A DNA stretch of 61,100 nucleotides from Methanobacteriota archaeon (GTDB lineage: Archaea > Halobacteriota > Methanomicrobia > Methanomicrobiales > Methanospirillaceae): positions 1 through 61,100 of the forward strand of contig JAKPSJ010000136.1 in assembly GCA_029555345.1 (NCBI GenBank), in the 5' to 3' direction. The translations under genes were made by a program, and so were the position numbers. Positions 1 through 61,100 of this stretch are shown here, in pieces. Under the pieces are notes generated by a model. The model did no database searches. It saw nothing but the letters and a program-made list of their open reading frames with translations, and was not told where the DNA came from. The first letter of the stretch is position 1. Each line of letters begins with the position of its first letter.

Positions 1-287
1 GGCATCTGCCTCGCGTCGCCGCAGAGGACGTGCACGTTGCCCACCCGGGAGACGAGGGGTCGGCAGAGGGAAAGTGCCGGGCGGGCATGGTCCAGCCCGA
101 CGAGGCAGCAGGAGGGATCTCCCTCCAGGGCAGGGCCGATCGCCTGGAGCGTCCTGCAGTCACCGCATCCGACGTCGAGGACCCGCCCTCCCGGGGGGAC
201 GCCAGGCAGGTCCTGCGTGGCCCTGCCATAGATGCGTCCCTTCCGCGAGTACTCCCTCTCCCAGGCGAGGCGGGACCGGTCTTCCAT
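1..287 (-). CDS. Class I SAM-dependent methyltransferase, N-terminal part only (3' end lies beyond the window start)
   Basis: ATG at 287-285. My own translation reads MEDRSRLAWEREYSRKGRIYGRATQDLPGVPPGGRVLDVGCGDCRTLQ..., which includes the VLDVGCG SAM-binding motif. It is absent from the ORF track because it is open at the window edge. Confidence 0.6.
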   Translation of the reverse strand, partial: MEDRSRLAWEREYSRKGRIYGRATQDLPGVPPGGRVLDVGCGDCRTLQAIGPALEGDPSCCLVGLDHARPALSLCRPLVSRVGNVHVLCGDARQM

Positions 288-431
288 GGAGTCACTCCTC
301 CCCGGCCCGGCACCCAGGGGGGTGCCCGGGAAGAACAGGGACCATGAAAAAAGGGAATGAAAGGCTGTGGCGAGGGGCTGGAGCGAACGATGGATAAATG
401 GGAGGTGGAGTCATCCCCCGCGGGGACCGGG

Positions 432-1376
432 TCAGAGGAGACCGAACGATTTCAGCGTCACTTCCGGGTTGACCCCGCCGCAGTGATAGACCACGCCCTC
501 GGAGATCTCGTTGATGACGACTTCTGCCGGGGAAAACAGGGACGTGTCGATCTTGTAGAAGTCGCCGCCAGCCTCTTTGAAGATGTCGTTGAATGGTTTG
601 CCGTATCCCTTCGACTTGTTGCTCGGTATCTTGTCCAGGTAGTCCCGGATCTCGGGCGCCTTCATCGTCAGCATGATGCGGCCGTGGTAGATGGTTGCAT
701 CGTTCGTGACGCCCATCGCCATCTTCGGGCCCCGGACCGGGGGAACCGGGGCAGTGCCGATTGCCGCCGTTATCTTCCGCGTATCGAAATGGAGTTCGTT
801 CAGCTTGAACACGGCTGTCTCCACGCACCGGCCGGAGACCTGGATCGAGCCGACTATCGATGACGTGGGGGCGACCACGGCACAGACGTTCGCCGCGTCG
901 ACGTGGCAGTCCTCCGCGATCTTCTCCATGACCTGCGCATTGGGGAGGTGATCGCTCTCGAGGGCGATGACAGCGGAGTCGAAGTCGTCCTCGTACTCGA
1001 TGACCTCGAACGTGTGCTTCGGCTTGAGCGAAAGCGCCCTCGCAGGCCCGCTGCCCATCGCGAAGTAGTTGTTGTGCTTGATGGTCCACCCCGCCTTCTG
1101 CGACCCGAGGCACGCGATGGAGGGGAAGTCGGTGAAGACATCGATAAACGGGAGGGGACAGTCCTTTATGGACGCCATCCTGAAATTGACCTCTCCAAGG
1201 CCGCCCATGCAGATCTCGGTGAAGGCCCGGCCCGCGGCATACCCGCCGCGTGTACTCACCCCGCAGTCGATGATGCGGGCGCCGTTATCAAGTTCATGGT
1301 ACGCGGCATTGAATTCTTCAGCGTATTCCGCCAGATTCTCGAATATCTCGAGAGCAAGTTCATTGACACTGAGCAC
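432..1376 (-). CDS. mch: Methenyltetrahydromethanopterin cyclohydrolase
   Basis: 314 aa with a GTG start. Full-length resemblance to Mch (LSVNE...IIDCGV...GGL...AMGSGPARAL...TNDATIYHG). Confidence 0.93.
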   Translation of the reverse strand: MLSVNELALEIFENLAEYAEEFNAAYHELDNGARIIDCGVSTRGGYAAGRAFTEICMGGLGEVNFRMASIKDCPLPFIDVFTDFPSIACLGSQKAGWTIKHNNYFAMGSGPARALSLKPKHTFEVIEYEDDFDSAVIALESDHLPNAQVMEKIAEDCHVDAANVCAVVAPTSSIVGSIQVSGRCVETAVFKLNELHFDTRKITAAIGTAPVPPVRGPKMAMGVTNDATIYHGRIMLTMKAPEIRDYLDKIPSNKSKGYGKPFNDIFKEAGGDFYKIDTSLFSPAEVVINEISEGVVYHCGGVNPEVTLKSFGLL

Positions 1377-1453
1377 GTGGAGTACCCCCTTTTACCATAG
1401 AACATACCCGGCAAATAGATAAGAGTTATTAAATGATCGTTTTATAAAAGGGT

Positions 1454-2560
1454 TCAGGAGATATACTCGCAGATTTTCGCCGGGTTGTAACGAAGGGAGA
1501 TCACCCTCGTGCGCCCTTTCCCGTCGCGGTATTCGAGGTCCACGAGGCGGAGTGCATCGAGTTTCCTGACGATCTCGTAGAAACGCGTGTACCCGAGTGC
1601 AGACTCTCCCTTGACCGCCCGGTAAGCATCCCCCGCGTTCATCTCCCCGCCCCCTGCTGCATGGCGTGCGAGGATCCCGAGGACATCCTTCTCGTCGGGC
1701 TTAAGTGTCCTCACGGACGATGCGAGGTGGATGTACCTGGAGACCTCGTAAGCGCCGCAGATGTCTTCGCTCTCGATCTTCCGGCTTGCCCTCTTCTCGG
1801 CGTTCAGGCCGGCACGCTTGAGCAGGTCGATCCCGACACGGAGATCACCGCTCTTCTGGGTCTGCTCCACCACGAGGTCGAACATCTCGGGGGGGAGGCT
1901 GCCAGGGTACAGGCCCTGCATCACGCGTTCGCCGATGATCGTCCTCACCTCCTCGGCCGTGTAGGGCGGGAAGTAAATCTCCGTCGGCCGGAAGACGGAG
2001 GAGACCCGTGCATCGACGACGGACGAGAGGTCGACGTCCATGTCGCTCAGGATGACGATCACCCCGGTCCGGAGTCCGGGATACGCCTCGTGGGACCGGA
2101 GGAGCGTGTAGAGGACCCTGTTGAGCTCGTTCTCGTAGAGGAGGTAGTTCGCGTCGTCGAGTGCCACGAGGAGCACCTGCTCTTCCTTCTGGAGGATCCT
2201 CCCGATCGCATCGAAGACCTGTTTGAAGGACGTCCCGGAGGACGGCGGGAGGTGCCCCGAGAGCCTCCGGTAGATCTGGGAGAAGATCGAGAACTTGGTA
2301 TTGTCGATCTGGCAGTTGATGTGGACAGGGACGATTCTCTTCGTGGTCTCCTCGATCTCGGCGAACAGCCTCTTGACGCTCGTCGTCTTCCCGGTCCCAG
2401 GGAGGCCCCGGCAGACGGTGTTGAGCGGACGCCCCCCCTTCATCCCCGGCTTGATCTGGAACGCGAGCTCCCGCATCTGGGTCTCGCGGAAGTTGAACTG
2501 ATCGGGCACGTAATCGATCTCGAAGACCTCGGGGTCCCGAAAGAGCGTCTCGTCCCACAT
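1454..2560 (-). CDS. cdc6: Orc1/Cdc6 replication initiator (AAA+ with C-terminal winged helix)
   Basis: Internal ATG at 2560 (MWDETLFRDPEVFEIDYVP). Walker A GLPGTGKTT and Walker B LLVALDDANYL. The upstream 37 codons of the ORF look like a non-coding extension. Confidence 0.9.
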   Translation of the reverse strand: MWDETLFRDPEVFEIDYVPDQFNFRETQMRELAFQIKPGMKGGRPLNTVCRGLPGTGKTTSVKRLFAEIEETTKRIVPVHINCQIDNTKFSIFSQIYRRLSGHLPPSSGTSFKQVFDAIGRILQKEEQVLLVALDDANYLLYENELNRVLYTLLRSHEAYPGLRTGVIVILSDMDVDLSSVVDARVSSVFRPTEIYFPPYTAEEVRTIIGERVMQGLYPGSLPPEMFDLVVEQTQKSGDLRVGIDLLKRAGLNAEKRASRKIESEDICGAYEVSRYIHLASSVRTLKPDEKDVLGILARHAAGGGEMNAGDAYRAVKGESALGYTRFYEIVRKLDALRLVDLEYRDGKGRTRVISLRYNPAKICEYIS

Positions 2561-2627
2561 GAGGATGTCCTTCTTCACTTGGCCCAGTCTCCCTGCCACG
2601 ACCCCTGCGCTCCGCGCTGCAGGTGCC

Positions 2628-3101
2628 CTAGACGTTCTTGAGGCATTTCCTGCACAGCGTCCTGCTCGCAAAGAGCATGCTCATCTTCTGTTCTGCCGGT
2701 TTGACGGGAGCCCCGCACACCTCGCATGCCAGGTCCCCGGCCGTGTCCCCGGTTTCAGCGACGGCTGGCTTCGCAGGCTCCTCCTGCCGGGGGAGCGTCA
2801 CCTGGGTGACCGGTTTTTCCGGTTCGGCCTGCAGGGAGGAGGACTCGCCCATGCGAGTTGCCTTTTCCTCTGCAACGGGCGCCGGGGATCCTGCCGGGAG
2901 GACGCGGCGGCGGAACGCCTCCACTCTCTCCCTCGAGGACGGGTCTCCCTGCCCGAACTTCTGCAGGACGGTGTCGAGGAACCGGGCGAGTTCTTCTGCG
3001 TCCCCCTCGTCCTGGACAGGGCCGCTCACTTCCAGGCGGAGGTTCTCGTAGTTCTCGAGGTTCACCGTGATGCCGATCGAAAGTGTCCTCTGCCCTTCCA
3101 T
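2628..3101 (-). CDS. Hypothetical protein: N-terminal globular domain, acidic/Pro-rich linker, C-terminal CxxC...CxxC zinc ribbon
   Basis: 157 aa with an ATG start and GC-rich third codon positions. Ends in CEVCGAPV...CRKC. Lies 67 nt upstream of cdc6 on the same strand. Confidence 0.6.
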   Translation of the reverse strand: MEGQRTLSIGITVNLENYENLRLEVSGPVQDEGDAEELARFLDTVLQKFGQGDPSSRERVEAFRRRVLPAGSPAPVAEEKATRMGESSSLQAEPEKPVTQVTLPRQEEPAKPAVAETGDTAGDLACEVCGAPVKPAEQKMSMLFASRTLCRKCLKNV

Positions 3102-3224
3102 TGGATCATATTCTGCAGGTCTTTCTAATGAAAGTGCCCCCGGTCTGCACGGGGGGCAGCGGGTCCAGCGGGACCATGCCGCCTCTCCTGCGGCTGCACG
3201 GGGAAAGAGGCGGATCTCCCCTCG

Positions 3225-4757
3225 TCAGGAGACGGTTACCTGCGCACCCGTGTTGGAGCCGGTGGTGCAGATCACCTCGCCCCCCCCGGACCGGTCCAGC
3301 GTCTTCCTGCAGGCCCGTTCGATATCGCCGGTGTCGCCCTCGCCGAACGCGAAGACGACCGGGCCGAAGGAACTCAGGCCCGCACCCGCTGCCCCTGCCT
3401 CCCGCATCGCCTCCATCAGCTCCTGGGTGACGTGGTGGGCAAACGAATTCTCGACCTTCTTGAACCCGAGCCCCTGCATCCTGTCCACGGCCCGGCCGAA
3501 GAGCTCGAGGTCCTCCTCAACGAGGGCCGGGAGGAGGGAGACGAGGACCAGGTGGGAGAGCTGTCGGACCTCGTCGAGCGGGACAGGGCAGTTGGTTGAG
3601 AAGAGGTCTTTTTCGCCGGTGCCGCTCGCCCCGGTGCAGTTCTCCGGCATGGCGAGGAGGACCTTCCACCGTGGCGGGAAGGGGTGGCGCATGACCACTT
3701 CGGGCGGGCGCACGCCGCGCGATGCCGAGGAGGGGAGGAATGCGGACTTGTCTTTCGATGCGCCGAGGGAGTGGCCCCCGTCGCAGATGAACCCGCCGGT
3801 CCCGAAGGCCGCGGTGCCTATCCCCGACGTCCCGCCGCGCCCGGTCATGCGGGCGAGCTCGCGCGGTGCAGAGACCTGGCCGTACAGGTGGCAGAGGGCG
3901 GTCGCCGCCGAGAGGGCGAGCTGCGTCCCGCGGCCGAGCCCAACGTGGCCCGGGTAGGCCGACTGGAGGGTGAACTCGGCGCCGCCGGGGAGCCGGAGAG
4001 CCCCTGAAACGGCCCGTGCTGCCGCGAGGACGCGCTCCTGCGCGTCAGCGTCGCCGCCCCGCACGGCAAACCCCTTGCCCCGGCGGGCGGAGAGGATAAT
4101 GCCGGGATCACTGAGTGCAAGCCCGATCCCGCCGTCGACGCGCCCGAGGCTCCCGTTCATGTCGAGGAGCCCGAGGTGTATGCGGGACGGTGCGCGTACG
4201 ACGACCCGCCGCTCGCCGGCAAAGCTGGCTGCAGGGAATACCTCTTCGATGTGCATGAGGGGGGAGTCCTCGTGGATGATCCGGTACTGGCGCGAGAGGA
4301 AGAGTGGGTTTCCGGAGAGCCCGAAGGCCCGGGCGATATCGGGTGCACGGGGGCCGGCAGACATTGCGACGATCTCCCTCCGCGTCTCGAGCTTGTGGTG
4401 TTCGAGGATCTTTCCTATCGGGATATCGGCACGCATGAGGTCGTCGCGGAAAGAGGGCAGGAGCCTCGAGAGCGGGGTATACGACTCGGCGTAGATGAGC
4501 GTCTCGCTCGTCTTCGTGTTCTTCAGCTCGACGATTCGGTGGTTGACCTCGTCGCCCGGGCGGAGCTGGAGCTTCCCGGCCACTGCAGGGTCGGCGTCCA
4601 CGATCTCCTGGAGCCGCGTGGTGACGGCGACCGGTGCACTGCAGGCGAGTTCCAGGAGGCGCGTGACGGAACCGTCGGTCCCGAGGAGGACTCTCTGCAG
4701 GGGGGAGAGGGGCCCCGCGTCGCGTTCGAGCTCGTCGCACAGCAAGAATTCCTTCAT
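3225..4757 (-). CDS. Fusion protein: DUF98/chorismate-lyase-like N-domain plus beta-ribofuranosylaminobenzene 5'-phosphate (RFAP) synthase (GHMP-kinase fold)
   Basis: ATG at 4757 (MKEFLLCDE); the track start at 4790 is TTG. N-terminal part has LLGTDGSVTRLLE...IPIGKIL. C-terminal part has APSRIHLGLLD...GGIGLAL...GHVGLGRGTQLALS...GGTSGIGTAAF. Confidence 0.85.
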   Translation of the reverse strand: MKEFLLCDELERDAGPLSPLQRVLLGTDGSVTRLLELACSAPVAVTTRLQEIVDADPAVAGKLQLRPGDEVNHRIVELKNTKTSETLIYAESYTPLSRLLPSFRDDLMRADIPIGKILEHHKLETRREIVAMSAGPRAPDIARAFGLSGNPLFLSRQYRIIHEDSPLMHIEEVFPAASFAGERRVVVRAPSRIHLGLLDMNGSLGRVDGGIGLALSDPGIILSARRGKGFAVRGGDADAQERVLAAARAVSGALRLPGGAEFTLQSAYPGHVGLGRGTQLALSAATALCHLYGQVSAPRELARMTGRGGTSGIGTAAFGTGGFICDGGHSLGASKDKSAFLPSSASRGVRPPEVVMRHPFPPRWKVLLAMPENCTGASGTGEKDLFSTNCPVPLDEVRQLSHLVLVSLLPALVEEDLELFGRAVDRMQGLGFKKVENSFAHHVTQELMEAMREAGAAGAGLSSFGPVVFAFGEGDTGDIERACRKTLDRSGGGEVICTTGSNTGAQVTVS

Positions 4758-4805
4758 GTCTGAGGAGGAGATGGTACCCGCACCATACAATCCTTCCCCC
4801 TGTGG

Positions 4806-5978
4806 TCAGATCGGTGCCCCGTCCAGGAGCAGGGGGAGGAACTCGGGCCCGTCGAGGACTCCGAGCGATCCGCATGCCGCTTCCCGCTCGCAGAACGACC
4901 GGCACCCGTCCTTTCCGGCGCCGAGGATCGCGAATGGGACCGGGTCGCGCGAGTGGGTGCGGAGGCGGAGGGGCGTCGGGTGATCGGGGAGGACGGCGAT
5001 CCGTGCGCGGCAGCCTTCGATGATCGTCCCGACCAGCCCGTCCAGGCGCTCGATGGCCCTGATCTTCTCCTCGAGGCTCCCGAGGTGGCCCGCCTCGTCG
5101 GGGGCCTCCACGTGGACGTACACAAAGTCGAGGCGGCGGAGCGCGTCCAGGGCGTAGCGGGCCTTGGCCTGGTAATCGGTATCGAGGTAACCGGTCGCGC
5201 CCGGGACGACGATCACCTCCATCTTTGCGCACCTCGCGATCCCGCGGAGGAGGTCGACGGCCGATATGACCCCGCCCGATACCCCGTACTTCCCGGAAAA
5301 CGGTGCGAGTGCCGGCGCCCTCCCGCCGCTCCAGGGCCAGACGTGGGTCGCGGGGGGGAGCCCCCGGGAGACCCTGGCCAGGTTGACGGGGTGGCGGGCG
5401 AACACATGTCCGGAGGCCTCGATGCAGGACCGGAGGACCCCTGCATCGTCCCCTTCGGGGAGGTTCCGGCCGATCGCCTGGCCCACGATGTCATGGGGCG
5501 GGACCGTCCTCGCGCCTCCCCCGCCCGGGAGGACGAGGACGTTCCGGTAGCTCACGCCGGGATAGAAGCGGACCGGGGGGATCGCCTCCTGCAGGTCGGA
5601 GAGGAGCGCCGCCCCTTCCGCGCTCGATATGTGCCCGGCGGAGGAGTCTGCCATGGTCCCGTCCCTGATCGTCACCAGGTTGCAGCGGTACGCGATCTCC
5701 GATCCCGCGAGCTCGATCCCCATGCTCGCGGCCTCGAGCGGGCCCCTGCCGGTGTAGCATTCCCGCGGGTCGTACCCGAGGATCGAGAGGTTCGCGATGT
5801 CGGAGCCTGCCTCGCACCCCGGCGGGATGGTGCGGAGCATGCCGCAGCACCCCTCTCTCGCGATGCGGTCCATGTTCGGGGTCTTTGCGTACTCGAGCGG
5901 CGTCTTTCCCCCGAGCTCCCCGAGGGGCTCGTCCGCCATCCCGTCCCCGAGGACCACGACAAACTTTCTCTCTCTCAT
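4806..5978 (-). CDS. apgM: 2,3-bisphosphoglycerate-independent phosphoglycerate mutase, archaeal type
   Basis: Internal ATG at 5978 (MRERKFVVVLGDGMADEP...). Has the HVEAPDEAGH metal-site motif. The rest of the 641-aa ORF is an upstream artefact. Confidence 0.9.
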   Translation of the reverse strand: MRERKFVVVLGDGMADEPLGELGGKTPLEYAKTPNMDRIAREGCCGMLRTIPPGCEAGSDIANLSILGYDPRECYTGRGPLEAASMGIELAGSEIAYRCNLVTIRDGTMADSSAGHISSAEGAALLSDLQEAIPPVRFYPGVSYRNVLVLPGGGGARTVPPHDIVGQAIGRNLPEGDDAGVLRSCIEASGHVFARHPVNLARVSRGLPPATHVWPWSGGRAPALAPFSGKYGVSGGVISAVDLLRGIARCAKMEVIVVPGATGYLDTDYQAKARYALDALRRLDFVYVHVEAPDEAGHLGSLEEKIRAIERLDGLVGTIIEGCRARIAVLPDHPTPLRLRTHSRDPVPFAILGAGKDGCRSFCEREAACGSLGVLDGPEFLPLLLDGAPI

Positions 5979-6442
5979 TGTCCTCCAAACAGTGTCAGGA
6001 TCCCCAGGAGGGGCAGGGTCGTGACGGCCGCGGCCACGAAGGCACCGCCGACGATCGCGAGCAGCGCCTCCCGGAACCGTATCTGGAATACGAACGCCGC
6101 GGCGCACCCGCTCCACGTCCCCGTGGCAGGGACCGGGAGCGCCACGAGGAGGAAGAGTGCCGGTGTGCCGTAGCGCCGGATCGCCTCCTCGTGCCGCCCC
6201 GTCCTCTCGAAGAGCCACGAGAAGAACCGGTCCATGGTCTTCGAGCGGGCCCGGAGCCACCCGGACACCGCGTCGAGCAGGAGCAGGAGCGGGACGACGG
6301 GGAGGAGGTTCCCGATCATCCCGAGCGCGAACGCGGTCGCGGGCGGAAACCCGTAGAGGATGGCAGCGGGAATGGCGTACCGGGCCTCGAAGAACGGGAG
6401 CGCACCGAGCACGACGACAGTGAGGGCGGAAAGGAGGTCCAT
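5975..6442 (-). CDS. Small polytopic membrane protein (COG2426-like putative small multidrug export protein)
   Basis: 155 aa with about 4 TM helices. ATGA overlap with the apgM start. Confidence 0.7.
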   Translation of the reverse strand: MDLLSALTVVVLGALPFFEARYAIPAAILYGFPPATAFALGMIGNLLPVVPLLLLLDAVSGWLRARSKTMDRFFSWLFERTGRHEEAIRRYGTPALFLLVALPVPATGTWSGCAAAFVFQIRFREALLAIVGGAFVAAAVTTLPLLGILTLFGGQ

Positions 6443-6445
6443 CGG

Positions 6446-7378
6446 CTACTCCAGCATGGCAGCGACCGCCCTCTCCACGCTCTCGCGAGACCCGAAAGGC
6501 GGCTTCCACCCGAGCGACTTCATTTTCTGTACCGAGAGCTGCATCCGGGGGACATCGCCGACCCACCCGCGTTCCCCGCCGGTGAAGACGTACTCCACTC
6601 CGGACAGGCCCATCCCCTCCACGACGAGGTCCGCGATGGATCGGACGTCTATCCAGTCCTCGGAACCGATGTTGAAGACGTTCACCCTGTCCGGGGCGTG
6701 GTCCACCGCATAGAGCATGGCGTCCACGCATGCGGCGACCTCAAGGTAGGACTTCGACTGGCGCCCGTCTCCGAGGATCTCGAGCCGCCGCGGGTCCGAG
6801 GAGAGCTTCCGGATGAAGTCGTGGATGACACCGTGGCCGCCCCTCTTCCCGACGATGTTCGCGAACCGGAATATCCAGGCTTTCATCCCGAAACTGTGGC
6901 AGTACGCAGAGATCAGCGCCTCGCAGGAGAGCTTGGTGGCCCCGTAGACCGAGACGGGCTCGAGAGGTGCATACTCCTCGGGGGTCGGGATGACCTTCGC
7001 GTCGCCGTACACGGTCGAGGTCGAGGTGAAGACGATCTCCGGGACGCCGGCCATGCGCATCGCCTCGAGGACACGCCAGGTCGCGATTATGTTCTGGTGG
7101 ACCTGGGAACCAGGGGTGAAGGCCCCCTGCCGGACGTCGGGGTCCGCGGCGAGGTGCCACACCCTCGCCGTTCCGAAGAGGGCGGACTGCCAGCCGTCGC
7201 CGAGGAGATCGGCCCTGATGAACCGGACCCGGCCCCCGGAGAGGTGGGCGGAGAGGTTCTCCTCCGAGCCGCTCCGCAGGGAGTCGACGACAACGACCGA
7301 TTCCCCCCGTGCGACGAGTGCGTCCACGAGGTGGGAACCGATGAACCCCGCACCCCCTGTCACCACGCAGGCCGCCAT
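6446..7378 (-). CDS. NAD-dependent sugar-nucleotide epimerase/dehydratase (SDR family)
   Basis: GGAGFIGSHL Rossmann motif and YGATK catalytic YxxxK. Confidence 0.9.
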   Translation of the reverse strand: MAACVVTGGAGFIGSHLVDALVARGESVVVVDSLRSGSEENLSAHLSGGRVRFIRADLLGDGWQSALFGTARVWHLAADPDVRQGAFTPGSQVHQNIIATWRVLEAMRMAGVPEIVFTSTSTVYGDAKVIPTPEEYAPLEPVSVYGATKLSCEALISAYCHSFGMKAWIFRFANIVGKRGGHGVIHDFIRKLSSDPRRLEILGDGRQSKSYLEVAACVDAMLYAVDHAPDRVNVFNIGSEDWIDVRSIADLVVEGMGLSGVEYVFTGGERGWVGDVPRMQLSVQKMKSLGWKPPFGSRESVERAVAAMLE

Positions 7379-7419
7379 ATCCTAAATATATGTGCCAGTT
7401 ATGTATTAGGAATAGTGCT
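7379..7419. promoter_or_regulatory. AT-rich divergent promoter region between the epimerase gene and the marker-12 gene
   Basis: The sequence cctaaatatatgtgccagttatgtattaggaatagtgct contains TATA-like aaatatat in an otherwise GC-rich context. Confidence 0.3.
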
Positions 7420-8298
7420 ATGTTCATCGGGATAGACCACGGGACATCCGCGATGCGGTTTTCGGGCGGGCCGGGCCACAGGTTCAAGGTCCAAAGGGAG
7501 GACGCCGTCGGATTCGAGGTGCACGATCTCGAGGCGATATGCCCCCTGGAAGATATCGAGGGCATCGCTCTCTCGTACTCGATGGGGGACAACTTCTCGG
7601 AGATCACCCCCGTACGGACCCTCTCGAACAGGGGCCTCGTCAGCCGGGACGGTGCCGGCAAGCACATCGGCGGGGGGACGAGGGTCTTCGACCGGGTGGC
7701 AGGGAGCGCGATCCCTGCCGTGGCGGTCCCGGGCCTCCACCGCGGGTCTCCGACCGACCCCCGGTTCAACGTCTATTCGCACCAGGCGAGCCCCGAGAAA
7801 GTCGGCATCGCGTTCCGGGCGGCACGGGACCTCGGCCCGGACGTCGTCGTCTCGGACATCAGCTCGAACACGGTCACCCTGCTCGTGAAGGGCGGGAGGC
7901 TCGCCGGTGCCATCGATGCCTGCATCTTCGCCCCGGGGACAGAACACGGCGCCCTGGACGTGGACGCCATCCGGAAGGTCGACCGGGAGGAGATCACGGC
8001 GAACCAGGCCTTCCTGTCGGCGGGCGTGAACCACACCCTCCCCCCGGAGGAGAGGCTGCCTGCACTGGCGCTCTTCGCAGCGATGGAATGCGCTGCGCTC
8101 CTCGTCCTCGACCCGGGCGCACGGGTGGCCCTCGCGGGGGGCATGGCCCCGGCTGTCGGGGAGGCCGTGGAGTCGCTCCTGGAGAGGGACATCGCACTCT
8201 ACGACGAGTGGTGTGCAGCCGACGGGCTCTCTCTCATCGCGGAAGAGGTGTTTTCCCGTGGCGCAAGGACGATCCTCGGTCTCTCCGTGAGCCTGTGA
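7420..8298 (+). CDS. Methanogenesis marker protein 12 (UPF0285, ASKHA-fold-like)
   Basis: ATG at 7420 (MFIGIDHGTSAMRF...). Recognised as the methanogen-specific marker 12 family. Confidence 0.8.
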   Translation: MFIGIDHGTSAMRFSGGPGHRFKVQREDAVGFEVHDLEAICPLEDIEGIALSYSMGDNFSEITPVRTLSNRGLVSRDGAGKHIGGGTRVFDRVAGSAIPAVAVPGLHRGSPTDPRFNVYSHQASPEKVGIAFRAARDLGPDVVVSDISSNTVTLLVKGGRLAGAIDACIFAPGTEHGALDVDAIRKVDREEITANQAFLSAGVNHTLPPEERLPALALFAAMECAALLVLDPGARVALAGGMAPAVGEAVESLLERDIALYDEWCAADGLSLIAEEVFSRGARTILGLSVSL

Positions 8299-8313
8299 AG
8301 GACGAATCGCACC

Positions 8314-8342
8314 ATTTTATTATGATTAATAATGTAAAATTG
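8314..8342 (+). promoter_or_regulatory. Candidate por operon promoter (AT-rich TATA region)
   Basis: attttattatgattaataatgtaaaat lies immediately upstream of the porC GTG. Confidence 0.35.
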
Positions 8343-8346
8343 TACC

Positions 8347-8898
8347 GTGATTTCCTTGCGTGAGCTGCGCATTCATGGTCGAGGCGGACAGGGGTCGGTC
8401 ACCGCCGCAGAATTGATCGCCGTGGCGGCCTTCGCCGGGGGCGTGTACTCCCAGGCGTTCCCGGCCTTCGGGGTGGAGAGGAGGGGTGCACCTGTCCAGG
8501 CGTTCGTCAGGTTCGACGACAAGAAGATCCGGTTGAGGAGCCAGGTATACGACCCGGACTACATCATCGTCCAGGACAGCACGCTCATCAGCGATGTCAA
8601 CGTCTTCCAGGGAGTCAGGGACGGCGGGATCGTCATCGTGAACACGGAAAAGCCCCTCAGGGCGCCGGTGCCGCCCGGGGTGAAGGTCATTACGCTGGAC
8701 GCGACCAGCATCGCCCTGAAAAACCTCAGTGTCCCGATCACGAACACCACCCTGATGGGGGCCTTTGCCGCGGCCAGTGGCGAGATCGACCTCGGGGCAC
8801 TGGAAAAGGCGATCCGGGGGAGGTTCACGGGTGAGATGGCGGAAAAGAACGTGGCAGCGGCACGGGAGGCTTACGCCCGCGTGAAGGAGGTGGCCTGA
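8347..8898 (+). CDS. porC: Pyruvate:ferredoxin oxidoreductase gamma subunit
   Basis: GTG start; IHGRGGQG motif. Confidence 0.9.
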   Translation: MISLRELRIHGRGGQGSVTAAELIAVAAFAGGVYSQAFPAFGVERRGAPVQAFVRFDDKKIRLRSQVYDPDYIIVQDSTLISDVNVFQGVRDGGIVIVNTEKPLRAPVPPGVKVITLDATSIALKNLSVPITNTTLMGAFAAASGEIDLGALEKAIRGRFTGEMAEKNVAAAREAYARVKEVA

Positions 8899-8901
8899 AC
8901 C

Positions 8902-9162
8902 ATGGCGCTCGGTCTGGGCTGTTCATCGCGGCCGGGGACGTCCCGGGCGAACAGGACGGGGAGCTGGAGGACGTTCCGCCCCGTGTTCCTGCACGACAAG
9001 TGCACGAAGTGCGGGCTCTGCGTCTCCGTGTGCCCGGAGGGGTGCGTCGTGGCGGACAGCGAGGGCATTCCCGAGCCCGACTACGATTACTGCAAGGGAT
9101 GCGGCCTGTGCGCCGAGGAGTGCCCTGCGGGGGCAATCGAGATGCAGAAGGAGGAGAAATAG
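8902..9162 (+). CDS. porD: Pyruvate:ferredoxin oxidoreductase delta subunit (2x[4Fe-4S])
   Basis: CTKCGLCVSVCP and CKGCGLCAEECP motifs. Confidence 0.9.
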   Translation: MALGLGCSSRPGTSRANRTGSWRTFRPVFLHDKCTKCGLCVSVCPEGCVVADSEGIPEPDYDYCKGCGLCAEECPAGAIEMQKEEK

Positions 9163-9163
9163 G

Positions 9164-10321
9164 ATGATGGAGATCATGGAGGGCTCGCACGCCGTCGCCA
9201 ACGCGGTGCGGATGTGCAGGCCGCAGGTCATAGCGGCGTACCCGATCACGCCGCAGACCCACATCGTGGAGGCCCTTGCCGAGATGGTCGCCGACTGCAG
9301 GCTGGACGCCGAGTACATCACGGTGGAGAGCGAGTTCTCCGCTCTCTCTGCGTGCCTGGGGGCATCCGCGGCAGGGTCACGCGTCTATTCGGCGACGACG
9401 TCGCAGGGCCTGGCGCTGATGTTCGAGGTGTGCTTCAACACCGCGGGGTTGCGCCTCCCGGTCGTCATGTCCATCGTCAACAGGGCCCTCGGTGCCCCGC
9501 TCTCGATCTGGAACGACCAGCAGGACTCGATCGCCCTCCGGGACTCGGGGTGGCTCCAGTTCTATGCCGAGGACAACCAGGAGGCGACCGACCTCCATTA
9601 CGTCGCCTACCGGGTCGCGGAGGACAGGCGCGTCCTCCTGCCGGCATTCGTCTGCTTCGACGGGTACATCCTCTCCCACACCTACGAACCGGTCGAGATG
9701 CTCACGGAGGAGCAGGTCGACAGATACCTGCCCAAATACAGGCCTGTCCATCGCCTGGACAGCGCCGACCCGATCTCCATCGGCCTCTTTGCATCCCCCG
9801 ACTACTACACGGAGTTCCGGTACCAGATCGACCAGGCGGTGAAGGGGTCGATGCAGGTGATCCGGGAAGCCGGACGGCAGTTCGGGGAGATGTTCGGGAG
9901 GGACTACGCGAGCCCCGTGGAGGAGTACCGCATGGACGACGCAGACTGTGCGATCGTTGCCATGGGGTCGATCTGCGGGACCGCGAAGGACGCGATCGAC
10001 GAGATGAGGAAGGAGGGCCGGAAGGCAGGCCTCCTCCGGATACGGACGTTCCGGCCGTTCCCCGCGGAGGAGGTCAGGAAAGCCCTCTCCGGTGTCTCGA
10101 GCGTCGCCGTCCTCGACAAGAACATCTCTCTCGGCTCGAAGGGGGCCGTGGCGCTCGAGGTCAGGGACGCCCTCTATGGCAGCGGGGTCCCGGTCCTCGA
10201 CTACATCATCGCTCTCGGGGGAAGGGACGTGGCAAAGAAAGACATAAAATCTGTCGTAGATATGGCGGCGGCCGGGAAAGGGGACCTGTTCTACGGCCTG
10301 CGCGAGGAGGTGCTGCGATGA
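9164..10321 (+). CDS. porA: Pyruvate:ferredoxin oxidoreductase alpha subunit
   Basis: 385 aa; AYPITPQT motif; full-length resemblance to PorA. Confidence 0.95.
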
Positions 10322-11211
10322 CAGGAGAGCAGTGTTCCCTCTTCGAATCGGGGCACAGGGCATGCGGCGGCTGTGCGGCGGCGCTCGCGGCACGGACGAT
10401 CCTCGATGCTGCCGGGCGGGACACGATCGTCGTCTCGGCGACGGGGTGCATGGAGGTCTTCTCCACGCCCTACCCCGAGACTGCCTGGAATGTCCCCTGG
10501 ATCCACTCGCTCTTCGAGAACAACTCGGCAGTTGCATCCGGGATATCCGCCGCCCTCAAGAAGCAGGGGCGGAAAGAGAAGGTGATCGCCATCGGCGGGG
10601 ACGGGGCCTCTTTTGACATCGGGATGCTCTGCCTCTCCGGGGCGTTCGAGCGCGGCCACGACTTCGTGTACATCTGCTACGATAACGAGGCCTACATGAA
10701 CACCGGGATCCAGCGGTCGGGTGCGACCCCGTACGACGCGAGCACGACGACGAGCCCGGCCGGGAAGTGCTCCACGGGGAACCCCAGGCCCAAGAAGGAC
10801 CTGCCGGCGATCCTCGCGGCCCACGGCGCACCCTACGTGGCAACGGCAACGGTCGCTTACCTCCCGGACCTGAAGAAGAAAATCAGGAAGGCCCTCGATA
10901 CGGAGGGGCCCTGCTACGTGCAGGTCCATGCGCCCTGCTGCACGGGCTGGGGGTTCGAGAGCGAAAAGACGATCGCAATCGCGAGGCTCGCGGTCGAGAC
11001 CGGGCTCTTCGTCAGTTACGAGATGGAGAACGGGCAGGTGACCCGTGTCAAGAAGGTCGTCAGGAAACCCGTCGAGGAGTACTTGAAGGAGCAGCGCAGG
11101 TTCCGCCACCTCTTCCGCCCGCAGAGGAACGACGCAGAGATCGCAAAGATCCAGGCCATCGCGGACAGGAACGCGGAGAAGTTCGCGATCGACATCGTGC
11201 TGAAGAAGTAG
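10318..11211 (+). CDS. porB: Pyruvate:ferredoxin oxidoreductase beta subunit (TPP-binding)
   Basis: ATG at 10318 overlaps the porA stop (ATGA). [18 protein letters not shown] and [11 protein letters not shown] motifs. The 5' part of the 665-aa ORF is an out-of-frame artefact over porA. Confidence 0.95.
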
Positions 11212-11215
11212 TACC

Positions 11216-11222
11216 CTTTTTT
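11216..11222 (+). terminator. Oligo-T tract after porB (archaeal intrinsic terminator candidate)
   Basis: A T7 run starts 5 nt after the porB stop. Confidence 0.4.
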
Positions 11223-11495
11223 TGGCACTTCGCTATTTTAAGTGGGTCATTGAGTACGAGTGGTGACTGCCGCCCCCACATCCCCCGTGCGATGCACCCC
11301 GCCGCCCCCGGAGGGCGCCCCGGTGGCGGTCCAGGGACTGGCAAAATCGGTGACTACCCCGCCAAGATTTCAGGTGTGGTCAGCCGGAGATCAATGTACC
11401 TACTCGAAACGACGAAAAGTGAATAAATCGTTGCCCGCAATTGCCGGCAGGGGAGCTGGTGGGAGTGCCTGTTTCCCGTTCCCATCGGGCCCTCT

Positions 11496-12965
11496 TCAAT
11501 CGTGACCCTTCGCTGGTTCTGCAGGAGCAACATAGGTGTCGCTCCAGGCAGGCATCGGGCCCCTCATATAGGAGATGACAGCCGCCACCATGCTGATGAC
11601 GAAGGAGATGAAGAAGGCGATCTGGAGGTCCGATATGAATACATCCACCAGTATACCCTCGCTCCCCACCTGGGCGCCGATGAAGAGCGCACTCATCGCC
11701 TCCTCCGTGAGCCCGGACGAGAGGATTGCAAAGGCCATCGCGATGCTCAGCATGGAGCCTGCATTGTTCATCATGGTCCTCGTGCCGGCGGCGATACCCC
11801 TCCGCTCGGGCGGCACCATGCTCATGATCGTATTGGTATTGGGCGAGTTGAACAAGCCGGACCCTATGCCGACCACGGCCCCCCATACCACGATCTCCAT
11901 GATGGACATGTCCACCCTGGTGAACATGGTGAAACCGAGCAGGCCGATGCCGGTGATGACCAGGCCGAGGGTGCTCAGTTCCCTCGAGCCGTACCTGTCG
12001 GACCACCTGCCGCTGATGGGGGCCATCACCATCATCGTCAGTGCGAAGGGCGCGAGGTAGATGCTCGCGGTGAACGGGTCCATGCTCTTGATGCCGAGCA
12101 GGTAGAAGATCAGGAGGAACATCAGGGCGCCCCTCGCGATGCCGTTCATCAGGCTCGAGGCATACGCGAAGACCTGGATGCGGGTCTGGAAGAGCCTCAG
12201 GTCGAGCATCGGCTGCTCCGCCCTCGACTCGATGTAGAAAAAGAGCGGCAGGAGAATGGCGGCGAGCACGAAGAAGGCGAGCACCAGCGGAGACGTCCAC
12301 CCATCGAAACCACCTTCGGTCAGTGCAAAGAGGAGGAAGAACATGCCCGAGGTGAAGGTGACGGCGCCCGGCCAATCGAAGCGCTGGCCCTTCGGCAGCG
12401 GAGCGATGTCCCTGATCTGGAACAATGCCCACAGGGTCACGATCGCGCCGAGGGGCACGTTGATGTAGAAGACCCACCTCCACCCCAGTGCAGTCGTCAA
12501 TACGCCTCCGATGATAGGGCCCATCACGGACCCGATCGCCAGCACCATGCCGTTCACTCCGAGGGCCATCCCGAGCTCTCCCCTCGGGAACGCATCGGTC
12601 ACGATGGCGGTGCTGTTCGCCATCATCAGGGAACCGCCGACCGCCTGCACGATCCTCATGATAAGCAGCTGGAGACCGCTCTGCGACATTCCTGCGAACA
12701 GGGAGAAGACGGTGAATACCGCAGCACCCAGCACGAAGAGGTTCTTTCTGCCGATCATATCGGCGACCCGCCCTATCGAGGGGACGAGCACGGTGGTGGC
12801 GAGCATGTAGCTCATCAGGACCCAAATGACGAGCAGCATGGGTGCATTGAGATCTGCCGTGATATCCGGGAGCGCGATCAGCAGCGCGGTGCCGGTCATG
12901 ACACCCAGCAGCAGCCCCAGGTTCGTGGCAGAGAGGGCGAGCCACTTGTATTCCAGCTTACTCAT
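11496..12965 (-). CDS. MFS transporter (DHA2/EmrB-like drug:H+ antiporter family)
   Basis: 489 aa with about 14 TM helices. GRVADMIGRK MFS loop motif. Confidence 0.85.
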   Translation of the reverse strand: MSKLEYKWLALSATNLGLLLGVMTGTALLIALPDITADLNAPMLLVIWVLMSYMLATTVLVPSIGRVADMIGRKNLFVLGAAVFTVFSLFAGMSQSGLQLLIMRIVQAVGGSLMMANSTAIVTDAFPRGELGMALGVNGMVLAIGSVMGPIIGGVLTTALGWRWVFYINVPLGAIVTLWALFQIRDIAPLPKGQRFDWPGAVTFTSGMFFLLFALTEGGFDGWTSPLVLAFFVLAAILLPLFFYIESRAEQPMLDLRLFQTRIQVFAYASSLMNGIARGALMFLLIFYLLGIKSMDPFTASIYLAPFALTMMVMAPISGRWSDRYGSRELSTLGLVITGIGLLGFTMFTRVDMSIMEIVVWGAVVGIGSGLFNSPNTNTIMSMVPPERRGIAAGTRTMMNNAGSMLSIAMAFAILSSGLTEEAMSALFIGAQVGSEGILVDVFISDLQIAFFISFVISMVAAVISYMRGPMPAWSDTYVAPAEPAKGHD

Positions 12966-13651
12966 GCGTTATCGCCGCTCTGGAAGAGTGCCTGGCAGAA
13001 CACCCTCACCCTCTCCGAAGCCCCTGGCATCAATGGCGTACCGTGGCCGCTGAGCAGGACATCGTACTCGAGTCCAGTCAGTTTTCTCAGCGATCGGATG
13101 GCCAGGTCCATGTCGGGCGTGAACGGCTCCGGCGGACCCTGCAACCGGCCATCCAGGAACCTGATGGCATCGCCGGCAAAGAGGATCCCCCTTTCTTCGC
13201 TGTAGAGGGAGATACTCCCGGGCGTGTGCCCCGGGAGATGGATCACTTCGAGTCCATCGATCGCATCTCCCTCTCTCAATAACACATCCGGCTCGGTGTA
13301 CTCGGTTTGAAAAGAGGACATGGCTTTTTGCGTCGCCTCGTCCAACCCTTTCGGGAGCGGGAGCTCTTCCCTGCCCGCAACGAAGGGAGCATCCTTCTCG
13401 TGGACGAGAAGCCTTGCGCCAGTCGATCGTTTGAGTGCACGGACATTCCCCGTGTGGTCGACATGGCAGTGCGTGAGGACGATATTGCGGATATCCGAGG
13501 GTTTCCTGCCCAATCCATCGATACAACTGAGGATCCTGCCTGCGTTGGAAGGCAGGCCCGTGTCCACGAGAGTGAGGTGATCGGGAAATTCCAGGATGTA
13601 GACGTTCGCTTCTACCCCCTCGACCTGATGCACACCAGGGACGAGTCTCAT
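12962..13651 (-). CDS. MBL-fold metallo-hydrolase
   Basis: HCHVDHTG (HxHxDH) motif. ATG at 13651 is preceded by GGAGG; alternative ATG at 13681. The stop overlaps the MFS start (ATGA). Confidence 0.85.
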   Translation of the reverse strand: MRLVPGVHQVEGVEANVYILEFPDHLTLVDTGLPSNAGRILSCIDGLGRKPSDIRNIVLTHCHVDHTGNVRALKRSTGARLLVHEKDAPFVAGREELPLPKGLDEATQKAMSSFQTEYTEPDVLLREGDAIDGLEVIHLPGHTPGSISLYSEERGILFAGDAIRFLDGRLQGPPEPFTPDMDLAIRSLRKLTGLEYDVLLSGHGTPLMPGASERVRVFCQALFQSGDNA

Positions 13652-14004
13652 GTGATTTCCACCCTCCTTTACTCTTTCCATTCTCCGGTTTCGAGATTCT
13701 CCATGCAATTCGAAATGCTTTAAAAAGTTCGGATGAGCCCTCCATTGCAGAGAATACACAGTAGTTCCCGTATGCTGGGTATCACAATGGGTTCAATTTT
13801 GGCCCCTTTTAGGGCTATCTACGGAATATAGTATCTGTTTTTCACTTTTATCTACATTTTGACTATCCATACCTGGCTCTTTTCCATTTCGAGCGGGTCG
13901 TCGAGTACTGGTGACGCCGGCCCCGGGGAACGCCCCCTGCCGATCTTGTTGCATACGCAGTATTTTTATTTTGGCATGGGATTACCGTATCCTGGGGAAT
14001 AACG

Positions 14005-14415
14005 ATGGGCGCTGCCGGGCACAGGGTCCTCTTCATGGACGACGACGAGGGGATATGCGATATCGTCAGCGTGTTCCTTCGCAGTCTTGGGTACCGCGTC
14101 GAGGTCGCGAAGGACGGCGGGCGCGCAATAGAACAGTACAGGAAGGCGGTGCAGGAGGGGGACCCCTTCCGTGTCGTCGTCCTCGACCTCTCCGTGAAGG
14201 CGGGAATGGGTGGCATCGAGACGCTGCAGGAGTTGAAGGCGGTCGACCCGGGGGTGAAGGCCATCATCACGACGGGTTTTACCGGTGACCCCATCTGCTC
14301 CAGTTACCGGGAATACGGTTTTATCGCGGCGCTGCCGAAACCGTTCGAAATCAGGGAACTGGACGGGGTCCTCCGGGAAACCATCTCCCAGGGTTCTGAT
14401 CAGGGGGGCATGTAG
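14005..14415 (+). CDS. Stand-alone response-regulator receiver (CheY-like)
   Basis: DDDE acidic pocket, VVVLDLS phospho-acceptor Asp, and a conserved Lys in ALPKPF. Confidence 0.85.
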   Translation: MGAAGHRVLFMDDDEGICDIVSVFLRSLGYRVEVAKDGGRAIEQYRKAVQEGDPFRVVVLDLSVKAGMGGIETLQELKAVDPGVKAIITTGFTGDPICSSYREYGFIAALPKPFEIRELDGVLRETISQGSDQGGM

Positions 14416-15023
14416 CCCCTTCTCCAGGTGAGGAGGAACGGGACGAGCATGACGACCGCAATGACGGCCCAGAAGTTGGCGAAGAGGTACAGGAGGTCCT
14501 CCCGCTCCTTCTCGTAGAACCGAACCTCCGCGGTACGTGTTGCGTTCCACGAAATTTCCGTGCCTCCCTCCGGGAGGTCCGAGACGACCGCCCCGGTGCT
14601 GACCATGCCGAGGGCGGGGTTGCGGACGTCGTAGCCGGGGGGAAGGACGATGCTCACCTGGTGGGGTTGGTCGAAAACCGCCACGAAGTGGTGGTCGTGG
14701 ACAGGGCCCTGGAAAGAGAGCGTGTAGTTCCCCCTCGGGAACTGTATGATGGCGTCTCCTCTCCATGAGAACCCGCAGGGAGAACACGCACCCGACAGGG
14801 CCACGCCCCCGACCTTCAGGGGGACCCTCTCCCCGATGAGCCCGGGCTCGTAGAACCAGTAACTGTCGGCATCCACGAGCTCGATGGACGCCGAGAAGGC
14901 CGTCCCGTTCGGGAGGATCGTGTACTCTGCCCGGCTCGCGGCACCGGGCAGGATCACGAGGAGGACTGCAATGCAGAGAGCAGCGAGGGCAGGTCCGCGT
15001 CGATCTCCAGCGGTGCTGCGCAT
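14400..15023 (-). CDS. Hypothetical secreted protein with a C-terminal TM anchor
   Basis: ATG at 15023 gives a signal-peptide-like N-terminus (MRSTAGDRRGPALAALCIAVLLVILPGAASRA). C-terminal TM is FWAVIAVVMLVPFLL. The start overlaps the thrC 3' end. Confidence 0.6.
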   Translation of the reverse strand: MRSTAGDRRGPALAALCIAVLLVILPGAASRAEYTILPNGTAFSASIELVDADSYWFYEPGLIGERVPLKVGGVALSGACSPCGFSWRGDAIIQFPRGNYTLSFQGPVHDHHFVAVFDQPHQVSIVLPPGYDVRNPALGMVSTGAVVSDLPEGGTEISWNATRTAEVRFYEKEREDLLYLFANFWAVIAVVMLVPFLLTWRRGYMPP

Positions 15024-16165
15024 TGCCGAATCACCGTCTCCGGGTCCTTGAGGAGGTGCCCGGTCACCACGCACACGATCGTCTCGTCCCTGTCGATGAC
15101 ACCGGTCTCGACGAGTTTCTTTGCGCCGGCGACCGAGGCCGCAGATGCCGGCTCCACGCCGATCCCCTCCTTCTGCGCGAGGTCACGCTGCATCGCCAGT
15201 ATCTCGTCGTCGGTCACCGCCTCGGCGCAGCCCCCTGTCTTCCGGATTGCGGCGAGCGCCTTCTCGGCATTGACCGGGGCCCCGATGCGGATCGCGGTCG
15301 CGACCGTCTCTGGCCTGGGCTCGGGCTCGACTTCGGGGAGCCCCTCGCGGATCGCCCGGACGACGGGTGCCGACCCCTCTGCCTGGATGCCGGTCATCAT
15401 GGGCATCCCCTCCATGAGCTCCAGCTGCGAGAGTTCCACGAACCCCTTGTACACTGCGGAAATATTCCCGGCGTTTCCGACCGGGAGCACCACCCGGTCC
15501 GGGGTTTCCCGGAGCTGGTCGAGGACTTCGAACCCGATCGTCTTCTGCCCCTCGAGCCTGAACGGGTTCACGGAGTTCAGAAGGTAGAGGCCTTGCGTGA
15601 GGCACAGCTCGTGCACCATCTCGAGCGCCCGGTCGAAGTTCCCGCGGATGGAGAGCACCCGCGCACCGTGCATCAGCGCCTGGGCGACCTTGCCGAGGGC
15701 GACCTTTCCTGCCGGCAGGAGGACGACTGCAGGGATCCCTGCACGCGCCGCGTAGGCCGCGAGGCTCGCGGAGGTGTTCCCCGTGCTCGCGCAGGCGACA
15801 GACGTCATCCCGAGCTGGAGCGCCATGCTCACGCCGACCGTCATCCCCCTGTCCTTGAAGGACCCCGTCGGGTTCATGCCCTCGTGCTTTGCATAGAGGC
15901 GGGGGACGCCCATCTCCTCCCCGATGCGGGCGAGGTGGTAGAGGGGGGTCCCGCCCTCCTGGAGGGTGACGGGCGGAATCGAGACGGGCAGGAGCTCGCG
16001 GTAGCGCCAGACGGAGAGCGGCCTCCTCTCCCACTCCGACCTCTCGACGGGGATCGCATCGAGGTCGTACTCGACGGCCAGCAGGTGGCCGCACCGCGTG
16101 CAGTTGTAGATGACCTCGCCGGGAGGATAGCGGGCCCCGCACCCGACGCACACGAGACGATACAT
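14954..16165 (-). CDS. thrC: Threonine synthase
   Basis: ATG at 16165 (MYRLVCVGCGARY... N-terminal Zn ribbon). SFKDRG PLP-lysine motif. Confidence 0.95.
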   Translation of the reverse strand: MYRLVCVGCGARYPPGEVIYNCTRCGHLLAVEYDLDAIPVERSEWERRPLSVWRYRELLPVSIPPVTLQEGGTPLYHLARIGEEMGVPRLYAKHEGMNPTGSFKDRGMTVGVSMALQLGMTSVACASTGNTSASLAAYAARAGIPAVVLLPAGKVALGKVAQALMHGARVLSIRGNFDRALEMVHELCLTQGLYLLNSVNPFRLEGQKTIGFEVLDQLRETPDRVVLPVGNAGNISAVYKGFVELSQLELMEGMPMMTGIQAEGSAPVVRAIREGLPEVEPEPRPETVATAIRIGAPVNAEKALAAIRKTGGCAEAVTDDEILAMQRDLAQKEGIGVEPASAASVAGAKKLVETGVIDRDETIVCVVTGHLLKDPETVIRQCAAPLEIDADLPSLLSALQSSS

Positions 16166-16256
16166 GTACCATGGTAATCGCGCTCCGAGCGTAAATAGGA
16201 GGCGGACAGCCGGGGGATGCCAGGTCTGCCCGTGGTTTCCCCCCGTGCTTCGATCC

Positions 16257-17048
16257 TCACCGGCGCGGATCGCCCGGCAGGGAAAGGCCCGGGTGGCGGT
16301 CTCTCCTGGCAGGGAGTGCCGAGCGGGCCCTCTCGACAATATCCCTGCTCAACTCGCAGGAGTACACCCTCTCCTCCGGCCCGGCAGAAAGGAGGAGTGT
16401 CCCGGTCGGGTCTGCAACCATCGTCCCCCCCTCGTAGGTGTCGACGGGTGTCGCACCCGTTGCGTTGATCCCGGCGACGTACACCTGGCATTCGAGAGCC
16501 CGTGCCCGGATGAAGAGCTCCCAGTGGGAGAGGCGGGACGCCGGCCAGGCCGCGGGGACGAGGACCGCGTCGGCCCCGGCATCGGCATACAGTGCAAAGA
16601 GCGGTGCGAACCGGAGGTCGTAGCAGATGGCGATACCGAGCGTCATTCCCGCCAGGGGGAACGTCGCGATGGTACTCCCTCTCTGGAAGGCCCGGTCCTC
16701 CCCTGCCGGGGAGAAGAGGTGGCACTTCGAGTATTCAGCGAGGAGCTCCCCTCCTGCAGAGATCACGACGCAGGTATTCTCCGGGCGCGGACTCGATCTC
16801 TTCCGCAGGGACCCGAGTATTGCAATGGAATACTCCTCGGCGAGGGACCGGAGCTTCCTGACGAGGGGGCCGTCGATGTCCTGGACGTGCCGCAGGGAGG
16901 CAGGGTCCCACCCGGTCGCGAACTGTTCGGAAAAACAGACGAGGTCTCCCCCCTCCCGGGAGGCCCGGGCTATGCAGTGCTCGGCCCGGGCGAGGGTGGC
17001 ACCGGGGTCTTCCCAGGCGCTCCGTACCTGTGCGCAGCACAGTCTCAT
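16257..17048 (-). CDS. Carbon-nitrogen hydrolase (nitrilase superfamily)
   Basis: ATG at 17048 (MRLCCAQV). E-K-C triad context: CFSEQF, KCHLF, AICYDLRF. Confidence 0.85.
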   Translation of the reverse strand: MRLCCAQVRSAWEDPGATLARAEHCIARASREGGDLVCFSEQFATGWDPASLRHVQDIDGPLVRKLRSLAEEYSIAILGSLRKRSSPRPENTCVVISAGGELLAEYSKCHLFSPAGEDRAFQRGSTIATFPLAGMTLGIAICYDLRFAPLFALYADAGADAVLVPAAWPASRLSHWELFIRARALECQVYVAGINATGATPVDTYEGGTMVADPTGTLLLSAGPEERVYSCELSRDIVERARSALPARRDRHPGLSLPGDPRR

Positions 17049-17140
17049 ACTCGATAAACAAAGGGCAGGAAACACCATGAGGTTTCCCGGTGGCGCGTGC
17101 GGCAGCACGTGCCGGAAAAGCGGAGAGGTGGGCGGAGACG

Positions 17141-17590
17141 TCACTCGTAGAGCGAGGGTTCGTCGACCCGCTTGTAAGCAACGATCTCCTCCGGTGAGAA
17201 GTGGAGCGATATCTCGCGGGCTGCGCTCGCAGGGGAATCGGAAGCATGGACGACGTTCCTTCCGGTGTCGAGCGCGAGGTCACCGCGGAGCGTCCCGGCG
17301 GCAGCCTCCGCCGGGTTCGTCGACCCGATCATCCTCCGGACCACGGAGACCGCGTCCCTCCCTTCCCAGACCATCAGGAAGCAGGGACCGCTCTCGATGA
17401 AATGGCACAGCGAGGGGAAGAAAGGCTTCCCGATGTGCTCCCTGTACTGTTCCAGGACCCTCTTTTCGGGGACCTTCTCCAACTTCGCTGCAACGAGCTT
17501 GAGGCCCTTTCTCTCGAACCGCCGGACGACCTCGCCGACCAGCCCCCGGGCTACCCCGTCGGGCTTGACCATCGCGAACGTGCGGTCCAA
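17141..17590 (-). CDS. ndk: Nucleoside diphosphate kinase
   Basis: TTG start. FAMVKPDG and NVVHASDS active-site His motifs. Confidence 0.95.
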
Positions 17591-17596
17591 GGGGTC

Positions 17597-17788
17597 TCAC
17601 TCCTTCCCGGCGGCCTTCCGCCCGGCCTGTGTCCACGGGACCCGCCTGGGCGCCCTGCCGAGCCGGAAGTTGTTCTGGCATTTCGTGCTGCAGAAGTAGA
17701 AGACGGACCCGTCCTTGCGCACGAACATCTTTCCCGTGCCCGGTTCGATGGGTCCCCCGCAGAAACTGCAGTTTCTCTGTTCGACCAT
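17597..17788 (-). CDS. rpl24e: 50S ribosomal protein L24e
   Basis: ATG at 17788 ([19 protein letters not shown]...). Confidence 0.9.
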
Positions 17789-17796
17789 GGTTGCGT

Positions 17797-18006
17797 TCAC
17801 CGCCTGGAGAGCTTCTTTGCCTCGCGCTCGGTCTCGAGGAGCATCAGGACGTCACCCTCGCGGATCGGACCGACCGTGTTCCGCGTGATGATCCTCCCCT
17901 TGTTCGGCCCGTCGAGGATCCTGCACTTCACCTGCATGGCCTCCCCATGCATCCCGGTGGAGCCGATCACCTCGATCACCTCTGCGGGCGTCCCTTCGTC
18001 GGCCAT
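17797..18006 (-). CDS. rps28e: 30S ribosomal protein S28e
   Basis: 69 aa; [27 protein letters not shown]... Confidence 0.9.
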
Positions 18007-18013
18007 CGTACCC

Positions 18014-18382
18014 TCACGCTCTCAGTTCGCTGACCTGCTTGACGATCTCATCGACCAGTTCCTTTGCCTTTCCCGGCTTGACAATGGCTGCAGCAGCCGA
18101 TCCCACGTCAAGCCCGCTGGCGGTCCCGATGTCGTTCTGCTTGTTGATGTAAAGGAACGGGATCTTCTTCTCTTCGCAGAGCGGGGGGAGGTGCATGACG
18201 ATCTCCTCGGGTTCCACGTCGGCCCCGATGAGAACGAGTGCGGCGATGCTGCGTTCGATGGCCTTCGTTGCCTCGTTCGACCCCTTCTTGATCTTCCCCG
18301 TCTCCCTCGCTACCTCCAGAGCCTCGAGTGCCTTGTTCTGGATCTCTTCAGAAACCTGGAATTTGACATATGACTTTGCCAT
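18014..18382 (-). CDS. rpl7ae: 50S ribosomal protein L7Ae (K-turn binding)
   Basis: 122 aa; [14 protein letters not shown] motif. Confidence 0.95.
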
Positions 18383-18516
18383 GACTCACCTCATTCAGGA
18401 GTTGCGTAGTCCTCCTTCATCACTCATCAGCCAGTATCGACGATGTAGCCATATCAATTCGACAGATGCAGGCATAAATGTTTGGAGGAACCCTGTTCTC
18501 GACGGATTTCTGGCAT

Positions 18517-18538
18517 GAAAACTGCGTTCGCAGTTTTC
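18517..18538. terminator. Perfect 10-bp inverted repeat between the envelope operon and rpl7ae (terminator or insulator candidate)
   Basis: gaaaactgcg tt cgcagttttc, located 29 nt downstream of the YYY-protein stop on the minus strand. Confidence 0.3.
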
Positions 18539-18566
18539 ACCAAATGGGCCTGGGATGTGGGTTTCA

Positions 18567-20480
18567 TCAGGTGCCGAGGGCGTAGATCCGGACTCCCCCG
18601 CGGTCGTAGACAGGGACGAGACCCGCCCCGTCCACCCGGACGGCATACCTCTCCCTCTCCGGGTCGCCGACATAGACATGGGTCATGTTGTACTGGCGCA
18701 TGAGGCCTGCCGTCATGGCCGGATCCTCGTAAATCGTCTTCACGTCCGACTGGCGCTTCCCGTACCACCCGCCGGTATCGCTGCGCCACATGTACTCGTG
18801 GAAAGGCCACCCGATTATCGTCGGTATCCCCGTGAAGGAGGATACCCGTCCGAAGTACGTGTAATCCCCGCCCTCGGCCTCGACGACGCCCCCGGCACCC
18901 GGGAGGGACCGCAGAAAGGCTATACCACCGGCATCGCCCGGGTGAGCGGCATCGAGGTAGCCGAGGCCGTCCAGCGTCCCGCCCCTGTACGGCGGGTCCA
19001 GTGGCACGGCGAGCGGTGCGACGACCATGAACACCGACACAAGGACCAGCGCCAGCTTCCCGGACCATGCCGGAAAGCGCCCGGGAGGGACGTGCCTGCC
19101 TGCCAGGGAAGAGAGCATGGAAAAGGAAGAGATCCCCATCAGCAGCCAGGCGGCGATGTAGAACTTGAAGACGGTGTTCATCCGGTAATAGGTATCGCCC
19201 ATGTTGTCTTTCAGGTAGAGGAATTCGCAGAGGATGACGATGGCGAGGCCGAGCATCGCGAGCACTTCGGATGGGGTCCGCCTCTTTCCTGCCAGCAGGT
19301 AGACGAGGGGAACCGCGGCTATCGCTGCTGCAGGGTACCCTGCCAGGGCGACAACCCCCGGGACGACGAGAAGGAGGGGGCGACTCCATATGTCGCGGGC
19401 GAGGTAGAGCACCATCACGAGGATGAAGAACCCGTGCACGAGGAGGAAATCGGCCGGCGCCGTGGGGGTATGGACGAAACCGACTCCCATGATGCCCTGC
19501 GAGTTCATCTGGATGTAGAAGGGGAGATAGCAGAGCACCGCGGTAACCGGGACGAGGAGAAAGAAAGACCAGGGGGACGCGGGAACCATGGCGAGCAACC
19601 GTTTCGCCCCTACCCTGCAATGCGAACGAAAGAGAGAGAGGCAGGACCGCGCGGCCTCCCCTGCCCTGCGAATCGAGCTGGCGAGGGTGCCGCACAGACC
19701 TGCACCGGGCGTGGGTTCCCGCGCTTCGTGCCAGATCATCAGGCCGATGAGGAGCGTGATCGGGGCGTAGACGATGACGTCCCACGTGTTGATGGGCGGC
19801 ATCGACCCGAGCGAGAGCCCGCATACGAGGACGAGGAGAGAGCGGCCCCGGATGTCCAGGTCTCTGAACCGGAGCAGCGAGTAGACGAGCAGGAAGATAA
19901 AGAGGACCTGGTTGAACATCCCGATGACGTGGGGGTGGACGTCCCCCCACAGGAAGGAGAACAGGGGGTACTCGTTGATGGTGTCCGGGATCGTCCGGGT
20001 GCTGTCCCACAGGATCGACCCGATGGCCTTTCCCTGGACGACCTGCCAGACAAAGGAGGGGTTGACGGCGAGGAGCGTCCCGGGGACCATCCAGGGGAAC
20101 CGAGGTGCTATCATTTTTCCCAGGGCGTAGAGAACAACTGCCGAGAACCCGAAGACCGTGGGGAGCACGAGGTTGAACGCGACCTGCGACGGCACACCGC
20201 TCGCAATCCCGAGTGCGCCGAACATCCAGTACCCGAGGTAATAGTAGACATCGAGGTAACCGGAAGAGAACCAGGGGTCCAGCGGCGGGACGACCGGCAG
20301 GCGCATCACGGACGCGAGGAACGCATGGTCCATGAACTTCTCCGCGTACGAGATGCTGGGGTTCGTGAACCGGACGCTCAACATCGAGAAGAAGAAGAGG
20401 AGGAATACGGCTGCATAGACCCACTGCGCCGACCAGTACTCCCGTGCATAGCCCTTCCTGTATGCAGCGAGGAGAAACAT
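18567..20480 (-). CDS. TIGR03662/DUF2298 Chlor_Arch_YYY polytopic membrane protein (first ATG; the true N-terminus probably lies further upstream, see findings)
   Basis: 637 aa and strongly hydrophobic. Contains the family-defining YYYxG motif (LDVYYYLGYW). The frame stays open and TM-like up to 20699. Confidence 0.85.
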   Translation of the reverse strand: MFLLAAYRKGYAREYWSAQWVYAAVFLLFFFSMLSVRFTNPSISYAEKFMDHAFLASVMRLPVVPPLDPWFSSGYLDVYYYLGYWMFGALGIASGVPSQVAFNLVLPTVFGFSAVVLYALGKMIAPRFPWMVPGTLLAVNPSFVWQVVQGKAIGSILWDSTRTIPDTINEYPLFSFLWGDVHPHVIGMFNQVLFIFLLVYSLLRFRDLDIRGRSLLVLVCGLSLGSMPPINTWDVIVYAPITLLIGLMIWHEAREPTPGAGLCGTLASSIRRAGEAARSCLSLFRSHCRVGAKRLLAMVPASPWSFFLLVPVTAVLCYLPFYIQMNSQGIMGVGFVHTPTAPADFLLVHGFFILVMVLYLARDIWSRPLLLVVPGVVALAGYPAAAIAAVPLVYLLAGKRRTPSEVLAMLGLAIVILCEFLYLKDNMGDTYYRMNTVFKFYIAAWLLMGISSFSMLSSLAGRHVPPGRFPAWSGKLALVLVSVFMVVAPLAVPLDPPYRGGTLDGLGYLDAAHPGDAGGIAFLRSLPGAGGVVEAEGGDYTYFGRVSSFTGIPTIIGWPFHEYMWRSDTGGWYGKRQSDVKTIYEDPAMTAGLMRQYNMTHVYVGDPERERYAVRVDGAGLVPVYDRGGVRIYALGT

Positions 20481-20688
20481 CGCCGCGAACGGGACGAGTG
20501 CGAGGGATATGGGGAGCCGGAGGAGCCCGCAGTACCAGCTGGCGAGGGTGAACAGGAGGAGAGAGACGGGGAACGAGACGGGGTAGGCGTACTCGGCGAA
20601 CGTGCGCCTCAGGAAAGGCCAGACCGAGACCTGGAGGAAGGAGACGAGGAGGAGCCAGGAGATAACCGAGAGGGCCTGGAACGAATAG

Positions 20689-21654
20689 TCAATCAGCCTT
20701 CATCCCCCCGAACCTGTCCTGGAACGCACTCCTGATGCTGTCGAGCACCCACCCTCCGAAATAGTAGATGGAGACGATCCCCCCGCCGAGCGTGACGAGG
20801 TTCTTGACCAGGTGGTCGATGACAGCAATCATTGCTGCATCGGACGCCGGGACCCCGGCGAGGGCGAAGGTGAGCGCCAGCGCCAGCTCGTACGTGCCGA
20901 CCCCGCCGGGTGTCAGGGGCACGGCCTTGACGAGGTTTCCGACCACGATGCCGAGGACTACCACTGCAAACGGCACCTGTTCCTGGAACATCAGCACCAC
21001 GAAGACGCAGACGAGCACGTCCATGAGCCAGATCACGATGGAACTGGCCGAGAGGACGACAAGGGAGCGGTAAGAGAGGGACGCTTCGCGCACCTGCGCA
21101 ATAATGCCGAGGACCACCCGCATGACCCGGTTCTCGGAGGTCACCTTCCCGGCGAGGGCGAGGAAGAAGAAGAAGAAGACCCCCGCGACGATGGGGACGA
21201 TGATGATCGTGTAGAACCAGCCGGGGGCGTTGAGCACGAAGAGGATCGAGACAGCGCCGAGAATCGCCACCATCAGGATATCGAAGACGCGCTCCACGAC
21301 CAGCGAAGAGAGTCCCTGCGATGCCGTGGCCCTGTCATCGTGGCGGAGGATGAATATCCTCACGAGGTCCCCCAGCCGCGCAGGCACGATCAGGTTCGCC
21401 GTCTGGCTCACAAAGATGCAGGCGACGGAGAAATTGACCCTGACACGGACCCCCAGCGAAGAGAGGATGCTCCTGTACCGGAACCCCCGCAGCCACCACG
21501 CAGCGAGGCAGACTGCCGAGGCGATCGCGAGGAAATACCACACGGCGTGCCCTGCGGCAGCGAGGAGGTCGTCCCATATCGTGTAGAGCATGAATGCGAT
21601 GATCCCGGCAGCGAGGAGTGTCGAGACCAGAATTGCACTAACTTTCTTCCACAT
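20689..21654 (-). CDS. UPF0104 / lysylphosphatidylglycerol-synthase-TM-region-like (flippase-like) membrane protein
   Basis: 321 aa with about 8 TM helices. PARLGDLVR motif. 17-nt overlap with the upstream GT2 stop. Confidence 0.8.
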   Translation of the reverse strand: MWKKVSAILVSTLLAAGIIAFMLYTIWDDLLAAAGHAVWYFLAIASAVCLAAWWLRGFRYRSILSSLGVRVRVNFSVACIFVSQTANLIVPARLGDLVRIFILRHDDRATASQGLSSLVVERVFDILMVAILGAVSILFVLNAPGWFYTIIIVPIVAGVFFFFFLALAGKVTSENRVMRVVLGIIAQVREASLSYRSLVVLSASSIVIWLMDVLVCVFVVLMFQEQVPFAVVVLGIVVGNLVKAVPLTPGGVGTYELALALTFALAGVPASDAAMIAVIDHLVKNLVTLGGGIVSIYYFGGWVLDSIRSAFQDRFGGMKAD

Positions 21655-22357
21655 GCAACTGCCACCACAGCCTGAGCACGGCGCTCCCCATCTGGTAGAC
21701 GTCCTTCCGTCTCACGGTCGTGCCACTCCCCTCCCTCCACCTCACGGGGAACTCCTTTATCGAGTAGCCTCTCCTCTGCGCCCTGACCAGGACCTCCGTG
21801 TCCCAGAACCAGTGGGTATCCCTCACCTCGGGGAGGAGGGAGAGCAGCTTCTCTCTCCGGAACGCCTTGAACCCGCACTGGTGGTCGTGCAGCCGGGAAC
21901 CCAGGACGCTGCGGACAAGGAGGTTATATCCCCTGCTGGCCAGTTCACGCCCCTGGCTCCGTGCAATCCTGCTCTTTGGGAGGAGCCGCGAGCCGGTCGC
22001 GATGTCGTGCCCCTCCCGGATGGCCCCGACCAGTTCGGGGAGGTGAGCGATGTCGGTGGCGAGGTCGACATCGTAGTAACAGGCGATGTCCCCCCGGGCG
22101 ACTGAAAATGCCTGGGAAAGCGCCCTCCCACGACCAAGGCGCTCGGCGCTGTGGAGGAGGCGGACGCGGCTGTCCCGCTCTTCCCACTCCTTCGCGACGA
22201 GGGTGCTCCCGTCCGTGCTCCCGTCCTCGGCGACGATTAACTCGAAAGTGGCTGCAACGGGTTCGAGGGCTTCGAGGGAGCGGGGTATCGCCACGGCCAG
22301 GCTCTCCCTGTCGTTGTAGACAGGGATGACCACGGAAACGGAGTCCCCGGCAGTCAT
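21638..22357 (-). CDS. Family 2 glycosyltransferase (dolichyl-phosphate sugar synthase-like)
   Basis: VVIPVYND, AEDGSTDGS and YYDVDL motifs. ATGA overlap with the upstream oxidoreductase stop. Confidence 0.9.
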   Translation of the reverse strand: MTAGDSVSVVIPVYNDRESLAVAIPRSLEALEPVAATFELIVAEDGSTDGSTLVAKEWEERDSRVRLLHSAERLGRGRALSQAFSVARGDIACYYDVDLATDIAHLPELVGAIREGHDIATGSRLLPKSRIARSQGRELASRGYNLLVRSVLGSRLHDHQCGFKAFRREKLLSLLPEVRDTHWFWDTEVLVRAQRRGYSIKEFPVRWREGSGTTVRRKDVYQMGSAVLRLWWQLHVEES

Positions 22358-23580
22358 GCTCCCGAGTCTTTCAAGACGAGGTCAGCGACCTCTGTCCCGG
22401 CAGCGACAGCACCGTCCATGCTCCGTTCCGGGTAGTTCGGTCTCGAGAACATCCCCGCGAGGTAGAGGCCCCCGGTCCGGTAGGGTACGATCTTCCGGGC
22501 GAAGCCCGTGGTGTAGAGGGGCCCGGCGCAGGGTTCGACCGCCATCCTGTGCCAGTGCACCTCTTTGCGTGCCACCCCGAACCTCTCGCAGAAGTCCGAC
22601 AGCATCCTCTCGTCGTGATTTGCCGGAGGCTTGCCATGGAAATACGAGGCCAGGTAGACCAGGTGCTCCGGGTACCGGTCCCTCGGGACGAAATTGGTAT
22701 GGGCGATGACCGCACCGTATGGTGCAGGGTCTTTCATGTTCAGCCAGTAGATCCCCTCGGCCACGTCCCTTTCGAGCCCGAGTAGCATGCAGGCGGCTCC
22801 CTGGTACGGTACGGGATCGAGCCCCTGGATCGTCCCTGCAGGAAGGGCCTGCGGGGGGATGGTCGATATGACAGCATCGTACTTCTGGCCATTCACCCTC
22901 CAGCCCCACGTCTCGCGTGCGATGCTCGTCACGGCGTCGCCGAGGCGGATGACGCAGTCTCTTCCCACCCGGTCGGAGAGGGCATCGACCAGGGTAAAAA
23001 ACCCCCCATCCAGGTAGCCGAGACGCTCCCCCGAGAGACCCCGGTTGGAACGGATCGCTATCCTGCTCACGAGCCATGCCGCGGAGACCTGGTCCCTGAA
23101 CTCCCCGAACTTGCTCGCCAGGAGCGGCTCGAAGAAGGACGAGTAGGCCCGCTCACCCAGTTTCCCGATGATGAAGTCGCGGGCAGTCATCCCGTCCAGG
23201 GAGGAGGTGTCCATCCGCTTCGACCGGAGGGTGAGGAGGGCGAGCCTCGCCTTGTCCGAGAGCGAGAGGTGGGGGTAGCGCAGGATCTCCTGCGGGGTAT
23301 CGAGGGGATGGATGCGGCCATCGACGAAGTACCCTGTCGACCCCCTGAGCCATTCCAGCCTGCCCCGTATCCCAAGCATGTCCATCAGGGAGAGGAGGCG
23401 GGTGTCGCCGGCAAAGCAGTGGTGGTAGAAAGACTCGATGTGCGTGTCACCGACCTCGTAGGAGGAGATGCATCCGCCGAGGTTGCGGCATCTCTCGTAG
23501 AGCTCGACCTCGTGATCTCTCCCGAGGGATAAGGCGGCGGAAAGACCGGTCAGCCCACCCCCGACGATGCAGATCTTCAT
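22354..23580 (-). CDS. FAD/NAD(P)-dependent oxidoreductase (amine-oxidase / phytoene-desaturase-like)
   Basis: ATG at 23580 (MKICIVGGGLTGLSAA dinucleotide-binding motif). Confidence 0.85.
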   Translation of the reverse strand: MKICIVGGGLTGLSAALSLGRDHEVELYERCRNLGGCISSYEVGDTHIESFYHHCFAGDTRLLSLMDMLGIRGRLEWLRGSTGYFVDGRIHPLDTPQEILRYPHLSLSDKARLALLTLRSKRMDTSSLDGMTARDFIIGKLGERAYSSFFEPLLASKFGEFRDQVSAAWLVSRIAIRSNRGLSGERLGYLDGGFFTLVDALSDRVGRDCVIRLGDAVTSIARETWGWRVNGQKYDAVISTIPPQALPAGTIQGLDPVPYQGAACMLLGLERDVAEGIYWLNMKDPAPYGAVIAHTNFVPRDRYPEHLVYLASYFHGKPPANHDERMLSDFCERFGVARKEVHWHRMAVEPCAGPLYTTGFARKIVPYRTGGLYLAGMFSRPNYPERSMDGAVAAGTEVADLVLKDSGA

Positions 23581-23763
23581 ATCCTGTTCCCGGTATTGAT
23601 TGGAAAAGGGGGATGAAAAAGGCTCCGCATTGGAAATAATCTTTTTAAATCCGTTTTGACGCAATTTCAGGATAAGGAAAGTATTTCAACTACCGGGAGA
23701 AAATCATATTAAAAACAGAAATGAAACGTCCTTTCGGAAGAATTGGGCTGGTGTTTCAGTTCC

Positions 23764-24942
23764 ATGAGAATGTTTTTCATCGGGTTCGGCCAGGCGGGCG
23801 GAAAGATCGTGGACATGTTCCTCGAGCAGGACAAGAAGATCGGGAGGAACAGTTTCAGGGGTATTGCAGTCAATACGGCCCGGACCGACCTCATGGGCTT
23901 GAAACAGATCGATATGAAGGACCGCATCCTCATCGGCCAGACTGTTGTGAAGGGCCACGGTGTCGGGACTGACAATGCCGCCGGTGCACGCATCACGATG
24001 GACGAGATCGACAGCATTGTGAGCGGCATCGACAGGAGGGGGACCCACGACGTCGATGCGTTCATGATCGTTGCGGGACTCGGTGGAGGCACGGGGTCGG
24101 GGGGCGCACCTGTCCTGACCCGTGCACTGAAGAAGATCTACCGGGAGCCCGTCTATGTCCTCGGCATCCTCCCCGCCCCGGAGGAGGGGCGCCTCTACTC
24201 CTACAATGCCGCCCGGAGTCTCACGACCCTGACCAAGGAAGCGGACAACACGTTCATCTTCGACAACAGTGCGTGGAAGAACGAGGGAGAGAGCATCAAA
24301 TCTGCATTTTCCCGCATCAACGATGAAATCGTCCGCCGTTTCGGTGTCCTGTTCCGTGCAGGCGAGGTGGGGTCCGCCGGGGTCGGCGAGATGGTCGTCG
24401 ATTCGAGCGAGATCATCAACACGCTCCGGGGCGGGGGGATCACGTCGGTCGGGTACGCGATCACCGAGGTCGTCTCCAGGAAGTCGAAGCCGTCCGTAGG
24501 CACGCTCATTGACGGTATCAAGGGGACCATCCGGAAGAGGGAGGCGACCGAGGAGGTCCTGCTCGGCGAGGACAGGACTGCAAAGATAATCTCCCTGGTG
24601 CGGAGAGCAATGCTCGGGAGGCTCACCCTCCCGTGCGACTACAGTACCGCCGAGAGGGCACTCGTCCTCGTCGCAGGCCCGCCCGACGAACTCGATCGAA
24701 AGGGTATCGAGAAGGCCAAGAGCTGGGTCGAGGAGAACATCGCGGGCGTAGAGGTCCGTGGCGGTGATTACCCCGTGAACAGCAACTACGTTGCAGCAGT
24801 CGTCGTCCTCGCCACAGTGGCCAGCTCCCCGAGGATCAGGGAACTGATGGAAATCGCCCGGACCACCAAGGACGACGTCGCAAAGTCCCAGGAGAGAAAA
24901 CCCATTACATTTGACGAAGAGATAGAACCATTGTTCGAGTGA
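23764..24942 (+). CDS. cetZ: CetZ (tubulin/FtsZ-superfamily cell-shape protein)
   Basis: FIGFGQAGGKIVD N-terminus and the tubulin signature GLGGGTGSGGAPV. Confidence 0.9.
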   Translation: MRMFFIGFGQAGGKIVDMFLEQDKKIGRNSFRGIAVNTARTDLMGLKQIDMKDRILIGQTVVKGHGVGTDNAAGARITMDEIDSIVSGIDRRGTHDVDAFMIVAGLGGGTGSGGAPVLTRALKKIYREPVYVLGILPAPEEGRLYSYNAARSLTTLTKEADNTFIFDNSAWKNEGESIKSAFSRINDEIVRRFGVLFRAGEVGSAGVGEMVVDSSEIINTLRGGGITSVGYAITEVVSRKSKPSVGTLIDGIKGTIRKREATEEVLLGEDRTAKIISLVRRAMLGRLTLPCDYSTAERALVLVAGPPDELDRKGIEKAKSWVEENIAGVEVRGGDYPVNSNYVAAVVVLATVASSPRIRELMEIARTTKDDVAKSQERKPITFDEEIEPLFE

Positions 24943-24947
24943 TACGC

Positions 24948-26081
24948 ATGAGAGTGGTATGGCCGTGTGTAACTGTCCTTTTCCTATGCCTCCTTGTCCA
25001 GGGTATGGCTGCCATATCCGTGGGGAATATCGCCATCACGCCATCCGGGAGCCTCATATCGGGCCAGACCCATGTGAGGGCGACCTTCGTTATTGAATTT
25101 CCGGCAAGTGGCGGGAAGACCTTCGACGACGAGAACTCCCTCCAGCTATCCAGCGAGCTGGACAATCCGACGTGGACATATTCCCTCGTCCTCGATGGCA
25201 TCGAAAACCCCTCGAAGACAGAGGTCGGCCAGAACGTCAATATCAATGGCTGGCTTCTCTCCTACCCGTCAAAAAGGGAGATCTCCATGAAGGTGACGAT
25301 GGAAGCAATCGCCCCGACCGTGGAGGGGACCAGCGAGAAGGTCGTCGTCGCGGTGAGAGAGCTTGACAGCAGGGGGAAGTTGATTACCTCCTCCGAGGTC
25401 GTGAAGACAGCCCTCGTCATCAACCCGGCGCAGATCAAAGGGTCCATCCAGCAGGCAAAGGAAGAACTGGCCTCTTTGCGTTCGCAGATCGATGCTGCCA
25501 TGGTCCCGGGCCTCGACTTCTCGGCAGTAGAGGCCAAGTACAGCGAGGCGGCCGCTGCCATCCAGAGTGCGGAGAGTTCCAGCGACTACTCGCGGGCCCA
25601 GGATTCCCTGATCCGTGCAAGTGCTGCAATGGAGGATGCCCGGGCGGCCCTCAGTGAAATAACGATACAGAAGACCATCGATGACGCGGATGCCAAGGTG
25701 GGAGAGGTCGGGGCACTCATCACTGACTTCCGGGTCAACAAGAGCATGGATGCGGATCCCCGCCTCACGCCGATCCTGATCGCCCATGACAACGCCGCCA
25801 GCCTTGTATCGGCAGCCAGGGACGCTCTCTCTGCGAAAGACTATACCCAGGCCAGCAACAAGGCCGTGGAAGCTGCGGCAAAGGCTGAAGAGGCCCTGTC
25901 CGAGGCGCTAGAACTGAAAGAAAAGGTCGAATCCAACCCCCTGGCTGGCGTTGCGTCCGCGGTAGGCGGTGCTCTCTCTGGCAACATTGGCATCATCGTC
26001 GCCATTGTCGTCATCGCCATTGTCGCCATCGTGGGGTACCGCTTCTTCCGGGGGCGGCGGAAATGGGACGAGTTGGGATAG
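24948..26081 (+). CDS. Hypothetical envelope protein: signal peptide, beta-rich domain, long Ala/Glu-rich coiled coil, C-terminal TM plus basic tail
   Basis: ATG at 24948; an alternative GTG at 24939 overlaps the cetZ stop. N-terminus is MRVVWPCVTVLFLCLLVQG. C-terminus is IIVAIVVIAIVAIVGYRFFRGRRKW. Confidence 0.7.
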   Translation: MRVVWPCVTVLFLCLLVQGMAAISVGNIAITPSGSLISGQTHVRATFVIEFPASGGKTFDDENSLQLSSELDNPTWTYSLVLDGIENPSKTEVGQNVNINGWLLSYPSKREISMKVTMEAIAPTVEGTSEKVVVAVRELDSRGKLITSSEVVKTALVINPAQIKGSIQQAKEELASLRSQIDAAMVPGLDFSAVEAKYSEAAAAIQSAESSSDYSRAQDSLIRASAAMEDARAALSEITIQKTIDDADAKVGEVGALITDFRVNKSMDADPRLTPILIAHDNAASLVSAARDALSAKDYTQASNKAVEAAAKAEEALSEALELKEKVESNPLAGVASAVGGALSGNIGIIVAIVVIAIVAIVGYRFFRGRRKWDELG

Positions 26082-26158
26082 CCCCCCTCTTTTTCCGGCA
26101 CTCCACTCTTCGAAATCAGCTTCCCCGCCTGGAATGATGAAGAGGGTTTCTTTGTCTT

Positions 26159-27796
26159 TCAGGAAGGAGCGGGGATCCCTGCCTTTTCGTAAAGACCCGG
26201 TTTCGTGAAGACGTCGATGTTGATGCTCCCCATCTTCCCGTCGCGCTTCACGTAATACTCGGCTATCCGGTTCTCGTTGTCGTAGATGGAGAACCAGTAG
26301 CAGAGCTTGTACGTCTTCTTGTCATAGCCTGAGAGGGCAGGGTAACTCGCCTGGTCATGGGTGATCACCATGTCCGGATCGACGTCGTAGATCGTCGCTT
26401 CGTCCACGATCTTGCCATAGAAGTGCATCCTGTCCCATTTCTCCCCCCGGTCATACCAGGGGAGCGGCCAGTAGTTCTCCGAAGCGATGACGACGGAATC
26501 GGAGGCATCGATGAGATGCATCACGAGGCGCAGGTCCTCGGAGTTCTGCACCTGCACGATGGGCTCGTTGATGTCGCCGGGCGTAAAAGCGACGTGGAAT
26601 GTCATCAGGACCAGGAATGCGCACCCTGCGAGGGCAAATACAGCCTTCTTCTCGTTCAGCATGTACACGGAGACGAGTATGGCAGGAAAGAGCTGGTGGA
26701 TGATCAGCCAGGGCACCTTCTCCCCGAGGTAGGCATAGGCAGCGAGCGTTGCAACGAACCAGAGAATGCAGAAGAGGAAGAAGAGCTCCTTCCTGTCCCA
26801 TTGCCTGCCGGGCCCGCGATAAGCGGGGAGCGGGGATCCGGTGGTGTATTCCGTTCCGGCAGGTTGCCCACCCCGGTGGAACCGGTTGCGGATTCGTGCG
26901 ATCCAGCCCGGGAAGGGGTCGTGGCGGTCAGCGAACTGGACGAGGGCAAAGAGCGCGAGGATGAAGATAGGGACTTCGTAGAGGAGGAAGAGCAGGATGT
27001 AGAAGTACCACGGTCCACAGATGCGGCACTGATTGTGCATTGCAGTCCAATGCGTGTAGGCCGCGATCACACCCGTCTCGAGGACCTCTGGATGGACCCC
27101 CATCGAGGAGTAGAAGAGGGCCATGACACCGACGGCAACGGCGGAGGCGATGACAGTGTCCCGTATCCAGGTGCGGGGGAAGGGGACATCGCGCCTCCAG
27201 AGCAGGTAGACCCCGAACACGACGATAACGACGATGAAGAGCGGCATGTCCTCCTTGAGGCACATCCCCCCGCCCGCGGCGAGGCCAGCGAGGACAGCGT
27301 AGGCGGTCCTTTTCCGCTCGAGGTACGCAAGCAGTGCGACCAGGAGCAGGACAGTGAAGAAGAGCTGGAAGATGTCGTGCCGCAGGAAACGGGAGAAGTA
27401 GACGAGGTTCGGGGAAATGGCGATAAAGAGCGCTGCAACGAGAGCCTGGCGCCTGTCGAGGTATCCCAGGCGGGCCAATGCGTAGACGAGCGGGACGATC
27501 GCCGCGCCGAAGAGGGCCGGGAGGAGCCGGGCGACAGCGTCCGATTGCCCCAGCAGGAAGAACATCCCAGCCGTGACGTAGTACAGCAGCGGCCCGTGGT
27601 ACATCGGGTCGTAGATGTACGTCCCCTTCGTCAGGAGCTCGTAGGAAAACCAGGCATGGATCGCTTCGTCGTGGTGCAGGAGCCTTAAGTCGAGAAAGGA
27701 GAGCCGAAGGGCGAGGGCGATGAGGAAGATTACGACGAACAGTACGTTAAAAGAAAGGACCGGCCGGATCTTCTTGGCAATACCGGCTTCGGTCAA
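26159..27796 (-). CDS. TIGR03663-family polytopic membrane protein (GT-C / PMT-like N-terminus)
   Basis: 545 aa with a TTG start. Family-invariant DE (LHHDEAIH) and HGP (MYHGPLLYY) motifs. Confidence 0.8.
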   Translation of the reverse strand: MTEAGIAKKIRPVLSFNVLFVVIFLIALALRLSFLDLRLLHHDEAIHAWFSYELLTKGTYIYDPMYHGPLLYYVTAGMFFLLGQSDAVARLLPALFGAAIVPLVYALARLGYLDRRQALVAALFIAISPNLVYFSRFLRHDIFQLFFTVLLLVALLAYLERKRTAYAVLAGLAAGGGMCLKEDMPLFIVVIVVFGVYLLWRRDVPFPRTWIRDTVIASAVAVGVMALFYSSMGVHPEVLETGVIAAYTHWTAMHNQCRICGPWYFYILLFLLYEVPIFILALFALVQFADRHDPFPGWIARIRNRFHRGGQPAGTEYTTGSPLPAYRGPGRQWDRKELFFLFCILWFVATLAAYAYLGEKVPWLIIHQLFPAILVSVYMLNEKKAVFALAGCAFLVLMTFHVAFTPGDINEPIVQVQNSEDLRLVMHLIDASDSVVIASENYWPLPWYDRGEKWDRMHFYGKIVDEATIYDVDPDMVITHDQASYPALSGYDKKTYKLCYWFSIYDNENRIAEYYVKRDGKMGSINIDVFTKPGLYEKAGIPAPS

Positions 27797-27805
27797 GCCG
27801 CTCCC

Positions 27806-28114
27806 TCAGCTTTCCAGGACGATCTCGATGCCGATATCTTTTGGGACCTGTGTGCGCATCAGCTGGCGGAGTGCCCTCTCGTCGGCATCGATATCGATGA
27901 GCCTCTTGTGCACCCTCATCTGCCAGCGGTCCCACGTTGCTGTGCCCTCCCCGTCGGGGCTCTTCCGGATGGGGACGACGAGGCGCTTTGTCGGAAGCGG
28001 AATCGGACCAGCCAGATTCACGCCCGTGCGCTCTGCGATCTCGCGGATGCGGTCGCAGACCATCTCGATCTTCTTGAAATCCGTTCCTGTCAGGCGAATT
28101 CTGGCTTTTTGCAT
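27806..28114 (-). CDS. rps10: 30S ribosomal protein S10
   Basis: 102 aa; ARIRLTGTD...RLIDI. Confidence 0.95.
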
Positions 28115-28151
28115 GGTCTCTCACCAAAAAAGGTATGTCGTGCCCCCGCGC

Positions 28152-29429
28152 TCACCGCATCTGCTTCGGAGTGATCGCAATGCACATCCCTGCAGCGATG
28201 GTGGAGCCCATGTCGCGGATCGCAAACCGGCCGAGCTGCGGGATCTCCTTCACGTTCTCGATGACCATCGGCTTGGTGGGCTTGATCTGGACGATCGCAG
28301 CATCGCCGGTCTTGAGGAAAGTCGGGTTCTCCTCCTTGGTCTGTCCTGTCCTCGGGTCGAGTTTCTTCTTGAGCTCGGTGAACATGCATGCAGTCTGGGT
28401 CGTGTGACAGTGGAAGACAGGGGTGTACCCTGCCGTGATGGCGCTGGGGTGCTGGAGAATAACAATCTGGGCAGTGAACTCATCGGCTACCGTCGGGGGG
28501 GCATCGGCCGGACCTGTCACGTCACCCCGGCGGAGGTCACCCTTGGCGATCCCACGCACGTTGAAACCGACGTTGTCGCCAGGCAGGGCCTGGGGGATCT
28601 CCTCGTGGTGCATCTCGATGGACTTGACCTCGCCTTCCTTGTTGGCCGGCATGAAGCTGACCTTCATGCCCTTCTTCATGACGCCCGTCTCGACGCGGCC
28701 GACCGGGACAGTCCCGATGCCGCTGATGCTGTACACGTCCTGGATTGGCAGGCGAAGCGGCTTGTCAACGGGCTTTTCAGGCTCCTTGAGGAGGTCCAGT
28801 GCCTCGAGAATCGTCGGGCCGGTGTACCAGGGGGTTTCAGGGCTCTTCTTGGAAATGTTCGTCCCTGCAAGCGCACTGGTCGGGATGAAGAGAACCTCGG
28901 CCGGCTTGTACCCGACCATCTGCAACAGTGAAGAGAGATCCTTCTTCACTTCTTCGAACCGCTTCTGGTCGTACTTCACGGCGTCCATCTTGTTGATGGC
29001 AACGATGAGCTGGTTGATCCCGAGCGTCCTCGCCAGGAAGACGTGCTCCTTCGTCTGCTCCATGACGCCGTCCGGGGCGGCGACCACGAGGATCGCTGCG
29101 TCTGCCTGGGAGGCGCCGGTAATCATGTTCTTGACGAAGTCCCTGTGACCCGGGCAATCGACGACCGTGAAGTAGTACTTGGAGGTGTCGAATCGCTTGT
29201 GCGCGATGTCGATGGTGATACCCCTCTCGCGCTCTTCCTTCAGGTTGTCCATGACCCAGGCAAACTCGAAGGTGGCCTTGCCTTTTGCTTCGGCCTCCTT
29301 GCGGTACCCCTCGATGATGTGCGCGGGAACGGTCCCGGTCTCGAACATGAGCCTCCCGACCATTGTTGACTTCCCATGGTCGATGTGTCCGATGACCGCC
29401 AGATTCAGGTGAGGCTTGTCTGCTGCCAT
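28152..29429 (-). CDS. tuf: Translation elongation factor EF-1 alpha
   Basis: [17 protein letters not shown] and NKMD GTPase motifs. Confidence 0.97.
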
Positions 29430-29470
29430 GTCATTCCTCCGTTAAAAATGAGCCCGTTAAAGTTCAGCCC

Positions 29471-29491
29471 ATTTATTAGAGTATAAAATAT
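29471..29491 (-). promoter_or_regulatory. Candidate tuf promoter TATA region
   Basis: An AT-rich block (minus strand tattttatactctaataaat) about 45-60 nt upstream of the tuf ATG. GGAGG lies next to the start. Confidence 0.35.
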
Positions 29492-29608
29492 TGGAGAGGG
29501 ATACCTATTAATCGTTTCGATTGACGGGATTTGGAAGGATTTCCCGGAAAAAGAAGGTTATTATCGACAGAATCATATCGGTCGGAGTAGAATACCCCAT
29601 TCTGAAAC

Positions 29609-29911
29609 ATGAAGACCCTGCCACTGCAAAAGGACCAGACCGGGAACCGCGCCACTGTCGAGTGCAGTACAGGCGAAGTCTCGGTCTACCGTTACTGTGC
29701 ATTCTGCGAGCAATGCAAGGGGATCTGGGTGGGTCCGCGGCTGTATCCGGTGCCCCAGGAGAAGGCGCTCCAGGACATGAGGAAGGGAGCCGCTTCCGAC
29801 GAGGCGCTCCTCAACGCCCAGCTCCAGTTCAACAAGCTCGTCCGGGACGGCGTCTCCATCGAGTGTGGAGATGAAAAAGGTACGGGATTCGTGTCGCGTT
29901 ACCGCCTCTGA
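29609..29911 (+). CDS. Hypothetical small Cys-containing protein
   Basis: 100 aa with an ATG start and GC-biased third positions typical of this genome. Has a CAFCEQC motif. No family recognised. Confidence 0.45.
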   Translation: MKTLPLQKDQTGNRATVECSTGEVSVYRYCAFCEQCKGIWVGPRLYPVPQEKALQDMRKGAASDEALLNAQLQFNKLVRDGVSIECGDEKGTGFVSRYRL

Positions 29912-30022
29912 CCACCCGCTGTTCCTGGCTTGTCCGGGAGGGGCGGTACGGACCACGATACCGGTCCCGCCTTAACACGCATCGTGCCATCAATCCCGCT
30001 ACAGGAGGTTCGCGCATCCTTT

Positions 30023-30742
30023 CTACCCGGAGATGCAGAGGACTGCAAGGACTGACGCCCTCGTGATCTCGTTTGCAGCGCCGACGACGTCGCCGTTCAC
30101 TCCCCCAAAGAGCCTGCCGGAGACGAGCTGGAGAACGAGCGGGCATGCCACCATGGCTCCCGCGGCGAGGAGGAGTGCGCGTCCCGGTACAGGGAGGAGG
30201 GCGAGCGGGAGGCAGAGCACCCCGGCGAGCAGGGGGAAGTAGGGCTTCGAACGGGACTGGATAGTGGCATGGATGCCATCCCGGAACGGCTTTCCGGACG
30301 TGGAGAGGAACGCCATCGAAAACTTCGCCCCGACCTCTGCAACCAGCAGCGAGCAGGCAGCGGATGACACCGAGGCGAGGGACGAATACGAGACGAGCGT
30401 GGTGACCACTGCGAGTGCGAGGGCGCCTGTCCCGACCTGCCGGTCTGTAAGAGCTGCGACACGCCTCTCCCGTCCTCCGTGGGCCATGAGGCCATCGCCG
30501 AGGTCCATGAGGCCGTCCAGGTGGTTGCACCCGGACAGGAGGAAAACGAGGCCTATCCCCACTGCAGCTGCGAGGAGGGGGGGTCTCAGGAACAGCACGC
30601 AGATAGCAGCGATCCCGCCGACGACGTACCCTGCCAGGGGGTAGATCCAGGAATGCCTCGCGAACTCCCCGAAGTCCCTCGTCCTTCCGAGGGGAAGGAT
30701 TGTCGTGAACTGGAGGAGTGCGACGACAGGGTTCAGGCACAT
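30023..30742 (-). CDS. cobS: Adenosylcobinamide-GDP ribazoletransferase (cobalamin 5'-phosphate synthase)
   Basis: ATG at 30742 (MCLNPVVALLQFTTILP). HLDGLMDLGDG and GVNGDVVGA motifs. Confidence 0.85.
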   Translation of the reverse strand: MCLNPVVALLQFTTILPLGRTRDFGEFARHSWIYPLAGYVVGGIAAICVLFLRPPLLAAAVGIGLVFLLSGCNHLDGLMDLGDGLMAHGGRERRVAALTDRQVGTGALALAVVTTLVSYSSLASVSSAACSLLVAEVGAKFSMAFLSTSGKPFRDGIHATIQSRSKPYFPLLAGVLCLPLALLPVPGRALLLAAGAMVACPLVLQLVSGRLFGGVNGDVVGAANEITRASVLAVLCISG

Positions 30743-31179
30743 TCGCTGTAGAACCTCGAGGTGCATCCTGCGATGAGGCCTGCCACGGCATCGTCGAGGA
30801 ACGGGCCGAGTGACCGGAGCACACCTGGCTTCTTCTGGTCGTACCGGGTGAACTCGAACCGGGCGTACGTCCCCCCGATGCATTCCGCAATCGCCATCCC
30901 GATGATCTCGTCCGAGAGGAGGAACACCGGGTCGTCTTTTATCGGCGAGTTCTTCGTCTTCCAGAAGAGCTCGTCCTCGAGGAGAACAGCCGCGAGCAGG
31001 AGGGAGGAGACGTTGGGGTCCCCCAGGGAGCGTTCCATCATCTGCCCTATCCGCGGCCGGGCGTCGGCAGCCGGCAGCCCGTGCGGGACGTAGAGTTCCA
31101 TCGCGGCATCGAGCATCTTCTCCATGTCGACGCCTTTTTCCTTCAGCCTGTCAGAAATGCCGAACATCTCGTGCACCAT
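30733..31179 (-). CDS. cobZ: PgpA-like phosphatase, probable archaeal alpha-ribazole-phosphate phosphatase (CobZ-type)
   Basis: ATG at 31179 (MVHEMFG). 10-nt overlap with the cobS start. The family call rests on resemblance and on cob gene context. Confidence 0.65.
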   Translation of the reverse strand: MVHEMFGISDRLKEKGVDMEKMLDAAMELYVPHGLPAADARPRIGQMMERSLGDPNVSSLLLAAVLLEDELFWKTKNSPIKDDPVFLLSDEIIGMAIAECIGGTYARFEFTRYDQKKPGVLRSLGPFLDDAVAGLIAGCTSRFYSECA

Positions 31180-31353
31180 ACCTGTCGCTCCGCTGCACCC
31201 CCTCCTCGAAAGGCATGCCCGGCCCGGCGGTGCATGCGGGGGAGACTCCTCTTCAGCAGGAGAAGTTGGGTTTTTCCCGATATGATGGTTGCCCCCCCTC
31301 CTGCCGTCATATTGATGGAATGCCGCAGGCAACAGAAGAGGGAGATACGGCAT

Positions 31354-32364
31354 ATGACGTTCCTATCGGACAATCTGTCCCTCTCGCCCGAAAAACCCCT
31401 CTTTGCGAGTGTCCTTGCCAACACGATGCTCTCCGTCGTCCCCGGGATGTCCGGCGCCGGGCCGACCCCGGAAAAGACCCTCCTCACCCCGATCCTCGAT
31501 GCAGAACTGGTGCTCCGGGGAAAGATAACGAGCATGCCATCGAGGCCGGACACCCCGACCGGCTGCCCGACCCCCGCATCCATAACGCGGGCGATGATGG
31601 ACATGTGCGGGATCATCCCCCTCTTCATCAATGCAGGGCTCGCCCACCGCCCCACGGTCCCCTGCCTCGACGCCTACGGCGAACCCGGGAGCGATCCCCG
31701 GTACGGAGACGCCGTCCCCCGCGCCGGGGAACTGTTCGAGGCGGGACGGGTCATCGGCGCATTCCTCTCGCGTGCGTACGACTCGCTCGTCCTGGGGGAG
31801 AGCGTGCCCGGCGGGACGACGACTGCCCTCTGCGTGCTCCGTGCGCTGGGTTACCCCGCGCGGGTCAGTTCCAGTTATGCCGACAACCCCGTGGGGATGA
31901 AGGAAGCCGTCTGGAACGAGGTCTCCCGGAGGATCGGAGATCGGGCGCCGCTCTCCCCGCTCGATACCGCCAGGTGCTGCGGCGACCCGATGATCACCCT
32001 CTCGGCCGGCGTCGGGAAGGGTTTCGGGCAGGGGCTCGTCCTGGCCGGCGGCACCCAGATGCTCGCGGTCGCCGCGCTCATGAAGGCGATGTCCCTGCCC
32101 CTCCCGGCGATAGCCACGACCGTTTACGTCAGGGACGACCCTTCGGCAAACTTCCCGGAGACAGCCGGGCAGATCGGAGTCCCTGTCGCTTACGTCGACC
32201 CGGGGTTCGGGGACCTGGGGCATGCGGGCCTCGCGCGGTACTGCACCGGGGAGGTGAAGGAGGGGATGGGCGCCGGGGGCGCCATGTTCCTCGCTGCAAC
32301 CATGGGGCATTCTCCCGGGGAGATCAGGAAAAAGATACTCGCGACGGTAATCTCTTATCAGTGA
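31354..32364 (+). CDS. cobT: Archaeal CobT-type nicotinate-nucleotide:dimethylbenzimidazole phosphoribosyltransferase (UPF0284)
   Basis: ATG at 31354 (MTFLSDN...). GESVPGGTTTAL motif. Divergent from cobZ-cobS. Confidence 0.8.
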   Translation: MTFLSDNLSLSPEKPLFASVLANTMLSVVPGMSGAGPTPEKTLLTPILDAELVLRGKITSMPSRPDTPTGCPTPASITRAMMDMCGIIPLFINAGLAHRPTVPCLDAYGEPGSDPRYGDAVPRAGELFEAGRVIGAFLSRAYDSLVLGESVPGGTTTALCVLRALGYPARVSSSYADNPVGMKEAVWNEVSRRIGDRAPLSPLDTARCCGDPMITLSAGVGKGFGQGLVLAGGTQMLAVAALMKAMSLPLPAIATTVYVRDDPSANFPETAGQIGVPVAYVDPGFGDLGHAGLARYCTGEVKEGMGAGGAMFLAATMGHSPGEIRKKILATVISYQ

Positions 32365-32470
32365 AGGCGCAGGAATGGCATGATAATGTGATCGCTTCGC
32401 ATTTTTCTCTCGTCTCCGCGTCTGCAGGAGAGGCATTTTCACCTCTTACGCGCCACATTAGTGAAGACCC

Positions 32471-33034
32471 ATGCTCCCCCTGTTCGTGGTCAATAATTAC
32501 GGGCAGTTCAACCACCTCATCCTCCGGATGTTCCGTGACCTGGGCATCGAGGCACGGATGGTCCCAAATAACATGCAACCGGACGAAGTCGCCGCCTCCT
32601 GCCGTGGGATAGTGCTCGGGGGAGGCCCAGACATCCGGAAGTGCGGGAACTCCCCCCTCTTCCTCCACCTGGGCATACCGGTCCTGGGGATATGCCTCGG
32701 CCTCCATGTCATCGCGAGGGAGTTCGGGGGCCGAGTCGACCCGGGCCGTGCAGGGGGCTACGGACCTGTCGAAGTCGAGCTGGTGGAGAGATCGGAGATC
32801 CTCGGGGGATACCCGGAGAAGATACTCGTGTGGGCGTCCCATGCCGACGAGGTGGCCGAGGTCCCTCCCGGTTTCCGCCTCATCGCGCGATCAGGGGTGT
32901 GCGCACACGAGGCGATAGACTCCCCGGACAGGAAGATCTACGGCCTGCAGTGGCACCCCGAGGTCAGCCATACACGGGACGGGGAGAAGGTATACCGGAA
33001 CTTCGATGCGATCTGCAGGGAGCACGGGGTATGA
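32471..33034 (+). CDS. guaAA: GMP synthase, glutamine amidotransferase subunit A
   Basis: GICLGLH nucleophile elbow and a WHPE His-Glu pair. Confidence 0.9.
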   Translation: MLPLFVVNNYGQFNHLILRMFRDLGIEARMVPNNMQPDEVAASCRGIVLGGGPDIRKCGNSPLFLHLGIPVLGICLGLHVIAREFGGRVDPGRAGGYGPVEVELVERSEILGGYPEKILVWASHADEVAEVPPGFRLIARSGVCAHEAIDSPDRKIYGLQWHPEVSHTRDGEKVYRNFDAICREHGV

Positions 33035-33579
33035 ACGGGACAAAAAAGGTTGAAAGCAGCCTTGCAGCAAAACTCATGGAGATCGGGTTTTCGTGCACCC
33101 GCTGCGGGGACTGCTGCAGGGCTGGATCCGGGGACGATAATCTCGTGATGGTCACGCCCCGGGAGATCAGGGCCATCTCCGGTTTCTGTGGCCTGCAGGC
33201 CGCTGACATTGCCGAACCGTACCCCGAGAGCGTGGAGCTTCCCGGTGGCCGCTCCGTGACATTCGGCCGTGTGCTGCGGCGGCGCCCCTGCGGCGACTGC
33301 CGCTTCTTTTCCGGGTCTTCGTGCCTGGCATACCCGGTGAGGCCATCCATCTGCCGCACGTACCCGTTCATGCTCGATGGAGACGAGTTGCGGGTATTCC
33401 CCTGCAGGGGACTGGGAAATCCCCTCGCGGAGGAGGAAGCCCTGTGCATTGCCCGCGACCTTGTCAGGAGGAGCGCCGAAGAGGAAGAGGAAGCCGGGCG
33501 GATCCGCGCCATCCTCCCGGGCGTTCCCTCCCGTCCGGGGAGGTTCCTCGTCGATTCGGAAGGGGTGAGCGAGCGGTGA
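33031..33579 (+). CDS. YkgJ/UPF0153-family Fe-S or zinc cluster protein
   Basis: ATG at 33031 overlaps the guaAA stop (ATGA). CTRCGDCC and CRTYP motifs. Confidence 0.75.
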   Translation: MNGTKKVESSLAAKLMEIGFSCTRCGDCCRAGSGDDNLVMVTPREIRAISGFCGLQAADIAEPYPESVELPGGRSVTFGRVLRRRPCGDCRFFSGSSCLAYPVRPSICRTYPFMLDGDELRVFPCRGLGNPLAEEEALCIARDLVRRSAEEEEEAGRIRAILPGVPSRPGRFLVDSEGVSER

Positions 33580-34781
33580 CAGGAACGCTGCGGATCGTCG
33601 GGACTGCGCACGTCTCGGCAGTGAGCGTCGAAGAGGTCAGGTCTGCGATAGCGGAGTTCTCCCCGGACGTCGTGGCCGTCGAGCTCGACCCTGCGAGGCA
33701 TGCCGCATTGAAAAAGCAGGCGAGAGAGCCTTCGGTCACCGAAGTCCTCGAGTCGAAGAACTTCACCCAGCTCCTGGTCCAGTGGATCCTGGCATACCTG
33801 CAGAGGCGTATTGGCCTCGACATGGGCGTCGAGCCCGGTGCCGAGATGAAGGCCGCCATCGAGGAGGCAGAGGCGAGGAACCTCCCCGTCGCCCTCATCG
33901 ACAGGGATATCGGGATCACGCTGCGAAGGTTCTGGAACTCGCTCTCTCTTCTCGAGAAGGCGAAACTCCTGTATTCTCTCGTCTTCTCGCTGGCCGATGT
34001 CGATTCCGAGGAGATAGACGTCGAGGAGCTGAAGAAGGAGGATATGCTCGGCATGGCGATGGAGGAGTTCCGCAAGTTCTCCCCCAACGGTGCCCGGGCC
34101 CTCATCGACGAACGGGACTCTTACCTCGCGTACAACCTCGCGATCCTGAAAGAGAGGCATTCCCGTGTCCTCGCAGTCATCGGTGCAGGCCATGTGGCCG
34201 GTGTCGAGAGGCTTCTTGCGTCCCCGGAAAAGATCGTCCCCGTTCATGAACTCGACACCGACGTCAAACCCAAACCATGGAAGACCATCTTCGGGGCCGG
34301 TGTGACGGCACTCTTCATCATCCTCCTCCTCGCCATCGTCTTTTCTGGAGTGGGGACCGGAGTCCTAGTCTCGGCACTGGTCTACTGGGTCCTCCTCCAC
34401 GGGACCCTCACTGCGGCCTTCACGCTCGCCGCGAGGGGGCACCCCCTCTCTGCGCTCACTGGTTTTGGAGTCTCCTGGTTCACCGCCTTGAACCCGCTTG
34501 TCGCAGCAGGGTGGTTTTCAGCCATCGTCGAAGCGATGATACGGAAGCCCGGGCCTTCGGATTTCCGCAGGGTGTCGGAGGCCGAGAGCTTTTCCGCTAT
34601 GATGGAGGTCCCCCTCTTCCGGGTCGTCCTCGTTGCCGCACTTGCCAACGTTGGGAGCACGCTCGGGACGATCCTTTACTTCATCTTCATCTTCCCAATC
34701 CTTGGAATAGACCCGGCAGTCCTCATCTCCCAGGGTTTTTCGAACATGTGGAACGGTGTCATGGGGTTCGTCCCGGGATAG
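33576..34781 (+). CDS. TraB/PrgY/GumN-family protein with a C-terminal membrane domain
   Basis: GTG at 33576 overlaps the upstream stop (GTGA). IVGTAHVS and IGAGHVAG motifs. 4-5 C-terminal TM helices. Confidence 0.8.
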   Translation: MTGTLRIVGTAHVSAVSVEEVRSAIAEFSPDVVAVELDPARHAALKKQAREPSVTEVLESKNFTQLLVQWILAYLQRRIGLDMGVEPGAEMKAAIEEAEARNLPVALIDRDIGITLRRFWNSLSLLEKAKLLYSLVFSLADVDSEEIDVEELKKEDMLGMAMEEFRKFSPNGARALIDERDSYLAYNLAILKERHSRVLAVIGAGHVAGVERLLASPEKIVPVHELDTDVKPKPWKTIFGAGVTALFIILLLAIVFSGVGTGVLVSALVYWVLLHGTLTAAFTLAARGHPLSALTGFGVSWFTALNPLVAAGWFSAIVEAMIRKPGPSDFRRVSEAESFSAMMEVPLFRVVLVAALANVGSTLGTILYFIFIFPILGIDPAVLISQGFSNMWNGVMGFVPG

Positions 34782-34853
34782 ATGCCGCCCACCCCTCTCC
34801 AAGGCATGCAGGGGGAAGGTATTAAACCGGCCCCCTGCCATCATCTCCACTGT

Positions 34854-35831
34854 ATGCACGGAGTTGACCATTTCACCTGGCTGTTGGCTCTTGTCCTGCT
34901 GCTTGCCTCCCCCGTGGTCCCCGCGATGGCCGGTTGCGGGACCATCCCGCCAGGGGAGTGGGTTTTTATCGGCGAAGAAGGCCTCGACATTACCGGGACA
35001 GGTGCAGCTGCGGGATCACAACTCGCCTATTACGGGCCGGGAGGGAGCGTATCCAGTGCACCTGCAGCGAAGGTCACGGTGGCGGACCCGGCTTCGTTCT
35101 ACGTGGCTCCCTCGACATTTTCCGGAAAGACAGGCCCGTGGTTCCTCCTTCCCGGCAACAGCCTGGCCTTCTACGTCGGTGACCCGACGCTCCAGATGCG
35201 CGTCGTCGATTATACATCCGGGTTCGTGGTCGGGCAGGACGCTTCATGGGTCCCCAAGGGAGACTCTGTCGGTTTCCGGATTGATACGACCCTCTGGGTA
35301 TTTTCCCATAGGCCGGGTTGCACTGGGGCACCCCTTACGATAGAAGTCTCCGGCCCAGGCGGGACTACTTTCTCGTCCCTTGGCGGATACCCGCTCGCGG
35401 GCGTGGTCGTGTCCTCCCCCACCTTCGAGACCGGCCCGGTCTGGCCGACGGGTTCGAGCGAGTTCTCCATCGGGGATTACGAAGCCTATGTGCGCTGCGA
35501 GGAGAACAAGATGCATGACAACTACCCCGTGACAGGGAAATCCGAGAGCGAGAGAGTGCATTTCCTGCTCCAGAAAGCAAATCCCCTGATTGTGACGGTG
35601 ACTACGACCGCATCCCCCGAAGGGACGACGCCGGCAATAACAACCGTGCAGTCGGCCACCCCCACCCAGGCGGAGACTGCAACGCCGTCGACCGTAGCGA
35701 CGGCCGTTCCCACGATCATCGAGACTGAAGAACCGATGGCGTCCCCGACGCCGACGCAGGCCCCTGGCATCCTCCCTGCAACACTGATCCTCGCATTCTG
35801 CATAGCGGTCGCATTGCGCACACACGGGTGA
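34854..35831 (+). CDS. Secreted surface protein (DUF3821-like N-domain, Thr/Pro-rich linker, C-terminal PGF-CTERM-like anchor)
   Basis: ATG at 34854 (MHGVDHFTWLLALVLLLASP). VFIGEEGLDIT motif. Tail is TQAPGILPATLILAFCIAVALRTHG. Confidence 0.7.
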   Translation: MHGVDHFTWLLALVLLLASPVVPAMAGCGTIPPGEWVFIGEEGLDITGTGAAAGSQLAYYGPGGSVSSAPAAKVTVADPASFYVAPSTFSGKTGPWFLLPGNSLAFYVGDPTLQMRVVDYTSGFVVGQDASWVPKGDSVGFRIDTTLWVFSHRPGCTGAPLTIEVSGPGGTTFSSLGGYPLAGVVVSSPTFETGPVWPTGSSEFSIGDYEAYVRCEENKMHDNYPVTGKSESERVHFLLQKANPLIVTVTTTASPEGTTPAITTVQSATPTQAETATPSTVATAVPTIIETEEPMASPTPTQAPGILPATLILAFCIAVALRTHG

Positions 35832-35909
35832 ATGAAGGACAATGATGACCCGGGGCCGGGAGGAGGGAGAAGGGTCACTTTTTTTTCCTCCGCCAGCGAG
35901 GGGATTTCC

Positions 35910-36416
35910 ATGAACGTTGGCACCACTATCATCAAGTCACGGCACAGCGTGCGGAAATACAAGCCGGACCAAATCGAGGAGAGCGCGATACGCGACGCAC
36001 TCGAGTGCGCGTGCCAGGCCCCGTCAGCGATGAACCTCCAGCCCTGGCTCTTTGGCGTCGTCCGCGACAGGGCACTCCTCGGAAAGATCGCGGAGCTGAC
36101 AGACCACGGGAAGTTCATTGCAGGTGCAGCAGTCTGCTTTATCGTTTTCGGCGAGAAAAAGGCCAAGTATTACCTCGAAGACTGCTGCGCGGCGACCGAG
36201 AACCTCATCCTCGGGCTGTGGGCATACGGCGTCGGCAGCTGCTGGGTCGCCGGCGACAAAAAGCCCTATGCAGACGATATCAGGAAACTCCTCTCCGTGC
36301 CTGACAGGTACACCCTGGTCTCGCTCGTGCCTGCAGGGTACCCTGCAGAGGTCACGGTGCAGAAGAAGAAATCACTCGACGATGTGACTTTCATTGAGAC
36401 ATACAGTGAGAACTAG
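35910..36416 (+). CDS. Nitroreductase-family protein
   Basis: ATG at 35910; RHSVRKY and QPW motifs. Confidence 0.85.
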   Translation: MNVGTTIIKSRHSVRKYKPDQIEESAIRDALECACQAPSAMNLQPWLFGVVRDRALLGKIAELTDHGKFIAGAAVCFIVFGEKKAKYYLEDCCAATENLILGLWAYGVGSCWVAGDKKPYADDIRKLLSVPDRYTLVSLVPAGYPAEVTVQKKKSLDDVTFIETYSEN

Positions 36417-36446
36417 GGATCCATTCCCGGCGGGAGGGAAGGCAGC

Positions 36447-37790
36447 ATGAGCCCCCGTGCTGGTCGCAGCGATCAAGAAACGGGAGGACAAGGGCAGTCG
36501 AAAAGGAAGGGGGCAGTCCTCCAGGTCGCACTCGACATCACCGAGCTCGACCGTGCCGTTCAGATAGCTGCAGAGGCGGTGGCGGGCGGTGCCGACTGGC
36601 TCGAGGCAGGGACGCCGTTGATCAAGAGCGAGGGGATGGCAGCGGTCCGGGCCCTCCGCGCTGCGTTTCCAGGCCACGAGATCATCGCTGACATGAAGAT
36701 CGCCGACACGGGGGCCATCGAGGTGGAAATGGCAGCGAAGGCCGGGGCCTCGGTCGTCTGCATCCTGGCCGTCGCGGACGATGCCGTGATCGCCGAGGCG
36801 GTGAGGGCCGCCGACCTCTACGGTGTCAGGCTGATGGGCGACCTGATAAGCGTCCCGGACCCGGTTGCCAGGGCCAGGGAACTGGAACGGATGGGAGTGC
36901 ACATCGTCAATGCCCATGTCGGCATCGACCAGCAGATGAGCGGGAAAAGTCCCCTCGATGTGCTCTCGGAGATACGCAGCGGGATATCCGTCCCCCTTGC
37001 CGCGGCAGGCGGTCTCGACGCGGCAACGGCGCCGCAGGCGGCAGCTGCCGGGGCCGACATCGTGATCGTCGGGAGCGCCGTCACCAAGTCCGCGGACGTG
37101 GCGGCATCGGCCCGGGCGGTCCGTGCAGCCCTCGATGGCCCCGCCCTCACCAGGGGCGAGAGGCCGTCGCCGGAGAGCGCCGTCCGCGAAATCCTCTCGT
37201 CCGTGTCGACCCCCAACATCTCCGATGCCATGCACAGGAAAGGGGCGATGGCAGGGATAGTCCCTGTCTGCCGGGACGCCCGGATGGTGGGCCGGGCGGT
37301 CACTGTCCAGGGGTTCGCAGGCGACTGGGCGAAACCCGTGGAGGCAGTCGACATCGCGGAGCCCGGCGACGTCCTGGTAATCAGCAACGACGGCGTGACG
37401 CATGTGGCATGCTGGGGGGAACTCGCCACGATGAGTGCGATGCAGCGCGGACTTTCCGGCGTGGTCATCGATGGCGCCGCCCGGGACATCGACGATATCA
37501 GGCGCCTTCGGTTCCCCGTGTTCTCCCGGGCCGTGGCTCCGAATGCCGGGGAACCGAAGGGGTTCGGGGAGATCAATGCAGAGGTCAGGTGCGGGGGTCA
37601 GCTCGTGCGGCCCGGTGACTGGATAGCCGGAGACGCAAGCGGCGTTGTCGTCGTCCCCCGCGAACGTGCGGCAGAGATCGCGCGGCGGGCGCTCGAGGTC
37701 AAGAAGACGGAGGAGAGGATAAGGGAGGAGATCCGGAGAGGCGGCACCCTCTCCCAGGTATCGGACCTCATCCGCTGGGAAAAGAAATAA
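36447..37790 (+). CDS. Bifunctional 3-hexulose-6-phosphate synthase / RraA-like domain protein
   Basis: N-terminal half has LQVALD...EAGTPLIK...DMKIADTG (HPS/OMPDC fold). C-terminal half has ISDAM...GELATMSA...VVIDGAARD (RraA/DlpA fold). Confidence 0.85.
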
Positions 37791-37797
37791 AGAATCG

Positions 37798-38232
37798 TTA
37801 CTGGAAGAGCGAACTCTCGTGGAGTTTCGCCCCGCTCTTCTGGATCGCTGCTATTGCGGCATCGACATGGTCGACCCGCAGGATGAGGACGGCACCCTCC
37901 CTTCCAGAGTAGGCATAAGCGTATTCGATGTTTATGCCGTTCCGCCCGAGGATATCCGCCACCTCGTACAGGCCCCCGGGTTCGTCCTTCATCTGGACGG
38001 CTATCACGTCGGTGAAGGCGACGTTGAACCCCATCTTCGTGAGTTTCTCGTACGCTCTCTGTGGCTCGTCCACGAGTGCCCTCACGACCCCGAACCCGTT
38101 CGCCTCGGCGATCGAGAACGCGAGGATGTTTATCTTCTCATCCTGGAGTGCCCGGGCGATTGCCGCGAGCCTGCCGGGCTTGTTCTCTGAAAAGACCGAT
38201 ATCTGCTTTATGACAAACTTGCTGGCTCCCAT
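37798..38232 (-). CDS. ACT-domain protein (tandem ACT)
   Basis: 144 aa; QISVFSENKPGRLA. Lies 1 nt downstream of the paaK paralog. Confidence 0.85.
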   Translation of the reverse strand: MGASKFVIKQISVFSENKPGRLAAIARALQDEKINILAFSIAEANGFGVVRALVDEPQRAYEKLTKMGFNVAFTDVIAVQMKDEPGGLYEVADILGRNGINIEYAYAYSGREGAVLILRVDHVDAAIAAIQKSGAKLHESSLFQ

Positions 38233-38233
38233 G

Positions 38234-39538
38234 TCAGATCTCCCTCCTGTCGATGACCCTCTTCGCTTTTCCCTCGAAGCGGGGGAGTGAGCCGGGCTCG
38301 ACGAGTTCGACGTTCACACCGACATTGAGGACGTTCCGCAGCTTGTGCTCGACCTTCCTCCGGATCTCCATGAGGTCCGTGATCTTATCGGAAAACGCGT
38401 TGGCAGCGACCTCCACCTGGACGAGCATCTCGTCGAGCGCCCCTTTCCTGTCGACGATGATCTGGAAGTGTTCGCCGACCTCGGGAATGGTCATCAAGGC
38501 GTACTCGACCTGGGTCGGGAAGACGTTGATCCCGCGGATGATCAGCATGTCGTCCACCCTCCCCGTGATCCTCTGGACGCGCGGGTGAGACCTGCCGCAA
38601 GGGCAGATGCCCTCATCGATGGAGCTGATGTCCCCGATTCTGTACCTGATCAGGGGGAGAGCTTCCTTCTGGAGCATGGTGACGACCATCTCGCCGCGCT
38701 CTCCCGGCGGGAGCGGCTCCCCGGTCCTGGTATCGAGTATCTCGACGTAGGCAATGTCCCCCCACACGTGGAACCCCTTCTGCTCGGTGCATTCGCAGAA
38801 CATCGGGCCGGAGAGCTCGCTCGTCCCGTATATGTCGTACGCCTTTATCCCGAGCCAGTTCTGGATGCGCTGGCGCATGTTCTCGGACCAGGGCTCTGCA
38901 CCGAGAATGCCCGTTCGCAACTTCGTGTCTTTCTTGATGCTGACCCCCATCTTATCGGCGACCTCCCCGATATGCAGCAGGTACGACGGTGTGCATGCAA
39001 TGGCGGTGGCGCCGAGGTCCTGCATCAGTTCGATCTGGCGTTCCGTATTCCCGACGCTCGTCGGGATCACCGTTGCGCCGATGCGTTCAGCCCCGTAATG
39101 GTTCCCGAGCCCGCCTGTGAAGAGGCCGTACCCGTAGCTCACCTGGATGACGTCGCCCCGCCCTAAGCCGCACGAGACCATGGCGCGTGCTATCGAGACA
39201 GTCCAGTTCTCGATGTCCCTCGCCGTGTACCCAACGACGGTGGGCTTCCCTGTCGTCCCCGAGGAGACGTGGTACCTGACCAGTTCTTCCTGGGGTGCGA
39301 GGAAGATCTTGTCAGGATAGTTGTCCCGGAGGTCCTTTTTGTACATGAAAGGGAGCTTCTGGATATCGGCGAGCGTCCTGATGTCGTCGGGATGGACCTT
39401 GTTCTCCTCCATGCGGTGGTGATAGAACGGCGAGAAACTGTACAGCTTGTAAACGAGTGTTTTGAGCAGCCTGTACTGGAGTTTCTTGATGTCTTCGAGG
39501 GGCATCTCTTCGATCCGCGGGTCCCACGCTCTCGTCAT
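38234..39538 (-). CDS. paaK: Phenylacetate-CoA ligase family (PaaK / coenzyme F390 synthetase-like adenylate-forming enzyme), copy 1
   Basis: SSGTTGKPT AMP-binding motif and RGINVFP. Confidence 0.9.
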   Translation of the reverse strand: MTRAWDPRIEEMPLEDIKKLQYRLLKTLVYKLYSFSPFYHHRMEENKVHPDDIRTLADIQKLPFMYKKDLRDNYPDKIFLAPQEELVRYHVSSGTTGKPTVVGYTARDIENWTVSIARAMVSCGLGRGDVIQVSYGYGLFTGGLGNHYGAERIGATVIPTSVGNTERQIELMQDLGATAIACTPSYLLHIGEVADKMGVSIKKDTKLRTGILGAEPWSENMRQRIQNWLGIKAYDIYGTSELSGPMFCECTEQKGFHVWGDIAYVEILDTRTGEPLPPGERGEMVVTMLQKEALPLIRYRIGDISSIDEGICPCGRSHPRVQRITGRVDDMLIIRGINVFPTQVEYALMTIPEVGEHFQIIVDRKGALDEMLVQVEVAANAFSDKITDLMEIRRKVEHKLRNVLNVGVNVELVEPGSLPRFEGKAKRVIDRREI

Positions 39539-40827
39539 AGGGCACCTGCCCTTCTGTCCACGATGCGCTTTGCCTTTCCCTCGAACCGGGGCAGGGACCC
39601 GGGTTCCACCAGGTTCACCGTGGTCCTGAGTTCGAGGGCGTCACGCAGTTCCTTGACGACCTTCTTCTGGATCCTTGCGAGGTCCTGGAGTTCCCCGGAG
39701 AAATAGTCCCGGTTAATCTCGACATCGATCGTCATCTCGTCGAGGTGGTTGACCCTGTCCACATAGACCATGAACTGGGAACCCACCTCGGGGATGTCCA
39801 AGAGCACATGTTCGATCTGGGATGGAAACACGTTGATCCCTCTGATAACTAGCATATCATCACTCCTCCCCATTATACGTGCGATCTTTTGCCCGCGCCC
39901 ACACGGGCACGAGTCACCCTTGAGCATCGTGATATCCCCCGTGCGGTACCTGACAAGTGGCATGGCCTCCTTGGCGAGCGGGGTGACGACAAGCTCTCCG
40001 CGTTCCCCTTCGCCCAGGACCTCCCCTGTCGCGGGGTCGACGACCTCGACGAGGTAGCAGTCATGCCAGATGTGGAGCCCGTCCCTCTCCCCGCACTCGA
40101 ACGCGACACCCGGGCCGAATAACTCGGACAGCCCGTACGAATCGTAGGCCGTGAGGCCGAGCCGGCTCTCGAGCTCCCTGCGCATGGACTCGGACCATGG
40201 TTCTGCGCCGAAAAGCCCAGTCTTAAGGGAGTCGAGGTGGGCACCCATCTCCTCGGCGACTTCTGCGAGGTGGAGGGCGTAACTCGGGGTGCAGTGGATC
40301 ACGGTGACCCCGAAGTCCTGGATCATCTCGACCTGCCGGCGGGTATTGCCTGTTGCACTGGGAACAACAGTCATCCCGACGAGCTCTGCCCCGTAATGGA
40401 ACCCGAGCCCGCCCGTGAACATGCCGTAATTGACCATGTTCTGGAAGATGTCCCGGTCGGAAAGCCCCACCATGGTCATGTTCCTGGCTATCAGGTTCGC
40501 CCAGGTCCGGATATCCTTTTTCGTGTACCCGACAACGGTCGGCTTTCCCGTCGTCCCGGACGTTGTGTGAATGCGGATGACCCTGTCGATAGGGACGGCG
40601 AAGAAACCGAACGGGTACCCGTTGCGGAGGTCCTGCTTCCTCGTGAAGGGCAACTTCCGGATATCATCGAGTGTCTTTATGTCTCCCGGCCCAATGCCTG
40701 CCTCCCCGAACTTCTGCCTGTAGAATTCCACGTTCTGGACGTGGACCAGCGTCTTTTTGAGGCGTTTCAGCTGGAGGCGTTCCAAATCTCTCTTCGGGAG
40801 TGTCTCGTATTTCTCGTCCCAGAACAT
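39535..40827 (-). CDS. paaK: Phenylacetate-CoA ligase family, copy 2
   Basis: ATG at 40827 (MFWDEKYETLP). TSGTTGKPT motif. The stop overlaps the copy 1 start (ATGA). Confidence 0.9.
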   Translation of the reverse strand: MFWDEKYETLPKRDLERLQLKRLKKTLVHVQNVEFYRQKFGEAGIGPGDIKTLDDIRKLPFTRKQDLRNGYPFGFFAVPIDRVIRIHTTSGTTGKPTVVGYTKKDIRTWANLIARNMTMVGLSDRDIFQNMVNYGMFTGGLGFHYGAELVGMTVVPSATGNTRRQVEMIQDFGVTVIHCTPSYALHLAEVAEEMGAHLDSLKTGLFGAEPWSESMRRELESRLGLTAYDSYGLSELFGPGVAFECGERDGLHIWHDCYLVEVVDPATGEVLGEGERGELVVTPLAKEAMPLVRYRTGDITMLKGDSCPCGRGQKIARIMGRSDDMLVIRGINVFPSQIEHVLLDIPEVGSQFMVYVDRVNHLDEMTIDVEINRDYFSGELQDLARIQKKVVKELRDALELRTTVNLVEPGSLPRFEGKAKRIVDRRAGAL

Positions 40828-41176
40828 GGTCACCGGTCCTCCGAATGCATAGTCTCTGTTTCTGTCTCCGTGTTTTACCCGTTTTCCACTGGCTCGTGCT
40901 CGCTTTTTGGCAATAAAAGGGTCAAATAGCGATTTCACAAGATCTTTACCATAAACTTGTGTTGAAGGGTGAAAAATATTGCCAGGTCATGGCATGCCAG
41001 GGAGGAGTCCCCTGGAGTGGTTCCCTACAGATCTCTCGAAAGATCACGCAGTTCCCCCTCTTTGAAAAGCGATGCATTGATGTATTGACGCCAGGTAAAA
41101 ATTTAGTGCAGTCAGGCTGCGACCGCACGGTGCGGGGCAGCAAGGAGAGTGTACCATCGATCCTGTCCCGTGGTAT

Positions 41177-42112
41177 TTGGTCTCAGGGTTCGGGGCGCAT
41201 ATCAAGGCCACCCCCAGGGTCCTGATAGTGCAGAAGCATGGCCGCACCGAGGAGATACCGCTCTCCGCAGTACGGCACCTCCTGGTCATGGGAGGCCATA
41301 CCATGCATACATCGGCAATCTCCCGCCTCCTTTCTGCAGGATCATCTGTCTCTTTCTTCGAGGCCGATGGAGAACCTCTCGGGGTCTTGAGGCCTTTCGG
41401 ATTTCACTACGACGAGGTCGTCCGCGAGGCGCAGGCAAAAGCGTTCCCCCACTCCCTGGCGCTGGCAATTGCAAAAGGGAGTGCCCAGTCCCGGATCCTC
41501 CTCCTGGTACGGTTACAAGAGAAACTGGGGCAGCCTCTTTTCTACGAGGGGGAGCTCGAGATCCTGGAGAAAAACCTCGGGGAACTCGAATACCTGGTCC
41601 GGCTCGAAGAAGTGAGAAGGGTGCACAGGCTCATCTCCGACATGTATTACGAGATACTTGCCCGGACAGTCCCCGCGGACCTGGGGTTCCGCCGCCGGAC
41701 CTCCCGGCCCCACAGGGACGTTGTCAACACAATGCTCTCGTTTGGGTACGGGCTCCTCTTCGGGAACGTGTGTGTTGCAGTCGTCGGGGCACATCTCGAC
41801 CCGGATATCGGTTTCCTGTCCCGTGGTGGCGCCGGGCTCGTGCATGATCTCTGCGACCCCTTCCAGCCGGCAATGATTGACGATCCTCTCTTTTCGCTCG
41901 TAAGGGATGGGCTCCCGCCCGACGCGTTCGAGTGCAGCCAGGACCGGTGCATCCTTTCGGACGACCTGGTGCAGTCTCTCATCCAGAGGCTTGCACGGAC
42001 GATCCGGCAGGACGTCATCGATTCCCACGTCTCGGCCCTGAAAGAATCCCTGATGAAAAAGACTGATTTTTTCGTCCGTATCCCGGAGCCGGTATCGTTC
42101 AATGGGAAGTGA
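41177..42112 (+). CDS. cas1: Cas1-like protein, orphan (no CRISPR-cas context in the window)
   Basis: 311 aa with a TTG start. Cas1-like N-domain (IPLSAVRHLLVMGGHTMHTSAISRLLSAGSSVSFFEADGEPLGVLRP). Cas1-like C-domain (RPHRDVVNTMLSFGYGLLF...GAHLDPDIGFLS...LVHDLCDPFQPAMID). Confidence 0.8.
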   Translation: MVSGFGAHIKATPRVLIVQKHGRTEEIPLSAVRHLLVMGGHTMHTSAISRLLSAGSSVSFFEADGEPLGVLRPFGFHYDEVVREAQAKAFPHSLALAIAKGSAQSRILLLVRLQEKLGQPLFYEGELEILEKNLGELEYLVRLEEVRRVHRLISDMYYEILARTVPADLGFRRRTSRPHRDVVNTMLSFGYGLLFGNVCVAVVGAHLDPDIGFLSRGGAGLVHDLCDPFQPAMIDDPLFSLVRDGLPPDAFECSQDRCILSDDLVQSLIQRLARTIRQDVIDSHVSALKESLMKKTDFFVRIPEPVSFNGK

Positions 42113-42371
42113 CGACGGAAAAATCAGGGAATGACCTGAAGGGTATCTCGTATATCTCCATCTCCCTGATCAGCGCCCGCGGGCACCCGTAGATCATGGA
42201 TGCGAACTTGTCGAGTGTCAGGGAGTCGCCGCTTGCAGTGATCTTCACGGACCCATCGGGGAGGTTCATCACTTCACCCTTGATGCAGAGCTTTCCGGCG
42301 ATGTTGCGGATGCAATTCCTGAGTCCCACTTTCTGGACCCTTCCGGTAATCCGGATCTCGATTGTCTTCAT
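42099..42371 (-). CDS. acyP: Acylphosphatase-like protein
   Basis: ATG at 42371 (MKTIEIRITGRVQKVGLRN...GEVMNLPDGSVKI). A longer alternative start exists at 42443. Converges on cas1 with a 14-nt overlap. Confidence 0.75.
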   Translation of the reverse strand: MKTIEIRITGRVQKVGLRNCIRNIAGKLCIKGEVMNLPDGSVKITASGDSLTLDKFASMIYGCPRALIREMEIYEIPFRSFPDFSVVTSH

Positions 42372-42533
42372 CCCGGCCGGTTTCCCTGGGGAGATCATAT
42401 GAGAGACGTTTGGTGTACCTGCCACACTAATTTTTATCTTCATTTCCCTTATGGTGCAACCAGCAATTATATAGCAGTATACAGTTTATTGCTGGACAAG
42501 TCCACTCCCTCCCGATCGCCAAAATGAATGCCC

Positions 42534-43889
42534 CTACTTACGGACGAAGCCCATTATCTCTTCGTAAAACTGGTGCGCCTTCTCTTCCGATGCGGACTCG
42601 ACCATCACGCGCACGAGTGGTTCTGTCCCTGAAGGACGGATCAGGGCCCAGGAATCGCCCCTGTTGATCCTGATGCCGTCTGTGAAATCCAGGTTCTCTC
42701 CAGAGAAGTGATCCGCGAGCCTGGCAATCAGGCCCCGGGGGTCCTTTTCCCTGAACTTCTCCTTCATGAAGGTGAAATGCGGCAATGCACTGACCAGGGA
42801 CGAGAGGGGCTCGCCTGTCCGGGCGAGGAGCGAGACCATGGTCGCCGCGGTCATCCCGCCATCCCTGCAGAGCTGGTGGCCGGGATATATCAGCCCGCCG
42901 TTCCCCTCGCCGCCCAGGACGACGGGTGTACCCTGCGCAGCGAGGGCGATCATAGTCCTTGCCACGTAGATGCTCCCGACAGGCGTGTAGACAACCCGGC
43001 AGCCGTACCTCTGGGCGATGACCTCCAGGAGGCGGGAAGTGCTGACAGGGGTGACGATGACCCCCTGCCTCCCTCGGCAGACATGGTCTGCGATCAGGCC
43101 GAACTCCACGTTCTCCTCGATGAAGTTGCCTTTCTCGTCCACGAAGACAGCGCGGTCTGCATCGCCGTCGTGGGCAACGCCGAATCGTGCACCCGTCGCG
43201 GTGACGAGGTCGGCGAGGGGAGAGAGCCCCTCGGGAGAGGGTTCTGGAAGCCTCCCGGGGAAGGTGCCGTCCATCTGGCAGTTGAGGGAGTAGACCCTGC
43301 ATCCCATGCGGCCGAGTATCTCGGGCGTCGTGGCAGCCGCCGCACCGCATCCCGGGTCTGCGACAACTGTCATGTCCTCGCCGATGGAGGGGGGGAAAGC
43401 CCGGGTGACCGCATCCACGTACTCCTCCACGAGGTTCTTTGCAGCGCGTTCGCGCCCCACCCTCTCCCAGCCGGCCATCCGCGATGTCTCCTCGAATATA
43501 TGCTTCTCGAGTGCGATGCTCTCTTCGTCGCCCATTTCAGTCCCGTCGGGTTCCACCACCTTGACGCCGTTGTATTCCGGGGGGTTGTGGGATGCCGTCA
43601 CCACGGCTCCCGCATCGAAATGGGCCCTGACCAGGAACTGGAGTGCCGGAGTCGGGAGGATGCCGCAGTCGACAACGTCACAGCCCGCCGCAAGGAGGCC
43701 GGCCTTCAAGGCACTGGCAAGCGCGGGTCCCGAAGTCCGGGTGTCCCTGCCTACGGCCACGGTCCCCGGCCTCATCGTCCCCAGTGCAAGACCGATCTCC
43801 AGGGCGAGACCGGGGGTCATCTCGGTCCCGACAATACCCCTGACTCCGTTCGTTCCAAAGAGCCTCTTCTCAGTTTTTTTCAGTTGCAT
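42534..43889 (-). CDS. glmM: Phosphoglucosamine mutase / phosphomannomutase family
   Basis: FGTNGVRG, the TASHNPPEYNG phosphoserine loop and GDGDADR Mg site. Confidence 0.9.
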   Translation of the reverse strand: MQLKKTEKRLFGTNGVRGIVGTEMTPGLALEIGLALGTMRPGTVAVGRDTRTSGPALASALKAGLLAAGCDVVDCGILPTPALQFLVRAHFDAGAVVTASHNPPEYNGVKVVEPDGTEMGDEESIALEKHIFEETSRMAGWERVGRERAAKNLVEEYVDAVTRAFPPSIGEDMTVVADPGCGAAAATTPEILGRMGCRVYSLNCQMDGTFPGRLPEPSPEGLSPLADLVTATGARFGVAHDGDADRAVFVDEKGNFIEENVEFGLIADHVCRGRQGVIVTPVSTSRLLEVIAQRYGCRVVYTPVGSIYVARTMIALAAQGTPVVLGGEGNGGLIYPGHQLCRDGGMTAATMVSLLARTGEPLSSLVSALPHFTFMKEKFREKDPRGLIARLADHFSGENLDFTDGIRINRGDSWALIRPSGTEPLVRVMVESASEEKAHQFYEEIMGFVRK

Positions 43890-44644
43890 GCATCTTTCCT
43901 CCCGGCTGCCAGCGCGGTCCGGAGAGCACTGTCGATGCGGTCGAAGACCTTCGGGAACGCCGACAGGACGTCTCCGGGCGTTGGACCGCCGACAGCGAAG
44001 AGAACCCTGTCTTCCCCTCCGAAATAGAGCCCCTGGTGGAGGTGGACCCTCACCCTCACCGTTGCCGCTCCGCCTGCCATATCCCTGGACATCTCTCTGA
44101 TCATTGGAAAAAAACGTTCATAAAACTCTCTTCGCTCCGGGGCAGGCAGGGAGGATGAACCTGCCGGGAGTGTGCCTGTCGATGCAGCGAGCCCGTCGCC
44201 CCACATGTCCCGTGCCAGGCCGCAGGGAGAGAAATAGTCGGGGAACCTGTCCAGGCAGGTGAGGATATCCTGAGGACGGGGATTGCCGAGCACGATGTTC
44301 TCCACCCCGGTAAGGTCCCCCATGACCGCCTTGGGCAGGGGGAGCGACTTGAAACCTTCCAGGACGGTGAAGGACGTGCCGGAAGAAGAGATCATATCGA
44401 GCACGGCCCAAAGGGAGACTGCATCCATGACAACGACCGTCTTTTCGGAATCGATCCCGGCAGAGATCGGGGCACCTGCCTCGAGAAAGAGGGTCGTATC
44501 CTTTCCAGCCGGGAGCGCAAACCGGTGGTGCCCGAGATGCTTGACGACTGCCACATCCCCCTTATTTGCGAGGAGCGGGACGAGACTGCGGATGAGGGTC
44601 GTCTTCCCCGAACCCGATGCCCCGCAGACCTGGATGACCTTCAC
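43880..44644 (-). CDS. mobB: MobB-domain P-loop protein with a C-terminal extension (degenerate MoaE-like?)
   Basis: GTG at 44644 overlaps the upstream stop (GTGA). CGASGSGKTTL Walker A. 10-nt overlap with the glmM start. The rest of the 412-aa ORF is an artefact. Confidence 0.75.
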   Translation of the reverse strand: MKVIQVCGASGSGKTTLIRSLVPLLANKGDVAVVKHLGHHRFALPAGKDTTLFLEAGAPISAGIDSEKTVVVMDAVSLWAVLDMISSSGTSFTVLEGFKSLPLPKAVMGDLTGVENIVLGNPRPQDILTCLDRFPDYFSPCGLARDMWGDGLAASTGTLPAGSSSLPAPERREFYERFFPMIREMSRDMAGGAATVRVRVHLHQGLYFGGEDRVLFAVGGPTPGDVLSAFPKVFDRIDSALRTALAAGRKDACN

Positions 44645-45240
44645 GGCAGGTTGCCCCCCTCGTCTTCCCCGTCGTCTCCCTGCCACCGGGATGTCTCCAC
44701 CCCCTCCTCTCCCTTCCGGGGAGTGGTCTCCTCCTCCGCCATGCGAGTACTGAGGATGTGTGCTGCTGCCTTCCCGACACTCCTCATGACCTCCGTGATG
44801 CGGTCCTCTATCTCTATCTCCTCGTCTATCTCGAGAGAGGTCCTCTCCACCTCGAGGAGGAAGCGGGCGACTTCGCTTGCCTCGAAGAGGAGGTCGTCGA
44901 GTTCCTCGCTCGTAAAAAATCCGCACATCGCCCCATAGAAGAACGTTGCACCCGATTTGTACACTTTCTTCTTGAAGGAGTTCCGGGCCTGGTTCACTGC
45001 CTGGGGCGTGTAGGGCTCCTGCATAAAAGGAACGAGACTGGGGAGGTTCTGCCCGATGAACGTCATTTCGGCGCCGCTCCTCGTGCGGAAATCGGTGCAA
45101 AGCCGGGCGATCGCCCATTCCCTTGCGGTGATGTATGTCCGCTTCCGCAGGAACTTGTTCACTTTTTGATACGTCTCCCCGTCTACCTTCTTGAACTTGC
45201 GGTACTTGTTCACGTCATCCTGTCCGAAACGCGTGCGCAT
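44641..45240 (-). CDS. Conserved archaeal hypothetical protein (DUF5806-like) with an acidic C-terminal tail
   Basis: 199 aa; YRKFKKVDGETYQKVNKFLRKRTYITAREWAIARLC... Confidence 0.75.
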   Translation of the reverse strand: MRTRFGQDDVNKYRKFKKVDGETYQKVNKFLRKRTYITAREWAIARLCTDFRTRSGAEMTFIGQNLPSLVPFMQEPYTPQAVNQARNSFKKKVYKSGATFFYGAMCGFFTSEELDDLLFEASEVARFLLEVERTSLEIDEEIEIEDRITEVMRSVGKAAAHILSTRMAEEETTPRKGEEGVETSRWQGDDGEDEGGNLP

Positions 45241-45414
45241 TGCCGTGTCTCACTCCCTTTACCCTCCTTTTTCCTTTTCGGGATCAGATAGAGTGCACCT
45301 TCTTACTATATAGCATCTTATGGTTTATTTATAAAAAGGAAACATCCAGAACAGCTCATTCCACCCATCATCGGACTCAGACGCGTGGTGCCAGGGAATT
45401 TTTCCCCGGCCTCG

Positions 45415-46551
45415 TCAGGGAGAACTGTGGCTTTCCCGGGTCGAGGGGACGCCGGGAGTGACCTCGAGGAAGAAGGTTACTTCGACCCCGCGTGGGCCCG
45501 GGCACGACCCGGCCCTGATGAGAAACGTGCAAGGTACCCCGTCATGGCGGATGAGGGAGAGCTCGACACATTCCCTCCTGCGTCCCATCTCTATACGGGA
45601 GAGTAACTCTGCGAGCGACCCGTGCTGGCCCTCCACGGCAATGTCGAAAAGGTTGATAGATTTTCCTTTATCGGCAGGGCACGGGCCTTCAACAAAATCC
45701 CTCGCCGTACTGTTCAGGAAGACGATTTCACCCGCGGGCGAGACCTCCAGGTAAAGGCCGGGAATTGCATCGGCGAGCACGTGCTGGTGGGAACGCATCC
45801 GCTCACGGGCGTCATCGCCGCCTCTGCCGCCCGGGGGAAATGCGTATGCAAATACGAGGGCCCTTCCCCTGAATTCACCCCATGAAAAGGATACCGGCAC
45901 TGGCAGATCCTGCCCGCTTTTTGTCCTCATGACGAGGTGGAGTGTCATTTTCTCGTGCAACTCGAGCCGGTCCACGAAATGTGACCATTCGCTGGGGGAT
46001 AGGAACGGGTCGAGGTCGGCGGCATGGAGGAGGCAGAGTTCCCTGGAAGAATATCCAAGGGCCGCACATGCCGAGGTATTGGCATACACGACGTTGCCGC
46101 GTCTGTTGAAGCAGAGTATCGGAATGCCCGCCCTCTCCACGGAGTAGCGTGTGACCTGGAGAGCCCCCTCCCTCCGGAATCTCTCTGCTGCGAGCTTTAC
46201 AGAGTGGATCAGTTCCGCGAACTGCGAGCGTGGGTCACCCCCCTTCTGGATGTAAAAATCGGCACCGCTATTGAGAGCTTCAATGACGACGTGTTCCCTT
46301 CCCCTGCCTGTGAATATGATGAAAGGCGTATCGATTCCGAGTTTTCGCACTGTTTTTAGGAAGGAGATCCCATCCATTCCCGGCATTTCGTAGTCCGAGA
46401 TGATAACGTCATAGACCCGCCCTCTGAGCACCTCCAGGGCCTGCTCCGCTGAATAGCAGGTGTCGACCTTGATCTCACCGGTCTTTTCGAGGTAGAGCCT
46501 GGAGACATCCAGGAGAGGAGGCTCGTCATCCACGAACAGGACTGTTATCAT
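45415..46551 (-). CDS. Response regulator receiver fused to two PAS-like domains (no kinase or DNA-binding output)
   Basis: ATG at 46551 (MITVLFVDDEPP). DVIISDYEMPGMDG and ADFYIQKG motifs. Confidence 0.85.
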   Translation of the reverse strand: MITVLFVDDEPPLLDVSRLYLEKTGEIKVDTCYSAEQALEVLRGRVYDVIISDYEMPGMDGISFLKTVRKLGIDTPFIIFTGRGREHVVIEALNSGADFYIQKGGDPRSQFAELIHSVKLAAERFRREGALQVTRYSVERAGIPILCFNRRGNVVYANTSACAALGYSSRELCLLHAADLDPFLSPSEWSHFVDRLELHEKMTLHLVMRTKSGQDLPVPVSFSWGEFRGRALVFAYAFPPGGRGGDDARERMRSHQHVLADAIPGLYLEVSPAGEIVFLNSTARDFVEGPCPADKGKSINLFDIAVEGQHGSLAELLSRIEMGRRRECVELSLIRHDGVPCTFLIRAGSCPGPRGVEVTFFLEVTPGVPSTRESHSSP

Positions 46552-47126
46552 GGGAAAAATGCCTTCCTGGTAATCAATCGTGAAAAGTAGCCGGGTCTTC
46601 CATAAAAGTATTTGTACTACACCCATTTTAAGGCTCTTCACTATTTCGAGTAGGAAATTGAATACGAGTGGAGGGGCGGTAGCCACCACGTGCACTCACT
46701 TACCTACCCACTGAAAATAGCGAAGAGCCGAAAAACTGGATTTATCTCATGTCGCTGCAGTCTGCATGGGTAAGGGTGGAGATTCGGTAGGATCATTCTT
46801 CTCATCCCTGCAGGTCTCCGTCGAAGACCATCCCATGACCGATGCCGCGAAAACATCGGAATGTTACCTGGACGGGGCATCGAACCAGGTGATGGGAGGT
46901 TGTGGGCCCCTTTCCGAACCAGTTTTTCCGGGCCGGGACATTCGGCACGTCTATAAAGCCGCAAAAACGCGAAACTTTGTTCATGGCATAATTTTATATG
47001 GCTTTATGGGAGAAAGGTCGAATACGTCGATATAACAAGGTCGATTTATCGAGATTTCCCATGCCCTCGAGATATACCGGGGATGACCGGGAAAGTTCCT
47101 CTCAAGGATACCGGCGGCAGGAATTT

Positions 47127-47160
47127 CGCAGAATAGAGATTCTGCGCAAAAGGTTTATAA
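47127..47160 (+). promoter_or_regulatory. Perfect 8-bp palindrome abutting a TATA-like box upstream of xerA
   Basis: cgcagaat agag attctgcg (47127-47146), followed by tttataa (47154-47160), about 25 nt before the xerA ATG. Confidence 0.35.
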
Positions 47161-47183
47161 TTCGAGCAAAAAAAGAATAAAAC

Positions 47184-48131
47184 ATGCCAGGGGGATTTTT
47201 CTCGGAGTGGCTCGGACGCTACCGCCACTACCTGAGAATGCGGAACTATTCCCCGAGGACCATCCAGAGCTACGAGCAGGTCGTGAGGCATTTCGCCTAT
47301 TACGTGTGGCTCCGGCGGAATATCGACCCCCAGAAGCTCATGGTGTACTGGGAGGACTTCTCGAAGGCGCGCGCAGAGACCGACGTCGAAGTGGGCCCCG
47401 CCCTCCTCGAGGACTACCTCTCGTTCATGAGCTCCACGCGGACTTACAGGCCAAAGACCCTGCACCGCATCATATCGACACTCAGCTCTTTCTATCGGTT
47501 CCTCTACTCCCAGGGGGCTGTCACGACCAATCCCCTGATAGGCGTGGAACGCCCGAAGATCAAGGGGCAGGAGCTCCGGTACCTGAAGCACAGCCAGGTC
47601 ATCCGGTTGATAGAGTCTATCGAGGACCAAAGGGACCGCCTCATTGTCAGGACGATCTATGCAACCGGTGTCAGGGTCTCGGAACTGTGCGGCATCAACA
47701 TCGAGGACATAGATTTCGAGGACGGGACGATCCGCGTGCGAGGCAAGGGCGGGAAGATCAGGATTGTTTTCGTCGACCCGGATACTCTCGACGAGATGGA
47801 CAGGTTCATCGGCTCACGCATCGAGGGCCCCCTGTTCCCCGGGCAGATGGGTCACAATCTCTCCCCACGGGCCGTCCAGCACATTTTCCGGAAGTACGCC
47901 CCCGAGGGGATCACCCCCCACAAGATCCGGCACAGCTACGCGAGCGAGCTGTACAGGCGTTCCAAGAACCTCCGCGTCGTCCAGGAGAACCTTGGCCATA
48001 CATCCATAAAGACAACCGAGATCTACCTGCACACGGATCTCGAGGAGAGAAAAAAGGTCTACCAGGAGTACTTCCCGCTTGCGGGGCGGCAGGGAAAGCG
48101 CGGGGAAAAGGATGTCGACCGGGAAGCATAG
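47184..48131 (+). CDS. xerA: Tyrosine recombinase XerA (Xer/integrase family)
   Basis: ATGVRVSEL (Arg), HKIRHSYA (His-x-x-Arg) and GHTSIKTTEIYLH (His...Tyr). Confidence 0.9.
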   Translation: MPGGFFSEWLGRYRHYLRMRNYSPRTIQSYEQVVRHFAYYVWLRRNIDPQKLMVYWEDFSKARAETDVEVGPALLEDYLSFMSSTRTYRPKTLHRIISTLSSFYRFLYSQGAVTTNPLIGVERPKIKGQELRYLKHSQVIRLIESIEDQRDRLIVRTIYATGVRVSELCGINIEDIDFEDGTIRVRGKGGKIRIVFVDPDTLDEMDRFIGSRIEGPLFPGQMGHNLSPRAVQHIFRKYAPEGITPHKIRHSYASELYRRSKNLRVVQENLGHTSIKTTEIYLHTDLEERKKVYQEYFPLAGRQGKRGEKDVDREA

Positions 48132-48583
48132 CGTAGCATGGTTCTCCTGGAACCCCATGGCACCTTGCGTGTCGAAGAGCCCCCTCCAATGATAAACGCG
48201 GACGTGGTCTCGTGCCAGACCCGCGTGAAGCCGGGGTTCGTGCCATCTCTTTGGGCCTGCAGTTCAGCCATGCAGGAATGCCCGTAAAATATTCCCCGGA
48301 ACTCCCGTTCCGCTGTGGGACCAGGCAGCAATCGACGGTTCATGCACCATGATCTCGCTTTTTCCAGCGTGATCGAGCCCGCTTTTCCCAGGGTGACGGT
48401 GCAGGCCCACGGCCATTTTATAAATCATATGATGCTATACAATAAGTCGTATTCCTTTTCCGGATTTTAACTGGCGCCTGATCTCAGTTTCCACCCACCA
48501 TGGAAAAAATCCAGGTTACCTAAATACTATTAGGTGCATGAAAACCAATCCAAACCTGCACGTACTCGCTATACTCTTAAGGA

Positions 48584-49702
48584 ATGAGCGGAAATAGTCT
48601 CTATAGCGCACGCGATCCTGTATCAACAGTTCCCGTCGAGAAAACCAAGGATGAAGGTGCACCAGGAGAAATCCAAGTGGAAAATGGAATCATTGTCCCG
48701 GAAGGATGGGAGCAAATCTTTCATTTTCTCAGGGAGCGCAGGGGCGGGATGGTGTACGTTGTCGGTGGCGCAGACAGGGGAAAGACGACGTTTTGCCGCT
48801 GGCTGACTTCCCGGCTGACCGAAATTGGCACGACAGGTTTCCTTGACTGCGACATCGGGCAGTCCACGCTGGGCCCCCCCGCGACAGTCGGCCTGGCACT
48901 CTATTCCGGCAGTCCGGAAGACCCAGGAGCCACCTATTTCCGCTTCGTCGGTGCTGTCACCCCGAGCGGCCACATGGTCCAGGAGCTCGTTGGGGCCCTC
49001 CGCCTCAAGGAGAAAGCCCGTGAGGAAGGCGCCTCGTACATCGTGGCCGACTCACCGGGCTGGGTCGTCGAGCCTGCTGCCCAGGAGTTCCATGTCAGGA
49101 TGATAGACCTCCTCCAGCCGGACGTCGTTATCGGGTTCGAGAGAGGCCCGGAGCTCGAAGGCATACTCGTGAACTTCCGCCGCCACCCGCGCATCAGGAT
49201 CTTCGAATGCGCAACGCCCGCGGAGGTCGTGGAGAGGAAGAGGGACTGGAGGAAGCTTTACCGGTTCCAGCGTTTTTCAGAGTATTTCTCGTGCGCCGTG
49301 CCCCACGCACGGTTCCTGTCTGGCCTTGGAATTCACGGCAGGATACCGGAATCGTTCTGCGATGACGCATGGCGCGACCTCCTCATCGCCCTCTGCGATC
49401 CGGAGATGATGGTCGTAGCCCTGGGCCTTGTTGACAGGCTCGACCTCGTGACAGGGACGCTATCCTTCCGGGCACCCCCCCACGATGCCCACAGGGTCGC
49501 GACTGTTCATGTGGGTTCCATCCAGGTCGACCTCTCCAATCCTCCGGGAAGGGTTTCACAAGGTGCCCGGCCGGTCTCCTGGCGGCAATCGACCCTTTCC
49601 GAGGGGGAAGACCAGTCCCCTCCAGCCCGGGCGTCGCCCTCGCCTGGTGCACGGGCAGATCGGGAACACCATTCACCCGGAAGATCAGGCACAGGCAGCT
49701 GA
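48584..49702 (+). CDS. Clp1/Grc3-like polynucleotide 5'-hydroxyl kinase
   Basis: Walker A GGADRGKTTF, plus DCDIGQS and VADSPGW motifs. The last ~60 aa are low-complexity and Pro/Ser/Arg-rich. Confidence 0.8.
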   Translation: MSGNSLYSARDPVSTVPVEKTKDEGAPGEIQVENGIIVPEGWEQIFHFLRERRGGMVYVVGGADRGKTTFCRWLTSRLTEIGTTGFLDCDIGQSTLGPPATVGLALYSGSPEDPGATYFRFVGAVTPSGHMVQELVGALRLKEKAREEGASYIVADSPGWVVEPAAQEFHVRMIDLLQPDVVIGFERGPELEGILVNFRRHPRIRIFECATPAEVVERKRDWRKLYRFQRFSEYFSCAVPHARFLSGLGIHGRIPESFCDDAWRDLLIALCDPEMMVVALGLVDRLDLVTGTLSFRAPPHDAHRVATVHVGSIQVDLSNPPGRVSQGARPVSWRQSTLSEGEDQSPPARASPSPGARADREHHSPGRSGTGS

Positions 49703-49709
49703 AATAGCC

Positions 49710-50633
49710 ATGCAGTACGTTGTCACAGGCGGGGCAGGTTTCATCGGTTCATATCTCGTCGAGTCCCTCTCGCTTGCAGGCCATGAACTGACTGTTATCG
49801 ACGACCTCTCCACAGGAAGGCTCGAGAACATCGGCAGCGTCTCTGCAAACCCCCGCGTCAGGTTCGTACAGGGTACCGTCCTCGATCTCGCACTCCTCCT
49901 GGAGGAGTTCCGGGGCATGGACGGGGTCTTCCACCAGGCAGCATTCGTCTCGGTCCCCGGTTCCATACAGCACCCCCTGCAGAACCACGAAGTCACGCTC
50001 ACCGGGACCCTCAACGTCCTCCTGGCTGCACGGGACATGGGGGTGAAGAAGGTGGTGCATGCGTCTTCCGCGGCAGTGTACGGGAACCTGCCCGGGATCC
50101 CCAAGAGTGAGGACATGCCGGTCGAACCCCTCTCGCCGTATGCCGTTGCAAAGTATGCAGGCGAGCAGTACTGCAGGGTCCTCGGGCTTCTCTACGACCT
50201 CCCGACCGTCTCTCTCCGGTACTTCAACGTGTACGGGGCGAGGCAGGACCCGAGATCCGATTATGCCGCTGTCATCCCCCGCTTCATCGCGAATCTCCGT
50301 GCCGGAAAGCCTCCCGTCATCTACGGAGATGGGACCCAGACCAGGGACTTCGTATACGTCAGGGACGTGGTCAGGGCAAATATCCTGGCAATGGAGACCG
50401 GTGCGGAAGGAGTGTACAATATCGGGTCCGGAAAGGAGACGAGTGTCAACGAACTCGGGGCGATCCTGATGAAGCTCCTCGGGTACAGGGGCGAACCGGT
50501 GCACACTGACGGGATGCCGGGGGAGGTCAGGCACTCGGTCGCAGACATATCGCGGGCGCGCTCGCTCCTTGGATGGGAACCTGCCTTCAGCCTCGAAGCG
50601 GGGCTCTCCGATACCCTCGCGTCATTGGAATGA
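49710..50633 (+). CDS. NAD-dependent sugar-nucleotide epimerase/dehydratase (SDR family)
   Basis: ATG at 49710 (MQYVVTGGAGFIGSYL); YAVAK YxxxK motif. Confidence 0.9.
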   Translation: MQYVVTGGAGFIGSYLVESLSLAGHELTVIDDLSTGRLENIGSVSANPRVRFVQGTVLDLALLLEEFRGMDGVFHQAAFVSVPGSIQHPLQNHEVTLTGTLNVLLAARDMGVKKVVHASSAAVYGNLPGIPKSEDMPVEPLSPYAVAKYAGEQYCRVLGLLYDLPTVSLRYFNVYGARQDPRSDYAAVIPRFIANLRAGKPPVIYGDGTQTRDFVYVRDVVRANILAMETGAEGVYNIGSGKETSVNELGAILMKLLGYRGEPVHTDGMPGEVRHSVADISRARSLLGWEPAFSLEAGLSDTLASLE

Positions 50634-50764
50634 GGGGGGCGTGAATGGTTCGCCGGCTCGGACACCTGTCCAACCCCGGTGTGACTGCGGGTCTCCCTAC
50701 CCCGGGCCGTTGATCGAGGCCCCAAGTGAAAGGGGGGCCTCTGCGGTCAATACTTTTTTTGGGC

Positions 50765-51919
50765 CTACTTCTTCAGCCCTGCCGCAACAGCGACCCAGGC
50801 CATCCCAACCGCGACAAGGGCGAGTATTGAAGAGAGACCTGATCTATTCGTGGGAGACGCATTTACGGGTATATTTGTCGCCTGGACGGTGGTCACCGTG
50901 GTGGTCGTGGCTGCCACTGTCGTGGTTTTTTCTGTAGGCAGAGTGACGACCGGGCCCACAAGAGCATAAACCCCCCCTCTCCCGAGGGATGCAGTCACGT
51001 TCTCTCCTGCAACGGCCGAGGAGAGGAGCGTCCATGTATCGTTCGAGAAGAAGGCCAGGGTACTGTTCTCCTCAACTTTTCCTTTCCCGAGGCGGAAGAC
51101 GATCGTACCTGGCGGAGAAAAGATCTCGTCATAGGGCACGACGGCATAAGGGCCGGCTATGACCCGCATCCCTCCAGGCGCACCTGGTGAAGGGACGCTG
51201 ACGATACTGGCATGGGAGCCTGCCGGAACGCTGACTTTCACGATGCCATCGGCAGAGACGAAGGAGACCGGTTCCTGGGACCCGGACGGTCCGGAGACAG
51301 TCCCGGTGCCTGGAGACTGGGTGGCATCCCCTGACCCGACAGGGATCGTCTCGTAGAGGACCTGGGTCCCATTCACCAGGGCGGCCAGCGAGATCGTCCC
51401 GGAAGGCAGGCCATCCACCACGAACCCGATCTCGGAATTTGCGGGGCCTTCCTTGACCCCTGTCACCTGGAAGAGGGTGGTAATCGACCGTGCTGACGGG
51501 AGAGTGGTCCCGGAGAGGCGGAAGTAGTCATATGTCCCGGCCGCGATATCGTAGACCTTCGTGGTCGTATACTTGCCATCCGTGGACTTTCCGGAAACGG
51601 CAACAATAGTGTCCTCTTTTTTCACCTCGAGGCGGTTCTGGGAGGTTCCCTCCAGGGTCGCCGTGATGCTGCTCGTCTTCAGAGAGAACGGCATCTTGAA
51701 CTGGCTCATCTGGAACTGGAACTCGGTGTTGGGAGAGACGCTGTATTTTGCCTCCACGAGGAGAGAGAATTGCGCACCGTCCGGGAGGTCGGTCACGGTT
51801 ATAGTGATGGGATACCCGTTTGCGATGGTTTCGGGGCGGGCAGTGATGGTCACCGATACGGCCGGGATGATGAGTGACGAGAGGAAGAGAAGGACAACCA
51901 GCACCCTCTTCAGGTGCAT
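50765..51919 (-). CDS. Secreted surface protein with a Thr-rich stalk and C-terminal TM anchor
   Basis: ATG at 51919 (MHLKRVLVVLLFLSSLIIPA). TTTVAATTTTVTTV stalk. Tail is LSSILALVAVGMAWVAVAAGLKK. Confidence 0.7.
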   Translation of the reverse strand: MHLKRVLVVLLFLSSLIIPAVSVTITARPETIANGYPITITVTDLPDGAQFSLLVEAKYSVSPNTEFQFQMSQFKMPFSLKTSSITATLEGTSQNRLEVKKEDTIVAVSGKSTDGKYTTTKVYDIAAGTYDYFRLSGTTLPSARSITTLFQVTGVKEGPANSEIGFVVDGLPSGTISLAALVNGTQVLYETIPVGSGDATQSPGTGTVSGPSGSQEPVSFVSADGIVKVSVPAGSHASIVSVPSPGAPGGMRVIAGPYAVVPYDEIFSPPGTIVFRLGKGKVEENSTLAFFSNDTWTLLSSAVAGENVTASLGRGGVYALVGPVVTLPTEKTTTVAATTTTVTTVQATNIPVNASPTNRSGLSSILALVAVGMAWVAVAAGLKK

Positions 51920-52129
51920 TCCACTTTTTTCTGGAATCTCCATAAAGGATCCTGGGTTCGCCCAGGGAAAAACCTTGCCGGGGTTGCTGAGTTGTTACCA
52001 ACAGCATTCTGGTAATCACTTCCAGGATCCTCTCTCCGGGGTGGCCGTCGCAGCACTGGGTGAACTCTTCCACCATCTCCTGTCTTCGTGGGTCACCTGC
52101 ATGATAACCGGAGCCCCTGTCACAGCTGT

Positions 52130-52825
52130 TCAGGGAGGATCCAGTCTCCCTCCCGGCATGACCCGGCCCCTCTCCCAGTCGATGCAGATCGCTCCCCCAA
52201 GGAGGACGAGGGCGACAACCAGGTTGTCCCCCCGTGAATCCCATCCGGTGAGGGGGCATAAGGACCCGCCCGCTGCACAGAGGATCAACCAGAACGCAGA
52301 AAAACCAAGGAGAACTGACAGCCCGGCCGAGATCTTCACCCCGGGATGCACATCCCCCCGGAGCCCGGCCAGGAGAAAGAGGAACGCTGTTCCTGCGAGC
52401 CATTCTGCAGGCTGAAGGAGATCGGCGAGGATGTACGGGATCAACGCGATCTCCTCTCCTGGAGGGAAAGGTCCAAGAAGGGGCCAGAACCAGGTCGCAG
52501 GCTGCAACCACATCGCGTCGAGGGCCTGGTGGAGGAAAAACCCGAGGCCAAGGGCGATGAACAGACCCGGGCTCCGGGTTGTCCGTCGGGAAAAAGCCCA
52601 GTAAGCGACACATACGCCGATCAGGACAAGCCACATCGCGAGGCTGTGCGAGTAAATCCGCCCGTAACCCACTGTCCCGGAGATGAGCAGCCCAAGAGGC
52701 TTGTCGACCATGTCGGGGAGGACTGCTCCCAGCGTGCAGGCGAGGGCCAGCCTCCTGTCGCCGCTGGGCAGGGAGAGGAGGATCCCGAGCAGGAGGCCCG
52801 AGAGGAGGTGGCACATCACGTACAT
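52130..52825 (-). CDS. Membrane-bound metal-dependent hydrolase-like protein (YdjM/DUF457-like)
   Basis: 231 aa, polytopic; MCHLLSG and HSL/HQALD motifs. Confidence 0.7.
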   Translation of the reverse strand: MYVMCHLLSGLLLGILLSLPSGDRRLALACTLGAVLPDMVDKPLGLLISGTVGYGRIYSHSLAMWLVLIGVCVAYWAFSRRTTRSPGLFIALGLGFFLHQALDAMWLQPATWFWPLLGPFPPGEEIALIPYILADLLQPAEWLAGTAFLFLLAGLRGDVHPGVKISAGLSVLLGFSAFWLILCAAGGSLCPLTGWDSRGDNLVVALVLLGGAICIDWERGRVMPGGRLDPP

Positions 52826-52947
52826 TGGGAGGATCGTTCGACGGCGGGGGATATATCCGGGCAGGGTTGGTGATCAGTGACGGGGTTGCCAGGAAAAGAC
52901 AAGGGTATTTAAGACACCCTGCATATTCCTGTAATGGAGATGTCACA

Positions 52948-53736
52948 ATGCCTTCCAACATCCAGGGAATGACCATTCCAGGGTTGCTTCTCCTCGTTCC
53001 CCTGCTCTCTCTGATTCTCCTGCCTGCCAACGCAGGGGGGGTGCCAGGACCGGACGAGGCCATCCCACCAACGAACGCTACCGGGTGGAACGACCTGGGG
53101 AATACCTATCTCAGCCAGTTACGCTTCGACCGTGCAGCAGATGCCTATTCTCAGGCTATCCTGCTTGATCCCGGCTTTGCCCGGGCGTACTTCAATCGCG
53201 GCAAGTCTTACGCGGAGCTGGGCCTTTACGACGAGGCGATTGCAGATTACGAGAAGGCCATAGAATGCGACCCCTCGCTCAAGGGAGTGGTTGAAAATTT
53301 CCTCGATACTGCAGTCAGGAACCGTTACGTGACCCTTCCGGGTGAAGCGCTTCTCAAGGGCAGTTCGTTCCCCGGCGGGCAGTACCTTGCAGTCGACAAC
53401 ACGCGTGGCAGGTCCGATGTCGTGATCGCCCTGGCGCCGCAGGGACAGCGGGGGGCAATCCTTGCCGTATATGTCCCGAAGGGGTATTCCAAGCGGTTCG
53501 ACCAGGTCGTCCCTCCCGGGATCTACGATGTCTATATCACGACCGGAGAACGCTGGAACCCGGAAGAGAAGTCATTTGCAGTCGAGACAGGATGCCTCGT
53601 GTGGACGGCGCCGCAGGTCTTTGCGGGGGTCCAGAACAAGGGGTTGACACTGACATTCATCGACTGGCACCCCCCGTCGTCCTGGTGGGACCACTCCCTT
53701 CTGCCCATTGCACCTGAGCAATTCCCTGTCATATAA
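52948..53736 (+). CDS. Secreted TPR-repeat protein
   Basis: ATG at 52948 (MPSNIQGMTIPGLLLLVPLLSLILLPANA). TPR units AYSQAILLDPGFARAYFNRG and AIADYEKAIECDP. Confidence 0.8.
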   Translation: MPSNIQGMTIPGLLLLVPLLSLILLPANAGGVPGPDEAIPPTNATGWNDLGNTYLSQLRFDRAADAYSQAILLDPGFARAYFNRGKSYAELGLYDEAIADYEKAIECDPSLKGVVENFLDTAVRNRYVTLPGEALLKGSSFPGGQYLAVDNTRGRSDVVIALAPQGQRGAILAVYVPKGYSKRFDQVVPPGIYDVYITTGERWNPEEKSFAVETGCLVWTAPQVFAGVQNKGLTLTFIDWHPPSSWWDHSLLPIAPEQFPVI

Positions 53737-53845
53737 CCAGGAACACTCAATTTTTCCACCTGCGATGCGTTTGTTCCGGAACACTTGGCAGTGATGCGAT
53801 AAAGGCAGTGACTGGAAAAAATGCACCTGCACCCCTGTGTCACCA

Positions 53846-53884
53846 GGCACCTTCGGTGCCCACCCGGGAGAAAAAGAAAAAAAA
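53846..53884 (-). terminator. Hairpin plus oligo-T tracts downstream of the PEGA gene
   Basis: The minus strand reads TTTTTTTTCTTTTT directly after the stop, followed by the ggcacc/ggtgcc stem. Confidence 0.4.
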
Positions 53885-53891
53885 GGTAATC

Positions 53892-55229
53892 TTATCTCCG
53901 TCTCCCGAATGCGGATGCAAGCGCGACGGTACCAAGGGACAGGACTGCAAGGACTGCCGGCAGAGGGGACTTTGTCGGCGAGGGAGTCGGGGACGGGGAG
54001 AGTGTTGCATCCACCTGGCTCCGGACGTCTTTTTGAACCTGGACAGTCGCCCTCCAGTCCGCGTATCCCGGGTGGGTCAGGAGGACCGTGTGGGTCCCGG
54101 GTGCAATCGAGGAGAGAACGAGAGGCGTGATCCCCATGTACTCGTTATCCAGGTATACGTTCACCCCCGCGGGGTTCGACTGGACTGAAAGCGAACCGGT
54201 GCCCGAGACCTGTGTCGGCGTGGGAGTGACAGAGAGGGTCTGCGATATCCTTGTCGTCTCCCCGGAACTGACCATCACGTTTCCGGTCCAGTCCTGGAAT
54301 CCTGAGAGGGATATCCTGACCTGGTGGTAACCGGGAGAGAGGCCGGACGCAAGCTGCGGTGCCGGGCCATAGTACGCCCCATCCACGTAGACGCTTGCTC
54401 CGGTGGGGAGGGAAATGACATAGATGGAACCCGTCTCGGGGGTGACCTGGGAAAGCGATGCATAGACCTGGGTGTTCAGCCCGCCACTGACAGACGTCGT
54501 CGTGCTCCACGCCTGGTACCCGGATTTTGTCACCTGGATGGTATGAATGCCGGGAAGCACGCCATGGAACGTGCAGGGAGTCACCTGGGACTGTCCCCCG
54601 TCGAGGACAGCAGTCGCGCCGGCCGGAGAGGACGTGACCGTGATGCTCCCGTACGTCTGCAGAGGCTGGAGAGTTGCCGCCACGGAGACGGTCTCGCCTT
54701 CGGATGGATTGCCGGGCTGGTATCTGCTCCACTCCTGGTAACCGGAAAGCACCAGGCGGATGGTATGGCCGGGTGACCCGGTCGTCGACACAGTCACGGT
54801 GAGCGGGGTCGTGCCCTTGTAGGAATCGTCGAAGTAGACCGATGCTCCCGAGGGGCTGGAGGATATCGCGTAATACCCTTTCTCCCCTCCCATCATGGGC
54901 TGGAGTGTTGCGCTGATGTAGATCGTGTCTCCCTCGACGGGGTTGCCATCGTAGGTATCGGTCCATTCAGCGTACCCGCTCTTCGTGAGCCTGATAGTAT
55001 GGCTTGGGTTTCCCGTTGTCGAGACCGGGATGGTGACAGGGGTTGTCCCCTGGTATGTCCCATCGAAGTAGACCGATGCCCCCGAGGGTGTTGATGAGAT
55101 CTGGAAGTACCCTGTGCCGCCACCGATCATGGCGGAGACCTGTCCCGTGCAGACCACCATTGCGATGGCGAGCATAAGTACAGGAAGTGTTGACCGTGGG
55201 GAAAAAGAGACCATGGAGATTCTCCTCAT
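53892..55229 (-). CDS. Secreted protein with five tandem PEGA domains and a C-terminal TM anchor
   Basis: Five units of the type SSPSGASVYFD..YKGTTP...H.I.L..SGY..W. Signal peptide at the N-terminus. Tail is SPLPAVLAVLSLGTVALASAFGRRR. Confidence 0.85.
   Translation of the reverse strand: MRRISMVSFSPRSTLPVLMLAIAMVVCTGQVSAMIGGGTGYFQISSTPSGASVYFDGTYQGTTPVTIPVSTTGNPSHTIRLTKSGYAEWTDTYDGNPVEGDTIYISATLQPMMGGEKGYYAISSSPSGASVYFDDSYKGTTPLTVTVSTTGSPGHTIRLVLSGYQEWSRYQPGNPSEGETVSVAATLQPLQTYGSITVTSSPAGATAVLDGGQSQVTPCTFHGVLPGIHTIQVTKSGYQAWSTTTSVSGGLNTQVYASLSQVTPETGSIYVISLPTGASVYVDGAYYGPAPQLASGLSPGYHQVRISLSGFQDWTGNVMVSSGETTRISQTLSVTPTPTQVSGTGSLSVQSNPAGVNVYLDNEYMGITPLVLSSIAPGTHTVLLTHPGYADWRATVQVQKDVRSQVDATLSPSPTPSPTKSPLPAVLAVLSLGTVALASAFGRRR
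54663..55112 (-). repeat. Tandem intragenic duplication (PEGA units 1 and 2, 72 codons each)
   Basis: Units aa 40-111 and aa 118-189 are roughly two-thirds identical by eye, much closer to each other than to units 3-5. Confidence 0.7.
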
Positions 55230-55638
55230 GTTTCCATATCTGGGTTGCTGCAGATACTATAAAAAGCCCTGCAGGAATCTCCTTCCATGCTGCCGCTGGA
55301 GAACACCGGATCCCGTCCTGCCCAAGCATTCAAAAAAGGGTGATTATCAACAAATGGGTAGCGTTCATCAAAGGTTCTCTCAACGAGGGGAAAACGAAAA
55401 AAATCTCTCGAAGGGATGAGGGGCCATCGACGTCAACCACCCGATTTGTATCCGGGACTTTTTCTCCATCCGTAACGTTGGAATGACGACTTGGGGGGGT
55501 ATTCATACAAATCATTCTCTGAAATGAAAACCTGTATGAGGAGGGATGGAAATCGATGTGGTCAATGTCTCCGAGGCTCTGTAATGCCCAGGAACACTGG
55601 ACGACAAGGGGCTTGAAGACAAACTCCTTTTCTACTCT

Positions 55639-55776
55639 TCAGGATAAATTGGCGTATATTTCATCCTTCACGGGTCCCAGCCAATCGGGCGCACCCCTAT
55701 CGGCATCCGGGGTTATAGCGATATGTGCAAGCCAGATGTCGGCGGCAGCACCGTGCCAGTGCTTTCCATGCGTCAT
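55639..55776 (-). pseudogene. C-terminal fragment of a cupin-domain protein
   Basis: My own translation is MTHGKHWHGAAADIWLAHIAITPDADRGAPDWLGPVKDEIYANLS. This matches the cupin_2 C-terminal pattern (ge)KHWHGA...HIAI...W...V.DEeY. No recognisable N-terminal barrel lies upstream. Confidence 0.4.
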
Positions 55777-55853
55777 GAATCCACCCACTGTCCGATTATA
55801 TTTTGACGAGCCTGTCGTTTTGCAGGTTTTCTCTCCGTGGCACCGTTGAGAAG

Positions 55854-57053
55854 TCAGACCTGCTTGAAGAGCTGCCTTGCCAGTTCCACCCGCTGTTCGA
55901 AACCCGGGCCTTCGAATTCTGCCACGACCGATTCGAGGACCGTCGGAATATCAATATGCTGAGGGCATTTGTCCACGCATTCCCCGCATTTCACGCACAG
56001 GGATGCATATTCAGCTTTCCCGGTCCCGGCCGCACCACCGAGCCGAGCTGCGTACATGAGTTTCTCGTCCTCAGGACTATTCCCGAAGGCAAGGTTATTG
56101 TACGATTCAAAGCAGAGCGGAATGTTCACCCCGTTCGGGCAGGGCATGCAGTACTGGCAGGCCGTGCAGCCGACCTTCATGAGTTCGCGGTATTTCTTCT
56201 CCACGCGTTTTACGAGGTGCAACTCCTCCTTCGTCAGAGAATTCGGTAGCCCCTGGTCTGCAGTCCGGAGGTTCTCTCTGATGTGTGCTTCGTCGTTCAT
56301 CCCGGAAAGGACAACTGTGACTTCCGGATGGTTCCAGACCCAGCGCAGCGCCCACTCTGCAGGAGTCTTCTTGACCGGTGCTTGGTCCCAGATCTCCTTT
56401 ACAGCAGGAGGAACACTCCTCGCCAGGTTTCCGCCCCGAAGCGGCTCCATGATGACGACCCCAAGGCCCCTACCTGCCGCATATTTCAGTCCCTTGGTCC
56501 CGGCCTGGTATGTCTCGTCGAGGAAATTGTACTGGATCTGGCAAAAATCCCAGGGATACGAATCCACGATCCGGCGGAAGTCACTGCTGGTGCCATGGAA
56601 GGAGAAACCGGCATTATTGATCCGGCCGTCTGCCTTGGCCGTGTCGAGAAACTCCTCGACACCCAGTCTCTCGACAGCATCCCAAAGATCACCGTTGAGG
56701 CCATGAAGAAGGTAATAATCGATGCGATCGGTCTGCAGCTTTTTCAACTGTGCATCCAGGAACTTGTCCATGTCCACCCTCTTTTCGACGAGCCATGTGG
56801 GAAGTTTTGTGGCGAGCCGGACCTTCTCGCGATATCCATCCGAAAGAGCCCGGCCTACGAACGGCTCGCTCTGTCCCATGTGGTAAGGCCATGCCGTGTC
56901 GATGTAATTGACTCCATTGTCGATTGCGAAGCGGAGCTGTCTCTTCGCTCTCTCTTCGTCGATCGACCCATCCGCTTTTGTGGCAAGACGCATGCACCCG
57001 AACCCGAGTATGGAGAGTTCGTCCCCGTTCTTTGGCATTTTCCGATATAACAT
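55854..57053 (-). CDS. Aldo/keto reductase with a C-terminal 2x[4Fe-4S] ferredoxin domain
   Basis: ATG at 57053 (MLYRKMPKNGDELSILGFGCMRL). CTACQYCMPCP and CVKCGECVDKCP motifs. Confidence 0.9.
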   Translation of the reverse strand: MLYRKMPKNGDELSILGFGCMRLATKADGSIDEERAKRQLRFAIDNGVNYIDTAWPYHMGQSEPFVGRALSDGYREKVRLATKLPTWLVEKRVDMDKFLDAQLKKLQTDRIDYYLLHGLNGDLWDAVERLGVEEFLDTAKADGRINNAGFSFHGTSSDFRRIVDSYPWDFCQIQYNFLDETYQAGTKGLKYAAGRGLGVVIMEPLRGGNLARSVPPAVKEIWDQAPVKKTPAEWALRWVWNHPEVTVVLSGMNDEAHIRENLRTADQGLPNSLTKEELHLVKRVEKKYRELMKVGCTACQYCMPCPNGVNIPLCFESYNNLAFGNSPEDEKLMYAARLGGAAGTGKAEYASLCVKCGECVDKCPQHIDIPTVLESVVAEFEGPGFEQRVELARQLFKQV

Positions 57054-57084
57054 GTCATTCACCAGATTTTGTAGTCGTGAATCG

Positions 57085-57642
57085 TCACGTGTTCATCGCC
57101 CTGTCAATATCATGCAGCCACGAAGTTACCAGCCCCTGGGCATTTTTCACGTCGTTCCCACGAATGGCTATACCTTCCAGAATCGTGGATTTCGGGCATG
57201 TTTCCTGGAGGTCGGAAATGCTCTGCCCCAGCCCGCTTCCTTCGTGCGTGCAGAACGGTGCAATAATTTTGCCGGAGAGGTCGTGCCCTTCGAGAAAGGA
57301 AAAGACCGGCATCGGCTTGGTCCCCCACCAGCACGGATAACCGAGGAGAATCAGGTCATACGATCGTATGTCTTTCACGCTTCGGGCGAGTTCCGGCCGT
57401 GCCTTCGTGCGAAGTTCTTCCTTCGCAACCTCCGTGGTCGCGATATACTCATTAGGATACTTCTGGACCGGCTCTATACGGAACAGGTCGCCTCCCGTCT
57501 TTTCCTGGATCGTCTTTGCAACGACTTCAGTATTGCCGACGGTAAGATCGACGATCTGTCCTCCAACATAATTTTTGCCGGACCGTGAAAAATACACAAT
57601 GAGGCATTTCCTTGATTTTTCCTTTGAATTCTCCCTGTTCAT
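57085..57642 (-). CDS. Flavodoxin
   Basis: LIVYFSRSGKN FMN-phosphate loop and GYPCWWG. Confidence 0.85.
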   Translation of the reverse strand: MNRENSKEKSRKCLIVYFSRSGKNYVGGQIVDLTVGNTEVVAKTIQEKTGGDLFRIEPVQKYPNEYIATTEVAKEELRTKARPELARSVKDIRSYDLILLGYPCWWGTKPMPVFSFLEGHDLSGKIIAPFCTHEGSGLGQSISDLQETCPKSTILEGIAIRGNDVKNAQGLVTSWLHDIDRAMNT

Positions 57643-57689
57643 CGAGTATATCCCTTCCCTTGAAATTCAGCAGCCTCCTGCTGTTTTTA

Positions 57690-57730
57690 AGTACACATAA
57701 AAAATGTCTCCTATTTATAGTGTGTACACG
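57690..57730 (-). promoter_or_regulatory. TATA-like box bracketed by GTGTAC repeats upstream of the flavodoxin gene
   Basis: Minus strand reads cGTGTACACactataaataggagacattttttatGTGTACtt. tataaata is flanked by two copies of the GTAC-cored palindromic hexamer. Confidence 0.3.
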
Positions 57731-58182
57731 AGGCTATCCAACGAGGTCGTTTCACAAAATCGGCTAAGATCTGAAACTCGGAGAAACCTCACTGATCGCA
57801 GAGTAATCGTCAGTTTTTCGTGATGACTAATCTATCGGCCAGTAACCGTCCGAGCCCGCAGCGTGGGCGCCCCGTCGGGCGGCGATCTGCTGCTGTTCGG
57901 TTGGTATGCAGACGCTCGGTCATGTTCGCTTGTCCTCGCTGATGCTACGGCTCGCTTTACATCACCTCGCTGTTTCTCTTCGGTTGACTGTTGGTAGGAT
58001 GACGCCCCTGGCTTGTCGCGCTGCTCCGGCGCCAGCGGCTGCCCGGCCCCACTCCTCACATACCGCTTCGCGGAATGCTCATCGCTGTTAATCGGGATTT
58101 CGGAATTCCAGACCGGAACCGATATCATTAAACTCTTCCCTCCCAACCATGCAATTGTGGAGGCCGGTCGTCTGCCTCCGGT

Positions 58183-59121
58183 ATGAGGGAGCTGGGTATC
58201 ATTCTTATTGCCCTCGTTATGTTCTTCGCCGGCCTAATCCTTCTCGTGAAAGGGGCGGATTTTCTGATCGATGGAGCAGAAAGCCTCGCAGTCAGGGCAG
58301 GTGTTTCACCGACAACGATCGGCCTTACGGTCGTTGCATTCGGCACCTCGCTGCCCGAACTTCTGGTAACCACGGAGGCATACCGGCTGGGGGATTATGC
58401 AATCGGGACCGGAAATATCGTGGGAAGCAATATCGTTAATATTGGGCTCATCCTTGCCCTCGGATATATTATTATGCCAGCCTCTGGCAGTACCGCAGAA
58501 TCCCGTCACCACCTGATTATAAACAGCATCCTTATATTCGGGGCTGCCCTTGCGTTTGCGCTTCTCTCTCTGAGAGGATTTTTTGACAGACTCACGGGCA
58601 TCGTGTTTCTGGGTCTGTTCTCCGCGATGCTTTTCTGGATTTGGCGGTCCGGGGAAGGACCGGATCTGCTCTCCGAGACTCACGCCCGGCATCCCCTCGT
58701 CATGACCGGAGCCGGTCTTGTCATGGTTTTCCTTGGTGCCCACCTCCTACTGACCGGTGCCGTGGAGATAGCGGAGATCCTCGCTATCCCTCAAGCCGTC
58801 ATTGGGCTCTCGCTGGTGGCGGTGGGAACAGCCCTCCCGGAACTGGCTACGACCCTGGTTGCAATCGGAAAAAAGAGCACCGGCGTCGCAGTCGGGAACA
58901 TACTCGGGAGCAATATCCTCAATATCCTGTTCATCCTCGGGATCAATTCGCTGTTTTTCACGATCCCTGCAGCAGACCCTCGGGACACGCTTGTCATGCT
59001 CGGATTTACCCTTGCAATCTTCCCGCTCTTTATCAGGAACAATCGCGTGCGACAGGTTTGGGGATGCCTGCTGCTCGGTGCGTATCTCGTGTATATTCTG
59101 CTTCTGTACGAGATCGTGTGA
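58183..59121 (+). CDS. Sodium/calcium exchanger (CaCA family, YrbG-like)
   Basis: Two alpha-repeats (AFGTSLPELLVT and AVGTALPELATT), each followed by GNIVGSNI or GNILGSNI. Confidence 0.9.
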   Translation: MRELGIILIALVMFFAGLILLVKGADFLIDGAESLAVRAGVSPTTIGLTVVAFGTSLPELLVTTEAYRLGDYAIGTGNIVGSNIVNIGLILALGYIIMPASGSTAESRHHLIINSILIFGAALAFALLSLRGFFDRLTGIVFLGLFSAMLFWIWRSGEGPDLLSETHARHPLVMTGAGLVMVFLGAHLLLTGAVEIAEILAIPQAVIGLSLVAVGTALPELATTLVAIGKKSTGVAVGNILGSNILNILFILGINSLFFTIPAADPRDTLVMLGFTLAIFPLFIRNNRVRQVWGCLLLGAYLVYILLLYEIV

Positions 59122-59540
59122 ACGAGAACCGGATTTCCGTGCGATCTGCCATGTGTTATCCGAGAGAAAAGGTTTAAAGAGTTTCATCCTATCTGTTGTT
59201 GTCATCAAACGGGGCAGGAAAAAGATTGAGAAGGACGAAACCGACAGCAGGTATCCAGAGTCTGAAGAATCGGGCGCCAAAACGGGGGAGAGTGACGATT
59301 CCGGATCCTTTAAAGCAACCAGCGAGATGATCGGGGGGAATCCTAACGGTATCAACGCGATAAGGGCACTCCAGATAATCCCCGGGGGATCGCCGCTGTT
59401 CTCCTGATCTGGTATGTGCTCCATATCACCCTGCACATCTTCTGATACCGTTCTCGTTTTCCCGCCGGAGAATCGTGACGATATTCAACCGGCAAAAAAA
59501 CAATACTATCCAGTTTCTCACCGGCAAGGATACCTTTCAT

Positions 59541-59923
59541 ATGCCCTCACGACACAATGACCATTCACTGACTGCACGGATCGCCGGATATCTTAGATCC
59601 GACTTCGGTATCCTCCTTGTTACTGCACTGACCATCCTTGTCGTGTATGCCATCGACACAGTAACGCCTTTGGGCGAACCGGTCTGGCTTCTTTATTTTT
59701 CATCCCGCTTGTACTGTCGTTCTGGTCGAACAGGTATTACGCGATCCCTGCGGTCTTCATTGCGATCGTGCTCTTCCTTATTGCAGGATTTCTCGTCTCT
59801 CCGCAGGGAATACCCGTCAATATTGCGATCCTCAACTGGTTTACCTTCTTCATGCTCTTCTTTGTCCTCGCAATCCTTCTCTTGATTATCCGTGGGCGGC
59901 AGATCCGTGAAGAGAACCTGTAA
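59541..59923 (+). pseudogene. Small 4-TM membrane module (resembles the N-terminal membrane sensor region of methanogen PAS kinases), interrupted by a frameshift in a T5 run
   Basis: Frame 1 reads MPSRHNDHSLTARIAGYLRSDFGILLVTALTILVVYAIDTVTPLGEPVWLLYF. At 59696-59700 the coherent TM sequence moves to another frame: FIPLVLSFWSNRYYAIPAVFIAIVLFLIAGFLVSPQGIPVNIAILNWFTFFMLFFVLAILLLIIRGRQIREENL, stop at 59921-59923. Confidence 0.5.
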
Positions 59924-60475
59924 AAATCCCGGGATCTGGTTATTCCCTCCCTCGGGAAAGCAGCACCTCGGGGAGCCGGTCAGCCGGGTGTATGCCGGGT
60001 TGTCCTTCATGTCCTCCCAGAGCCACGCCATACGGTCGAGAAACCAGAGTTTGCCGGCATAGATGAGCGCCATGCCGAAAATTGTGGGCCACACATCGAA
60101 GACAAGGGCGCCCCAGAACACAAACAGCATCCCGATGCCGGATACTGCCGAGAGAATATTCGGAACGGTGCGGTGACGGGCCGGGACCGGAACGACATCG
60201 CGGTTCAGCCAGACCCGCTCACCGAGCACAGCCTTCGACGCCCAGTAGTCGAAGGATGCCGGTGCCGGGAATAACCGGGGGTTGTACCAGGTCCAGAGCA
60301 GGGCGACGGCGAGTGGGACGAGCGCGTACCATCCCAGCCATAGCCGGCTCCAGACCGCGACGATGAGAAGTGGTAGGACGGTGTTACGCAACAGCACGCT
60401 CCATGGGTTTGCATGGCGCAGCCAGGTCTCGTCATCCAGCGCAAAAACACCGGCTATCTTTCGTTCAAGGGTCAT
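59693..60475 (-). CDS. DUF6653-like membrane protein with an atypically long C-terminal extension
   Basis: ATG at 60475 (MTLERKIAGVFALDDETWLRHANPWSV...WTWYNPRLFP...WASKAVLGERVW...GKLWFLDRMAWLWEDM). About 95 further codons of charged low-complexity sequence run antisense to the gene at 59541-59923. Confidence 0.55.
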   Translation of the reverse strand: MTLERKIAGVFALDDETWLRHANPWSVLLRNTVLPLLIVAVWSRLWLGWYALVPLAVALLWTWYNPRLFPAPASFDYWASKAVLGERVWLNRDVVPVPARHRTVPNILSAVSGIGMLFVFWGALVFDVWPTIFGMALIYAGKLWFLDRMAWLWEDMKDNPAYTRLTGSPRCCFPEGGNNQIPGFLQVLFTDLPPTDNQEKDCEDKEEHEEGKPVEDRNIDGYSLRRDEKSCNKEEHDRNEDRRDRVIPVRPERQYKRDEK

Positions 60476-60562
60476 TTTATTGATCGTGTCCAAAGATCGG
60501 CTAAGAGTAATCCCTGACGGGATGATCTCACTGGCAGTACACCCAAGAGGAGATCACCCCAG

Positions 60563-61100
60563 ATGGATATCGTGCACGTAATTGAAGTAAAGGTATGCAT
60601 TCCTGAAGACGACCAGCCGAAACCAATCGAGAGTCTTGTGGCATCGGTGAAAAGACTCCAAATCGAAGCCGGGATACTTGAAAGTACACTCGCGGCAATC
60701 GATGAAAATCTCGTCGATTCCTATTGTGGCAGAAAGTATTCAAGACACACTCCCGAAGAACGCTATATTCGTGCAGGAACGTCGAAAAAGAGGATTATAA
60801 CCTCGGTTGGTTCCATTACCCTGAAGCTGAACAAGGTCCGGGACGTTCAGGAGAACCGGATATGGAAACCACTGACTGAAGTTGTACAGTTTGGGAAAAC
60901 AGATGTATCAGCCGGAGATCTCCATGATCAGCGTCGATTTCGTCCAGAAACTCAGTTATCGCGATACCACCGAAGAGTTAGGGCTCGTGGTTCCCGAGGT
61001 ACCTTCGCGGATGACCACAAATAACCGGATAAAGCAAATGAGCAGACTCCTGGATATCAATGAGACCGAGAACCCTGTGACAGTGGCAATGGCAGATGGA
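60563..61100 (+). mobile_element. IS transposase gene (DDE type, UPF0236/ISLre2- or ISH6-like; family uncertain), frameshifted and cut by the window end
   Basis: Frame 1 reads ...DSYCGRKYSRHTPEERYIRAGTSKKRIITSVGSITLKLNKVRD...RIWKPLTEVVQFGK. From about 60878/60903 the coherent sequence continues in the +1 frame: MYQPEISMISVDFVQKLSYRDTTEELGLVVPEVPSRMTTNNRIKQMSRLLDINETENPVTVAMADG, open at 61100. Confidence 0.65.

Follow-up and report, generated by a model that had tools for sequence, protein, structure and literature searches.

A stand-alone Cas1 with a partly replaced active site under housekeeping-level purifying selection in Methanomicrobiales

Why does a lone cas1 gene persist among housekeeping genes of a methanogen, and what might its product do there? 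The gene lies on the forward strand at 41177..42112 of the window (the whole 61,100-nt stretch of DNA analysed here) and encodes 311 aa when counted from the first in-frame start, a TTG. The sequence-only reading had attributed both Cas1 halves to this product; the ORF exists, and the two peptides quoted from it are present in its translation. The profile searches proposed there gave significant full-length matches, both to PF01867 (E = 8.2e–50, 170 bits versus a cutoff of 22.3, profile positions 3–281 of 283) and to the NCBIfam model TIGR00287 (137.8 bits, cutoff 71.7). The AlphaFold (AF2) model, also proposed, has a genuine two-domain Cas1 fold (pLDDT 91.7, pTM 0.88), with an N-terminal beta-sandwich and a C-terminal alpha-helical domain; strands extend over residues 2–71, the first one starting at residue 2, and helices over residues 80–294. 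The top PDB matches are Cas1 chains by sequence as well as by fold, and Foldseek aligned the model to the solved Cas1 and casposase structures 4n06, 7kft, 4xtk and 6opm with TM values of 0.80–0.85. Among the subtype models, the I-D and III-A type Cas1 models scored best. No HTH or similar DNA-reading domain added to the Cas1 fold was found with the Pfam profile or in the AF2 model.

A CRISPR adaptation module would be expected to include a neighbouring cas2, sometimes accompanied by cas4, and a repeat-spacer array; we looked for these partners and found none of them within the 61 kb. A PADLOC scan of the 60 window ORFs of at least 90 aa returned cas1-solo as its sole match and no other cas gene, with the limit that a Cas2 shorter than 90 aa would slip past this filter, and TRF detected no CRISPR-like tandem array in the 61-kb window. 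Together, the two scans rule out a hidden CRISPR module in the window and agree with the earlier statement that nothing else there is CRISPR-related. Related loci also lack cas neighbours. The hallmarks of a casposon, that is, a PolB gene beside cas1, TIRs, a target-site duplication and an intact active site, were not found either. No DNA polymerase B domain was present among the ten largest other ORFs and the ten immediate neighbours, no convincing inverted repeats flank cas1-solo, and neither a GC island nor a tRNA gene was detected in the window; the sequence-only reading had likewise described the hallmarks as absent. Given also the fixed synteny and the degenerate active site, a casposon or other mobile element was rejected.

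Stand-alone genes of this kind have reportedly been set apart before, by Makarova, Wolf and Koonin in 2013, as Cas1-solo group 1. Relatives of the window gene were detected in 258 species genomes. All 80 genome loci listed among these belong to Methanomicrobiales or to less precisely named methanogen MAGs, and the named relatives (Methanolinea, Methanoregula, Methanogenium, Methanoculleus, Methanocalculus, Methanofollis, Methanospirillum and Methanocorpusculum) are all Methanomicrobiales. The window product is 81–91% identical to its homologues in Methanolinea MAGs, a range from which the taxon of the window was deduced, and the mean column identity of the family is 61%. A search of all representatives gave 24 matches at E ≤ 1e–30 followed by a drop to canonical Cas1 at about 1e–20, and an NJ tree built on alignment A2, the kind of phylogeny called for by the sequence-only reading, sets the family apart from canonical Cas1. 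Krupovic et al. 2014 (BMC Biol 12:36, PMC4046053) describe group 1 as exclusive to Methanomicrobiales, with no HGT and no member having the full active-site complement, and place the casposases, whose active sites are intact, in another clade, group 2. The window gene shares with that group the lack of CRISPR or cas neighbours, nearest relatives that are all Methanomicrobiales, vertical descent (taken over the listed loci), an incomplete tetrad, and a clade separate from both canonical Cas1 and casposases. It is almost certainly a Methanomicrobiales-specific group-1 orthologue. The gene is a single-copy, chromosomally fixed, vertically inherited Cas1 paralogue that belongs to an already published family rather than to a new lineage; as one more ordinary orthologue, it differs in nothing material from the published description.

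Canonical Cas1 proteins (E. coli YgbT/Cas1, A. fulgidus 4N06, Synechocystis I-D 7CR6) share with the window product the two-domain fold (TM 0.8) and the core motifs R-x-x-R-P-x-x-D-x-x-N, G-Y and D-L-x-(D/E)-x-F. The active site is where they part. A MAFFT alignment with E. coli K-12 Cas1 pairs E141 with H150, H208 with S215, D218 with D224 and D221 with D227, so that the catalytic tetrad of the E. coli enzyme is represented here by His, Ser, Asp and Asp. This mapping bears out the sequence-only reading, which had judged by eye that two catalytic positions are replaced and the acidic pair is kept. Judged from the alignment, the catalytic Glu is lost, and in this lineage the catalytic His is lost as well. 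The glycines that flank the catalytic Glu in the canonical G-x-E-G are also replaced, by R148 and by Arg or Lys at position 151. The casposases (group 2; for example that of Methanosarcina mazei, 6OPM) resemble the window product in being Cas1 homologues outside CRISPR loci in methanogens, with TM values of 0.82–0.84. However, they hold all four catalytic residues and reside in patchily distributed mobile elements that encode PolB and are marked by TIRs and target-site duplications, none of which applies to cas1-solo. Unlike canonical cas1, which is patchy and horizontally transferred, cas1-solo has no cas2 or array and is fixed in one order. Its N-terminal domain is unusually well conserved, with motifs of its own (GFGxHIKAT and HLLxxGGHxxHT).

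Among 130 family proteins, position 150 is His in 92, Tyr in 21, Glu in only 7, Asp, Asn and Phe in 3 each and Leu in 1, which makes seven residue types. Position 215 takes at least 10 (His in 79, Asn in 15, Ser in 11, Thr and Arg in 7 each, Phe in 4, and others), and Phe, Leu, Arg and Pro are among the residues that occur across the two positions. In the clade to which the window belongs, position 215 is Ser, Thr or Phe. In total, 29 different tetrads occur, and the ex-catalytic positions 150 and 215 drift freely across the family. D224 is near-invariant and position 227 nearly always acidic in the family alignment, and the commonest tetrad is H-H-D-(D/E), found in 56 of the 130 proteins. Eleven other residues (E126, R148, Y157, E159, R163, R173, R174, D181, N184, D235 and R257) are identical in all 130, and the three family-specific Glu residues E126, E145 and E159 are invariant. 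One would expect such glutamates in a catalytic or metal site, or in buried salt bridges, sooner than on a surface that simply binds DNA; the H-H-D-(D/E) tetrad, for its part, could still coordinate a transition metal. We also considered the N-terminal His cluster (H8, H34, H41 and H44) as a new metal site and rejected it: the core family keeps all four histidines, but D, N or Q stand in their place in divergent Methanocorpusculum-like and other members. For the Cas1-solo of this window, we regard a non-catalytic state as likely.

The 5′ end of the gene required separate attention. TTG 41177 is the first in-frame ATG, GTG or TTG of the ORF, as the sequence-only reading had it, but that start comes with a caveat, since a single-nucleotide deletion separates the ORF from the upstream GTG used by the closest relative. 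Compared with five close relatives in a DNA alignment (A3), all of which carry the base, the window lacks one nucleotide after GGAG (about 41148), and GTG 41130 is therefore out of frame with the main ORF. The same GTG is the start used by P0001, the closest homologue (91% identical). What it opens in the window is a short ORF in another frame, which stops at 41225 (listed as 40959..41225). The region 41130..41176 on the forward strand corresponds in A3 to an N-terminal extension that close homologues carry (MRGGKEQCIIDPVPWY in P0001) and is split between two frames in the window. The conserved codons IDPVPWY run on upstream of TTG 41177 in frame with the main ORF, without a canonical start codon, and (V/I)PW is conserved in the protein alignment A1. 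The orthologue at locus L010 starts directly after PWYL and has an in-frame TAG upstream, from which it follows that a short N-terminus is tolerated.

The neighbourhood of cas1-solo is conserved in large part. A divergent operon on the reverse strand (37798..40827) encodes two PaaK-like AMP-forming ligases and an ACT-domain protein (Pfam AMP-binding/AMP-binding_C_2 and ACT), in agreement with the paaK-paaK-ACT operon named by the sequence-only reading. Translation of paaK_A probably begins at ATG 40827 and not at GTG 40938, judging by its homologues, which are 429–434 aa long and whose tblastn matches begin at query residues 36–39. On the other side, a convergent acylphosphatase gene (42099..42371, reverse strand; PF00708, E = 1.7e–15) ends at 42099 and overlaps the 3′ end of cas1-solo by the 14 nt that had been noted. 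Its ORF reaches 42443, with the ATG at 42371 as the likely start (90 aa). An acylphosphatase gene lies directly downstream of and convergent with cas1-solo in nearly all of 86 related loci, exceptions being L088 and L090, and the paaK-paaK-ACT operon adjoins cas1-solo in most, with the divergent arrangement kept. The comparison across Methanomicrobiales loci, another check suggested beforehand, shows that the whole paaK-paaK-ACT / cas1 / acylphosphatase block is kept down to 35% identity. The block is broken in some lineages, and the synteny therefore looks historical: Methanocalculus (L063, L073, L074), L055 and others have cas1-solo without an adjacent paaK operon, and in Methanocorpusculum (L090) the gene sits in an entirely different context. 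No conserved neighbour pointing to DNA metabolism was found across the related loci. Acylphosphatase and Cas2 are both small ferredoxin-like proteins, and we considered the acylphosphatase as a functional Cas2-like partner. This was rejected, given the convergent orientation, the acylphosphatase profile match and the loss of adjacency in L088 and Methanocorpusculum L090; on inspection by eye, the two signature motifs of acylphosphatases, with the catalytic Arg and Asn, are also intact in the sequence.

Two elements stand out in the divergent intergenic region. A BRE/TATA-like sequence at 41064..41086 (forward strand; AAAGCGATGCATTGATGTATT in the window, family consensus AAAACGATGmaTTrATkTA) is the probable core promoter of cas1-solo. 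Of 82 distinct upstream regions, 72 carry the pattern between 135 and 55 nt ahead of codon 1, whereas 0.002 occurrences would be expected in a stretch of that length, and another gene of the window is preceded at about 55 nt by a similar motif. The second element is a palindrome at 40980..40994, TGCCAGGTCATGGCA, which adjoins an A/T-rich box and follows the family pattern TGYCA-N5-TRDCA. Of 81 upstream regions, 52 contain this pattern; its density there is 1.0 per kb, versus a background of 0.0077 per kb. Where cas1 and paaK are apart, the palindrome stays with paaK in L041, L042, L057, L065 and L069 and adjoins cas1 in L001, L020 and L075. Judging from this distribution, the palindrome probably serves the paaK-paaK-ACT operon, and not cas1, as an operator or promoter element. 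A structured RNA in the intergenic region was also considered and rejected, there being no Rfam match in the window and no conservation in relatives of the hairpin seen here.

Cas1 proteins are homodimers that associate through the N-domain. Sulfolobus Cas1 SSO1450 is reported to bind DNA and RNA with high affinity and independently of sequence (Han et al. 2009), and E. coli Cas1 is reported to bind branched DNA and to be linked to repair (Babu et al. 2011). Overall, we suggest that cas1-solo is a catalytically disabled Cas1 that was exapted for a nucleic-acid-binding cellular role; this reading has our moderate confidence, and for the binding role in housekeeping, taken by itself, we hold the chances to be about even. 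Integration and cleavage of DNA have most probably been lost. The protein would act as a homodimeric nucleic-acid-binding protein, with the old active-site cleft remodelled into a basic, metal-independent binding pocket, and might serve a constitutive process, of which chromosome maintenance, repair and recombination are examples. Against this reading stand the commonest tetrad with its possible metal binding, the conserved acidic positions 224 and 227, the three invariant glutamates, the few members with a complete E-H-D-E set and the lack of any conserved neighbour linked to DNA metabolism. The sequence-only reading had arrived at a domesticated Cas1-solo with a degenerate site and a non-integrase role, distinct from adaptation modules and casposons alike. 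The fold, the replaced residues, the absent partners, the vertical context and the purifying selection are all in accord with it; the specific roles that it named, DNA binding, repair or regulation, are putative. A later paper calls group 1 'probably vestigial' (PMC9755687), and the literature has put the group aside as inactive or vestigial; the comparative data argue otherwise. The occurrence in 258 species genomes, the housekeeping-level dN/dS, the conserved promoter-like element and the invariant charged residues point to a real function for the family.

The vestigial label is one of two considerations behind the view that the gene is a remnant of a CRISPR-cas locus or casposon and that this copy became a pseudogene by the 5′ frameshift; the other is the 1-nt deletion that disconnects the GTG start of the closest relative. 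We consider this improbable. The 311-codon body is intact, the AF2 model has its first strand from residue 2, and the L010 orthologue likewise begins after PWYL. In comparisons with five relatives, dN/dS of cas1-solo is 0.08–0.14 (0.14 versus the 91% relative, 0.08–0.10 versus more distant ones), the same as for the glmM and paaK genes, and it stays at about 0.1 inside the Methanolinea clade without His215. Because these values match those of neighbouring housekeeping genes, cas1-solo is not vestigial; breadth and column identity of the family speak against decay as well. Being a full-length Cas1, the product could also be imagined as an adaptation integrase that serves, in trans, a CRISPR-cas locus in another part of the genome, or as part of a casposon, but this is the least probable of the readings weighed here. 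The catalytic Glu and His are missing, the 61 kb contain no cas2, cas4, effector or array and no PolB, TIRs or GC island, casposases fall in the other clade with intact sites, and synteny fixed throughout the order is the opposite of what defence genes and mobile elements do.

Sequence-specific regulation of the divergent paaK-paaK-ACT operon, or of cas1-solo itself, through the palindrome would draw on the divergent arrangement conserved in most loci, on a more than 100-fold enrichment of the palindrome upstream of cas1, and on its position beside cas1 instead of paaK in three loci (L001, L075 and L020), from Methanogenium, Methanoculleus and Methanolinea. The reading is weakened, however, because the palindrome follows paaK in five loci in which the two genes are apart; cas1-solo also exists without an adjacent paaK or in another context, and no HTH-type domain is added to its fold. 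We give it little credence. More serious, although still unlikely, is that the protein remains an enzyme whose remodelled metal site (His150 or His-His-Asp with D224/D227, or E126/E145/E159) cuts or joins nucleic acid or performs other chemistry. Consistent with this are the commonness of the H-H-D-(D/E) tetrad, the conservation of D224 and of position 227, the three invariant glutamates and a subclade with Glu at position 150. Yet lineages in which positions 150 and 215 have changed, even to F, L, R or P, remain under purifying selection that is just as strong, and the glycines around the catalytic Glu have given way to bulky Arg or Lys.

The family stands near the base of the debate about the origin of CRISPR adaptation from casposases, and it offers a natural experiment on the uses of the Cas1 integrase scaffold once integration stops. 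Group 1 might even be the first Cas1 exapted order-wide for a core function outside defence and transposons, its cleft rebuilt around R148, R163, R173, R257, E126, E145 and E159 and either binding a specific nucleic-acid structure or carrying out new His-His-Asp metal chemistry, although we put this forward only tentatively. To the published description of group 1, the present comparison adds housekeeping-grade purifying selection in place of vestigiality, the conserved paaK / cas1 / acylphosphatase block and, at the level of the family, a few members with the complete E-H-D-E set. The latter are the protein P0106 and the species loci L062 and L068; they belong to the points in favour of a surviving enzyme, and in these lineages integrase-type catalysis may have been regained.

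The cas1-solo ORF (41177..42112, + strand) encodes a 311-aa protein, and both peptides quoted in the sequence-only reading are found in its translation. The protein matches the Pfam Cas_Cas1 profile over positions 3–281 of 283 (E = 8.2e–50, 170 bits) and scores 137.8 bits with TIGR00287, the general NCBIfam Cas1 model (cutoff 71.7), while falling far under the cutoff of every subtype-specific NCBIfam Cas1 model. The nearest solved structures by sequence are Cas1 of Synechocystis (7cr6), Archaeoglobus (4n06), and Thermotoga (4xtk). An AlphaFold2 model based on 24 family sequences (mean pLDDT 91.7, pTM 0.88) predicts an N-terminal beta and a C-terminal helical domain, as in Cas1, and Foldseek superposes this confident model on structures of Cas1 and casposases (TM 0.80–0.85).

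A word-indexed search with the window protein returned >100 proteins at 50–91% identity, with Methanolinea, Methanoregulaceae, Methanomicrobiaceae, Methanogenium, or 'Methanomicrobiales archaeon' as named sources. When all representatives were searched, 24 were found at E ≤ 1e–30, with identity down to 35%; below them scores drop to canonical Cas1 at ∼1e–20, a gap that indicates a compact family. Methanofollis, Methanospirillum, and Methanocorpusculum contribute its more divergent members. When one genome per GTDB species was scanned, 258 species genomes proved to carry a relative; the 80 of these that were listed belong to Methanomicrobiales or are less precisely named methanogen MAGs. A neighbor-joining tree sets the family apart from canonical Cas1. 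The window gene belongs to Cas1-solo group 1, the published stand-alone Cas1 family of Methanomicrobiales, described as confined to this order and free of horizontal transfer (Krupovic et al. 2014, PMC4046053), and a known family is rediscovered here; the window copy is an ordinary orthologue that, apart from a possible 5′ frameshift, holds no surprise. Group-1 proteins were labelled 'probably vestigial' in a later paper (PMC9755687).

The window holds no recognizable CRISPR or casposon partners. The Cas1 ORF is the sole cas-model match in PADLOC among 60 non-overlapping ORFs of at least 90 aa, and Tandem Repeats Finder reported nothing array-like. The casposon hallmarks said to be missing are indeed missing: there is no DNA polymerase B among the ten largest remaining ORFs, no convincing inverted repeats flank the gene, and GC content (0.55–0.60 around cas1-solo versus 0.58–0.68 nearby) changes without a step. 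Neither tRNA genes nor Rfam families were found in the window. The immediate neighbors are as described from the sequence: a divergent upstream operon for two PaaK-like AMP-forming ligases and an ACT-pair protein (paaK-paaK-ACT), and a convergent downstream acylphosphatase gene, its ORF sharing 14 nt with the 3′ end of cas1. Past the acylphosphatase, the window has a gene of the phosphoglucosamine/phosphoglucomutase family, MobB, DUF5806, a PAS-domain response regulator, and a tyrosine recombinase. Among the 86 related loci with enough flank, the acylphosphatase is directly downstream and convergent in essentially all, at a spacing of 0–500 nt, and paaK-paaK-ACT is upstream and divergent in most. 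The block is kept at 35% identity (locus L089). It is broken in locus L088, where a DeaD-like gene is downstream, in Methanocalculus, where paaK is not nearby, and in Methanocorpusculum, where the order is RNase HII, UPF0146, archaemetzincin-like, cas1, Obg-like GTPase. Since the neighbors are housekeeping enzymes unrelated to one another and face away from or toward cas1, we take the block for a legacy of ancestral gene order rather than a functional module. Across the order the gene is inherited vertically.

To map the active site, the window protein was aligned to E. coli K-12 Cas1 together with canonical Cas1 proteins and other members of the family. The by-eye assignment holds: E141 and H208 correspond to H150 and S215, and the acidic pair D218 and D221 is kept as D224 and D227. 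Phmmer alignments to 7cr6 and 4n06 gave the same four-residue mapping. Among 130 family proteins, the residue counts are H92/Y21/E7/D3/N3/F3/L1 at position 150 and H79/N15/S11/T7/R7/F4, besides others, at position 215; D224 is near-invariant, position 227 is D or E, and the four positions occur in 29 different combinations. Eleven residues (E126, R148, Y157, E159, R163, R173, R174, D181, N184, D235, and R257) are invariant in 130/130, and E145, H34, H41, and C258 are almost so. Where canonical Cas1 has G-x-E-G, both glycines around the catalytic Glu are replaced in group 1, by R148 and R/K151. A small subclade (protein P0106 and loci L062, L068, L046, L047, L049, L050, and L053) has Glu at position 150. 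The complete E-H-D-E tetrad occurs in P0106 and in two species loci, L062 (6383–7282) and L068 (8001–8900), with the family synteny retained; these carriers contradict the 2014 account, in which the full active-site set is absent from every group-1 member (Krupovic et al., PMC4046053).

Against five relatives, dN/dS of cas1-solo is 0.08–0.14 (Nei-Gojobori), indistinguishable from the 0.03–0.17 of the neighboring paaK, ACT, acylphosphatase, glmM-like, and DUF5806 genes. The gene is thus not in decay. Constraint is relaxed exactly at the ex-catalytic Glu and His positions and strong elsewhere, including the N-terminal domain, which mediates dimerisation in known Cas1 proteins. These selection and conservation data sharpen the question of what group-1 Cas1-solo does. 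The scaffold is a full Cas1 that has lost the Glu and, here, the His too. The initial view of a stand-alone, active-site-degenerate protein with a role other than integration is supported. We infer that the protein likely acts as a non-catalytic homodimer that binds nucleic acid in a constitutive cellular process; the old active-site cleft would have turned into a basic pocket. Sulfolobus SSO1450 reportedly provides a precedent for nucleic-acid binding by Cas1 independent of catalysis, and E. coli Cas1 is said to have links to repair. The main rival, that catalysis was kept or newly gained at H-H-D-(D/E) or another site, deserves some weight, as the family has invariant acidic residues and a His-His-Asp pattern is common in it. 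The window's own clade, with tetrads H-S-D-D, H-T-D-D, and H-F-D-D, lacks His at 215 and is under purifying selection as strong as elsewhere; hence, the protein's function does not need canonical Glu/His chemistry.

Regulation of the paaK operon by cas1-solo could be proposed from a palindrome, TGCCAGGTCATGGCA (40980–40994, pattern TGYCA-N5-TRDCA), beside an A/T-rich box. Among the loci L001–L087, the pattern occurs in 52 of 81 cas1-upstream regions, >100-fold over background. However, in five rearranged genomes where the genes are separated the palindrome stays with paaK, which makes this role unlikely; the palindrome is probably an operator of the paaK operon for some regulator. The motif AAAACGATGmaTTrATkTA (in the window at 41064–41086, + strand) lies 55–135 nt upstream of codon 1 in 72/82 distinct loci (0.002 expected per upstream region). 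We interpret it as a putative core promoter of the BRE/TATA type, serving cas1-solo as a monocistronic gene. Near-matches to AACGATGnnTTrAT number three in the window versus 0.18 expected, among them 386–399 (+) and 1428–1441 (–), the latter ∼55 nt upstream of gene 432..1376 (–). The further copies suggest a BRE/TATA architecture common in the source organism.

Close homologues start 10–16 codons further upstream and have a (V/I)PW motif in common. The window's IDPVPWY codons are in frame with the cas1 ORF, with no ATG, GTG, or TTG before them after the stop at 41096. DNA alignment shows the window to be one base short after GGAG (∼41148) compared with all five Methanolinea relatives. As a result, GTG 41130, where the 91%-identical P0001 starts, does not share the frame of the Cas1 body; the ORF from this GTG (+ strand) ends at 41225 after 32 codons. 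Either the assembly is wrong at this base, or the N-terminus is truncated in reality and translation restarts at TTG 41177. A short N-terminus is plausible, since locus L010 has an independent start one codon on with an in-frame TAG upstream, and strand 1 of the AlphaFold2 model starts at residue 2.

The tyrosine recombinase (Phage_integrase with a SAM-like N-domain, 47184–48131, +) lies ∼5 kb downstream of cas1-solo, and distant relatives (L003, L006, L089) have it about as far away. Instead of a prophage integrase, it may be a conserved chromosomal recombinase of the XerA type. L005 and L006 have DDE transposases near the locus. In two genomes of complete or chromosome level, L001 (CP091277.1 13821–34795) and L079 (OY969100.1 15146–32042), the locus is within ∼35 kb of record coordinate 1, which may reflect closeness to the replication origin. 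In Methanogenium, cas1-solo adjoins the genes for thymidylate synthase and the large subunit of PolD.

Four long ORFs have no Pfam match at E ≤ 1e–5 (18555–20735, +, 726 aa; 11502–13205, +, 567 aa; 51528–53063, –, 511 aa; 31215–32612, +, 465 aa) and either encode uncharacterised proteins or are spurious ORFs due to high GC. The 412-aa ORF at 43880–45118 (–) is an over-long call: MobB is matched only over residues 160–263, and a strong DUF5806 gene (44641–45240, –, E = 3.6e–70) runs in a different frame across its 5′ part. Relatives have a MobB of ∼250 aa, then DUF5806 of ∼190–217 aa. The longest ORFs of the paaK operon member paaK_A (39535–40938, –) and of the acylphosphatase (42099–42443, –) probably start too far upstream; the most likely starts are ATG 40827 (MFWDEKYE; homologues 429–433 aa) and ATG 42371 (90 aa, matching the L087 call), respectively.
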